In this document: positions 1 to 32,000 of the stretch, piece after piece | How the letters are laid out: each line of letters opens with the position of its first letter | How positions within the stretch are numbered: the stretch's first letter is position 1 | Source of the DNA: Candidatus Terraquivivens tikiterensis | Lineage (GTDB): Archaea; Thermoproteota; Nitrososphaeria_A; Caldarchaeales; Wolframiiraptoraceae | Direction: 5' to 3' | Assembly: GCA_003056285.1 (NCBI GenBank) | Contig: NDWU01000013.1 | Span: forward strand, 7,826-39,825 | Length of the DNA: 32,000 nucleotides | Notes under the pieces: model-generated | The model's database searches: none | What the model saw: the letters and a program-made list of their open reading frames with translations, nothing else | What the model was told of the DNA's origin: nothing | Translations under genes and position numbers: made by a program

Positions 1-1005
1 TTTCCAGCACCCGCCGGAATCAGGGCTCCAAGCCTGCCGATAAGGGTTGGCGTAGTCGAAAGCCTGGACTCTGCTTTTGTTCTGAAAGAAGGTTACGGTG
101 TGGATGAGTTCTTGAAAAGGTACAACGTAACCCACGTCGTCATACCGTTCAGCATAGACTTCGTTAACACGTACAGAGGGTACGACGAGCGCGTACACGT
201 AGCGGAGTATTCTAGGTTCACGATATCTTCCTTCAGCTGGTCGGTTCGGGACTTGAAAGGTTTAGTTGGCGAGCTGAAGAGGAGGGGCGTTTCTGTCATG
301 CTTGGCGTATACCTCGAGCCTGAAAAGCTAAGCATACGTTACGGCGTACACGGTTACAGGTCTCCTTGGCTGAAGGAAATTCATGGGGAGGTGCTGAACA
401 AGTCCGGGTTTGTAGAATTCCAGAGGGAGCTAAAACCAGATGGGACGTACGTCTTGTTTGAGCAGGCATATGCAGACTACTTTACGTCAAAATCGTTAAA
501 CGTGGTTAAGGATTTTAACTTTGACGGTATATGTCTGCTGGGCGATTTTCGGTATAACGACGAGGCACGCGTAAAAAGCATACTTTACCTTCTGGACAGG
601 CTCTCACCCGTTTTCAGGGAGCACTCAAAACAGGTAATGATGGGAAGTTTTGACGTGAGGATTGGGCCACAATACGTAGAGCTTCTTGGCAAGAGGCTCG
701 ACTATTTGATACTAAGGACGTCATCATGGTTGGATACGTTTTACTACAGCAACCTTAAGAACGCTACTACGTTTGGTAGCTACAGAAGCCATCTGCCCAA
801 GCTACTATCTTCCTTGCCGGATGATATAAAGCATAAGCTACTATTCAGCGTTAGCGCAATGGATATCGCAGAAGGCTGGATGAGCCCAGCCATAACCCTT
901 CAGGAGGACATCGACGGGCTATCCCGGTTTGACACGATGGGCGGGTATGCGATATATCATACAAACAAGTACCTACCGTATAGGATAACGCTTTCAGCCA
1001 GATAA
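1..1005 (+). CDS. hypothetical protein, 5' end probably outside the window (fold not identifiable; possibly TIM-barrel/glycosidase-like)
   Basis: Frame 1 is open from base 1. There is no stop in the 33 codons before the GTG at 100 that the ORF track uses as start. Stop at 1003-1005. I can name no diagnostic motif. Confidence 0.5.
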   Translation, partial: FPAPAGIRAPSLPIRVGVVESLDSAFVLKEGYGVDEFLKRYNVTHVVIPFSIDFVNTYRGYDERVHVAEYSRFTISSFSWSVRDLKGLVGELKRRGVSVMLGVYLEPEKLSIRYGVHGYRSPWLKEIHGEVLNKSGFVEFQRELKPDGTYVLFEQAYADYFTSKSLNVVKDFNFDGICLLGDFRYNDEARVKSILYLLDRLSPVFREHSKQVMMGSFDVRIGPQYVELLGKRLDYLILRTSSWLDTFYYSNLKNATTFGSYRSHLPKLLSSLPDDIKHKLLFSVSAMDIAEGWMSPAITLQEDIDGLSRFDTMGGYAIYHTNKYLPYRITLSAR

Positions 1006-1018
1006 AGGCATCTTGAGC

Positions 1019-1477
1019 TCAGGTCTGCTGTAAGCGCCTCCACTTAGGTACCTGGGGGTAAACTTTTCCGTCCGCTGAAACCCTTCCGCAGCCCAGACAC
1101 AGCCCTCCGTAGGATGCGACGACGTACTTTGCCAAGATAGGCCCCTCGAGCTGTATTGGCGCCCCCTCCATCCAAAGCCTAGCCTGCTCCTCGGTCAGCT
1201 CTATCCTGTTCTTCTCGATGCTTTTGCAGAGGAGCTGTGAGCCTTCAATAGAGAGGACAACGTCCTGCCCAACAACCTTCGCTACGTATATGCCCAAAGT
1301 TTGCACGCCCCGCATCCTCTCTGCAACCCTTATCGTATCGCTCGTGGTCAGCCTGACCTTCCCCTCGCCAACCTGTATCAAAACTTTATCAGAAAAATCT
1401 TTAGCGCCGTACTGTCTCTCGAGCATGGCCTGGAAGGCTGACCTTTTCGAGGAGCTTAGCAGGATGATCTTTTTCAC
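1019..1477 (-). CDS. small PUA-fold RNA-binding protein, Nip7/UPF0113-like
   Basis: 152 aa. Its start overlaps the stop of the upstream NOL1/NOP2/Sun methyltransferase by 4 nt (1474-1477). The C-terminal pattern ...WMEGAPIQLEG...YVVASYGGLCLGCGRV... resembles the PUA domains that accompany these methyltransferases. Family assignment is from memory only. Confidence 0.45.
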   Translation of the reverse strand: MKKIILLSSSKRSAFQAMLERQYGAKDFSDKVLIQVGEGKVRLTTSDTIRVAERMRGVQTLGIYVAKVVGQDVVLSIEGSQLLCKSIEKNRIELTEEQARLWMEGAPIQLEGPILAKYVVASYGGLCLGCGRVSADGKVYPQVPKWRRLQQT

Positions 1478-2322
1478 GGGCCATCGCCTTCTTTCGATAT
1501 CTTCGCGATGAAGAACCCCTCGGCCTCGTGCTCGTACGGGTAGACCCTAACGCACCGCTCGACCTCTGGGTTGAACCTCATTTTTTGCCACTCCGAAAGC
1601 CCCTTGCTCATCCTTAAACCCTCGAGCTTTATCGTCTCAAGGCGGGCATCCGGCCTGCTCGTGAGCAGCCGTTCCACGACCCACTCGTTTTCCTGCGGGC
1701 TAAGCGTGCACGTGGCGTAAACCATCGTGCCGCCTGCCTTCAGGCAATCGAACCCAGAGATCGCTAAGCTGAGCTGTAGCCTGGATAAGCGCTCTGAGGC
1801 TCGGAAGCTCCAATTTTTTGCAGCCCCCCAGTCCTTGCTCACTATTCCTAGCGACGTGCAAGGCGCATCGACGAGAACTTTGTCGAAGAGGCCTTTTGAC
1901 CATAAAGGAAACCTCCTACCGTCTGCCTGGGTGATGATGCAGTTTATAACCCCGCACCTCTGAATGTTGGACGAAAGTGCCCTTATTCTTTTGACGTTGA
2001 CGTCGTTAGCAACTATCACACCCTCCCCATGCAAAAACTGCCCTATCTGGGTAGTCTTGCTACCTGGAGCGGCGCATAGGTCCAGGACGAGATCTCCCGG
2101 CTTGGGCGATAGGACCTCGACCGGTGCCATGGATACTGCGCCCTGGATGTATATGAGGCCAAGCATGTGCTCCAGAGTGTTTGCCACGTTCACGTCGTTT
2201 ACAACCCAGTAGCCGTGGCTAGCCCAAGGTATCTTCTCGAGCTCTACGCCTTTTTCCCTCAGCATCCTGACCACGTACTGCTCCTCTGCCTTTATCGTGT
2301 TAACCCTGATGGATTGTCGCAT
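1474..2322 (-). CDS. RNA (cytosine-C5)-methyltransferase, NOL1/NOP2/Sun (RsmB/Trm4-like) family
   Basis: SAM motif I is DLCAAPGSKTTQ. Motif IV is DKVLVDAPCTSLG with the catalytic Cys. Motif VI is ATCTLSPQENE with the second Cys. The N-terminal IRVNTIK is typical of the family. The frame stays open upstream of the ATG (see findings). Confidence 0.9.
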   Translation of the reverse strand: MRQSIRVNTIKAEEQYVVRMLREKGVELEKIPWASHGYWVVNDVNVANTLEHMLGLIYIQGAVSMAPVEVLSPKPGDLVLDLCAAPGSKTTQIGQFLHGEGVIVANDVNVKRIRALSSNIQRCGVINCIITQADGRRFPLWSKGLFDKVLVDAPCTSLGIVSKDWGAAKNWSFRASERLSRLQLSLAISGFDCLKAGGTMVYATCTLSPQENEWVVERLLTSRPDARLETIKLEGLRMSKGLSEWQKMRFNPEVERCVRVYPYEHEAEGFFIAKISKEGDGP

Positions 2323-2438
2323 GGGTTTCCGATAGCTTTCCAGGAGGCTTTCGACGTCTACCTCCGGTAGGCTACGTAGAAGGTTGTTAAGGTCCTCGCT
2401 AATCCTAATAGCGCTCAGGGTACCATCACCCGGTTACG

Positions 2439-3062
2439 CTACTTGAACACTTCGCCGGTCTTGTCCGCCCACATTACAAGGTCAAGGGCCTCGGGCTTTA
2501 TACCCAAATCCGCTGCAAACTGTATGAACTTCTTCTCGAGCTCAAGATACTTCCTCTTCGTCAAGCTTTTCGGTAGCTCTTTTATGATGCCGGCCTCCCT
2601 CATACCCCTAAGTATATGCCTGTCCAAGATCGCCAGCCCCTCGTAGCCTACGTTCCTTAGGAAGTGGCTCGCCTCCTTATAGCCCAGACCCCTTATGTTT
2701 TTGACGAGCCAATCCCTTGCTTTAAAAGCGTCCGGGGGGAGGCTTTTTAACGATTTCATGTAAGTCCTTGCAGCAACTATGTATCTGGCCTTCGACTCAG
2801 GGAACCTAACGCCGTTCCTCCTTAGAACGAGCGCTATGCTGCTCTCGCTTCCACGAAGTAGCAGCGACCCTTCCTTCATGCTCGATATCGCCCTTTCCGC
2901 GGCCCTCGCCTTAGTTTGGGGAGTGCATATGCAGAAACAAAGCTCTGCGAATACCTCCTCCTCGCTCCTCCCTAGCATCTCCTTAAATTCTTTGAGCCTT
3001 CTCTCTACCTCGTCGCGCCTCTCTTCGTAAATCTTTCGATACCTGTTCACGGCATCGCTCAT
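2439..3062 (-). CDS. ogg: 8-oxoguanine DNA glycosylase/AP lyase, archaeal Ogg2 type (HhH-GPD superfamily)
   Basis: 207 aa. HhH motif with catalytic Lys (IRGLGYKEASHFLRNVGY) followed by ILDRHIL (catalytic Asp), as in Methanocaldococcus/Sulfolobus Ogg. Overlaps the herA stop by 4 nt. Confidence 0.85.
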   Translation of the reverse strand: MSDAVNRYRKIYEERRDEVERRLKEFKEMLGRSEEEVFAELCFCICTPQTKARAAERAISSMKEGSLLLRGSESSIALVLRRNGVRFPESKARYIVAARTYMKSLKSLPPDAFKARDWLVKNIRGLGYKEASHFLRNVGYEGLAILDRHILRGMREAGIIKELPKSLTKRKYLELEKKFIQFAADLGIKPEALDLVMWADKTGEVFK

Positions 3063-4552
3063 GCTTCCCGCTCGCTTATCGCCCTCGCGATATGTAGATG
3101 TTCCCTGTCGTGCACGTCAAAAAACAGCCTAGTTTTACCCATGGTATCGACGTCGACCTCCCTAACCTTGACGACGACGGGTATGTCCCTAACCAAGTAG
3201 CCTATGAGTAAGCAGTAGCGCGGGGGCAGGGAGGCTACGATGGCCTTTACGCTCTCGGAATCCATGCGGGAAGTCCTGGCTATGGCCTCAAGGTCCGCCT
3301 CGTTTGTGAAGTTGAAGAGTATTATGTTATCAGCTTGTCTGTATATCGTCTCCGGTATGGAGTCGGGCTGGTTCGTCACGAATATCGGCGAAAGGCCCAG
3401 ATGCCTCATCCTCGTTATCATGTCGTCCCAGTACGTATCCCTTAGGTAGAGGTGCGCCTCCTCAGCCACAAGAAAGATTGGGGGTATCCTCCTCGCGTGC
3501 AAAAGCTCGGTGAGCTTGCTGAGCAGGTACTCTACAACCATCCTCCTCGTCGAGGGCAGGAGGTCCCTAAGGTTAACCACGATGATTTTGCCACCCGTGT
3601 ACTTAACGACCTCCTCAAAGGAAGGTACTTCGTATTCCTCATCGGCAAATATGCCCGTGGCCTCCATGGCCATAAGCCTTGTAATCAGCGCCTCCTTAAC
3701 GGATTCGTGCAGTTGTGCCCTTTGGATTACGTCCATAAGATTTCTCAGGGTAACGCTGCCCTTGCTTTTCTTTACCATGTTCCATATCCTGAAGAATTCC
3801 CTACAACTGCTGGATGGCGTTTCGTAAACGTGTATCAGGATGTCCATAAAGGTTCTTAGGCCGACGTCTTCCGTTTTGACCCTAAAGTTCCTGCCCGGCT
3901 CCAACACCTCATGCCGAAGGGCTAAGCTGCTCTGGCCTCCGTCGACTTTCCTCTTTAGGTTCACGTATTCCCCGTTGATATCAAGAACTATAACGAGGGC
4001 TCCGTACTCGACCAGCGCAGTCGTTATCAGCTTCGTTATGTGGGACTTCCCCGTCTCCTTCTTCCCTGTTATTATTGTCAGCCTGCCGTCGAAAGATTCC
4101 GCGTCTACCCAAAAATCCTCGCCCCCAAGCGTCCCGATTCGAACCCTCCTCCTACCCATCAACCCCATCATATTCCTCAACTGCTCTGCCCTTGCGGCGT
4201 ACACTTCAGACCTAAACCTCGAGGGTAGCCATGAGCTGTTATGCACGACCCTGCTCCCTTCCACGATGCACCTTATCTTACACTTTATCATCCTCGCATC
4301 CTTTATCATCATGGTCAGCGAGCCAGTCTCGAATGGATCGAATACGCTCTCATGGTTAACGGCTTCCAAAGAAACTTCCCGGAGCATGTCCTCGAGTATC
4401 CCTGGAATCTCAGCATAGTTCACGTCTATTACCTGGGCGAGCATAAACTTCTCTCCCTCGCTCACGACGAGATACTGGCCTTTCTCGACTAGGGCCTCGG
4501 AAGGGAACGCCAGTATATCCAATGCGTCCCTCTGCTTGGAAAAGACCTTCAT
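3059..4552 (-). CDS. herA: HerA-like hexameric ATPase/helicase (DUF87/FtsK-HerA superfamily)
   Basis: 497 aa. Walker A is ITGKKETGKSH. Walker B-like is PIFLVAEEAHLYL. The N-terminal region is barrel-like (GQYLVVSEGEKFMLAQVIDV). It lies directly downstream of a NurA-domain gene. Confidence 0.8.
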   Translation of the reverse strand: MKVFSKQRDALDILAFPSEALVEKGQYLVVSEGEKFMLAQVIDVNYAEIPGILEDMLREVSLEAVNHESVFDPFETGSLTMMIKDARMIKCKIRCIVEGSRVVHNSSWLPSRFRSEVYAARAEQLRNMMGLMGRRRVRIGTLGGEDFWVDAESFDGRLTIITGKKETGKSHITKLITTALVEYGALVIVLDINGEYVNLKRKVDGGQSSLALRHEVLEPGRNFRVKTEDVGLRTFMDILIHVYETPSSSCREFFRIWNMVKKSKGSVTLRNLMDVIQRAQLHESVKEALITRLMAMEATGIFADEEYEVPSFEEVVKYTGGKIIVVNLRDLLPSTRRMVVEYLLSKLTELLHARRIPPIFLVAEEAHLYLRDTYWDDMITRMRHLGLSPIFVTNQPDSIPETIYRQADNIILFNFTNEADLEAIARTSRMDSESVKAIVASLPPRYCLLIGYLVRDIPVVVKVREVDVDTMGKTRLFFDVHDREHLHIARAISEREA

Positions 4553-4554
4553 CC

Positions 4555-5589
4555 CTAATGGCCGTCCAAAGGGTTGAAAAGGCTGCTCCTTACGTCGCCC
4601 AACTCAAAAACCTCTATGTTAAATTCCTGCCTAAGCAGTTTCTGGAGCGCCAAAACGTCGACCTTGTTAAAGGTGCAGTAGTTATGGGCTAGCAGCAACG
4701 TCTCTGGATAGCCGTATACCAGGGCATCGCTGCTGAGGAGGTTGCCTATCGCTAGCAAAGCATCCTCCACTTCCCTAACGCTTACGTCAAGCCTGTAAGG
4801 AAAGAAAGTCCTGGATAGGTGCGATACGAGTATCCTGCCGAGCTTGTGCATTTTATTGGGCGAGCACACCGCCTCGCTTACGTCAACCACGCATGGGGGA
4901 TCCAGGCTCGGTAAGATGGAGGTTATCCTGGTCCCAAGATAGGATAGGTTGGTCGATTTTGAAAAGGCTAGCACGACGTTACCGTTCCGCTCCGCCTCGC
5001 TCAACGTCTCACGGATTAGCTGTAAGGAATTGTCCGCCGGCCCTGCCGTCAAAGAGCCATCAAACAGGAGTATCGAGTCTGAGAAAGTTGACGCCAATGA
5101 GCGCTGGAGCCACTTCTCGAGTAGGCTGCTGAGGCTTTTGTGTATGCTCTCAAAATCTTCGTTCATCGGCTGGACGCCCATGATCTCCGAGACGAAAGCT
5201 AGGAGGGGCCTGTTGTCGTCTAGGGATACGAAAAAGATGAGGGGGCCGATCACCCAAGATTCGACCCCTCCGGAACCCCTCCTCCTCACCACAGAACCCC
5301 TTAGGGCAGCGATATAGCCGAAGGGGCCTTCAGCTAGCTTTATGACGGAGGTATCGCAGGCAACCACGTCGCATGCTCTGCCGGAAGGTTTTGTCCTGTA
5401 GGCCTTAATGGAAGACATATTGTCCAACTCTAGAATGACATCATGGCCAACATGGTATCCGTCTAACCTGATAACCGGTAGTACTCCCTTCAGGCTTTCC
5501 ATGGAGCCCAGCCCCATCTCGGAAAATGCTTTAAATATCCCTAAGAAATTCTCAAAGATGGGTGATTGGATGTTTACGAGCTCGCCCAT
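4555..5589 (-). CDS. nurA: NurA-domain 5'-3' nuclease
   Basis: 344 aa with NurA-like motifs VVACDTSVIKL, ILLFDGSLTAG and YGYPETLLLAHNY. Its stop is 2 nt before the herA start. Confidence 0.65.
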   Translation of the reverse strand: MGELVNIQSPIFENFLGIFKAFSEMGLGSMESLKGVLPVIRLDGYHVGHDVILELDNMSSIKAYRTKPSGRACDVVACDTSVIKLAEGPFGYIAALRGSVVRRRGSGGVESWVIGPLIFFVSLDDNRPLLAFVSEIMGVQPMNEDFESIHKSLSSLLEKWLQRSLASTFSDSILLFDGSLTAGPADNSLQLIRETLSEAERNGNVVLAFSKSTNLSYLGTRITSILPSLDPPCVVDVSEAVCSPNKMHKLGRILVSHLSRTFFPYRLDVSVREVEDALLAIGNLLSSDALVYGYPETLLLAHNYCTFNKVDVLALQKLLRQEFNIEVFELGDVRSSLFNPLDGH

Positions 5590-5623
5590 CGCACCATCAC
5601 CACCAGATATAAGAAACCATGTG

Positions 5624-5635
5624 CTTATAAATTTT
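5624..5635. promoter_or_regulatory. TATA element CTTATAAATTTT in the 68-bp divergent spacer, possibly bidirectional
   Basis: The TATA core lies about 26 nt upstream of the ATG at 5658, predicting a leaderless plus-strand transcript. Read on the minus strand (AAAATTTATAAG) it lies about 35-45 nt upstream of the nurA ATG at 5589. Confidence 0.45.
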
Positions 5636-5657
5636 GCGCAATTTGGGTAAGTTGTTC

Positions 5658-6089
5658 ATGTCACAAGAAAGAATAAGGGTCAAGATAACGGTAGGAAGGG
5701 CGAACGTGGAGATAGAGGCGCCTCCGGAGCTGCTGGAGAGGTCCGTAAGGGATGTTATCTCGGCCCTCGGCGTTTCTGAGGCGGTAGAGCCCGGATCCGG
5801 GCCGCAAAGGCGCGTAAGGCCGGCCGAAAGCTCTACGTGCAGGGCGTTGATAGAGGGTATCCTGAACGAGGGCTGGTTCTCCACGCCAAGGCCTCTTTCA
5901 GAGGTTGTGTCGGAATTGGCCAGAAGGGGGTACAACTACGACCCTACAGCTGTGGCCCATGTCCTGCTCGACCTGGTAAGGGAAGGAACTTTGGCCAGGA
6001 TAGGACGCCCCAGAAGGTACTTGTACGTAGCACACCCCGTGCCAGAGGCTAGGTTAGAGGCTGAAGAGGGCGAGCCTAGGAACGGATAG
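5658..6089 (+). CDS. hypothetical protein P1: small N-terminal domain plus C-terminal winged-helix
   Basis: The track start at 5634 is a TTG inside the TATA box, so the ATG at 5658 is preferred. The N-terminus is RIRVKITVGRANVEIEAPPELLERSV. The C-terminal wHTH-like segment is PRPLSEVVSELARRGYNYDPTAVAHVLLDLVREGTLARIG. Same architecture as the two genes at 6090-7090. Confidence 0.6.
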   Translation: MSQERIRVKITVGRANVEIEAPPELLERSVRDVISALGVSEAVEPGSGPQRRVRPAESSTCRALIEGILNEGWFSTPRPLSEVVSELARRGYNYDPTAVAHVLLDLVREGTLARIGRPRRYLYVAHPVPEARLEAEEGEPRNG

Positions 6090-6587
6090 CTACTTCTTCT
6101 CCATCCTGCCCTCCAGGAACTCCTTGATGCCTAGCGTCGTTACGACGTAGTCGCCCCTGTCTAGGCGTCTTATGTAGCCTTTCCGAAGGATTAGGCTCAG
6201 CTTTCCGGATATCGTCTTCTCGGACTTGGCTATGCTCTTTGCGAGCTCCGAGGCGTTTATAGAGGGAGATTCTGCCAGGCCAAGCCCATGCTCAAGGTAC
6301 CTCTTTATGCACAGCAGCATTATCGCCTCGGAAACAGACAAGGTGTTCAGAGGTTTGATTAGAAAGATGCCCTCTGCCTGGTTGTATGCCAGATAGTCCC
6401 TCAACTTTTCGATCAAATCCTGGATATCCACAGAATACGCTATCCTGCTCGCAAGCGAGTACGCAGGTATGGCTCTTTCCATAAAAGATATGATGCTTCT
6501 GTAGACGTCGTCAGGCTTCCCCTCAAAATCTACCCGAACGTCTTTATACTGTATCGAAGCTTTCATAACCTCATCGTTCATGATCAA
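6090..6587 (-). CDS. hypothetical protein P2: N-terminal domain plus wHTH, paralog of P1/P3
   Basis: The N-terminus is KASIQYKDVRVDFEGKPDDVYRSIISFMERAIP. The C-terminal wHTH is INASELAKSIAKSEKTISGKLSLILRKGYIRRLDRGDYVVT. The ATG overlaps the P3 stop (ATGA, 6584-6587). Confidence 0.6.
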   Translation of the reverse strand: MIMNDEVMKASIQYKDVRVDFEGKPDDVYRSIISFMERAIPAYSLASRIAYSVDIQDLIEKLRDYLAYNQAEGIFLIKPLNTLSVSEAIMLLCIKRYLEHGLGLAESPSINASELAKSIAKSEKTISGKLSLILRKGYIRRLDRGDYVVTTLGIKEFLEGRMEKK

Positions 6588-7090
6588 GCCTCCTCCGCCA
6601 GCACGTTAACGGCGGATATATTAAAGGCATACCTTCCACCGTCGACTTTTGCAACAAGGCCGAGCCTCCTCATCTCGCTTAGCCTAGCCCTCGTGACCCT
6701 TTCCTCCAATCCCGTAGCTACCGAGACCTCTTTAGGGGATAGGGCCTCTCGTTCCAAAAGCCCGAGTATCTTTCCCACGTACGCGGCCGCAAGGCATAGG
6801 AGGATCTTTTTCTTGGCATCCGCCTGCGCTGTGACCGTTACCCTGCCGTTAACAACCTGGGCCTTTCCTGAAAGCAGGGACATTAGGTAAGAAACATCGA
6901 CAGCCCCTACAAACCTCTTCAACAGGGATAGGGACGGATAAACCTCCGATAGGTATTTGTTAACGCTTAACCATACCTCCTCGTAATTTCCATCAAACTC
7001 GACAGAAACGTCATCGTGCTGTATCCTTACCTTTAGAACCTTAGCGCTTTGCAAATTCTTCAACCAAAATAAGCCTTGGGGTACGTGCAT
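6584..7090 (-). CDS. hypothetical protein P3: N-terminal domain plus wHTH, paralog of P1/P2
   Basis: The N-terminus is LKVRIQHDDVSVEFDGNYEEVWLSVNKYLSEVYPS. The C-terminal wHTH is LSPKEVSVATGLEERVTRARLSEMRRLGLVAKVDGGRYAF. It starts 13 nt after the gatE stop. Confidence 0.6.
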   Translation of the reverse strand: MHVPQGLFWLKNLQSAKVLKVRIQHDDVSVEFDGNYEEVWLSVNKYLSEVYPSLSLLKRFVGAVDVSYLMSLLSGKAQVVNGRVTVTAQADAKKKILLCLAAAYVGKILGLLEREALSPKEVSVATGLEERVTRARLSEMRRLGLVAKVDGGRYAFNISAVNVLAEEA

Positions 7091-7103
7091 TAAAATCTAT
7101 CGT

Positions 7104-9020
7104 TTATGCATCTTTGGGTTTAAGCGTCCTGACGGCTTTCAGGAGCATGCTATTCAGGAGAGCGCCGTCGACCCTGCCCCTGTACTCTTTCATAAGCAGG
7201 CCCATCAGCTTGGCTACTGCCCTTTTTTCGTCGGCGGAGATTTCTTCTTCATGCTCTTTGACAAGCGCCCGAATCCTTTCCTCCACCTCGGACGGAGGAG
7301 GGGACCAGAGGCCAAGCTCTTCCACAACACTGTCTACTTCCTGTCCCTTTTGGGCAACGGCAGCCAGCACATCCCTAGCGGCCTCCTTCGCCACCTTTCC
7401 AGATGAAACGAGCTCGAAGAACCTCATTATGTGTGCCTTCGTGATCCTCTCGACGTTCACACCATCCCTCCTCAAACTCCTGAGCAGCTCAGTAAGCGTA
7501 GAGGCCACGACAGTATAGGGCGCTCCGGTCTTCGATACGATATCCTCAAAGTCCTCGACCATCTCGCTGTCCACAAGGTCGTTTGCAAGCTGCTTGCTGA
7601 GCCCGTACTTTTCCATGAGCTGTTGGGCTACGGTATCCAAAGTCGGCGGGAGATTCTTTTTCAGGCGCTCGATGCGTTCCCGTGGGACTATGATGGGCGG
7701 TATATCAGTCTCCGGGTACATCCTGGCCGAGCCAGGCCTTGGCCTCATGTAAACGGTTGTTCCGTCAGGCCTCGCACCCCTCGTTTCTTCCGGTACCCCG
7801 TCTAGGGCCTCGGCCGCCCTCTCCTTGATTACGTCCATCGCATCCAACGCCCTCTCCCTTTCTGCCGCGACTATGACGACGGCATCCGATTCCCCAGCAC
7901 CCGTTAGATCCCTTACTGATCTGACCTCCTCGATGCTTATGCCGTAGCCTGGGAGCTCGTCCGTGTGGAATACCCCCTCTACCTCACTCCACGCCCTTAC
8001 CCTTCCAGCTATCTCTGCACCAAGCCTTATGCCGGGCGATGGCTGTAGGCCTAACAACCCAGCAAACCCTTTTAGCGCGATGGCGTAAACGACCCCGCCA
8101 GCCTCGAGTTGCTTTCTGATTATCTTGCTAGAGGTTTTGGAGAATACGTGCGTGACATCGACGGGCTTTGCTTTCAGAATATCGTCCTTGCTAACGCCCC
8201 GCCTTAACAATTCCTCCCTTATAAACAAAAGGTGTAGTTGCCGCTTAACCTCGTTCTCCACGACCTTCTGAACAAGCTCGAGCTCTTGGACGCCCTTTAT
8301 CTCAACAGGGGCTCCGCCCCTGATGGATACGTTTAAGTCCTGCCTGACGGTCCCTATCCCCCTCTTAACCTTGCCCGTCGCCCTAAGGATCCTACCTATG
8401 GCGTAAGCTACTTCCATTGCCTCTTTGGGCGACTCGATGACCGGCTCTGTAGATACCTCTATCAGCGGTATCCCAAGCCTGGATAGGTCGTAATGGACCT
8501 CTTCCTTCCTAACCTCTATTATCCTTGCGGCATCCTCCTCGAGCGTTATCGTCTGTATGGGTACGACCTTGTTCCCTACCCTTACGCTGCCCCCTATTCC
8601 GACTATGCACGTGCGCTGGAATCCTGTCGTGTTAGAGCCGTCTATGACTATCTTCCGCATCACGTGTATCTCATCGACAGGCTCGGCACCAACCAAAAGG
8701 GCGACAGTTAGCGCTAAATCAAGGGCCTCGGGGTTCAAGCAATGCGGGGGCTCCTCATCCATCTCGACCATGCAAACATTTTTAAGCCTAGCATGGTAAA
8801 CGATCGTCCTCTGCTTTCTAGACTCAAACCTTGCCGCAGCGTCTACCGTACCCATTTCGCTCTGGACTTCCCTCAGCCTTCTGACGAACTTTATACACTC
8901 GCCGTCCCCGACCTCTTCCGTCGGGCAGTCGCAGAATAGCTTCCTCTTCGTGTCAAGCTGTCTGTGTACCTCTAGACCTACCTTTAGCCCTATGCCGGAA
9001 TAATCCTCCACGACTACCAC
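7104..9020 (-). CDS. gatE: Glu-tRNA(Gln) amidotransferase subunit E
   Basis: 638 aa. The N-terminus (GLKVGLEVHRQLDT..KLFC.CP) and overall GatB/E-like layout with a C-terminal YqeY-like tail are typical. It overlaps the gatD stop by 7 nt. Confidence 0.95.
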   Translation of the reverse strand: MVVVEDYSGIGLKVGLEVHRQLDTKRKLFCDCPTEEVGDGECIKFVRRLREVQSEMGTVDAAARFESRKQRTIVYHARLKNVCMVEMDEEPPHCLNPEALDLALTVALLVGAEPVDEIHVMRKIVIDGSNTTGFQRTCIVGIGGSVRVGNKVVPIQTITLEEDAARIIEVRKEEVHYDLSRLGIPLIEVSTEPVIESPKEAMEVAYAIGRILRATGKVKRGIGTVRQDLNVSIRGGAPVEIKGVQELELVQKVVENEVKRQLHLLFIREELLRRGVSKDDILKAKPVDVTHVFSKTSSKIIRKQLEAGGVVYAIALKGFAGLLGLQPSPGIRLGAEIAGRVRAWSEVEGVFHTDELPGYGISIEEVRSVRDLTGAGESDAVVIVAAERERALDAMDVIKERAAEALDGVPEETRGARPDGTTVYMRPRPGSARMYPETDIPPIIVPRERIERLKKNLPPTLDTVAQQLMEKYGLSKQLANDLVDSEMVEDFEDIVSKTGAPYTVVASTLTELLRSLRRDGVNVERITKAHIMRFFELVSSGKVAKEAARDVLAAVAQKGQEVDSVVEELGLWSPPPSEVEERIRALVKEHEEEISADEKRAVAKLMGLLMKEYRGRVDGALLNSMLLKAVRTLKPKDA

Positions 9021-10384
9021 CCCTCTACGTTAGGCAGGCTCCTCGAGTAAATCTCCCCGGCTATGTTGGTCAGCATGAGTTCCTTGACCTCTTCCAACCC
9101 TGCGCCCTCGCCAAGGTTTCCCAGTACCCACATGAGCTTTACCAGAGCGACCTCCGCCAGCATGTCGTCTAGCGGAACGACGCCGGCCCTAAGCAAGTCT
9201 CTACCGCTATCGTACACGTACATGTTAACCCTTCCAAACTTGCACTGGGAGCTCATGCCCACGAATATCCCCCTCTCCGTCAATTCCTTTACTACGGGTA
9301 CCCAGTCCGAGGCTACGTGCCCGAGCCCCGTCCCTTCTATCACGAAACCCCTTATGCCCCTGTCGGCTAGGATGCTCAGCACGTCTGGCTTCATGGACGG
9401 AAAGAACTTGACGAGGAACGCTCTCTCGTCAAACTTTGGCCTGTATACGTATTCGTTCGACCCCCTCGGGTTTAGACCTTCTGCGACCACCTTGAGCTCA
9501 CCGTTTTGGTAATAGGCGATAGGCCTTGAGTTCACCGAGCGAAAAGCATCCCTGCTACTCGTATGCAGCTTGACGACCCTGGTTCCCCTATGCAGGGCTA
9601 TGACGTCGTCAGAGTGCCACTTATGCATGGCAACGACGACCTCGCCGAAAGGCGCTTTGGCAGCTGTTGCGACGGCAGCTATCAGGTTTGTCGCAGCGTC
9701 GCTGGAAGGCCTGTCCGAGGACCTCTGCGCGCCGACTAGGACGACCGGTACTGGTGGCCTTTGGAGGGCGAAGCTGAGGGCAGCGGCCGTGTATCCCATG
9801 GTATCGGTGCCGTGCGTTAAGACTACGCCGTCCACGCCCTTACGGATAAGCCGGTCTACGGCTTCAGCCATCCCAGCCCAATGATAGGCTTGAACGTTTT
9901 CGCTCCACACGTTATACAGTATCTCGGTGTCTACCCTAGCGATCTCTGCAAGCTCTGGAACTATCGCCAACAAGTCGTCTGCGTTCAATGCTGGTCTAAC
10001 GGCTCCAGTCCTATACTCCACCCTGCTAGCTATGGTCCCTCCCGTGCTTACTATGACGACGCCCGGGAGGTTGTCAAGGATCCGGGGTTTGGGTGGCCGC
10101 ACGAAAGCTGGCTTCATTCCGGAAGATATTTTGAATAGGCGTGTATCTCTTGTCACCCTTATCCCTATGTTGTAGCCGTTGTGCAGTTTCAGAGTTATGT
10201 AGTTAGGGTCCGAGAGCTCGTACCTAGCCATCAGTATTCCCCTGTACCTCCTGCCGTCTGATACGACCTCGACCTCGTCCCCAACGCGTACGTTTTCCCG
10301 CTCTAAGATCTCTTTAACGGTGCCAGAGTATCCCTGCAACCCAGATTCGTCCATGTTGCCCAATCGACTCACGTTTTTCCTCAT
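9014..10384 (-). CDS. gatD: Glu-tRNA(Gln) amidotransferase subunit D (asparaginase-like)
   Basis: Asparaginase motifs VSTGGTIAS and LTHGTDTMGYTA, with an N-terminal GatD-specific domain (LKLHNGYNIGI). An alternative start is the ATG at 10354 (MDESGLQGYSG...), which fits better with a TATA-like TTAATAAAAA at 10391-10400 on the minus strand. Confidence 0.93.
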   Translation of the reverse strand: MRKNVSRLGNMDESGLQGYSGTVKEILERENVRVGDEVEVVSDGRRYRGILMARYELSDPNYITLKLHNGYNIGIRVTRDTRLFKISSGMKPAFVRPPKPRILDNLPGVVIVSTGGTIASRVEYRTGAVRPALNADDLLAIVPELAEIARVDTEILYNVWSENVQAYHWAGMAEAVDRLIRKGVDGVVLTHGTDTMGYTAAALSFALQRPPVPVVLVGAQRSSDRPSSDAATNLIAAVATAAKAPFGEVVVAMHKWHSDDVIALHRGTRVVKLHTSSRDAFRSVNSRPIAYYQNGELKVVAEGLNPRGSNEYVYRPKFDERAFLVKFFPSMKPDVLSILADRGIRGFVIEGTGLGHVASDWVPVVKELTERGIFVGMSSQCKFGRVNMYVYDSGRDLLRAGVVPLDDMLAEVALVKLMWVLGNLGEGAGLEEVKELMLTNIAGEIYSRSLPNVEGW

Positions 10385-10455
10385 GCGGCGCTTTTTATTA
10401 ATCTATGTATCCGAAAGTTTTTATACAAAAGATGTACCTGAGGTTTCGAAAGTTC

Positions 10456-11643
10456 ATGAAGGGGTTATCCAGCAGATCTTACAGGATAACTCAGGAAGGC
10501 GCTTTTGCCGTTCTCGCAAAGGCAAAGGAGGCAGAGGCAAGGGGAAAAAACGTGATACACATGGAGATCGGTGAGCCAGATTTTGACACGCCGGAGAACA
10601 TAAAGAGGGCGGCGATGGATGCCTTGGCTAAGGGCGCAACGCACTACACGCCCACCCCCGGGATAGCTGAACTCAGGATGGCTATCGCAGAAAAGGTATC
10701 CGCGGATCTTGGGGTTAACGTCGATTGGAAGAACGTGCTTGTAACCGTCGGTTGCAAGGAGGCGATATTCGCTTCCATCATGTCCGTCGTGGAGGATGGC
10801 GATGAGGTGATATACCCGAACCCCGGATACCCTGCGTACGAATCCGTCACGGCATATGCCGGAGGAAAACCCGTGCCGTTAAGGTTGAGCGAAAGCAACG
10901 GGTTTAGAATGACACCAGAAGAGGTTAACGAGCTTGTGACGAACAGGACGAAGGCCATAATAATCAACTCGCCCCATAACCCATGCGGCTCAGTCCTAAG
11001 GAAGGAGGACGTGAAGGGCCTAGTCGAGATAGCGGAGGATGCTGGCGCATTCCTGATATCCGACGAGATATACTACCCGATACTTTTCGATGGGCTAAAG
11101 CACTACTCGCCCCTATCCTTCGCAAGGGAAGATAACGTAATATTGGTGGATGGTTTCTCGAAGAGGTACGCGATGACAGGTTGGAGGCTTGGGTACGCCG
11201 TCGTCCCCTCAGGCCTCGTGGATCCGATGACCAAGCTATTGAACAACATGACCTCATGCCCAAGCCAGTTCGTACAGTATGCTGGCATAGAGGCGCTCAA
11301 GGGCCCCCAGGATTCTGTGAGGAAGATGGTAAACACGTACGAGAGCAGAAGGAATGCTGTGTTGGAGGAACTTAAGAAGGTAGAGGGCATTACGTACCTG
11401 AAGCCCCAAGGGGCTTTTTACCTGTTCATCAACGTCCAAAAGGTTTTATCGCGGGTTGGTATGAGCTCTGAGCAGCTCGTCGTTAAGTTAATAGAGGACT
11501 ATGGCGTAGCCGTCCTTCACGGCTCATCCATGGGCTCTTACGGTGAGGGGTTCATCAGGATAAGCTTCGCCAACTCTATCGAGAACTTACTCGAGGGCAT
11601 ATCCAGGCTCGGGAGGGCGTTCAGCAGTATGCTAAGCCAGTAG
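10456..11643 (+). CDS. class I pyridoxal-phosphate aminotransferase (aspartate aminotransferase-like)
   Basis: PLP-lysine motif FSKRYAMTGWRLGY, plus GEPDFDTPE and NSPHNPCG. The start is chosen at ATG 10456 (MKGLSSRS...) because AAAGTTTTTATAC at 10414-10426 lies about 27-30 nt upstream. The track start at 10405 lies upstream of that TATA. Confidence 0.85.
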   Translation: MKGLSSRSYRITQEGAFAVLAKAKEAEARGKNVIHMEIGEPDFDTPENIKRAAMDALAKGATHYTPTPGIAELRMAIAEKVSADLGVNVDWKNVLVTVGCKEAIFASIMSVVEDGDEVIYPNPGYPAYESVTAYAGGKPVPLRLSESNGFRMTPEEVNELVTNRTKAIIINSPHNPCGSVLRKEDVKGLVEIAEDAGAFLISDEIYYPILFDGLKHYSPLSFAREDNVILVDGFSKRYAMTGWRLGYAVVPSGLVDPMTKLLNNMTSCPSQFVQYAGIEALKGPQDSVRKMVNTYESRRNAVLEELKKVEGITYLKPQGAFYLFINVQKVLSRVGMSSEQLVVKLIEDYGVAVLHGSSMGSYGEGFIRISFANSIENLLEGISRLGRAFSSMLSQ

Positions 11644-12321
11644 CCTCGCCTCGAAGACTACGGCCGTCCAGCATGGCCTCATGCATTTGTCGTATACTAT
11701 GCTGGCGTTCGGCAGCTTAAGGATGTAGCTCTCCAGGCCCCTTAAGAGCCTGCCGAATGGAACGAGGGCGTACCCTACGCACCTATAACTCATTCCCAGC
11801 CGTGCAAGCATGCTGGCCGTTATGTCTATGCCGACTATCGATACCGTCGGAATCAAAAGCTTTCCGCCAGGTCTTAGATGCTCCCTCGCACCCTTCAAGA
11901 TGGCATCCAGGACCATCCTGCCGTCCGCGCCCCCATAAGTTTCTACTTTTAAGGGCTTTGGGGACGGTGTCATGGGCGGGTTGGAGATTATCAAGTCGAA
12001 GAGCTCGTGCTCTACGGGCTCGTATAGGTTCCCCTGCCTTACCTCGATGTTGTGCGCGTTGTTTAATTCAGCGTTGAGCTTAGCCATGGCTACCGCTGCT
12101 GGCGAGACATCCGTAGCCACACAGCTTCCTGCGCCGAGCTTAGACGCCACTATCGCCAAAAAGCCGCTGCCTGTGCCCAAATCTAAAACACGCTCACCGC
12201 CCTTCAGGGAAATACAGCTAGCGATCAGCTTCGAAACGGCTAGCGGTCTATAAACCCTCTTGTCCTCGTAGAGGTTAACGGTTAAGTTACCGACCCTTAT
12301 GGTTGTTAATTTTTTGTACAT
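11632..12321 (-). CDS. class I SAM-dependent methyltransferase, HemK/Mtq2-like small-domain type with an NPPM variant motif
   Basis: Motif I is VLDLGTGSGFLAIVASKLGA. Motif IV is DLIISNPPMTPSP. The 3' end overlaps the convergent aminotransferase gene by 12 nt. Confidence 0.7.
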   Translation of the reverse strand: MYKKLTTIRVGNLTVNLYEDKRVYRPLAVSKLIASCISLKGGERVLDLGTGSGFLAIVASKLGAGSCVATDVSPAAVAMAKLNAELNNAHNIEVRQGNLYEPVEHELFDLIISNPPMTPSPKPLKVETYGGADGRMVLDAILKGAREHLRPGGKLLIPTVSIVGIDITASMLARLGMSYRCVGYALVPFGRLLRGLESYILKLPNASIVYDKCMRPCWTAVVFEARLLA

Positions 12322-12394
12322 GCTGATACGGTCTTTGTTTAACGTTGATTTTAATGTTAAAATATAACTCGTAGAACAATAACCAAGTTAAGCA

Positions 12395-13294
12395 ATGAGG
12401 TTGCTGATTACTGGGTCGGAAGGTTTTGTCGGTAGGAACCTCAAGCGGTATTTTAAATCGTTCGGGTACGAGGTCGCAGGCGTCGATATAGTCGGCTCAG
12501 CAGAATACGTTGCAGACGTCACGGACAAGGATGCCGTCTTTCATGCGGTAATGGACTTCAAGCCCGATGCCATCGTTCACCTGGCTGCCGTAGTGAGCAT
12601 ACCGAAGTCCATAGAGGACCCGTACAACTGCTACCGCGTTAACTGCTTCGGCACGCTAAACGTCCTAGAGGCGTCCGCAAGGATAGGGCTGAAAAGGTTC
12701 GTGTATGCCTCCTCGGCGAACGTTTACGGTTTACCGAAGGAGTTACCAGTCAGGGAGGAGACGCCGATAAACCCCAGGTCGCCCTACGATTTCTCGAAGG
12801 TTATAGCCGAAAAGCTTGTCGAGAGTTATGTACGTCACAAAGGGCTACCGGCAGTCATACTCAGGTCTTGGAAGCTTTTCGGCGAGGAGGACGTGCCAAC
12901 CTCCGCCATAGTAAGGTTCGTGAGGAGCTGCCTTGCCAACCAGCCCCTGCATCTCTACAACGCCGGTAGGGACTCAACGGACCCAACGTACATCGAGAAC
13001 TACTGCGTTGCGGTCAAGCTGTGCCTTGAAAGGGAAGAGGCAGTCGGCCAGGTCTTTAACGTCGGAACGGGGAACGAGGTCACGATAAGGCAGCTGGCAG
13101 AAAAGATAAGGGAGCTAACGGGTTCCTCTTCAGAGCTCGTCCTGCTTCCGCCTAGGACCGAGATGGAATCCGAGCCCATGCGTAGCTATCCGAGCATAAA
13201 GAAGCTTATGGGCATAGGCTACAGACCCGTCGTAAGCCTCGAAGAGGGACTAAAAAGGGTAATAGACTATGAGAGGAAGATGGTAGGGTTCTGA
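12395..13294 (+). CDS. NAD-dependent epimerase/dehydratase (extended SDR, UDP-sugar 4-epimerase-like)
   Basis: Rossmann motif LITGSEGFVGRNL and catalytic YxxxK (PYDFSKVIAEK). A TATA-like TTAAAATATAAC lies about 30 nt upstream of the ATG. Confidence 0.85.
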   Translation: MRLLITGSEGFVGRNLKRYFKSFGYEVAGVDIVGSAEYVADVTDKDAVFHAVMDFKPDAIVHLAAVVSIPKSIEDPYNCYRVNCFGTLNVLEASARIGLKRFVYASSANVYGLPKELPVREETPINPRSPYDFSKVIAEKLVESYVRHKGLPAVILRSWKLFGEEDVPTSAIVRFVRSCLANQPLHLYNAGRDSTDPTYIENYCVAVKLCLEREEAVGQVFNVGTGNEVTIRQLAEKIRELTGSSSELVLLPPRTEMESEPMRSYPSIKKLMGIGYRPVVSLEEGLKRVIDYERKMVGF

Positions 13295-13295
13295 G

Positions 13296-14489
13296 TTAAG
13301 TAGAGGTTCGTAATGCTTTATTGCTTTCATTACCTCTACCTAACCCTTCCCTCTCGATCATCTCATCGAGGGCCTTCGGGGCGAACCCATGTCCCCACAT
13401 CCTGAGTATGTTTATGCATGCCACGAAGTGCCTATCCGCTTCGTAACCACAGTGTTTGCATCTAAAGACCTGCCCATTTGTCTTGGACAAACGCCCGCAT
13501 CTTGGGCAGGCCCTGCTTGTGTTCCTTGCCGGAACGTATTGCACTTTGTAGCCCAGCCATGCCATCTTGTACCCAATGAGGCTCTGGACTTTCCTGTACG
13601 GTAGCGACGCGACCTTGCGGTTCTTCCGCTTCGTACGTTTGTTTCTCGTGGCGTTATAGCTCAAGCCTTTAAGATTTTCAAATATGGGAGCAAGCCCTTC
13701 CTGGGATAGCTCTTTAACTATGCTCGTGGTTATCTTGTGGAGAATGTCGTTCACCCTTCTCCTCTCGCGCCTGGAGTACTTCTGCATGAGCCTCTTTGAT
13801 GTTATAGGTTTATGCTTTGAAAGGCTTTGGATCTTCCTGCGCTTCTCAAAGTAATGTACTCTGATTCCGTATAGCTTCTTTAAGTCGACCTTCCGATATT
13901 CTGCTGAGTCTCCTTTTACCTTAAGGAAGTCTATACTCATCAGGTTTACGTCGATGGAAGCATAGCCTATAGGAATCTTATCCTCGACTGCTCTCTTGAA
14001 GGTTACCATCGCCCTGTCCTCTAGTAGAGTTACCTCGCCTAAACTCAGCTCCCCATTCCTCCATGCATCGATGAATCTTTTCTGATATGAGCCTATTATT
14101 AGCGGAACCTCAACGTAACGATGCGGCATCGTCGTAATTACTATCCTATCTCCTTTGAATCGCATGAGCTCCTTCTGGAGCCTCATGGATAGGGCGTTGA
14201 AGGTCGGTGGATTGTTCGGGTCGGCCCTTCTCCTCTTAACAAGCCTTTTCCAGGAGCGGATTACGTTGCAGGCAACCCTAGCGGCCGAGATGCAGTAGTG
14301 GGTTGCGAAGCCGTACTTCTGCTTGAACTCCTCGTATAGGGCCCTCTCAACTTTCATAGGGGAGCTTACGTTGTGGCTTAGAGCATACTTTATGCATTCT
14401 TTCACCATATCGTTGAACGTTTGGAGCAAAGGCCTAACGTCGGAGCTATGCTTGAACGCTACCGCCTTTACGGCCTCCAACCTCCTCAC
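13296..14489 (-). CDS. tnpB: TnpB/OrfB RNA-guided-nuclease-type protein (IS200/IS605-IS607 accessory protein), apparently intact
   Basis: 397 aa. RuvC-I is ASIDVNL, RuvC-II is PIFENLKGL, RuvC-III is YEADRHFVACINI. Zinc finger is CPRCG...CKHCG. Confidence 0.9.
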   Translation of the reverse strand: MRRLEAVKAVAFKHSSDVRPLLQTFNDMVKECIKYALSHNVSSPMKVERALYEEFKQKYGFATHYCISAARVACNVIRSWKRLVKRRRADPNNPPTFNALSMRLQKELMRFKGDRIVITTMPHRYVEVPLIIGSYQKRFIDAWRNGELSLGEVTLLEDRAMVTFKRAVEDKIPIGYASIDVNLMSIDFLKVKGDSAEYRKVDLKKLYGIRVHYFEKRRKIQSLSKHKPITSKRLMQKYSRRERRRVNDILHKITTSIVKELSQEGLAPIFENLKGLSYNATRNKRTKRKNRKVASLPYRKVQSLIGYKMAWLGYKVQYVPARNTSRACPRCGRLSKTNGQVFRCKHCGYEADRHFVACINILRMWGHGFAPKALDEMIEREGLGRGNESNKALRTST

Positions 14490-14652
14490 CTTTCAGGATC
14501 CTTTCGATGTCGCTCCTGTAGTAGCGAAGCTTCCCGCTCGGAAGCCTTACAGCCCTTATCAAGCCCTTCTTGTACCAGCTCCACAGAGTCTTGTTGCTGA
14601 CCCTAAGTAGAGCCCTAGCCTCCTTAGGAGTAATGAGTTCCTCGTAAGCCAT
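14446..14652 (-). CDS. MerR/excisionase-type HTH protein, equivalent to the N-terminal domain of IS607 TnpA without a recombinase domain
   Basis: 68 aa: ITPKEARALLRVSNKTLWSWYKKGLIRAVRLPSGKLRYYRSDIERIL. The 3' end overlaps the tnpB start by 44 nt. No serine-recombinase catalytic motif follows. Confidence 0.7.
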   Translation of the reverse strand: MAYEELITPKEARALLRVSNKTLWSWYKKGLIRAVRLPSGKLRYYRSDIERILKGEEVGGRKGGSVQA

Positions 14653-14744
14653 TAAGGTAATATAGGAAACAAGTTTTATTTAAGCTTATTTATTCTGAAA
14701 ATGCTGAGAACGGCGCTACGGGATGAGATGCCTTCTTGCCGTTA

Positions 14745-14960
14745 GAAAAAGTTTCAGGATATGCACAAAGTCGTGATCCTATCGTAAAAAGCGCGGACAA
14801 AGCTTGGGATGTAGGGCCTTCCCCGTACGTATGACCCAAAGCTCGAAAGGGCCTGGGAGAACGTACGGGCGGGTTTGACCCGAAGGGAGCCAAGCCCTAT
14901 GAAATGCTCCCCAACGAGCCCGGAGGACTGGGCATCTAACCAGAAAAATGTAAAGCCCTC
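14745..14960 (-). ncRNA. R1: GC-rich structured non-coding element, paralog of R2 (26167-26452); function unknown
   Basis: The minus-strand core 14925-14803 aligns by eye at roughly 85% with 26262-26385. It has stems with wobble or compensatory changes and a CCC-UUCG-GGG type hairpin. Track ORFs here are similar to those in R2 in two frames at once, which indicates nucleotide-level rather than protein-level conservation. Confidence 0.45.
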
Positions 14961-15136
14961 TTCGCCCGGCCGAGCACAAAAAGAGCACACACCCATTAAA
15001 ACCCGCTCAGCTTAGATCTAACAAAACAAGGCTTATCTCACTTCCAACCAAGAGAGAAACCCAATGCATTGTTGATGGTATTACTTTTTTTATTTTTGGT
15101 AATACTTATATAGCCGACAACTTTTAGAAGTTTGGC

Positions 15137-15658
15137 ATGAGATTTGACACCAAAAGGGCAAGCATGATTGCTCTATTTACGGCGCTTATTTCAGTCTGTA
15201 GCGCTGTAGCTCATGTAATAGCTTGGGTCGGGCATCCCACAATAGGGGCAATAGTAGTAACTTTTCTTTATCTGACGGCCTTCGGCATCACAGGTAGAGG
15301 GGCTACAACGGTTATTGGTTTGCTCGTTGGTATAGTGAATAGTTTTATATTTGGTTCACCGTTGTCCGTTCCTGTGCATCTTGTTCGAGGTGCAATTTTC
15401 GACATTTTCTTTACCATAACCCATCACAGGTTATGCTGCCGAAAGTGTGCTATCGTGTCTTCCATGCTATCTTTTTACGTGACTATGGTTGTGATATTTG
15501 CGCTTTATACGCTTGTCGGGTTGCCATTCGCTTCGTGGGTTGTTTGGTTTGTTTTGGCTGGTATACCCAGCGTTCTCCTAACAATTCCTGGAGGGTTACT
15601 TGCGCTGAAATATAAGCAGACATTTCAACGGGTCGTGGGAGCATGGGCAAGTGCATGA
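15137..15658 (+). CDS. integral membrane protein, about 5 TM helices (possible substrate or metal uptake component)
   Basis: 173 aa and hydrophobic throughout. TACTTATATAG lies about 25-30 nt upstream of the ATG. The 3' end overlaps the cobN start by 16 nt. Confidence 0.6.
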   Translation: MRFDTKRASMIALFTALISVCSAVAHVIAWVGHPTIGAIVVTFLYLTAFGITGRGATTVIGLLVGIVNSFIFGSPLSVPVHLVRGAIFDIFFTITHHRLCCRKCAIVSSMLSFYVTMVVIFALYTLVGLPFASWVVWFVLAGIPSVLLTIPGGLLALKYKQTFQRVVGAWASA

Positions 15659-18600
15659 TAACCATGATCGGCTATCAGTTTAGACCCTGCTTATTGGAGG
15701 CTGTAAGAAAAGTTAATGATATCGTAGGAGGGGTTCTGGACTTCCGTTTTTACAACACCTACGATGTTGATGGGGAAGTGGTTGACGTTCAGAGGTTTGC
15801 TGAGGATTTAAGGCGTTCTCAGGTCGTTTTGATTGACGTTAGAGGCGGAGACCGTGTCAGCAGAATTATCTGTGGGGAGCTTAAGAATCTGAGGAACACC
15901 GTCGTTGTTTTCGTCGGAGGATCGTCAGAAATAATCAACCTTACTAGGCTTGGAAGCTTTTCCCTTCACAAATTTGCAAGTTTAAAGGAGAAGCCTCTAA
16001 TCGGGAGAATTTTCAAGGGAGGCAAGATGGATTATGGAGCGATTCTAAGGATGCGTGATAGGTTCGAGAAGCTTGGAGGCAAACTGCCAATCGGCATGCT
16101 TAAACATGCTAGGAACTACGCTCTGCTCCTGAAATACTATGACACCCCGACGCTTCAAAACTATTATGCGATGCTTCTACTTTTGCTGAAGGAGTATTGT
16201 AAGGTTAAGGTCGACGTCGAAATACCTGAGCCTACCGTCATGCCCCCTATGGGAATTATGGAATTCAAGACTGGAAAAATTTTTACAGATTCTCAAAGCT
16301 ACCTCCAATCGTATAGGTTCAGGGATCGACCCTTAGTTGGCATACTCTTCTATGGCGGTTACCACTACGACCAATCCTATCCAGCGGCGAAACTCCTTGC
16401 AGAGAAGCTTGAGGAACAAGGCTTAGGCATCATGCCTGTCTTCTGCTCCGATTTAAGGTATTATCTCGCCATAGAAAAGTTCATGCTTTTAGATGGGAAA
16501 CCCGTTATAGATGTTCTCATCGACCTTTTATGGTTTAGGCTGGCCGGGGGACCTATTGGCGGAGACCACAACATAACTAGAAGCGTCCTCACAAAGCTGG
16601 ATGTCCCTTGCTTGCACGGTATTCATCTATCGTCAAAAACTGTTGAGGAGTGGCTTGAATCGAGACACGGCATCCCTCCAGTAGAAACCGTTACAACCGT
16701 TATCCTGCCAGAACTTGACGGAAGAAACGAACCCATAATCACCCATGCAGTAAAAAAGAGGCTTTCCGAGGGCGTGAAGCTGGAGGAATACGTTGCCATC
16801 GGAGATCGTGTCGAACGGCTTGCACAGAGAGCTGCCAAGTGGGTTAGCTTGAGGAGGAAGCCGAACAGCCAAAAGAGGATAGCAATAATAATCTACAACT
16901 ACCCACCAGGGGAGGAGAACATTGGGAAGGCCGCTTATCTCAACGTCTTCGAAAGCCTCTCTAGGTTGTTAAAGGCTTTAATGGATAAGGGTTATAACGT
17001 AACCGGCGCACCTTCGGGCAGGGAGCTAAAGGATCTGCTAATCTCCAAAGGGGTTGTAAACTCTGGGGAGTGGGTGCAGCCATCGAGATTTGATGAGGCA
17101 TTCCTTGTTTCCGCCGAGAAATATGGCATGTGGCTTAGAAACCTCCCTGAGAAACCCCGAAATCAAATGCTGAAAGAATGGGGCAAACCTCCAGGACAAA
17201 TCATGGCGCATAATAACTCACTATTGATTCCTGGATTAACCTTCGGAAACGTGTTCGTAGGACTTCAGCCCACGCGCGGCGTTCACGAAGACCCATCCAA
17301 AATTTACCATGATAAGGATCTTCCACCCCACCACCAGTATGTTGCCTTCTACAGGTGGATAAGGGATGAATTCAAAGCTGACGCCATTATACATTTAGGA
17401 ACCCACGGCACGCTTGAATTTCTGCCTGGAAAGGAAATTGGCCTTTCATCTGAATGTTTCCCAGACTTGCTGATAGCCGACCTCCCCAACATTTACGTTT
17501 ACCATGCGGTCAACAACTCAGAGTCATCAATAGCTAAAAGGAGAAGCTACGCCTTAATAATAAACCACGCCAGCCCCCCTCATACGGATAGCGGCCTTCA
17601 TGGAGACTTCCAAGAAATTGAAAGGTTGACGGCTGAGTATTTTGATGCTTTGCAATACGGCGGGGAAAGGGCTAAAGAAGTAGCTAAAAAGATACTGGAA
17701 AAAGCGGGAAAGTATGGGCTTGGAGAGTGTGTTGAAGAGGTATATGATAAAATACAGGAGTTTAAGCGTTCAATAATTCCTAAGGGGCTACACGTTCTTG
17801 GAGATAAACCATCGTTAGACGACGCTATCACCTATCTAACCTTCCTGTCAAGGTATGATAGGGGCGAGATTAGCAGCTTACACAGGCTTATCATAGAGTC
17901 TGAAGGCTTAAATTATATTGAAGTTTTGGAGAAGCCGCATAAAATGGCTCCGGATGGGAGGACATACGCGAAAGTGCTGAGCGATGCGGAAGAAATCGTT
18001 AAGGAAATTTTAAGGGATTATCTGGTGAATGGTTCAACGTCAATGTTGAGAAACATCAACAAAGATGAAGCGATAAGGGCTCTGAATTTTCTGAAGAGAG
18101 TCTACGAAAGGATGATGATGTCAGATGAGATAGGCGCTGTTTTGGATGCCCTTGACGGAAGGTTCATTGAGCCGGGTCCAGGCGGGGACTTCGTTAGAAC
18201 CCCGGAAGTTTATCCCACTGGAAGGAACATGTACCAGCTTGACCCAACGAACATACCTACGGAAGTGGCTATGGAGAGGGGAAAGAAAATTGCTGATGAT
18301 TATCTTAAAAGCTTCTATAGGAGACATGGAAGATACCCTAGAGCAGTTAGCGTTGTTCTGTGGGCCTTTGAAACAATGAAGACCGGGGGTGAAACCCTGG
18401 CTGCGGTTTTCCACCTTCTAGGCGTGAAACCGGTTTGGAAGAGCCTGTACATTAGAGAATTAGAGGTTATTCCGCTCTCAGATCTCGGCAGGCCCAGGAT
18501 AGATGTTGTGGTTACCATCTGCGGCATCTTCAGGGACACATTCTACAACGTTGTAGAGCTTTTGGACAAGGCTGTACGCTTGGTAGCAGGGCTTAAAGAG

Positions 18601-19386
18601 CCCGAAGACATGAACTTTGTGAGGGCCCACGTCAGAAAAATGGAAAGCGTCCACGGCGAAAACGCATCCCTCAGAGTGTTCGGCCCTCCTGAAGGCCACT
18701 ACGCCACAAGCCTAACCTCGATAATAGAGTCGTCTAATTGGAGAAGCGAGGCTGAGCTGGTAAACGCTTATCTGGAAAGCATGAAATTTGCTTACGGAGA
18801 GAGAAAGCGAAACGTAGAGTCGAGGAAGCTGCTAAGCTCCCTACTTTCAAACGTTGAGGTCGTAACGCAGGTAAGAGACAGCGTTGACTACGAAATAACG
18901 GATTTAGACCACTACTACGAGTTCCTCGGCGGTTTAGCAAAAGCTGTTCAAAGCGAAAGCGGAAAAAGGCCCATGGTTCTAGTTGCGGATACCACGAGAG
19001 AACTTGTAAAGGTGGAAGGTGCAGAGGAATCCATAAGAAGGGGAATAGTAACAAGAACGGCTAACCCTAGATGGCTAGACGCCATGATCGAGCATGGCTA
19101 CAACGGCGTAACGAAGATAGCTGATAAGGTTGAGTATATGATAGGGCTATCCGCAACAATAGGGGGCATTGAAGACTGGATGTGGAACATGGTAGCAGAA
19201 AACACGGTGTTTGATAGGGAAAGGTCGGAAAGAATGAAAAATGTAAACATATTCGCTTATCGCAAGCTCATTAAAAGATTACTTGAAGCTGCAAAGCGTG
19301 GATACTGGAAAGCTGACAAAGAAATAGTTGAAAGGCTCGAGGAGGAATATTTAAGGACCGAAGAATTGCTTGAGGAGGAAATATGA
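15643..19386 (+). CDS. cobN: CobN/ChlH-family large chelatase subunit
   Basis: 1247 aa. Length and conserved blocks are typical of CobN/Mg-chelatase H (e.g. [41 protein letters not shown]). The exact start is uncertain (ATGs at 15643, 15655, 15664). Confidence 0.9.
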
Positions 19387-19402
19387 CAACCGGGGTGTAA
19401 AT

Positions 19403-21358
19403 ATGCCACACCACATAAGATTTGTTTTCCCGTTCACGGCGATAGTCGGTCAGGAAAAAATGAAGAAGGCTTTGCTATTAAACGCCATAAACCCGAGGAT
19501 AGGCGGAGTTTTAATACGTGGCCAGAAGGGGACGGGGAAATCCACGGCTGTAAGGGCTCTAGCCGACCTCCTCCCCGAAATAAAAGTTGTAGAGAATTGT
19601 CCATTCAACTGTAACCCAGACAATCCGCTTGAAATGTGTGATTCCTGCTATGAGAGGTACACTAGAGGAGAGGAGCTTAAATGGATTAAAAGGAAGGTTA
19701 AAATAGTGAATTTGCCGCTCAACGCAACTGTTGATAGAGTTGCGGGGACGCTAAACATCGAGAGGGCGTTAAAGGAAGGAATAAAAGCCCTGGACCCGGG
19801 GCTCCTAGCCGAGGCGAATAGGGGAATACTCTATATCGATGAGGTTAACCTGCTGGACGATTATGTGGCTGATATATTGCTTGATGTGGCTGCAAGCGGC
19901 GTAAACATTGTTGAAAGGGAAAACGTTTCGGTTGCCCACCCAAGCCGCTTCATCCTCATAGGCACAATGAACCCTGAAGAGGGGGAACTTAGACCGCAAC
20001 TACTAGATAGGTTCGGACTTCAAGTGGATGTCGACACAATAACCGACCCCGCCCAACAGGTTGAGATCGTAAAGAGGGTTGAGGAATTCGAATCAGACCT
20101 AGCAGGTTTCATGGCTAAATATGAGATGGAGCAAAAAAGTTTAAAACTTAGAATTGAGAAAGCCCAGAAGATCCTCCCCAACGTCCAAATAGCCGAGGGG
20201 CTCCTCTACGAAATTGCAAATGTTTGCTCAAAACTTGCTGTGAGCAACAGGGCTCCAATAGTTGTGGCTAGAACGGCCAAAACCCTTGCAGCCTTCTCAG
20301 AACGGGACAACGTTAACAAAGACGACGTTTTAGAGGCTATGGAGCTTGCGCTACCCCACAGAATGAGGAAAAAGCCCTTTGAAAGGCCATACCTACCACG
20401 CCAAAAACTGGAAGAATTGATCTCAAAAAACAATTGTGAAAACCACACAGTGAAAGATGAAGGCTCAAATTTTGAGAAAAGCAGTAAACCTTCAGGAGAG
20501 TTGTTGTTCGATGCAAGTTCTCCAACCCACATAAACCTTGAGGGCTGTAGAAGGTGGGACTCCCACGTCGGGAAAAGCGGGAGATCCGTTACCGCCAAAA
20601 TCATAGGTGGCGGAAGGGGAGCCTATGTTTACAGCGTAATCCCAAAAGGCAAAGCTTCCGACGTTGCCATCGATGCGACAATAAGAGCTGCAGCTGCTCG
20701 AGCCATAGGCTGCAAGGAAGCAACGCTGAAAATCAGCGATGAAGATATCCGTGAAAAAGTTAGGCGTATTAAAACCTCATCGTTAATAATTTTAGTTGTA
20801 GACGCAAGCGGCTCAATGGCTGCTCGAAAAAGAATGGAGGTCGCAAAAGGGGCTACGTTGGGGCTTTTAAATAACGCCTATACGCGCCGGGACAAAGTTG
20901 CCTTTATAGCGTTCCGAGGAGCCTCATCTGAACTTCTGCTTCCCCCAACGAGCAGTTTAGACCTTGCGCATGCGGCTTTAAAAGAACTGCCCACAGGAGG
21001 GAGAACCCCGCTCTCCCATGCACTGCTCACCACCTTAAACATGATCCAATCCGAAAAAATGAAAAATACAATCAGCCTCAAACCATCAATAGTGCTGATC
21101 ACGGATGGAAAAGCAAATGTTTCCCTGGGTGGAGAGATCAGACAAGAAATCGTGGAATTGTGCGGAAAACTAAAAGAAACAGGAGCCCAACTAACAGTCA
21201 TAGATGTCTCAGAAGATCCTTTCACCCCAAACTATATCGAAGACATCATAAAAGCCGCTAACGCAAAACACGTAAAAATAAGAAACCTTACAGACGATAA
21301 CCTTCAAAAAATAATAACAGCAAACATGCTTTCCAAAGACACACCTCTTCAATTTTAA
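19403..21358 (+). CDS. fused ChlI-ChlD type chelatase ATPase (AAA+ module plus C-terminal vWA/MIDAS domain)
   Basis: Walker A is GQKGTGKST and Walker B is [12 protein letters not shown]. The C-terminal vWA has MIDAS motif [12 protein letters not shown] 19403 is preferred over the track's TTG at 19370 because GGGGTG (SD-like) lies 6-7 nt upstream and it follows the cobN stop (19384-19386). Confidence 0.88.
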
Positions 21359-21368
21359 TGTATTTTGA

Positions 21369-21507
21369 ATTTTACTGGTAAATTATGCGTAAATTCACTC
21401 CCTGCACTCCAATTTTAGGTACGATTCGAGCTTATTTTAGCTAAAGAAACCCAATTTGGAATATTGTGGGTGGGGCTAAAATTTCAGCACAAATTTACCA
21501 GTAAAAT
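21369..21507. repeat. 139-bp element bounded by a perfect 16-nt inverted repeat
   Basis: ATTTTACTGGTAAATT (21369-21384) pairs with AATTTACCAGTAAAAT (21492-21507). An inner inverted repeat is AATTTTAG (21411-21418) with CTAAAATT (21476-21483). It begins 10 nt after the chelatase stop. Confidence 0.7.
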
Positions 21508-22174
21508 ATGTCGTCGCATGTGGTTGCTTTTAAGACTTTTGACGTAACGGCATATTTTAAAATGTTATGCGGCGATTAATAGCTGTTTGTGGAATCAAAA
21601 TTGGTTGAGCGAGTATATGTAGACTTTTTGATGATCAATGAACAGGCGAATTGGAACAGAATCAAATGCGTTTGTTGATATTGTTGATGCTGCTTTGCGC
21701 GGTAATTGTAAGTTCTGATGAGTTTGTTACACCACCATCAGAGGTTGTGTTTAAGATTATGTGGGGTAAGCATTTTCTAGTTCATGTGCAAAATCTCAAA
21801 AGAGATTAGAAAAATAAAAATACTAGTTATCATCAACACTAAAACACCTTAAACCCTACGCAGAATCAACCACAAACTCTTAGCAGAAGCCCTCATAGAC
21901 TACTACCTAGGACCCTCCCTCAGAGCCCCTCACCAAAATGCTGCTTTAGCCGCTGCATATAAAATACGTGATAAATTACAAGGACTAAACGTAATTATAA
22001 TGGTCACAGGTGAAAATACTGAATAAACAATGGTGTTGTTAAGTCTGAGTATTATTGGTGGAAGTCTGAGGAGAGGAATGCGCAATAAGGATTTGTTGAG
22101 GAATAGTGATCTTGAGGTTTGGAGAAGGTTTCATCGTAGATATTTGAGAGCGTTGTTTAAGAGTGGTGAGAGGG

Positions 22175-22591
22175 TCATCTTTTATACACTATTACTTCTA
22201 ATCCTCTTATTCTGTTGAAATCTTTAATGTTTCCTGTAGCTACAGCGTAATTATTTTCTCTTGCTATGATTCCTATTAGTAGGTCTCTTACATCTATTAT
22301 TAGTCCTAAGGATGCAAGATACGCCATTTCTTCACCAGCTTTAATTGCTTCTTTAAAAGTTAAAGCCAATACTACTATTGCTGCACTTAACTCTTCCACA
22401 TCTCTAAGTCTTCTTATTTTATAAGCTCCCCATGAAAGTTCAAAAATATTTATAACTGTTGTTCCTACGTCAATCCCAGATTCTACAAAACTTTTTATAA
22501 ACTTTATAGCACTTTCTCTACCTCTAAGGAAATCTATTAAGATATCAGTGTCTAAAATTACTCTTTTGCTGGTAATTTCCATTCTTTCCAA
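22175..22591 (-). CDS. vapC: PIN-domain ribonuclease toxin VapC
   Basis: 138 aa. The N-terminal VILDTDILIDFL carries the acidic residue, with further conserved D/E positions, and it lies downstream of an antitoxin ORF. The start is uncertain (22591 or 22582). Confidence 0.85.
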   Translation of the reverse strand: MERMEITSKRVILDTDILIDFLRGRESAIKFIKSFVESGIDVGTTVINIFELSWGAYKIRRLRDVEELSAAIVVLALTFKEAIKAGEEMAYLASLGLIIDVRDLLIGIIARENNYAVATGNIKDFNRIRGLEVIVYKR

Positions 22592-22785
22592 GCTCTCCTG
22601 ATTTCTTTTAAGAAATCCTCAATTTCTGTATCATTTATGTCATGCCAGATACCAGCTAGATCCATCAAACCACGATGCTTTTTTACAAGCCTAAGTATTA
22701 CATCGGAAAAACTTTCGCCAGGTCTTTTAATTCGCAGAAGAGCCTCATATGCTTCAAGAGAGACGGTAATAGTTTTAACACCCAA
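22558..22785 (-). CDS. vapB: VapB-type antitoxin (small DNA-binding domain of the TITVSxExYExL...ESFSDVI type)
   Basis: 75 aa: MGVKTITVSLEAYEALLRIKRPGESFSDVILRLV. It overlaps the vapC 5' end. Confidence 0.75.
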   Translation of the reverse strand: MGVKTITVSLEAYEALLRIKRPGESFSDVILRLVKKHRGLMDLAGIWHDINDTEIEDFLKEIRRAWKEWKLPAKE

Positions 22786-22834
22786 ACTATTTTCACTAAA
22801 ATATTAAAACATATAAACACACTTATAAATATTT

Positions 22835-22847
22835 CACTTTTAAAGTG
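22835..22847. promoter_or_regulatory. perfect palindrome CACTTTTAAAGTG upstream of vapB (candidate operator)
   Basis: 13-nt palindrome about 50 nt upstream of the vapB ATG, inside an AT-rich region with TATA-like strings. Confidence 0.3.
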
Positions 22848-22984
22848 TATTGTCAAAGAAATAGCCCTGCCCCTGAAGGGTGAAGCTTTCAGTTGTAATA
22901 CATTACTTCTCAGACATCATTATTCATGCTTAAAAGAAGAAACTTTTACTACATCTGTAAAGTTATTGACTGAATGGGCCTCTT

Positions 22985-23220
22985 TTAGGAGAGGTTCTCA
23001 TTAATCCTGTTATTATGTTAACAATTTTCAATGCTTGTTTAGCTTCATCTTCGCTAATATTTTCATCAACATAATCGGACTTTTCCTAATTCATAGAGTA
23101 TTCTAAACAAACTAGCTTCATTCTTAAAACCTAAGATTTTCTATAACATCTGCTAACTTATCGTCACGCTTGCTGCAAAGTATGCTGCTGATGCGCATTT
23201 GTTATAAAATTTAAACCTGG
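22985..23220 (-). pseudogene. possible HEPN-domain gene remnant with frameshifts and stops
   Basis: Minus-strand fragments ...ILYELGKVR... and ...SDYVDENISEDEAKQALKIVNIITGLM... lie in different frames and are interrupted by stops. They resemble the C-terminal part of HEPN proteins. Weak call. Confidence 0.3.
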
Positions 23221-23331
23221 TAATCCTTGCAACATAAGAGGTGATGGTGGTGTAACAAACCTGGAGTACAGCTTTACGTGCCCTGCATCCATAGTAAGCT
23301 AATAAATAAGCAATCATTAAGGGTTACATAA

Positions 23332-23405
23332 GGGCCGGTAGCTCAGCCTGGAGGAGCGCTCGGTTTGCACCCGAGAGGTCCGGGGTTCGAATCCCCGCCG
23401 GTCCA
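23332..23405 (+). tRNA. tRNA-Ala (anticodon UGC), no encoded CCA
   Basis: Hand-folded 74-nt cloverleaf. Acceptor GGGCCGG/CCGGTCC with the G3:U70 alanine identity pair. D stem GCTC/GAGC. Anticodon stem CTCGG/CCGAG with loop TTTGCAC. T arm CGGGG-TTCGAAT-CCCCG. Discriminator A. A TATA-like TAATAAATAAG lies about 25 nt upstream. Confidence 0.95.
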
Positions 23406-23424
23406 TCGATTTCTATCAGGACCG

Positions 23425-23470
23425 CCCAGAAAACCACGCCCTTTAAGGGTGGGCGAGCGTGCAAAACCCA
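23425..23470 (+). repeat. third copy of the hairpin motif found at the left ends of the mini-elements at 26814 and 30673
   Basis: AACCACGCCCTTTAAGGGTGGGCGAGCGTGCAAAAC resembles ATCCCGCGCCCTTTATTGGTGGGATGGGAGCGGGCAAAG (26826-26864) and ATCCCACACCATTCATGGGTGGAATAAAAGCGAACAAAG (30688-30725). Confidence 0.45.
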
Positions 23471-23614
23471 AAGGACGATGAATGTTTTAACGTAGTGCTG
23501 GCTAACCTGTTTTTCAAGATGAACATAAAACAGCTATAGCGATAAATAGAAATGTGCATAACTTAGCCGTGGCAGCTCACGCGAACATTGCATGCAATTT
23601 GGGGTGTACTCGCC

Positions 23615-24184
23615 ATGGAGAAAAGAAACTTTGTAGAGCCCTTGCGGATGGGCAGGGTTGGCAGGACGCTTGTACTGTTGAATGTCCTACTCGTGGCATC
23701 TTTTTTCCTGACGTCATTATACTATTGTTCATTGCTTCCGGAAGAGGTCCCGATCCATTGGAACCTTAGGGGCGAGATCGATGCGTACGGTGCTAAAACG
23801 ACAGTATTTGTGCTTGCCGCCGTGCTATCCATTGCCAACATTCTGATAATATTGATTACGACCTTCAGGTTTAAGATAATCAACAGGTATCCGTATCTAA
23901 TAAGCATGCCAGCCATAGCGTTATTGATCGGCAGCGATAGGTTGAGTCCGAAGGAAAAGGGCAGGTACGTGAACAGGGTATTCGAGGTCTTTTTGGCAAC
24001 TGGGTGCATTGCTGGAGCGTACCTTCTGGGTTTGCAGTACGTCATCTTCGATGCTACCGTCAGTTTCAGTCCCTTACCTCATTGGTTCGTATGGTACGTG
24101 TTCGGCGGCATACCTTTTTTACTCGCACCGGGACTCTTGTTATGTAGGAAAATCTATAGAGACCTGAGAACCGTTGTCGGATAG
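23615..24184 (+). CDS. DUF1648-like membrane protein
   Basis: LPEEVPIHWNLRGEIDAYGAK after the first TM helix is the typical DUF1648 signature, followed by 3-4 more TM helices. The ATG at 23615 is preferred over the TTG at 23588. Confidence 0.65.
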   Translation: MEKRNFVEPLRMGRVGRTLVLLNVLLVASFFLTSLYYCSLLPEEVPIHWNLRGEIDAYGAKTTVFVLAAVLSIANILIILITTFRFKIINRYPYLISMPAIALLIGSDRLSPKEKGRYVNRVFEVFLATGCIAGAYLLGLQYVIFDATVSFSPLPHWFVWYVFGGIPFLLAPGLLLCRKIYRDLRTVVG

Positions 24185-24424
24185 TTAACATTCTCTGCCC
24201 TAAAAGGCTTCATGGATTGCTTTCGGGTAGCGGAAACTCCCCACATCCTTGGCTCTTCCTCAATTGCCCATTCGGTGCTTTTAGCTTTCCGCCATATATC
24301 GGGCACTCATTTGCCCGAGCCTTCCTCGCCTGTCTTTGGTCTGGAGCCTTATTCGGGCTTTGGACGTCCAGACGCATCCAAAAAGAACCGTTCGAGAAAA
24401 GTTAACTATTTAGAAACTGCTGAC
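24181..24424 (+). ncRNA. R3: structured non-coding element related to R1/R2; function unknown
   Basis: It lies in a 358-nt spacer without a credible ORF. A perfect 9-bp long-range helix pairs ATAGTTAAC (24181-24189) with GTTAACTAT (24401-24409), extended by TTCTC/GAGAA. An inner helix pairs TGGATTGC (24213-24220) with GCATCCA (24373-24379). There is a hairpin CGGGCA-CTCATT-TGCCCG. It shares the blocks CATGGAT, GGAAAnCCCCnCATCC, TTTGGACGTC and GAAACTGCTGAC with R2. Confidence 0.4.
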
Positions 24425-24542
24425 GAACCCTCGGTATGTAGCGGTAATGGACGCTTATAAGGTGCCTTATATAGTTTGAGGATAGAAGGTTGATTAGATC
24501 GGGTCAGCCCATTTCTATAAAACGTGAACGGTGAAAGGCTAA

Positions 24543-25382
24543 GTGTCGTTTGAGATCCAAGAGCTACCCGACGTCATAAAAGTGTTTATCTTGCTTAACT
24601 TGAGAAAAAGGACGAATACGCATAAGGCCCTCCTCAAAAAGAAGATCGACAAGGTTTGCGCCAATAGTATCTGCGTCGAGATGAGCGACTTGGATGAGGC
24701 CATAAGGGAGATGGTCTCCGAAGGCCTAATAATCGAGGAGGGCGATTATATCCGGCTAACGCCTCAAGGCCAGGTTTTGAGCAAAGAGTGGAAGAACCTT
24801 CTGCTGAAGAGAGAACCGATACTCGAGGTCGTGGCTGGCTTAGTCGACGGTTCCATAACGGGACTCGTCGTGGTCCTTTCCGTCTTCATATCCGGCCTAG
24901 TCGCAAAGGCCGTTACGTTCGCCGCTCTTTTGACGTTGGTGGCCGTGGCCATAACGAACTTTTCCAGCTTTCTTCTAGGTGGAATAACGGAGGATTTAGC
25001 TGACATAAAGTCTCTCCAGGCCTTGATAAGATTCAGCCTGAGCGACATTCCCGACAAGGACGAACGTAACAAATCCCTCATGCTAGTTAAAAGGCTGTTC
25101 ACGCTACTTCATAAGGAAGTAAGGCGGACTAATTTGTACGCTGCCCTTGTATGCGGTCTAACGACTTTTCTGGCAGGTAGCATACCCATAATCGCATACA
25201 TCGCCCTGCCAAGGCCGATAAACCTACTCGTAGCGCTTGGAATCGTCGGCGTAGTGAACGCATACCTCGTTAAGTACCGATCCAAGAAATCCCGGACGGG
25301 CTGGAGGAAAATACTGCTGGAAACACTGCTCATAGTCGCGGTCGCTACCATAGCCTCGTTGCTCCTCGGCAACGTAGCTTAG
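24543..25382 (+). CDS. VIT1/CCC1-family membrane protein with an N-terminal winged-helix-like domain
   Basis: GTG start with GGTGA 10 nt upstream. N-terminal residues 1-80 are soluble and wHTH-like (...EAIREMVSEGLIIEEGDYIRLTPQG). Then comes EVVAGLVDGSITGLVVV (VIT1-type DG motif) and about 5 TM segments. Confidence 0.6.
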   Translation: MSFEIQELPDVIKVFILLNLRKRTNTHKALLKKKIDKVCANSICVEMSDLDEAIREMVSEGLIIEEGDYIRLTPQGQVLSKEWKNLLLKREPILEVVAGLVDGSITGLVVVLSVFISGLVAKAVTFAALLTLVAVAITNFSSFLLGGITEDLADIKSLQALIRFSLSDIPDKDERNKSLMLVKRLFTLLHKEVRRTNLYAALVCGLTTFLAGSIPIIAYIALPRPINLLVALGIVGVVNAYLVKYRSKKSRTGWRKILLETLLIVAVATIASLLLGNVA

Positions 25383-25433
25383 TCCAGTTTGTTCACCTAT
25401 AATCCGAGCGTCTTTCTTCAAGCCATCCTAAAC

Positions 25434-26150
25434 CTACTCTTCGAACCTTATTTCCCTAGTGATAACTTCCTTGGCGTGCTTTATAACGACCTCAGGTGGC
25501 TTTCTGCCCAAAAACTTGGCCACCTCATCCCTCAGGAGCTCGACGGGCTTCGAGGCCAGCGAATCGAACACGCCCTTCACGGAGCCGTAGGTCTTGAGAA
25601 GAGCCTTGGCAAGGCTCGGCCCGACCCTAGGGAGCCCCTCCACGACGTAGATGGCCTGCTGCTCCGGCGTCATGGAGGCAGAGCTTACCCTGAGCCTTAT
25701 GTCCCTGGGCTCCGGTTTCTCAGAAAGGCTCTTGTATTTGGTTATTATGTAAGCTCCCGTCCCCCTCCAGTCGGGTGTGTGGACGACTGCTACCTCGTAG
25801 CTCCTTTGAATGCTCTCCACCGCCCTGTAGACGCTGGCCTCGTTCCATCCTGTCATCCTCCTTATAGCGCCCAGCCACCCCTCGATCACCAGGATCTTCT
25901 CGAAGGAATCCACCTCAGAGAACCTATCCAGCTGGGACCATATCCTACCGCGGCCCGATTCGTCGGGCTTCAGGGAATTCAGAAGGTCGGTCACGGTCTT
26001 CCTCTCTATCACGGCCATCCCCTCAGCGCCGTCGAGGAGGTAATCGCCCACCTCCAAGTTCTTCGTGCCGACCTGCTGGTCCAGAACGCTCGTCAGCATC
26101 TCCAGTATTTTCTTGCTCTTGGATGCCTCCTTGGTGTCTACGAAGATCAT
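25434..26150 (-). CDS. xpf: XPF/ERCC4-family structure-specific endonuclease, crenarchaeal short form (nuclease plus HhH2)
   Basis: ERCC4 motif VGDYLL...VIERKTVTDLLNS and C-terminal (HhH)2 EGLPRVGPSLAKALLKTYGSV. 238 aa, as in the Sulfolobus/Aeropyrum short XPF. Confidence 0.88.
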   Translation of the reverse strand: MIFVDTKEASKSKKILEMLTSVLDQQVGTKNLEVGDYLLDGAEGMAVIERKTVTDLLNSLKPDESGRGRIWSQLDRFSEVDSFEKILVIEGWLGAIRRMTGWNEASVYRAVESIQRSYEVAVVHTPDWRGTGAYIITKYKSLSEKPEPRDIRLRVSSASMTPEQQAIYVVEGLPRVGPSLAKALLKTYGSVKGVFDSLASKPVELLRDEVAKFLGRKPPEVVIKHAKEVITREIRFEE

Positions 26151-26166
26151 ACGAGCCTACCATCAC

Positions 26167-26452
26167 GCCGTTAGAATTAAACGTTTAACCACAGTAGATG
26201 ATGGGGTTCTGGGCCAAGCATGGATACGTATCACGCTCTAGCCCTTGGGCCTCATCGCCTTCCTCCGGTCCATCGGAGGCATTTCATAGGGCTTGGCTCC
26301 CCTTCGGGTCAAACCCGCCGTACGTTCTCTCCCAGGCCCTCTCGAGCCAGGATCATACGCATGGGGAAAGCCCCGCATCCTAAGGTGCCTCTCCCTTGGG
26401 TATTTATCGTACTACCTTTCGGACGTCAAATTTGAAACTGCTGACAACGGCG
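26167..26452 (+). ncRNA. R2: GC-rich structured non-coding element, paralog of R1 and related to R3; function unknown
   Basis: A terminal 7-bp helix pairs CGCCGTT (26167-26173) with AACGGCG (26446-26452). Hairpins are CCTCCG-GTCCAT-CGGAGG (26262-26279), CCCC-TTCG-GGG, CCGTACGT...ACGCATGG and GGGG-AAAG-CCCC. A TATA-like ATTAAACGTTTAAC lies about 20-30 nt upstream of the GC-rich part. Confidence 0.45.
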
Positions 26453-26503
26453 CTTTATCCACGTGAGCGGAAACCCGCGTTCTCCGCGGTGAACGCTGCG
26501 AAG

Positions 26504-26516
26504 AAAGCTTATATTC
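26504..26516 (+). promoter_or_regulatory. BRE/TATA-like AAAGCTTATATTC upstream of the SRP-like RNA
   Basis: Its centre lies about 27 nt upstream of the point where GC-rich sequence begins (about 26539). Confidence 0.4.
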
Positions 26517-26540
26517 TCTTTATCATCTTGTTTATTTTGC

Positions 26541-26807
26541 GTAGGGCTGGAGCGGCCCGAGGTCAAGCCTGCTGAGACCGGACCTCCGTAACCCGCCTTC
26601 CGGACGCGGTATACGGAAAGGGCCTCGCCGGGAGAGGCCTGCGCTCCGGGTGGACGGGAACCGAGCCCGGTCGCTGAGGCAGGAAGCCCAATGGCCCTAA
26701 GGCCTTGGGCAGCTCGTGTAGGAGCGGTGCCGGCATGACCGCGGTGGCGATGAAGAGCCAGAGTTACGCGGACCTGTGAAGAGGAGGCATTTGTCGGAGC
26801 CACCTTT
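26541..26807 (+). ncRNA. ffs: GC-rich structured RNA of about 265 nt, most likely SRP (7S) RNA
   Basis: There is no plausible ORF; the 125-aa minus-strand ORF is Ala/Gly/Arg/Pro-rich GC artefact. Nested stems are dense: GGGC-TGGAGCG-GCCC, GGCCTC-GCCGGGA-GAGGCC, GCCCAATGGCC-CTAA-GGCCTTGGGC, GCGGT...ACCGC, and CCGGG-TGGA-CGG-GAA-CCG-AGC-CCCGG (helix-8-like internal loop). The 5' GGGCTGG and CCGTAACC resemble the SRP Alu-domain UGUAAC region, and the 3' CCTGTGAAGAG resembles the helix 5 3' strand. RNase P was not excluded. Confidence 0.5.
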
Positions 26808-26813
26808 GACGAT

Positions 26814-27157
26814 ATGTGAGGGAAATCCCGCGCCCTTTATTGGTGGGATGGGAGCGGGCAAAGTTTATAGCGGTATACGATGAAACAAAGAAAAAGCTTG
26901 AAAAGCTGAAGGTCCACCCAGGAGAACCCTACGACGACGTTGTAAAAAGTCTGATCGAGAAGTGCGGAAATCCCAGCTGAGCTACAAGCTCTACCATAAG
27001 CCTGGGCATGATGGAAGGTTACCCGAAACCTTTAGCCCTGCATGATAGTGATGAGCGGATGGTAGGCCTGATCCGCCTGCTTATATGGAGCCCCTACTGG
27101 TACTAGCAGGCTCCGTCTTTGGACAGGCCCGCTGGCTTATAGCCTTGGGTAGCTCAA
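26814..27157 (+). mobile_element. mini-element A: decayed internal-deletion derivative of a TnpB-type IS (left-end hairpin, promoter, remnant small ORF, remnant tnpB start, conserved 3' end)
   Basis: It is collinear with 30673-31204. The left ends match (ATGTGAGGGAAATCCC...CAAAGTTTATA). The small-ORF remnant ...AVYDETKKKLEKLKVHPGEPYDDVVKSLIEKCGNPS (stop 26978-26980) has no start codon. QLSYKL is a remnant of the TnpB N-terminus. The 3' block 27017-27157 aligns with 31038-31204. Confidence 0.6.
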
Positions 27158-27204
27158 AACTGTGAAAATCAGGAGCAGGGTAAGAAAAAGTTGGTTTTTG
27201 GAAC

Positions 27205-27531
27205 CTAAGCGCCTAGTATGAAGAACGCGATGACTATGCCGTAGATGGCAAGCGCCTCGGCGAACGCAGCGACTATTATCGCCGTCGTCCTTATCTCCGG
27301 CCTCTCGGCAGCGGCCGCCAAGCCAGCGGAGCCAGCCCTTGCGATGCCGAAGCCTGCAGATACGACCGCGGCGATGAACGCTATGGCCGCAGAAAGTGTC
27401 TTCGGGAATAACTCCGGTGCCTCCTGCGCGGCGGCCACAGGCGTCGTAAAAGATGCCAGCAGAGAAAGCACGAGCAGGAGCCCGAACGCCAGTTGACCGA
27501 TGACGTTTAACCTTAACACCTTTAAGCGCAC
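27205..27531 (-). CDS. atpK: A/V-type ATP synthase proteolipid subunit K (c subunit)
   Basis: Two-helix proteolipid with the conserved carboxylate in AAFAEALAIYGIVIAFFILGA and the loop ERPE. GTG start. Confidence 0.88.
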   Translation of the reverse strand: MRLKVLRLNVIGQLAFGLLLVLSLLASFTTPVAAAQEAPELFPKTLSAAIAFIAAVVSAGFGIARAGSAGLAAAAERPEIRTTAIIVAAFAEALAIYGIVIAFFILGA

Positions 27532-27573
27532 CCCTTTCGCTTGAGGCTTTCAGTGCTTAGCATCTTATAAGGC

Positions 27574-27774
27574 TTACCGCGGAACGTATCTTTTATACCG
27601 TTCGACGAACGCAACGACTAACGCCGTCCAGCATAGCGCAAATATCCCCCAGCCCAAGATCGAGAGTGCGTCGAGCGAATCGAGCATTCTTAAGATCAAT
27701 AGCAAGAGGATAGGTGGGCCTGTGAACAGTATGGCCAATAGCGTTGACCTTAGCAGCAGCTCTCCAAACTTCAT
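27574..27774 (-). CDS. small membrane protein with 2 predicted TM helices
   Basis: 66 aa with two hydrophobic stretches, in line with the atpK-atpD gene string. No family recognised. Confidence 0.4.
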   Translation of the reverse strand: MKFGELLLRSTLLAILFTGPPILLLLILRMLDSLDALSILGWGIFALCWTALVVAFVERYKRYVPR

Positions 27775-27923
27775 CGAGGCACCTTCGTTGGGCTCATCGA
27801 GCCTCGTACCCTCGCTCCGTAAAAGGCTCGCTAGGGTATTTCGGGAAGGGAGCTCTCCTTATCTTCGACATGCTTGGCATCCCCTCGCAACGCATTACCA
27901 TACCGGAGCATGCTCGGAAAAGG

Positions 27924-28196
27924 CTACTCGACCCAGGATAGCCCCCTTAAGGCGCTCAGCACGGAAGACAGCCTGCGCCTCCTAAACCTCTCTATCTCGT
28001 GCAACAGGACCCTCCTAAGCTCGCTTCTCTCTCGCGATAGGACTTCGCTGTGAATTCTCTTGAGCGCATCCATCCGTGCAGACTGTCCCTGCCTGACCCT
28101 ATCGGCAGCTCCCCTTTGGGTTTTGAGCTCTTCCTTCAGCCCCTCCCTAAGCCTTTCAAGAAACTTCTTTTTCCTGGCTTTACCGGAAACAATCAT
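27924..28196 (-). CDS. basic coiled-coil protein, unknown function
   Basis: 90 aa, Arg/Lys/Glu/Leu-rich and helix-like, located between atpD and atpK on the same strand. Confidence 0.4.
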   Translation of the reverse strand: MIVSGKARKKKFLERLREGLKEELKTQRGAADRVRQGQSARMDALKRIHSEVLSRERSELRRVLLHEIERFRRRRLSSVLSALRGLSWVE

Positions 28197-28213
28197 GCGG
28201 ATCCCTTCCGTTT

Positions 28214-28360
28214 TTATCGTTGTTGCCTGCTCAAGGCCTCGTAAGCCTTTTTCAAAAGCTCTTCCGTCTTGGACTCGACATCCCTTGCATACGTTTCCTT
28301 CTTTTCCTTTACGACCCTCCTGGCCCTCTCGAAGGCCTCCTCAACCTCCTTAACCTGCAT
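28214..28360 (-). CDS. 48-aa coiled-coil small ORF (possible A-ATPase peripheral-stalk-like subunit H/G fragment)
   Basis: Not in the track because it is under 60 aa. ATG at 28360 (minus), TAA at 28214-28216. Sequence MQVKEVEEAFERARRVVKEKKETYARDVESKTEELLKKAYEALSRQQR. It overlaps the atpD stop by 11 nt. Confidence 0.35.
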   Translation of the reverse strand: MQVKEVEEAFERARRVVKEKKETYARDVESKTEELLKKAYEALSRQQR

Positions 28361-29015
28361 GCGAGCCAGCCTCCCTTAGCTCAAGCCTTCTTTTGATGTG
28401 CTTCAGCTTGACGAAGTCGTCCCTCTCCCTTTCCTCAAGCGTCATGGATATGAACTTTATCGCTTCCTTGTACTTTGGTATTACGACGTGCTCGAGGGCG
28501 TTGAGGAGGCGCTGGGTCCTCTTTAGCTCCTCCGCGAGCCTGAAGATAGCGTTCTCGAGCTCTGCTGCCTTGCAGACCGTACCCACCAGTTCCCTGAACA
28601 TGCCGGCAGCCTCGTCCAGAGAGACCGTCGTGTCGGCGAAGCCGTATGTTAGCCCTGGCCTCCCGCTATCTTCTACCTCCACTATGGGTATGCTTATGCC
28701 TATTATGGTCCTGGATTTTGCCCTGACGGAAACGCTCTCGGGCACGTTGGCGGCAACGCTCTGCAGCCTCAAGGGCCCCATGCTCAGCATGCTCTCGTGT
28801 AGCGTGTCGTATGCCCTCATGAGCGGCTCCATGAGCTTTCGCCTTGCCTCCTCAGCCTCCTCTATGAGCTCGTTAAGCCTCCTTACGAGTATGTCCCTCT
28901 TGTCCTCCAGTATCCTGTGGACGTTCTGGGCAACATGCAAGGAGCGGCGTATCCTTATCAGCTCCAGCTTCGTCGGCAGGTACTTCCCACCAAGGCTTAC
29001 GGACAACACCACCAC
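28350..29015 (-). CDS. atpD: A/V-type ATP synthase subunit D (central stalk)
   Basis: The N-terminal LPTKLELIRIRRSLHVAQNVHRILEDKRDILVRRL is the characteristic AtpD/Vma8 signature. 221 aa. Confidence 0.9.
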   Translation of the reverse strand: MVVLSVSLGGKYLPTKLELIRIRRSLHVAQNVHRILEDKRDILVRRLNELIEEAEEARRKLMEPLMRAYDTLHESMLSMGPLRLQSVAANVPESVSVRAKSRTIIGISIPIVEVEDSGRPGLTYGFADTTVSLDEAAGMFRELVGTVCKAAELENAIFRLAEELKRTQRLLNALEHVVIPKYKEAIKFISMTLEERERDDFVKLKHIKRRLELREAGSHAG

Positions 29016-29052
29016 CCCGGCAGAGGACCTATGCGTTTAGTCTGGGACGATG

Positions 29053-29865
29053 CTACCCAATCTTCTTCACGTGGAAAAGGCACCTGCTTTGTCCTGTGTT
29101 TAGGCACTCCACCTCCGTCACAGACCAATCTCCGCCGAATAGCTTCGAGAGGTATCCCGTCAAGATGCCCCTGCGTAAGTTACCGGCTGGGCCTTTCGTC
29201 ACACCCGACAGGAGCATGCACTCTACGTGCCCCCATATACCAACACGGAACTCATCCCTCGAAAGGGTTTCGAGCTCGTATTTTGAAAACCATCCAAAGG
29301 CCCTTCCCGCCTGTAACGCAAGCTCAAGTAAAGTTTTTGGTGACGCACCGCTCTCCAACAAAGGCTTATAGGTTCTGGCCAAGAATTCACCTACCATTAA
29401 GCCCAAATGGTAAAGGAAAACAGCTGCGCCGTCCCCGAACTTTTCGTAAAGGCCGTTAAACAACCCCCTAAGGTGCGCATCCGTGAAAATCGCAGCCCTC
29501 TCGTTAAATACACAAAGCTCTTCATAGTATTCTGAGAAGGCTGCCGAGCCTATGGAATCTAACTTAAACTCTTCATAGTCGATGTAGTAAACCCCATCCA
29601 TACTCTTAAGCTCGTCTATCAAGCTACTAAAATTCGAGTTTGAAACGTCAGTAACGTCCAAGTAGATCGCGTTGAAAACGCCATACTTCTCCTCCCCTTC
29701 CAGGGCTACGCTCGTTATGCAACCGACCACGTTGATGTTTCGGGCATATATGGCGCGAAAAACTTTAGCCAGCATGCCAGGAATGTCCCTTAATACGAGG
29801 TTAAGCGTCGTTATTTTCCTACCCTGCCTAAACACGAGCAAAGGCAGGTGCAAACATTTGCTCAA
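29053..29865 (-). CDS. ACT-domain plus V4R-domain (4-vinyl reductase-like) small-molecule-binding protein
   Basis: The N-terminal segment is ACT-like (LNLVLRDIPGMLAKVFRAIYARNINVVG). The C-terminal V4R signature has conserved cysteines ...WGHVECMLL...VTEVECLNTGQSRCLFHV. Confidence 0.6.
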   Translation of the reverse strand: MSKCLHLPLLVFRQGRKITTLNLVLRDIPGMLAKVFRAIYARNINVVGCITSVALEGEEKYGVFNAIYLDVTDVSNSNFSSLIDELKSMDGVYYIDYEEFKLDSIGSAAFSEYYEELCVFNERAAIFTDAHLRGLFNGLYEKFGDGAAVFLYHLGLMVGEFLARTYKPLLESGASPKTLLELALQAGRAFGWFSKYELETLSRDEFRVGIWGHVECMLLSGVTKGPAGNLRRGILTGYLSKLFGGDWSVTEVECLNTGQSRCLFHVKKIG

Positions 29866-29868
29866 GCG

Positions 29869-30621
29869 TTATCGTAAAGCAAAGATGCCGCTCGAATATA
29901 TAGCTTTTAACGCCGCAGCCTCCTCCCATCTGAGTACTGGCATGAAAGGCCTGGCTCCGAAAGTCTCTGCGGTCTCGTACAGCAACGCCCTTACGCTCGA
30001 GGGGTCCACGCCAAGCTTGACAGAAAAGGCATAGCTAAGCGGTGTTAGGACCTTAACCTCGACGACGTTATCGCTAACGCCCCTCGAGCCGATGAGCTCC
30101 TCCACCTCGATCGGCGTAAGGTCCATGGCCAGGACGACGTCAAGCCCGCTCCTTAAGAAGTTCATGAAAAAGTTAACGGTGAGCTCCGAGATCCCTCCTT
30201 CCCTCGGGAGTACGCTAATTGGCAGCCTCTCGACGATGCCGAAGGTCTTGACAAACTCGCTCCGTCCTACCCCCTTTACCCCTAACCGTGCCATGATTTC
30301 CTTGACTGGGATCTCTAAGGCCTCGGTCCTGCCGTCTCTATTAGGGTACGCCACGTGTACCGTCTTGGATGGTTCGACCCTAAAGACCTTCGTCGTCCTC
30401 TCTTCTTCCCCGGATACTGGGTAGTAGCAGAGCTTGTTGAGTAAGTTGACCGTAAATTTTGCGCCCTCGCCCTTGACGACGAACCAGCCGTCATCGTTGA
30501 GCTCGATCGAGGCTTGCACGTAGGCCTTCTCCAGAAGCGCGCTTAGCCATGAGTTCATGTCCGACAGAACCCTCGATACGTCCTTCCTCCACGTCCTCTC
30601 TGGTATCGGTATGGCTGACAT
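29869..30621 (-). CDS. hypothetical protein
   Basis: The ATG at 30621 is preferred over the track's TTG at 30630. Its stop is 3 nt before the ACT-V4R start. No recognisable motif. Confidence 0.5.
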   Translation of the reverse strand: MSAIPIPERTWRKDVSRVLSDMNSWLSALLEKAYVQASIELNDDGWFVVKGEGAKFTVNLLNKLCYYPVSGEEERTTKVFRVEPSKTVHVAYPNRDGRTEALEIPVKEIMARLGVKGVGRSEFVKTFGIVERLPISVLPREGGISELTVNFFMNFLRSGLDVVLAMDLTPIEVEELIGSRGVSDNVVEVKVLTPLSYAFSVKLGVDPSSVRALLYETAETFGARPFMPVLRWEEAAALKAIYSSGIFALR

Positions 30622-30753
30622 CCCTGACAATCCGATGGATACCTACCGAAAAAACTTTAGTAAGTTTTAATAATGTGAGCGGGGAAATCCCACACCATTC
30701 ATGGGTGGAATAAAAGCGAACAAAGTTTATATAAGAACTTATACTCTTTTTAT

Positions 30754-30894
30754 ATGGTTGCTATGGAAGAATATACAACGATTCAAATAAGAAAAGAAAC
30801 GAGGGAAAAGTTGAAGGCTCTTAGAATAACAAAAAGAGAGTCTTATGACGAAATCATAAATAGGTTGATTGAGAAATGCAAAAAGTCCAGCTGA
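30754..30894 (+). CDS. 46-aa small DNA-binding-type ORF (VapB-antitoxin-like N-terminal domain) carried by mini-element B
   Basis: MVAMEEYTTIQIRKETREKLKALRITKRESYDEIINRLIEKCKKSS. It has the same TI.v..E....L......ES..D.I..L pattern as the vapB product at 22558-22785 and the remnant in element A. It overlaps the tnpB-fragment start. Confidence 0.5.
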   Translation: MVAMEEYTTIQIRKETREKLKALRITKRESYDEIINRLIEKCKKSS

Positions 30895-31010
30895 CCTACA
30901 AGTTCAGGCTTTACCCGAAGAAGGAGCAAGAGGAACGGCTACTAGAGACCTTAAAGCTGTGCAGTCAGACCTACAATCACTTTCTAGCACAGTGGAACGG
31001 GAAGGAGAGA
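30876..31010 (+). pseudogene. tnpB: tnpB 5' fragment (N-terminal ~45 codons only)
   Basis: MQKVQLTYKFRLYPKKEQEERLLETLKLCSQTYNHFL is a classic TnpB N-terminus. The rest of the 107-aa track ORF runs through the non-coding 3' block and shows no TnpB features. Confidence 0.6.
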
Positions 31011-31282
31011 ATTCCGAGCGGCACCCCGGAAGGGCTAGGCTACGAAAACCCTTATAGGGACTGGATTTCTGCATGTAGAATAAAGATGAGGGGATGGGGC
31101 AGCCCTGATTCGCCTGCTGAGGTGGAGCCTCTACTGGTAGGGATACCAGCAAGCTCCATCTTTGAAGCAGGAAGCCCGCTGGCTTTCAGCCGTGGGTAGC
31201 TCACCGAGAATCCTTGAGCAAGAAAAGCACGCAGAAAGCATTGGATGCCGTACTGGACCCAGCATCTTTGCGCTAGGCCATA

Positions 31283-32000
31283 TTATTCCATCAGTAAACT
31301 TGTCGTCCAGTAAGGGTTCTGAGCTATGTAATCTTTAATAGACATTACATAGCTCTTGGGACTCATCAGCCTTGGAGCCCTCTTGGGTTCATCGGACCCC
31401 TCATCAGCCTCCTCCCCTGTCAGGGTGAACCCTCTCCAAGCATTTATGAGCTCATCGAAGAGCCTTGGGCTTGGAGAAAGACCCTCCATCTTAAGGTATA
31501 GGTTTATTGCCCCTTTCGGGGCATTAACCATACCACACCTGGAGCACCTTTTGGTTGAATTGTATGGGTTGAGGGTTTTAATGCGAGATTTGTAGCCCAT
31601 CATTACTATCAGTTTCTTCCAATCGCTTTTTGCAATGTTTCTGTTATGTTCCTTGGAATTGTTGAACATTCTTTGCTTTTCAAGACTTTCAAATCCGTGC
31701 ATGTAACCTTTGAACTCTCTGCTTAGAGACGTCGTTACCTTATGCAGAAAATCAATTGCCCTGTTTCTCTCCCTTCTGGAATACTTAGCTAGGATTCTTC
31801 TTAGCGATGGCTTCTTCGAAGCTTTGCTCTGGAGCCTCTTCCTCTTAAGCTCATATGCTCTATGTATGTGGAATAGCTGTGAAAGGTCAACTCTAATCCA
31901 TCCAAGTTTAGGACTGAACCCATCTATGCTCTTCTCATTACTATCCCACGCAATCTTATCATGAATATTCTTTTCTTTATTACTGAACCTGAACGTGATT
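31283..32000 (-). CDS. tnpB: second TnpB-family protein, N-terminus outside the window, C-terminal nuclease/zinc-finger region degenerate
   Basis: The minus frame is open from 32000 down to the stop at 31283; the track shows only the part after the first Met. It reads ...IAWDSNEKSIDG (RuvC-I), ...KYSRRERNRAIDFLHKVTTSL..., MHGFESLEK (RuvC-II) and CSRCG (first zinc knuckle). The second CxxC and the DRDxNAAxNI RuvC-III motif are missing. Confidence 0.7.
   Translation of the reverse strand, partial: ITFRFSNKEKNIHDKIAWDSNEKSIDGFSPKLGWIRVDLSQLFHIHRAYELKRKRLQSKASKKPSLRRILAKYSRRERNRAIDFLHKVTTSLSREFKGYMHGFESLEKQRMFNNSKEHNRNIAKSDWKKLIVMMGYKSRIKTLNPYNSTKRCSRCGMVNAPKGAINLYLKMEGLSPSPRLFDELINAWRGFTLTGEEADEGSDEPKRAPRLMSPKSYVMSIKDYIAQNPYWTTSLLME

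Follow-up and report, generated by a model that had tools for sequence, protein, structure and literature searches.

A probable non-autonomous IS607-type insertion sequence of Candidatus Terraquivivens tikiterensis that pairs a BldC/Xis-like mini-protein with TnpB

IS607 of Helicobacter pylori is the type element of the IS607 family. Cas12 descends from TnpB elements, which occur in very large numbers in archaea. TnpB takes its guide from the DNA flanking the right end of the element, and for other TnpB elements cutting by TnpB has been shown to lead to retention or re-copying of the element. Autonomous IS607 elements encode a serine-recombinase TnpA, whose gene is followed by an overlapping tnpB. 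Transposase-less TnpB-only elements include the IS1341 group of IS200/IS605, solo TnpB lying between transposon ends, and MITEs bearing an omega-RNA. These are non-autonomous, have ends related to those of autonomous elements, and retain TnpB and/or the omega-RNA, with mobilisation in trans presumed; trans-mobilised solo TnpB has precedent (PMC10691335). The regulation and movement of many transposase-less TnpB copies are poorly understood.

Small DNA-binding proteins are known from transposons with RNA-guided nucleases, and transposon-encoded small repressors likewise have precedent (bioRxiv 10.64898/2026.09.24.754181). Arc is a ribbon-helix-helix repressor of IS605-family elements, and CvkR (structure 7XN2), cited in the same preprint, is a MerR-type regulator of type V-K CASTs. 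Binding of the element's own promoter is the proposed role that links them to the mini-protein described below. Outside this setting, BldC of Streptomyces (6AMA, 6AMK) is a minimal MerR-type winged HTH of ~55–70 residues with no effector domain, as are the excisionases of phages or ICEs (4J2N, 8C3T, 8DGL).

The window analysed here is a 32,000-nucleotide stretch of contig NDWU01000013.1, and its relevant features are collected in Table 1. The element that it contains is a multi-copy variant of the known IS607 type, and is very unlikely to be a domesticated nuclease. The locus is probably a copy of an IS607-family insertion sequence that is non-autonomous and in whose lineage tnpA has been replaced by a stand-alone gene for a 56–72-residue winged HTH that overlaps tnpB. 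As in autonomous IS607 elements (e.g. the C4 and C7 copies of this genome), a DNA-binding gene is followed on the same strand by an overlapping tnpB. Unlike them, the element has the HTH alone and encodes no serine-recombinase catalytic domain, its HTH belongs to a separate clade, and transposition by itself is impossible. It resembles the transposase-less TnpB-only elements in all the properties listed above but differs in retaining a conserved DNA-binding gene that is under selection and either descends from the transposase N-terminus or is related to it. Arc differs from the mini-protein in fold; relative to both Arc and CvkR, the mini-HTH, here a putative regulator, replaces the transposase gene rather than accompanying it.

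Table 1. Positions of the element, its parts and its insertion target in the window
Feature	Position	Strand	Remarks
Whole element, 1,428 bp	13286..14713	-	Probable non-autonomous IS607-type insertion sequence; CC bounding each junction
Junction CC dinucleotides	14713-14712 (left), 13287-13286 (right)	-	
Left-end terminus G-CC-GTTCTCAGCATTTTCAGAATA	14691..14714	-	Holds conserved CAGCAGTTTCAGAATAG-type motif; putative HTH binding site
TATA-like box TTAAATAAAA	14674..14683	-	~22-31 nt upstream of HTH ATG; presumed promoter of HTH-tnpB operon
MerR-type winged-HTH mini-protein, 68 aa	14446..14652	-	BldC/Xis-like; HTH_17, BldC structures, AF2/Foldseek
tnpB, 394 aa	13296..14480	-	From TTG 14480 (alternative GTG 14489); guided_TnpB, TNB/OrfB_IS605, PDB
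Presumed omega-RNA scaffold, 3' domain	13286..13388	-	Last ~103 nt; overlaps last 31 codons and stop of tnpB
Scaffold P1	13388-13383 pairing with 13291-13286	-	GGGUUC/GAACCC
Scaffold P2	13372-13349	-	
Scaffold P3	13346-13293	-	
Putative guide segment UACCAUCUUCCUCUCAUAGU	13266..13285	-	Directly 3' of scaffold; antisense to last epimerase codons; length assumed
NAD-dependent epimerase/dehydratase gene	12395..13294	+	Insertion target; Pfam Epimerase E 2e-50

The ends of the element are sharply defined. Similarity stops at 14713 and 13286, as judged by blastn against the window's own genome and by end alignments of 8–10 copies. This genome has ~6–8 diverged copies of the element, as well as several fragments. 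The copies differ from one another by 12–22% in DNA, so recent mobility is at most a possibility. All copies have CC at both the left-end and right-end junctions, long inverted repeats are absent from the ends, and a target-site duplication is apparently absent, as judged from the right flank, the only syntenic one. The CAGCAGTTTCAGAATAG-type motif of the left end is kept throughout this family, in two other HTH-only families, in the TnpA-bearing IS607 copies C4, C7 and C5b, and in elements of other genomes, and is a putative binding site of the HTH domain. Boxes of the TTTAAATA type lie at the same position in all family members, and their putative promoter function follows from archaeal promoter geometry. 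At the other end, the right-end terminus CTCAGAACCC is common to the element, C7 and C5b. The shared CC at both junctions, together with the left-end motif and right-end terminus common to serine-recombinase-bearing IS607 copies, leads to a reading of the element as a non-autonomous IS607 derivative. The likeness to autonomous IS607 extends to the TATA box beside the left-end motif, the right-end RNA module, the use of the same dinucleotide at both junctions and the lack of long inverted repeats. A hairpin at the right end raised the possibility of mobilisation by a Y1 (IS200/IS605) transposase, which is ruled out by the match of the ends to IS607 copies, the CC core at both junctions, and the single Y1 gene in the genome.

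An earlier note on this DNA had described the 68-aa frame as the N-terminal HTH of IS607 TnpA with the catalytic domain entirely absent. The absence is borne out: the mini-ORF matches Pfam HTH_17 (E 6e-10), with MerR and MerR_1 below their cut-offs, and no Resolvase domain (PF00239) was found in it, those of the genome sitting elsewhere. There is also no room for a recombinase domain, since the mini-ORF runs directly into tnpB. The assignment to TnpA fared less well. NCBIfam transpos_IS607 was matched weakly, at 27.5 bits against a cut-off of 110 and over model positions 2–50 of 187, and HTH_BldC was matched with a score under its cut-off, while the PDB sequence matches are the BldC structures 6AMA/6AMK. 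An AF2 model (pLDDT 83) has H-H-E-E-H secondary structure, with residues 1–55 forming a folded domain and the tail disordered. Foldseek places BldC 6AMA at the top (TM 0.80–0.85), and 4J2N reaches TM 0.77–0.80. In sequence and fold its nearest counterparts are stand-alone BldC/Xis-type winged-HTH proteins, the mini-protein being itself a MerR-fold winged HTH within the ~55–70-aa range and free of any effector domain, although identity to BldC and the excisionases is only about 30–35% and their biological context is unrelated. Its identity to TnpA HTH domains is 38–50%, and its link to IS607 TnpA lies mainly in the element architecture and the shared ends. The most likely role, argued from analogy, would be that of a BldC/Xis-like protein binding the element promoter and ends as a regulator.

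The tnpB gene is intact, as had been claimed. Its product matches NCBIfam guided_TnpB (E 2e-28), Cas12f1-like_TNB and Pfam OrfB_IS605, as well as TnpB/Cas12f structures in the PDB. The RuvC triad consists of D177 (SIDVN), E268 (FENLKG) and D349 (EADRHF), and the zinc finger CPRC..CKHC of C325/C328/C341/C344. In an alignment to ISDra2 TnpB (8BF8) that spans RuvC-II and RuvC-III, E268 and D349 fall on its catalytic Glu and Asp.

The earlier note had further reasoned that any omega-RNA scaffold must lie inside the 3' coding region of tnpB, with the guide antisense to the neighbouring epimerase gene, and both predictions agree with the position of the right end, 10 nt past the tnpB stop. RNAalifold gave a three-helix consensus fold for the last ~103 nt that ends exactly at the element boundary, 13286. 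Across 15 sequences 98% of cells are paired and five pairs show compensatory changes, compared with 29–55% paired in slid controls. A covariance model detected the module 30 times in the genome, both in MITEs and at the 3' ends of tnpB genes, those of C4, C7 and C5b among them. Rfam returned no relevant match at gathering or permissive thresholds. The predicted structure is presumed to be an omega-RNA scaffold, as its form and its end at the transposon boundary suggest. The position of the putative guide follows from this boundary and the rule that the DNA flanking the right end of a TnpB element is the guide. A conserved G preceding CC at the left-end junction hints at a possible TAM.

It is proposed that the left-end promoter would drive a single operon in which the HTH gene and tnpB are translationally coupled, and that the omega-RNA would come from the 3' portion of its transcript, with flanking DNA, here the epimerase 3' end, as guide. 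TnpB and omega-RNA could then cut the empty site (G-CC followed by the guide match), favouring retention or re-copying of the element. Movement would depend on a related IS607 copy that provides a serine-recombinase TnpA in trans. The TnpA-bearing copies in this genome include C4:10.78-12.63 kb and C7:34.9-36.8 kb. The only intact TnpA is that of C4, whose element has GG as its core and differs in the P1 helix, and both CC-core TnpA genes (C7, C5:40485) are frameshifted, so a cognate active transposase is presumed here. Like the TnpA DNA-binding domain that it resembles, the mini-HTH would bind to the CAGTTTCAGAAT-type motif, which lies immediately upstream of the TATA box, and probably also to TCAGAA in the right end. 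It may act as an autorepressor and/or a modulator of TnpA access, a role suggested by analogy with Arc (IS605 elements), CvkR (V-K CASTs) and the inhibitors of IS1, IS3 and Tn5 that consist of a DNA-binding domain alone.

The mini-proteins have a wide distribution. The genome contigs were searched for related loci, which gave nine, and sampling was widened by genome search, including a 401-genome phylum sample searched for HTH matches. Mini-proteins adjoin tnpB in Nitrososphaerota, Bathyarchaeia, Jordarchaeales and a Methanospirareceae MAG, and the same architecture occurs at unrelated sites in four archaeal lineages, with different flanks in every genome. The two copies in G010, considered as a case of recent mobility without a resident TnpA, are only 85% identical. 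The spread and multiplication of the lineage, with 15 copies in G285 and 6–8 here, could be taken to mean that the HTH is a positive mobility factor, either within a recombinase-independent HTH-TnpB unit that moves by RNA-guided cutting and homology-directed copying, or by recruiting a host or foreign recombinase. Three genomes (G033, G010, G007), which carry 1–2 mini-proteins each and no Resolvase domain, agree with this and weigh against the preferred reading, but a positive mobility role is considered unlikely. Copy-rich genomes are also rich in serine recombinases (G285 has 12 Resolvase matches), and mini-proteins co-occur significantly with Resolvase domains (13/17 vs. 120/384 genomes, p = 2.4e-4). 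Furthermore, a CC core at each end is the hallmark of crossover by a serine recombinase, and homing alone cannot produce insertions at new sites. A bolder reading, to which a slightly smaller chance is given, makes the mini-HTH an obligate partner of TnpB and the pair a self-sufficient selfish unit, in which the HTH marks the ends for repair copying or hijacks unrelated recombinases. If true, it would account for the persistence and spread of a transposase-less lineage over several archaeal phyla.

Under the preferred reading of a trans-mobilised IS607 derivative, the finding points to an old and widespread lineage, kept by selection, whose transposase has shrunk to its DNA-binding module, and gives no pointer to a new kind of system. 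With its 68-aa protein, a conserved left-end motif of ~25 bp and an RNA module of ~100 nt, this simple three-part system allows one to ask whether the protein represses the promoter, competes with the transposase for the ends, or assists it. The element is also a source of TnpB/omega-RNA pairs from a thermophile in which the boundary between scaffold and guide is well defined.

A simpler origin would be recent decay, in which an ordinary IS607 lately lost the catalytic part of tnpA and the 68-aa ORF is a functionless remnant. Such ORFs could arise in this way, as one of the frameshifts in the C7 and C5:40485 TnpA genes leaves a 73-aa HTH-only frame, and one type of mini-protein (L075) clusters with the HTH domains of TnpA. 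This explanation is nevertheless very unlikely. There is no recombinase remnant between the HTH ORF and tnpB, and the other 22 of the 23 mini-proteins fall into a single clade, separate from the HTH domains of TnpA (support 96/84). Values of dN/dS are 0.03–0.27, with dS saturated between genomes, which places the mini-HTH under purifying selection and speaks against recent decay. The closest database relatives are all 56–72 aa in length, and the architecture is kept across phyla. HTH matches of at least 50% identity are mostly in frames shorter than 100 aa, and those below 50% mostly in frames of 205–225 aa. No full-length TnpA with a near-identical HTH was found among the best 150 of 1,080 matches to representatives (Pfam scan of 10), nor did the 401-genome sample contain one among its matches at or above 50% identity, other fusions excepted; L090 is a 213-aa fusion with a C-terminal HTH and no tnpB. 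The mini-proteins are therefore old and a separate clade, contrary to a recent deletion from a full-length IS607. The earlier suggestion of a dedicated DNA-binding partner is upheld, and the HTH is seen to be under selection, by the same dN/dS values and by the presence of tnpB next to the mini-protein gene in 10 of 11 sampled loci.

The insertion site bears on the other part of that suggestion, namely that the locus is an immobilised, possibly exapted RNA-guided nuclease with its DNA-binding partner. Such a pair would serve the host, for instance by regulating or targeting the epimerase locus. The stop codons of tnpB (13298-13296) and the epimerase gene (13292-13294) are one base apart, as had been noted. 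The last epimerase residue (F) and its stop codon come from the right end of the element, the protein ending in ..RKMVGF here and in ..KKRVGITK in the orthologue of the closest sister species, G006. Synteny with G006 stops at 13287, exactly at the right end, where that genome has a single CC (..GTGATG-CC-TACCC); this comparison covers the right-end side, the left flank being non-syntenic. Intact TnpB, purifying selection on the HTH and a guide that would be antisense to a host gene are in keeping with exaptation, and TnpB exaptations such as TldR are known (PMC10691335 and a related preprint). However, known exapted regulators of the TldR kind are nuclease-inactive or non-mobile and sit at a conserved host locus, whereas here the triad is intact and the element is a multi-copy unit with transposon ends, patchy within the family. 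A check of conservation in relatives, by which an orthologous position would have implied domestication, found the element in none of the six congeneric species, missing from the orthologous site in G006, and at unrelated sites in other phyla. Exaptation is thus largely refuted, and only a very slim chance is left to it.

Programmed frameshifting that joins the HTH ORF and tnpB into one fusion, as in IS1 or IS3, would fit frames that overlap by 35–44 nt but is scarcely credible and was ruled out, as the relative frame of tnpB is not constant (+1 here and in L042, L048 and L050, -1 in L052), overlaps range from 1 to 35 nt, a slippery motif is absent, and a start codon (TTG/GTG/ATG) is kept at the tnpB start. 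The overlap of the two genes reported previously is real, but its length of 44 nt needs correction. TTG 14480 is more probably the true tnpB start than GTG 14489, since copy C35 has ATG and copy C3 has GTG at this codon; the overlap then comes to 35 nt.

The HTH–tnpB unit is assigned to the IS607 family, from which it derives as a non-autonomous element. Its 68-aa product (the mini-HTH, a stand-alone short HTH protein) matches HTH_17 in Pfam (E 6e-10), with MerR and MerR_1 below their cut-offs, and in NCBIfam matches HTH_BldC, excisionase models and transpos_IS607 (27.5 bits, model positions 2–50 of 187). The tnpB product matches guided_TnpB (E 2e-28), Cas12f1-like_TNB and OrfB_IS605, and contains D177 (SIDVN), E268 (FENLKG) and D349 (EADRHF) as well as CPRC..CKHC. 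E268 and D349 line up with catalytic residues of ISDra2 TnpB (8BF8). These matches bear out the earlier description of an HTH mini-ORF paired with a tnpB bearing a D-E-D triad and zinc finger, and the tnpB and epimerase stop codons lie 1 base apart as claimed. The overlap of 44 nt between the two genes was probably overestimated. TTG 14480 is the most likely tnpB start over GTG 14489, as copies C35 and C3 from the same genome have ATG and GTG, respectively, at this position, and from this start the overlap would be 35 nt. An HTH-TnpB fusion by frameshifting is unlikely because neither the relative frame (+1 here, -1 in the related locus L052) nor the overlap (1–35 nt) is conserved among loci.

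Coordinates of the genes, the RNA module and related copies (window positions unless a contig is named)
Feature	Position	Strand	Basis or description
68-aa ORF (mini-HTH)	14652–14446	minus	ORF, Pfam/NCBIfam matches
tnpB, 394/397-aa ORF	14480/14489–13296	minus	ORF, guided_TnpB match
NAD-dependent epimerase/dehydratase gene	12395–13294	convergent to tnpB	domain match
Presumed omega-RNA scaffold, three helices	13388–13286 (103 nt)	minus	covariation
P1			GGGUUC with terminal GAACCC; closes domain
P2			CCCUC with GAGGG
P3			long hairpin, variable loop
Left halves with HTH gene	contig ends of C13, C23, C3		tblastn/blastn, own genome
Right halves	contig ends of C10, C19 (two), C22		tblastn/blastn, own genome
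Full tnpB without HTH	C35:21033–22236		tblastn/blastn, own genome
290-bp internal-deletion derivative	C14:22437–22726		tblastn/blastn, own genome
Right-end fragments	C1, C16, C36, C38, C26		tblastn/blastn, own genome
R1 paralogues (three of at least 11)	C5:2964–3154, C27:8309–8505, C10:32570–32683
L090 locus	G140:C39:33.3–34.0 kb

The element spans 1,428 bp, and only 10 nt separate the tnpB stop from its right end. In alignments of the copy ends, similarity breaks off on the left between ..G-CC and GTTCTCAGCATTTTCAGAATA (CC = 14713–14712) and on the right between ..CTCTACTTAACTCAGAAC and CC (CC = 13287–13286). In G006, the closest sister species, nucleotide similarity to the window spans the epimerase gene (88% identical) and stops exactly at 13287, where G006 reads ..GTGATG-CC-TACCC..; this comparison covers the right-end junction only, as the left flank is not syntenic. 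The epimerase C-terminus is ..MVGF here compared with ..RVGITK in G006, and its last residue and stop codon are therefore element-derived. The end of the epimerase gene (13286–13294) now lies within the transposon, whose right end supplies both the last Phe codon and the TGA stop.

The window's own genome (G000) holds three IS607 copies with a gene for the serine recombinase TnpA: C4, which encodes an intact 220-aa protein, and C7 and C5:40485 (C5b), which are frameshifted at different places. On the left, all three share with the window element the motif GCCGT..CAGCAGTTTCAGAATAG and, after it, a TATA-like box; on the right, C7 and C5b terminate in ..CTCAGAACCC, as does the window element. Its two junctions have an identical dinucleotide and it has no long inverted repeats, both compatible with transposition by a serine recombinase. 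The family placement rests on these shared ends, junctions and lack of repeats; the defining recombinase gene is absent while the other family features are present. The C4 element (C4:10780–12629), the only G000 IS607 copy with an intact TnpA, has GG and not CC at both ends, and its right-end RNA closing helix is CCGUUG/CAACGG versus GGGUUC/GAACCC in the window element. As C4 differs in both respects, the last RNA helix bases co-vary with the recombination core. A Y1 (IS200/IS605) affiliation was rejected, the ends being unlike IS200/IS605 and G000 having a single Y1 transposase gene.

The earlier note had placed any omega-RNA scaffold inside the tnpB 3' coding region, and a covarying structure is indeed encoded by the last 31 tnpB codons, with the stop codon in the 3' strand of P3. 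Across 15 sequences from G000 and other genomes, 98% of cells are paired compared with 29–55% in slid controls, and five pairs show compensatory changes. One member of the alignment, L043, has a wholly different P3 sequence with pairing kept. A covariance model from this alignment has 30 matches in G000, including tnpB 3' ends of the TnpA-gene copies and gene-less mini-elements; no Rfam family matches the module. The structure has the position and form expected of an omega-RNA scaffold and is presumed to be one. The putative guide would consist of the 16–20 nt that follow 13286 and would be antisense to the 3' end of the epimerase gene.

Judged from sequence comparison, the mini-HTH is not debris but an old gene under selection. 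Its close relatives (65–88% identity) are all 56–72 aa, come from MAGs labelled Nitrososphaerota, Bathyarchaeia, Jordarchaeales and Methanospirareceae, and adjoin or overlap a tnpB of 390–430 aa in every context read, at unrelated chromosomal sites. Elements from Nitrososphaerota- and Bathyarchaeia-labelled MAGs share the left-end and right-end termini of the window element. In a 401-genome phylum sample, HTH matches of ≥50% identity are almost always in frames <100 aa, and those of 36–49% mostly in 205–225-aa TnpA frames. Over the 55 codons outside the tnpB overlap, dN/dS is 0.10–0.27 within G000 and 0.03–0.08 between genomes (dS saturated). A tree of 23 minis and 18 TnpA HTH domains, its resolution limited by the short 54-column domain alignment, unites 22 minis in a single clade (support 96/84); this clade has three subclades and excludes 17 of the TnpA domains. 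The remaining mini, of type L075, groups with TnpAs, pointing to a second origin. Genes ~70% identical to the window tnpB are partnered either by the window HTH type or by the L075 type, so that the modules reassort.

In the AF2 model (pLDDT 83, residues 1–55 >90), the mini-HTH has the fold of a MerR-type winged HTH. It most resembles BldC-DNA complexes (TM 0.80–0.85), phage Xis and the DNA-binding domains of the MerR family; CvkR ranks lower among the matches. A tnpB follows the mini in 10 of 11 sampled cases, the exception being a 213-aa protein with a C-terminal HTH (L090). The same HTH type (60–67% identical) forms the C-terminal domain of 175–213-aa proteins (L090, P0033, P0037, P0043, P0046), whose N-terminal ~130 residues match no Pfam family; no tnpB lies near L090, the one genomic context read for such proteins. 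In L048–L051, from Jordarchaeales MAGs and metagenome contigs, a deletion has removed the right-end hairpin, tnpB runs on through CCAGAACCC into the flank and the left-end motif is degenerate. Many small unknown ORFs surround this unit in a virus- or plasmid-like context.

An immobilised, possibly exapted nuclease had been proposed for the locus. The mini-HTH is absent from all six other species of the genus and patchy within the family, which argues for horizontal arrival and expansion in G000 and not for a domesticated orthologue. Searches of G000 (tblastn and blastn; 1.54 Mb, 39 contigs) also speak against exaptation, finding multiple related copies with sharp ends at 78–88% nucleotide identity. 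The family may be immobile in G000 at present, since both CC-core TnpA genes are frameshifted and the copies have diverged by 12–22%. Resolvase domains occur in 13/17 genomes with minis versus 120/384 (odds ratio 7, p = 2.4e-4), and G285, with the most minis of any genome (15 copies), has 12 Resolvase matches. Three genomes with 1–2 minis have no Resolvase domains, and the two G010 copies are mutually only 85% identical. This pattern is compatible with mobilisation in trans, short of proof.

A mechanism can be proposed from the boundaries, the ends shared with TnpA-gene copies, the intact TnpB, the covarying RNA and the selected HTH. The left-end TATA box would drive an HTH-tnpB operon, with the omega-RNA derived from the transcript 3' end. 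TnpB would target the empty site (G-CC plus guide match) so that the element is kept or re-copied, and a related TnpA would mobilise it in trans. The mini-HTH would bind the conserved motif CAGTTTCAGAAT, which lies immediately upstream of the TATA box, and probably also the right-end TCAGAA; it would thereby repress its own operon and/or modulate how the transposase gains access. Such a regulator has precedents in DNA-binding-domain-only inhibitors: InsA of IS1, OrfA of the IS3 family and the inhibitor protein of Tn5. Two further precedents are Arc of IS605 elements and CvkR of V-K CASTs (bioRxiv 10.64898/2026.09.24.754181). Solo TnpB elements, which likewise have transposon ends and presumed trans mobilisation, have already been described, with a passing remark that some branches of serine recombinases have an 'additional HTH domain protein' (PMC10691335). 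The literature searched yielded no lineage in which a conserved stand-alone HTH replaces the IS607 recombinase.

The 1.54-Mb genome G000 contains 48 TnpB-like matches and 30 omega-RNA-like modules; its six congeners, which lack the mini-HTH, have genomes of 1.2–1.3 Mb. A lineage-specific expansion of IS607-type elements is suggested by this. The C14 derivative, which originated by deletion between two GGTTGG microhomologies, retains the left end, an intact 59-aa HTH ORF and, of the right end, only the P3 hairpin and terminus. The C35 copy has a full-length tnpB (83% aa identity) that begins with ATG, as well as its own TATA-like box and an intact right end. It lacks the left end and the HTH gene and represents either a copy truncated at the 5' end or a solo TnpB. 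R1, a repeat at ~14738–15004 (plus strand), is a gene-less IS607-type mini-element with at least 11 paralogues. Its left-end-like terminus GCCGTTAGAAAAAGTTTCAGG (14738–14758) lies head-to-head with the HTH-tnpB left end, 23 nt apart. R1 also has an omega-RNA-like core and a degenerate right end; the RNA model does not match it and does match four R1-type mini-elements elsewhere in G000. A second IS607-type element occupies 31314–32000 and continues past the right edge (C5:39139–41000); its right end ..CATAGCTCAGAACCC lies at 31314, with tnpB next and after it a tnpA split by frameshift into a 73-aa HTH-only frame and a 190-aa catalytic frame.

Follow-up and report, generated by a model that had tools for sequence, protein, structure and literature searches.

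A probable gene-less miniature of an IS607-family TnpB element beside xpf in an archaeal genome

We analyzed a short non-coding segment, R2, that lies next to the xpf gene in a 32,000-nt stretch of archaeal DNA (referred to here in its entirety as the window), and found that it is probably a gene-less miniature derivative of an IS607-family TnpB insertion sequence, located at 26204-26451 on the minus strand. Rather than serving as an active gene for a guide RNA, it is more likely a non-autonomous relic. An original prediction had read the same segment, on the plus strand, as one of three members (R1, R2 and R3) of a new family of structured RNAs. Its observation of a repeated, non-coding, stem-rich element was largely correct, but its reading as a new RNA family is not. 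We judged R1 to be a relative of R2 in a more advanced state of decay, and R3 to be an analogous mini-element belonging to a sister subfamily. R2 appears to retain ∼23 nt of the left end (LE) and, after a short stretch of internal sequence, the last ∼150 nt at the 3' end, a region that in full-length copies overlaps the end of tnpB, encodes the omega-RNA scaffold and extends to the terminal ...CAGAACCC. Such an element presumably originated by internal deletion of a full copy carrying a serine-recombinase tnpA and tnpB.

Termini and extent of R2

The window is rich in IS607/TnpB material, containing two elements, IS#1 and IS#2, as well as two TnpB N-terminal fragments. The features of the two elements are as follows.

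13286-14714, minus strand: IS#1, an intact element of 1429 nt (Pfam/NCBIfam; comparison with the fetched loci L001, L002 and L004; motif scan)
14446-14652, minus strand: HTH_17 ORF of IS#1, 68 aa (Pfam)
13296-14489, minus strand: tnpB of IS#1, encoding a 397-aa TnpB (Pfam/NCBIfam)
13286-13420, minus strand: predicted omega RNA of IS#1 (covariance models, 138.7 and 99.9 bits)
31314-32000, minus strand: IS#2, a second IS607-family element represented by its 3' part, as it runs off the window (tblastn, homologues, covariance models at 33.9 and 45.3 bits)

Homologues of the IS#1 TnpB (∼70% identity) were found in metagenome-assembled genomes (MAGs) of Bathyarchaeia, Nitrososphaerota, Methanomethylicia and Nezhaarchaeales, and in these loci a small HTH ORF always precedes tnpB. 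In a motif scan, ten full copies of 1387 to 1442 nt had GCCGTWGYCAGCAGTTTCA as their first and ...CTCAGAACCC as their last bases, and the flanks outside these sequences differ at once. Since the similarity of the HTH ORF of IS#1 to the NCBIfam IS607 transposase model covers residues 1 to 50 of that model, and since full copies of the IS#2 family (L121 to L124) carry a MerR-HTH plus Resolvase gene ahead of tnpB together with the same kind of ends, we assigned the group to the IS607 family. IS#1 itself represents a widespread subgroup that lacks the recombinase catalytic domain, and no complete tnpA was found within the window. The relatives of the window's TnpB and XPF proteins come from Nitrososphaerota-type MAGs. 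An early idea of a Thermococcales window with a tRNA-integrated virus was abandoned, as the related proteins indicated MAGs of Nitrososphaerota/Bathyarchaeia type. DNA of the same organism is also present in sample SRR17863203.

The ends that define this family also delimit R2, the features of which, with those of the adjoining gene, are given below.

26204-26451, minus strand: R2 proper, a probable gene-less miniature IS607-family element of 248 nt, arranged as left end, internal remnant, omega-RNA-like scaffold and right end (LE+RE motif pair, synteny break)
26429-26451, minus strand: LE terminus GCCGTTGTCAGCAGTTTCAAATT, with 1 mismatch to the 23-nt consensus GCCGTWGYYAGCAGTTTCAAAAT
26261-26384, no strand assigned: core common to R1 and R2 (82.8% identity)
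26204-26351, minus strand: omega-RNA-like scaffold, stopping at the right-end boundary (covariance model matches), with predicted long-range helix GGGUUU/AGAACCC and terminal stem GGGCUAGAGCGUG...CAUGCUUGGCCC (covariance model alignments)
26204-26217, minus strand: right-end (RE) terminus TTGGCCCAGAACCC, with 0 mismatches to TTRRCYCAGAACCC
26184-26203, minus strand: flank directly 3' of the RE, which is also part of the conserved xpf upstream/promoter region
25434-26150, minus strand: xpf, encoding an ERCC4 nuclease, whose upstream region abuts the right end of R2 (Pfam ERCC4, orthologous loci)

The 23-nt LE consensus, which was derived from metagenomic full copies, matched the window at only two places, namely, the LE of IS#1 (3 mismatches) and 26429-26451 on the minus strand (1 mismatch), against a chance expectation of 0.00. 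The RE consensus was found exactly at 26204-26217 on the minus strand and at the RE of IS#1, and with 1 mismatch at the RE of IS#2. LE+RE pairs in the correct order and orientation were formed by IS#1 (1421 nt) and R2 (240 nt between motif starts); a further pair at 4633-5299 on the plus strand (667 nt) was judged to be a chance match. Given the motif pair at its termini, R2 proper thus comprises the 248 nt from 26204 to 26451. In more than 10 copies of the family the LE flanks differ straight away 5' of GCCGT, and all full copies end in ...CAGAACCC, with flanks differing from that point on. The ends of R2 read GCCGTTGTCAGC... and ...CCCAGAACCC, and neither inverted repeats nor a flanking direct repeat accompany them. 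The informative strand at R2 is the minus strand, opposite to the earlier reading, and these IS607-family termini bounding R2 on the other strand argue against R1, R2 and R3 being a new class of stand-alone structured RNA genes. The original prediction had itself named a clear link to the termini of a known IS or MITE family as a finding that would refute it; since the LE and RE of R2 link it in just this way to the IS607 family, the proposed new family of RNAs is largely refuted on its own terms.

Comparison with related genomes places the right boundary at the same position. In relatives whose XPF is 85 to 88% identical (loci L021 to L029), the xpf upstream spacer measures 108 to 130 nt and R2 is absent. 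Homology of the window to three of them (L023, L025 and L028) runs from xpf to about 26191-26203 and then ends, no more than 1 to 2 bases from where the IS family would place the RE boundary. R2 is missing from the orthologous site, the break being shown on the RE side; because synteny with these relatives is lacking beyond the LE of R2, the comparison of filled and empty sites is clean on one side only. The ∼37 nt at 26167-26203 are conserved xpf upstream DNA that is present also in relatives without R2, and they therefore lie outside the element. The limits first proposed, 26167-26452, were corrected to 26204-26451 on these grounds. The 7-bp terminal helix described there does exist, one base shifted (26166-26172/26446-26452), but its 5' arm is flank and its 3' arm is the IS LE terminus GCCGTT. 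For a new RNA class, this means that the proposed 5' end sits in a flank conserved in genomes without R2, and that relatives have the orthologous locus without the supposed RNA gene.

We could confirm that R2 contains no credible ORF, since its ORFs of 46 to 71 aa gave 0 NCBIfam family matches and offered no transposase or TnpB coding capacity. A search with 157 TnpB proteins (tblastn) yielded no significant match in R1 or R2. A coding hypothesis for R1, R2 and R3 was rejected, as the ORFs are odd in composition and without protein-family matches and as frameshifting indels separate R1 from R2.

Rfam searches returned nothing at R1, R2 or R3 at E values up to 5-10, the check that had been proposed for the new family, and no group I intron was found. 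The absence of an Rfam match agrees with the statement that the family fits no known RNA class and would also be expected of a new one, but the sequences can be placed, as TnpB-less derivatives of IS607 type. The neighboring "SRP-like RNA" that had been described beside R2 likewise has no Rfam match, at either gathering or permissive thresholds. The only curated RNA in the 32,000-nt window is a tRNA-Ala at 23332-23405 (Rfam gathering thresholds, ARAGORN), and a permissive Rfam scan of 23000-27400 gave no more than a sub-threshold C/D-box match at 26746-26800.

Fold of R2 and the omega RNA of its family

The individual hairpins reported for R2 are present in the sequence as read, with CCCCTTCGGG near 26299-26308 and GGGGAAAGCCCC at 26364-26375, as are the partners of a long-range pairing (AGGGCTT at 26288-26294 opposite AAGCCCC at 26368-26374), and the view that the stretch encodes RNA-type structure holds. 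The description of the plus strand as strongly structured does not: the fold of 26167-26452 on that strand is no stabler than shuffled sequences (z = -1.21, with 20 of 200 shuffles equally good). On the minus strand the same interval gave z = -2.91 and R2 proper z = -2.03. When read on the plus strand, some R1/R2 differences do yield G-U in place of A-C (GGGG/CCCC versus GGGG/CCCU is one case), and such differences had been taken to preserve pairing. However, two sequences pick no strand or fold: RNAalifold of the two-sequence core gave -28.6 kcal/mol on the minus strand and -26.7 kcal/mol on the plus strand, an indecisive strand test. With only these two core sequences, neither strand nor fold is settled by covariation, nor can covariation be established in support of a new RNA class. 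In our view it is highly improbable that R1, R2 and R3 form a new class of stand-alone genes for structured RNAs, with plus-strand transcription at R2.

At the level of the whole IS family, in contrast to the two-sequence core, structure could be assessed by covariation. A first covariance model was built from 12 3' ends of IS#1-like copies, including the window's own IS#1 and excluding R1, R2 and R3. In the RNAalifold structure of these 12 sequences, GGGUUY pairs with RAACCC in a long-range helix that closes the scaffold, a long terminal stem directly precedes this closure, and CCCUC/GAGGG forms a hairpin; compensatory changes occur in 7 pairs. The resulting model located the tnpB 3' end in 67 of the 84 fetched loci. 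A second, broader model was built from 67 sequences (61 distinct) taken from fetched loci only, again excluding R1, R2 and R3. In this 67-sequence alignment, which was fitted to the model, 93% of cells were paired (shuffles, 70.6%), compensatory changes were seen in 26 of 31 pairs, and slid controls collapsed; the long-range helix and the terminal stem both covary. No Rfam 15 model matches this structure, which we take to be the omega RNA of this IS607/TnpB family.

In searches of the window, run with filters off and with roughly calibrated E values, the first model ranked IS#1 (138.7 bits) ahead of IS#2 (33.9) and R2 (minus strand, 26204-26334; 15.3 bits, E = 0.047), and the broader model ranked IS#1 (99.9 bits) ahead of IS#2 (45.3), R3 (27.7) and R2 (minus strand, 26204-26351; 14.7 bits, E = 0.034). 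R2 is thus the third or fourth best match of the window, at about 15 bits and E values of 0.03 to 0.05, and since a probably spurious match at 17934-18040 scores 11.9 and 13.3 bits with the two models, the covariance model evidence for R2 is weak when taken alone. The R2 match nevertheless spans the full model, stops exactly at 26204 and contains the terminal stem along with the long-range helix. It departs from the model by a 40- to 50-nt insertion in the middle hairpin, at the same place as an insertion in IS#2.

In direct alignments, the last ∼113 nt of R2, from GGGTTT to the RE, are co-linear with and 64 to 67% identical to the omega-RNA regions of IS#2, L120 and L121, among them true IS607 elements with MerR-HTH, Resolvase and TnpB. 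Compared with shuffled sequences, local alignments of R2 reached z = 8.1 for L120 and z = 6.7 for IS#2, whose omega-RNA region is the closest relative of the R2 3' half within the window. On sequence similarity, the 3' half of R2 is therefore homologous to IS607 omega-RNA regions, and its stems would represent the omega-RNA fold rather than an independent RNA gene. A profile HMM of TnpB 3' ends (iterated nhmmer) scored R1 and R2 no better than shuffles while detecting R3, and when R2 and R1 were each searched singly with nhmmer, none of the 85 TnpB loci gave a significant match. Unlike a standard omega-RNA locus, the R2 locus has no tnpB and thus no overlap with a tnpB 3' end.

In TnpB elements the guide portion of the omega RNA comes from the flank 3' of the RE (PMC10705468, PMC10055086). 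By analogy, the guide of an R2 RNA, if transcribed, would be a copy of the flank 26203 to 26184, and a compatible TnpB supplied in trans could, together with this RNA, cut an R2-free allele and restore the element. Such a homing or retention mechanism has been shown for IS605 and IS607 elements (PMC10055086, PMC10690162), and gene-less PATE-like elements whose omega RNAs need TnpB in trans have been described in bacteria (PMC10055086). R2 might accordingly be a live "orphan" omega-RNA gene on the minus strand that is loaded in trans by TnpB and kept either by self-retention or by co-option by the host. Its intact ends, long-range helix and terminal stem fit this reading, as does the much better conservation of the core than of the remainder in R1 and R2. 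We nonetheless consider it unlikely. R2 fits the family model weakly and with the 40- to 50-nt insertion; the sole intact TnpB in the window belongs to another subfamily, whose scaffold scores 100 to 139 bits against the 15 bits of R2; the TnpB of the nearest subfamily, that of IS#2, carries an inactivating deletion and is missing a zinc-finger pair and the RuvC-III Asp; and R1 lacks the RE-proximal parts that a guide RNA needs.

R1, R3 and the shared core

The two other segments proposed as family members have the following features.

14738-15004 (end approximate), plus strand: R1, a decayed relative of R2 (core homology to R2), with a degenerate LE GCCGTTAGAAAAAGTTTCA (13/19 by eye, read from the sequence) and an uncertain RE, either GGCCGAGCAC near 14976 or ATTAAAACCC ending at 15004
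24171-24430, minus strand: R3, a mini-element 260 nt long from a sister TnpB subfamily (nhmmer, profile HMM, covariance model, RE alignment), comprising LE GGGTTCGTCAGCAGTTTCTAAATAGTTAAC, a TnpB zinc-finger remnant (CPIYGGKL...), an omega-RNA scaffold and RE ...TTAACTATCCGACAACGG

The repetition of the core at 14.8 to 14.9 kb on the other strand, put at ∼85% by eye in the original prediction, was borne out as that of a true paralogue: blastn aligned 26261-26384 (plus) with 14927-14803 (minus) at 82.8% identity over 128 columns (E = 3.8e-26), and nhmmer gave E = 1.7e-18. A repeat scan of the window picked up only a 51-nt piece of the core. On the minus strand the core consists of the GGATGCGGGG box, an extra hairpin of ∼50 nt and then GGGTTTGACCCGAAGG...GAAATGC. 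R1 lies head-to-head with IS#1, the LE termini being 23 nt apart. That R1 might be the left end of IS#1 was rejected, since IS#1 has its LE boundary at 14714, whereas R1 is situated beyond that boundary and is oriented the other way. The omega-RNA models scored R1 at 5.4 to 6.5 bits, which is not significant.

Within the window the core occurs in two copies, R1 and R2. Neither a full-length parent carrying it nor a third copy was found in GTDB, JGI metagenomes, IMG/VR or the 85 TnpB loci, collections that do not contain the source genome itself. Specifically, an exact core 18-mer gave 16 bacterial matches in GTDB genomes, all of which proved to be chance matches when checked by blastn; two core patterns gave 0 matches and 9 chance matches in IMG/VR; and a codon-degenerate 31- to 32-nt pattern fitting both R1 and R2 gave 0 matches in JGI metagenomes.

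Conservation is uneven between the two copies, the core being 83% identical and the remainder about 50 to 55%. This contrast between a kept core and diverged surroundings would suit a new RNA class, and it is not accounted for by a single miniature ancestor decaying neutrally. It could stem from inheritance from related parents, from gene conversion or from selection on an RNA; inheritance is conceivable because the core is the most conserved part of the tnpB 3' end in this family. The more specific proposal that the core is kept by selection, R2 being expressed as an orphan omega RNA whose expanded version serves a TnpB elsewhere in this genome in trans, is likewise unlikely. If R2 were selected, it could act selfishly, as a "guide-RNA-only" element that retains itself, or be a guide RNA that the host has co-opted beside the xpf promoter.

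R3 is unambiguously a TnpB-element remnant. Its LE matches the L050/L084 subfamily, and its RE ...CCGACAACGG is identical in 11 full copies, whose flanks differ from there. Searched with nhmmer, R3 matched L050 (E = 6e-9) and ∼40 further loci, at both of its ends. It was detected by the profile HMM (E = 2.3e-7) and by the broader covariance model (minus strand, 24171-24266; 27.7 bits, E = 1.9e-5), and alignments of its two halves gave z = 20 and z = 7.8; tblastn with TnpB proteins gave weak C-terminal matches (E = 0.05 to 0.4). Since part of its terminal stem is deleted, R3 is probably dead as a guide RNA. Its direct similarity to R2 consists of one 15-nt block (blastn), which is the common IS left-end terminus. 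The proposed three-member family therefore survives for R1 and R2, which share the core, but not for R3, which lacks it and is tied to R2 only at the level of the insertion-sequence family. For a new RNA class this is a further difficulty, as what R3 and R2 have in common is an IS terminus.

Rearrangement boundaries and comparison with known elements

R1, R2 and R3 all lie at boundaries of rearrangements or insertions, as is expected of IS-derived DNA. Compared to the relative L025, 11.2 kb of the window (13287-24466) replace 1.75 kb, with IS#1 at one edge and R3 at the other; both are likewise missing from L025, and R1 adjoins the replaced region. Past the LE of R2 there is no synteny with the relatives and further IS debris appears, consisting of a degenerate small ORF and TnpB N-terminal fragment at 26820-27160, of which a better copy is located at 30682-31200.

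This arrangement raises the possibility, which we regard as real but clearly secondary, that R2 is a full-length IS607/TnpB copy that decayed in place, by internal deletion and/or inter-IS recombination, and that it marks a rearrangement breakpoint. Synteny with the relatives indeed stops at R2 and is not resumed on its LE side, the next 700 nt carry the IS debris with the degenerate TnpB N-terminal copy, R1 too stands at the edge of replaced DNA, and no other copies of the mini-element were found in the searched collections. However, decay in place does not sit well with the near-perfect LE and RE of R2 (1 and 0 mismatches, respectively) or with the common layout of R1 and R2, in which the spacing from the LE to the GGATG box is 66 versus 68 nt. 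Because layout and spacing are so alike, descent from one ancestor that was already miniature is easier to envisage than two independent deletions. A gene-less miniature derivative thus remains our preferred reading of R2.

Elements of this kind have a precedent in the PATE-like minimal IS200/IS605 elements of Geobacillus stearothermophilus, which contain no protein genes and encode omega RNAs (Meers et al., PMC10055086). Like R2, these are gene-less, share LE and RE with full TnpB elements of the same genome and carry an omega-RNA scaffold that spans the RE, so that transposase and TnpB would both be needed in trans. They differ in belonging to the IS605 branch, with a Y1 HUH transposase, subterminal DNA hairpins and a defined TAM, whereas R2 and R3 have the ends of an archaeal group of IS607 type, that is, of the serine recombinase kind. 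No palindromic ends, TAM or mobilizing transposase for R2 or R3 were identified in the window.

IS607-family elements are described as having neither inverted repeats nor target-site duplications, with TnpB and omega RNA serving retention (Zedaveinyte et al., PMC10690162). They share with L121 to L124 a MerR-HTH plus Resolvase TnpA upstream of TnpB, and with R2 the lack of terminal inverted repeats and target-site duplication and an omega-RNA scaffold spanning the RE. In contrast to them, R2 has neither tnpA nor tnpB, and in the IS#1 subgroup TnpA is reduced to its HTH part. Elements with tnpB are often non-autonomous (PMC10705468). Movement of R2, if any, may by analogy have been mobilized in trans by an IS607 serine recombinase recognizing the common ends.

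Classical MITEs resemble R2 in being short, non-coding, non-autonomous IS derivatives at variable genome sites. They have terminal inverted repeats and target-site duplications, both of which R2 lacks; R2 and R3 are therefore not MITEs in the strict sense, and R2 is MITE-like in origin only. In haloarchaea, which belong to a different archaeal phylum, the sotRNAs, or sense-overlapping RNAs, of IS1341-type tnpB come from the tnpB 3' end, the region that is kept in R2 and R3. These RNAs lie inside full tnpB genes and are likened here by description. Overall, R2 and R3 fit a kind of element already known, as gene-less derivatives that keep an omega RNA have been described in bacteria; they would represent the IS607 branch in an archaeon.

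An apparent family of unknown structured RNAs is thus turned into annotated mobile-element debris, and a false non-coding RNA call is avoided. The IS origin explains why R1, R2 and R3 are found at synteny breakpoints in this archaeal genome. As a by-product, the analysis provides end sequences and a covariation-supported omega-RNA model (61 distinct sequences) for a widespread archaeal IS607/HTH-TnpB group, by which full, HTH-only and gene-less members can be recognized in MAGs of hot-spring archaea. If R2 were expressed and loaded in trans, it would be a guide-RNA-only element of the IS607 branch in an archaeon, a type so far discussed mainly for bacterial IS605 elements.

Omega RNA of the archaeal IS607/HTH-TnpB group

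We observed that the fold of the omega RNA, the TnpB guide-RNA scaffold, covaries well in the archaeal IS607/HTH-TnpB group (loci L001-L004 and L040-L121 and window 13286-13420, minus strand), with compensatory changes at 26 of the 31 pairs among 61 distinct sequences, and with 93% of cells paired compared with 70.6% in shuffles. A search with Rfam 15 gave no match to this RNA. The layout encoding an HTH-only protein together with TnpB is kept across several archaeal phyla, at ∼70% protein identity.

Both omega-RNA covariance models built from other TnpB 3' ends also weakly matched 17934-18040 (plus strand) within the CobN gene, at 11.9 and 13.3 bits. Since the alignment there extends over no more than the GGATG box plus a handful of closing pairs, we treated this match as a false positive, and its scores served as the noise level for judging the omega-RNA score of R2, the gene-less mini-element.

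A second IS607-family element and further repeats

Beyond R2, the window contains the following features:

26820-27160, plus strand: degenerate second copy of the 30682-31200 set, just past R2
30682-31200, plus strand: promoter-like 50-nt repeat, small RHH-like ORF and TnpB N-terminal fragment (NF038281, E 1e-6)
31314-32000, minus strand: IS#2, a second IS607-family element, continuing past the window edge

Compared with the homologues examined, the TnpB of IS#2 is missing ∼19 residues, comprising the second CxxC pair together with the Asp region of RuvC-III, and judging from this deletion it is probably nuclease-dead or a pseudogene. The right end of IS#2 reads GCTCAGAACCC, with the boundary at 31314, and the 30682-31200 set stops near it. 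Another sample yielded a 3.6-kb contig (L039, SRR17863203) that terminates at ∼27110 and 30724 of the window, adjoining the two repeats.

The GC-rich stretch beyond R2

The original prediction had named the GC-rich stretch at 26541-26745 (plus strand) an SRP-like RNA; no Rfam match was obtained for it at any of the thresholds tried. The stretch folds unremarkably (z −1.46) and showed no synteny with the relatives. A BRE/TATA-like sequence, AAAGCTTATAT (26505-26516), lies ∼25 nt upstream. The neighboring 26746-26800 (plus strand) resembles a C/D-box sRNA, with an Rfam sR14 match of 25.1 bits (E 9.5e-4), under the gathering score of 38.

A replacement block and element ends within host genes

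Window positions 13287-24466 form an 11.2-kb block in place of 1.75 kb (two genes) in the relative L025, where tRNA-Ala immediately precedes the promoter of a VIT1-like gene. The block contains IS#1 (the intact HTH-TnpB element), R1 (a decayed R2 relative), CobN/ChlD-type chelatase genes of lower GC content, tRNA-Ala, a DUF1648 gene and R3 (a mini-element of a sister TnpB subfamily), as well as an AT-rich stretch at 21.4-23.3 kb. The right end of IS#1 (13286-13294) falls within the final 9 nt of the epimerase ORF (12395-13294), and that of R3 (24171-24184) extends over the 3'-terminal 14 nt of the DUF1648 ORF (23588-24184). The stop-proximal codons of these host genes come from IS#1 and R3, respectively.

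Follow-up and report, generated by a model that had tools for sequence, protein, structure and literature searches.

A probably self-repressing archaeal mini-element of the IS200/IS605 type that keeps an intact RHH gene beside a deleted tnpB

Arc-like RHH proteins are encoded in IS605-family transposons (Zedaveinyte et al., 10.1101/2023.11.20.567912), and ChIP-seq and reporter assays by Moon, Zedaveinyte, Wiegand and Sternberg have shown that Arc binds and represses IS605-family promoters, including those of elements that carry only arc and tnpB (10.64898/2026.09.24.754181). The elements described in this work come from bacteria; in them arc and tnpA often face away from tnpB across a two-way promoter. 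An archaeal clade in which tnpB is paired with an RHH/MazE gene, RIIIr-4, was described as non-mobile, with the RuvC-III Asp exchanged for His, and was read as a toxin-antitoxin system (Altae-Tran et al., 2023, PMC10691335). PATE-like minimal derivatives of IS200/IS605 elements encode omega RNAs that are used in trans, and were described without protein-coding genes (Meers et al., 10.1101/2023.03.14.532601).

Here we analysed a 32,000-nt stretch of DNA (the window; C5:7826-39825) from an archaeal assembly of 1.54 Mb in 39 contigs. An original prediction had proposed that the window contains a mini-element in which a small DNA-binding gene and a tnpB stub lie between a left end and a conserved 3' module. 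We located every one of these parts, the DNA-binding function of the small gene being predicted, within a bounded insert of about 532 nt at 30671-31204. As in the arc-bearing transposons, a small RHH gene lies within the element ends and adjoins tnpB (and tnpA in some relatives), and the promoter of the element itself bears operator-like repeats; forms that have arc and tnpB alone are known as well. In contrast to the bacterial cases, the host is archaeal, the promoter is of the TATA type, the RHH gene is co-directional with tnpB and overlaps it by 19 nt, and tnpB itself has been lost; the likeness rests on fold and layout, not on sequence homology to the published Arc clade. The element resembles RIIIr-4 in its archaeal host, in the small RHH gene that immediately precedes tnpB and in a long 3' stretch for a putative guide RNA, but its lineage is multi-copy and insertion-polymorphic, and its relatives keep the usual RuvC-III and an HTH_OrfB_IS605 N-terminus. 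With the PATE-like derivatives it shares subterminal hairpins at both ends, a predicted guide-RNA scaffold, several copies, the lack of a nuclease or transposase and the need for service in trans; unlike them, it keeps an intact RHH regulator gene and a promoter. The novelty that the original prediction implied did not hold up, as RHH-TnpB pairs (PMC10691335; 10.1101/2023.11.20.567912) and repression (10.64898/2026.09.24.754181) have been published, and the element is a well-documented example of that pairing rather than a new principle. What it adds is a covariation between a candidate operator and the RHH protein, a series of forms running from RHH-tnpA-tnpB through RHH-tnpB and remnant-tnpB to the mini-element, and the recurrence of nuclease-less copies that keep the RHH gene.

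The boundaries, the insertion and the copy structure of the element are directly observed. When at least 12 in-genome copies were aligned, the flanks of a dozen left ends diverged upstream of (T)TTTAA; beyond this motif the left end, with its 7-bp hairpin, is conserved across these copies. In the window, the left end occupies 30671-30725 (+), with the hairpin arms ATCCCAC (30687-30693) and GTGGAAT (30705-30711), and directly 5' of it lies the target or TAM sequence TTTTAA (30665-30670, +), assigned from the divergence of the copy flanks and from the empty sites. For one archaeal TnpB, the TAM has been shown by experiment to be TTTAA (10.1101/2023.03.06.531077). At the other side, an alignment of 23 right ends placed a sharp limit after GGTAGCTCAC (31204 in the window). 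In six same-genus genomes the neighbouring genes are present and the element is absent; TTTTAA also occurs at their empty site. These sites read ...AAGTTTTAA-(26 nt)-TTAA|CGAGAATTCTTG..., and the filled site of the window reads ...AAGTTTTAA-[element]-GTAGCTCAC|CGAGAATCCTTG...; because the two agree, the right junction (RE|CGAGAAT...) is exact. The 26 nt between the two TTAA motifs of the empty sites are missing to the left of the element here, and hence the entry point may have been either the first or the second TTAA. The left-end motif GAA(A/G)TCC..stem..GGATGAA also occurs in relatives from other phyla and in the tnpA-bearing IS605 on C22. In a Micrarchaeota locus, 35 nt (L064:2797-2831) are 91% identical to the left-end hairpin region, a match that suggests that the element family may move between distant archaeal phyla.

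Behind the left end lies an intact gene for a 46-aa RHH protein (30754-30894, +), Arc-like and of the DUF7557 family, which is supported by Pfam, dN/dS, homologues, an AF2 model and structural matches. The match to Pfam DUF7557 has an E-value of 1.5e-11 and exceeds the cut-off. Against VAPB_antitox (PF02697) the protein scored 25.8 bits over profile positions 2-37 of 69; this is just below the Pfam cut-off of 27.9 and does not cover the whole profile. The original prediction had noted that the ORF resembles the product of the vapB gene of the window (22558-22785, minus strand; PF02697, E 2.9e-19), and BLASTP bore this out with 39% identity over 36 aa (E 8e-4). The two proteins share the pattern of the RHH DNA-binding domain; however, the protein studied here lacks the C-terminal half of VapB and a PIN partner. 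The gene adjoining it downstream is tnpB, not that of a PIN-domain toxin. In an AF2 model built with the family alignment (pLDDT 85), an extended N-terminal segment (residues 8-13) precedes two helices (14-22 and 31-45), and nothing extends past helix 2, so that the C-terminal toxin-binding arm is absent. The term antitoxin-like thus applies to the VapB-like fold, and not to a toxin-binding part. In a wide structural alignment nearly all of the top 50 matches were RHH proteins, among them AmrZ, NikR, the N-terminal part of MazE9, PutA, Arc, TacA, ParD, SvtR, ORF56 and omega, with Z-scores of at most 5.5, as expected for a protein of only 46 residues. Searching PDB sequences with the RHH profile gave no significant match, and Foldseek found none in the PDB at E < 0.001 for the model; of these comparisons, the wide structural alignment alone revealed the RHH fold.

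The genome holds two alleles of this gene, one on C5 and one shared by C12 and C31, which differ at 30 of 138 nt with a dN/dS of 0.16-0.17 at a dS of about 1. A protein search returned 38 close homologues with 11 invariant residues, every one of which is kept in both alleles. The nearest homologues are labelled Candidatus Bathyarchaeia, and others are spread across many archaeal groups. The RHH ORF is a real gene under selection. The possibility that it is a fragment of a transposase was ruled out by the Pfam match and by its presence as a free-standing gene in relatives: some complete relatives do encode a Y1 transposase, and the ORF is no piece of it. In two loci, L045:3004-4560 from a Bathyarchaeota MAG and L047:2992-4211 from an 'uncultured archaeon' MAG, an RHH gene whose product is 74-83% identical occurs with no TnpB, about 50 nt upstream of a glycine-cleavage P-protein gene; it could represent either what remains of a left end or a regulator that has been recruited.

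The RHH ORF overlaps the tnpB start codon (ATG at 30876) by 19 nt, as the original prediction had stated. This ATG opens a frame of 107 aa, whose first 41 residues match HTH_OrfB_IS605 (E 1.8e-10). The 5' stub of tnpB comprises 48 codons (30876-31019, +), identified by Pfam and 87.5% identical in amino acids to residues 1-48 of the TnpB on C35. After codon 48, at 31019|31020, the stub is joined in frame to the last 59 codons of the gene, and codons 49 to about 316 are missing from the mini-element. The early loss of tnpB had been correctly foreseen, with the break placed at about codon 45 instead of 48; the in-frame fusion to the 3' end of the gene comes in addition. The remaining part of the insert (31020-31204, +) corresponds in its coding portion to residues 317-379 of the C35 TnpB, has its in-frame stop at 31197-31199, and extends to the right end.

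This 3' block is common to at least 23 in-genome copies with conserved helices, and by its position it would be the omega RNA scaffold. Both the sequence and the minimum-free-energy fold contain the nested hairpin of the original prediction (31124-31157, +), in which CTGGTA-GGGA-TACCAG (31134-31149) is enclosed by GGAGC (31124-31128) and GCTCC (31153-31157); a terminal hairpin follows at 31174-31197 (+). In other copies the variable hairpin of the block is swapped for different hairpin-forming sequences. The fold was only modestly better than those of shuffled sequences (z = -1.57), RNAalifold on 17 within-genome copies revealed almost no compensatory changes, and Rfam had no match for the block, whether the gathering threshold or an E-value threshold was applied. 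The known arrangement of TnpB and omega RNA (10.1101/2023.03.14.532601) leads us to predict that the guide segment would be the flank just 3' of the right end (31205-31224, +). This flank matches the empty-site sequence TTAA|CGAGAATTCTTG of the same-genus genomes.

The genome is rich in TnpB, with about 45 matches to the TNB domain, and has a single Y1 TnpA, on C22. The deletion junction ..GAATTCCGAGC|GGCACC.. is identical in the copies on C5, C12, C31 and C15, and their right flanks differ; a single deletion was therefore followed by transposition. For this lineage we counted four mini-elements, of which three have the RHH gene and one (C15) lacks it, and a single full-length element, which lacks it too (C35). 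An apparent count of five RHH copies was rejected: the ends of contigs C26 and C28 are identical to the starts of C31 and C12, respectively, and represent the left flanks of those copies, leaving three. The C5 and C12 copies are 75% identical in the RHH segment, as against 96% in the stub and 98% in the 3' block, and this mosaic indicates that the promoter-RHH module has been exchanged between copies. On C35 and C15 a shorter stretch stands in place of the RHH gene, and it closes with 25 codons for the C-terminal end of a Y1 transposase; the remnant on C35 is 64% identical (E 8e-10) to the TnpA of a Woesearchaeota MAG (L066). It lies at C35:19612-19752 (L005:412-549) and ends ..SDETIQKYIEEQKGK, its stop codon abutting the tnpB ATG. 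The sole full-length TnpB of the lineage in this genome, a protein of 379 aa (C35:19753-20892), has no zinc ribbon, which most relatives possess, and reads RDWISACRI where relatives read RDYNSAINI, a degenerate RuvC-III motif; it may be inactive. Since this TnpB has neither an RHH gene nor a zinc ribbon nor a normal RuvC-III, a working partner for the omega RNA of the mini-element may be absent. A TnpB from another phylum (L044) also lacks the zinc ribbon and keeps the RuvC-III motif. The C22 TnpA was considered as the mobiliser and set aside as a clear one, because the ends match only in the general left-end motif and not at the nucleotide level.

Scans for RHH loci covered at least 80 loci in species-representative genomes and at least 80 in metagenomes, and they showed that, across many archaea, the gene and this TnpB lineage are tightly linked. 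In 19 of the 27 closest genome loci, a TnpB of the lineage starts at the RHH stop codon, from about 20 nt before to 30 nt after it; these proteins are 31-57% identical to that of C35 and come from Methanomethylicaceae, Aenigmatarchaeota, Nanoarchaeota, Pacearchaeota, Micrarchaeota, Methanohalarchaeum, Methanosarcinales and Thermococci. Pfam TnpB domains were found in the ORFs downstream of the RHH gene in relatives, and in 47 of the 80 metagenome loci listed a TnpB of this kind is present, in most cases at full length. Full-length copies, which the original prediction had proposed as its main check, were found in L128, L135 and L150: in each, the left and right ends enclose a free-standing RHH gene and, behind it, a tnpB that encodes about 375 aa, and the nucleotide identity is 70-77%. 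In L066 the order is RHH, tnpA (Y1_Tnp, E 3.8e-38), tnpB, with the TnpB of this lineage present only as a fragment further downstream. From this order and the remnants on C35 and C15, it follows that the left-end promoter is followed first by the RHH gene and that tnpA, if present, comes between this gene and tnpB; the RHH-tnpB and remnant-tnpB forms are two different deletion products. The proposal that the RHH gene stands where a transposase would be expected is thus right in so far as a tnpA remnant fills that slot on C35 and C15, but L066 has both genes, and the RHH gene of the mini-element is a separate regulator gene. Deletion derivatives that keep the RHH gene with other junctions occur in L132, L134 and L042, and these arose independently. 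More remote DUF7557 relatives are 75-80 aa long and are followed by ORFs of about 83 aa, resembling ordinary toxin-antitoxin pairs. The original prediction had also drawn a parallel to a second unit of the window, in which a 68-aa MerR/HTH_17-type protein (ORF 14446-14652, minus strand) lies in front of another TnpB of 397 aa; a small gene does precede TnpB in both, and the two are alike in layout only.

A TATA box, TTTATATA (30726-30733, +), lies 20 nt upstream of the RHH start codon at 30754, a spacing that would suit a leaderless transcript; the distance is equal in nearly all relatives. Between the TATA box and the start codons, two 11-nt units, ATACTCTTTTT and ATATGGTTGCT (30741-30762, +), form a candidate operator, assigned by position; in a direct-repeat test on the promoter of this copy, the units were weakly alike and no better than shuffles. 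In relatives, two direct repeats fill the space from TATA box to ATG, the second abutting the ATG, with a period of 11 bp in 39 of 43 cases. Their sequence varies with the protein. Loci whose proteins carry RTNIQIE have two TGTGT in 14 of 15 cases and two TATGT in none of the 15, whereas loci with RT(T/S)IQIE have two TATGT in 28 of 29 and two TGTGT in none of the 29; these counts come from related, non-independent loci and are not to be read as a probability. In the subgroup to which the present copies belong (YTTIQIRK, WTTIMVRK), the 11-nt units are ATA...T..(C)T-like and weakly repeated, and they differ between the two alleles together with the strand residue (Gln versus Met). The residue that varies between the RTN and RT(T/S) proteins occupies an alternate position on the beta-strand with which the RHH fold is known to enter the major groove. 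A repeat sequence that tracks one residue of this strand points to an operator/repressor pair, as this is the pattern that such a pair would show.

We consider it likely that the insert is a non-autonomous, PATE/MITE-like deletion copy of an IS200/IS605 element whose RHH protein, by prediction, represses its own left-end promoter. The parent would have had the order left end, promoter, RHH, (tnpA), tnpB, omega RNA, right end. One deletion would have removed tnpB codons 49 to about 316, and the shortened element would then have transposed to at least four sites after TTTAA-type motifs, presumably mobilised by a Y1 TnpA supplied in trans. The RHH protein, as a dimer, is most likely to bind the pair of repeats, phased by 11 bp, that separates the TATA box from its own start codon; in this way it would throttle the single promoter, that of its own, presumably leaderless, gene. 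This promoter would drive the RHH gene, tnpB and the omega RNA in full-length relatives, and the RHH gene, the stub and the omega RNA scaffold with a flank-derived guide in the mini-element. Judged from sequence comparisons, DNA binding and repression by the RHH protein are most likely, and its reading as an Arc-like autorepressor is based on the operator-like pattern together with the match to the results on bacterial IS605-family elements. The omega RNA of the mini-element would by inference be used in trans by a TnpB. If so regulated, the element offers a clean archaeal case for the control of a TnpB transposon by its own small RHH repressor, with ends set by empty sites, and the covariation names a likely operator, making a simple binding or reporter test feasible on an archaeal TATA-type promoter. 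Repressor-making deletion derivatives are known in other transposons, and there is a small chance that full-length relatives are kept in check in trans by the RHH-bearing mini-elements, which would then work as copy-number brakes or 'immunity' modules. Were this true, mini-elements that keep repressor and scaffold without the nuclease could be favoured, and this would explain both the repeated independent derivatives that keep the RHH gene and the survival of the RHH gene of this lineage here only in nuclease-less copies.

Other readings have to be weighed against autorepression. The RHH gene might be a functionless passenger, idle in this genome and intact through youth, the selection having taken place earlier, when the elements were still full length. 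The assembly contains no full-length RHH-tnpB unit of this lineage, the two copies of the second allele differ by only 2 nt in the ORF and are silent on present selection, and truncated or stop-containing RHH relics are held by mini family A (e.g. 26806-27157) and by several other copies. Yet all three RHH-bearing mini-elements keep the frame and every invariant residue, although copies differ elsewhere by up to 12%, and derivatives that keep the gene exist independently elsewhere, with the different junctions of L132, L134 and L042; we regard an idle passenger as unlikely. For a host-recruited regulator, in which the insert would supply promoter and repressor to the neighbouring gene of the acetamidase/formamidase family, we see hardly any room: the element does read towards that gene, whose start is 14 nt past the right end, but a small inversion and another TnpB element (31283-32000) disrupt the gene in this genome, and other copies of the mini-element adjoin unrelated genes.

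A toxin-antitoxin function, as proposed for the archaeal RHH/MazE-TnpB clade (PMC10691335), would have the RHH protein block TnpB by protein contact, and the mini-elements would be orphan antitoxins that protect the host from related TnpB elements. Retention of the RHH gene without TnpB would fit an orphan antitoxin, the RHH domain is VapB-like in score and in identity to the vapB product of the window, the remote DUF7557 relatives have a pair-like arrangement with the ORFs that follow them, and RIIIr-4-like units, with a RuvC-III H-R-D TnpB and a homologous RHH gene, occur in this genome (C1:1-999 and C9:1-1006) and in a same-genus genome (L022). The operator-like repeats do not discriminate between repressor and antitoxin, because antitoxins also autoregulate. 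Against this function, the protein is a bare RHH fold with no toxin-binding arm, the same gene also precedes tnpA in L066, and the elements are mobile and multi-copy, not fixed. The Asp-to-His change of RIIIr-4 is not seen in this lineage: its relatives keep an ordinary RuvC-III, reading ..(A/T/N/P)(D/T/N/P)RDYNSAINIL, C35 reads RDWISACRI, and the H-R-D form is confined to the other ('MERTN') lineage. Nor is the locus fixed as in RIIIr-4, with several copies sharing one junction and six empty same-genus sites. The toxin-antitoxin reading fits less well than autorepression and appears to us quite improbable. For this archaeal RHH-TnpB lineage at least, our results speak for a mobile element that regulates itself and against a toxin-antitoxin pair fixed in place.

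Some further observations concern the surroundings of the element and other TnpB units of the genome. The right-hand neighbour gene, with its start near 31219, is orthologous to a gene of the acetamidase/formamidase family, represented in a same-genus genome by an FmdA_AmdA gene at L122:2532-3854. Relative to same-genus genomes, about 45 nt (about 31261-31303) are inverted between the inverted repeats ACTGGAC and GTCCAGT, after which the gene is interrupted by the TnpB element on the minus strand (31283-32000). Mini-element A (window 26806-27157) represents a second family of mini-elements, in which the deletion junction is a different one. Its RHH relic is without start codon and beta-strand, the reading frame passes through the TATA box, and in several sister copies the relic is interrupted by stop codons. 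Another TnpB lineage, unrelated to that of the element, has an N-terminus reading MERTN.., a Glu-to-Gly change in RuvC-II and H-R-D in RuvC-III. It lies behind a homologous RHH gene on C1 and C9 (both on the minus strand) and at L022:1444-2840, and at C22:96800-99500 (-) it is preceded by the only Y1 tnpA of the genome.
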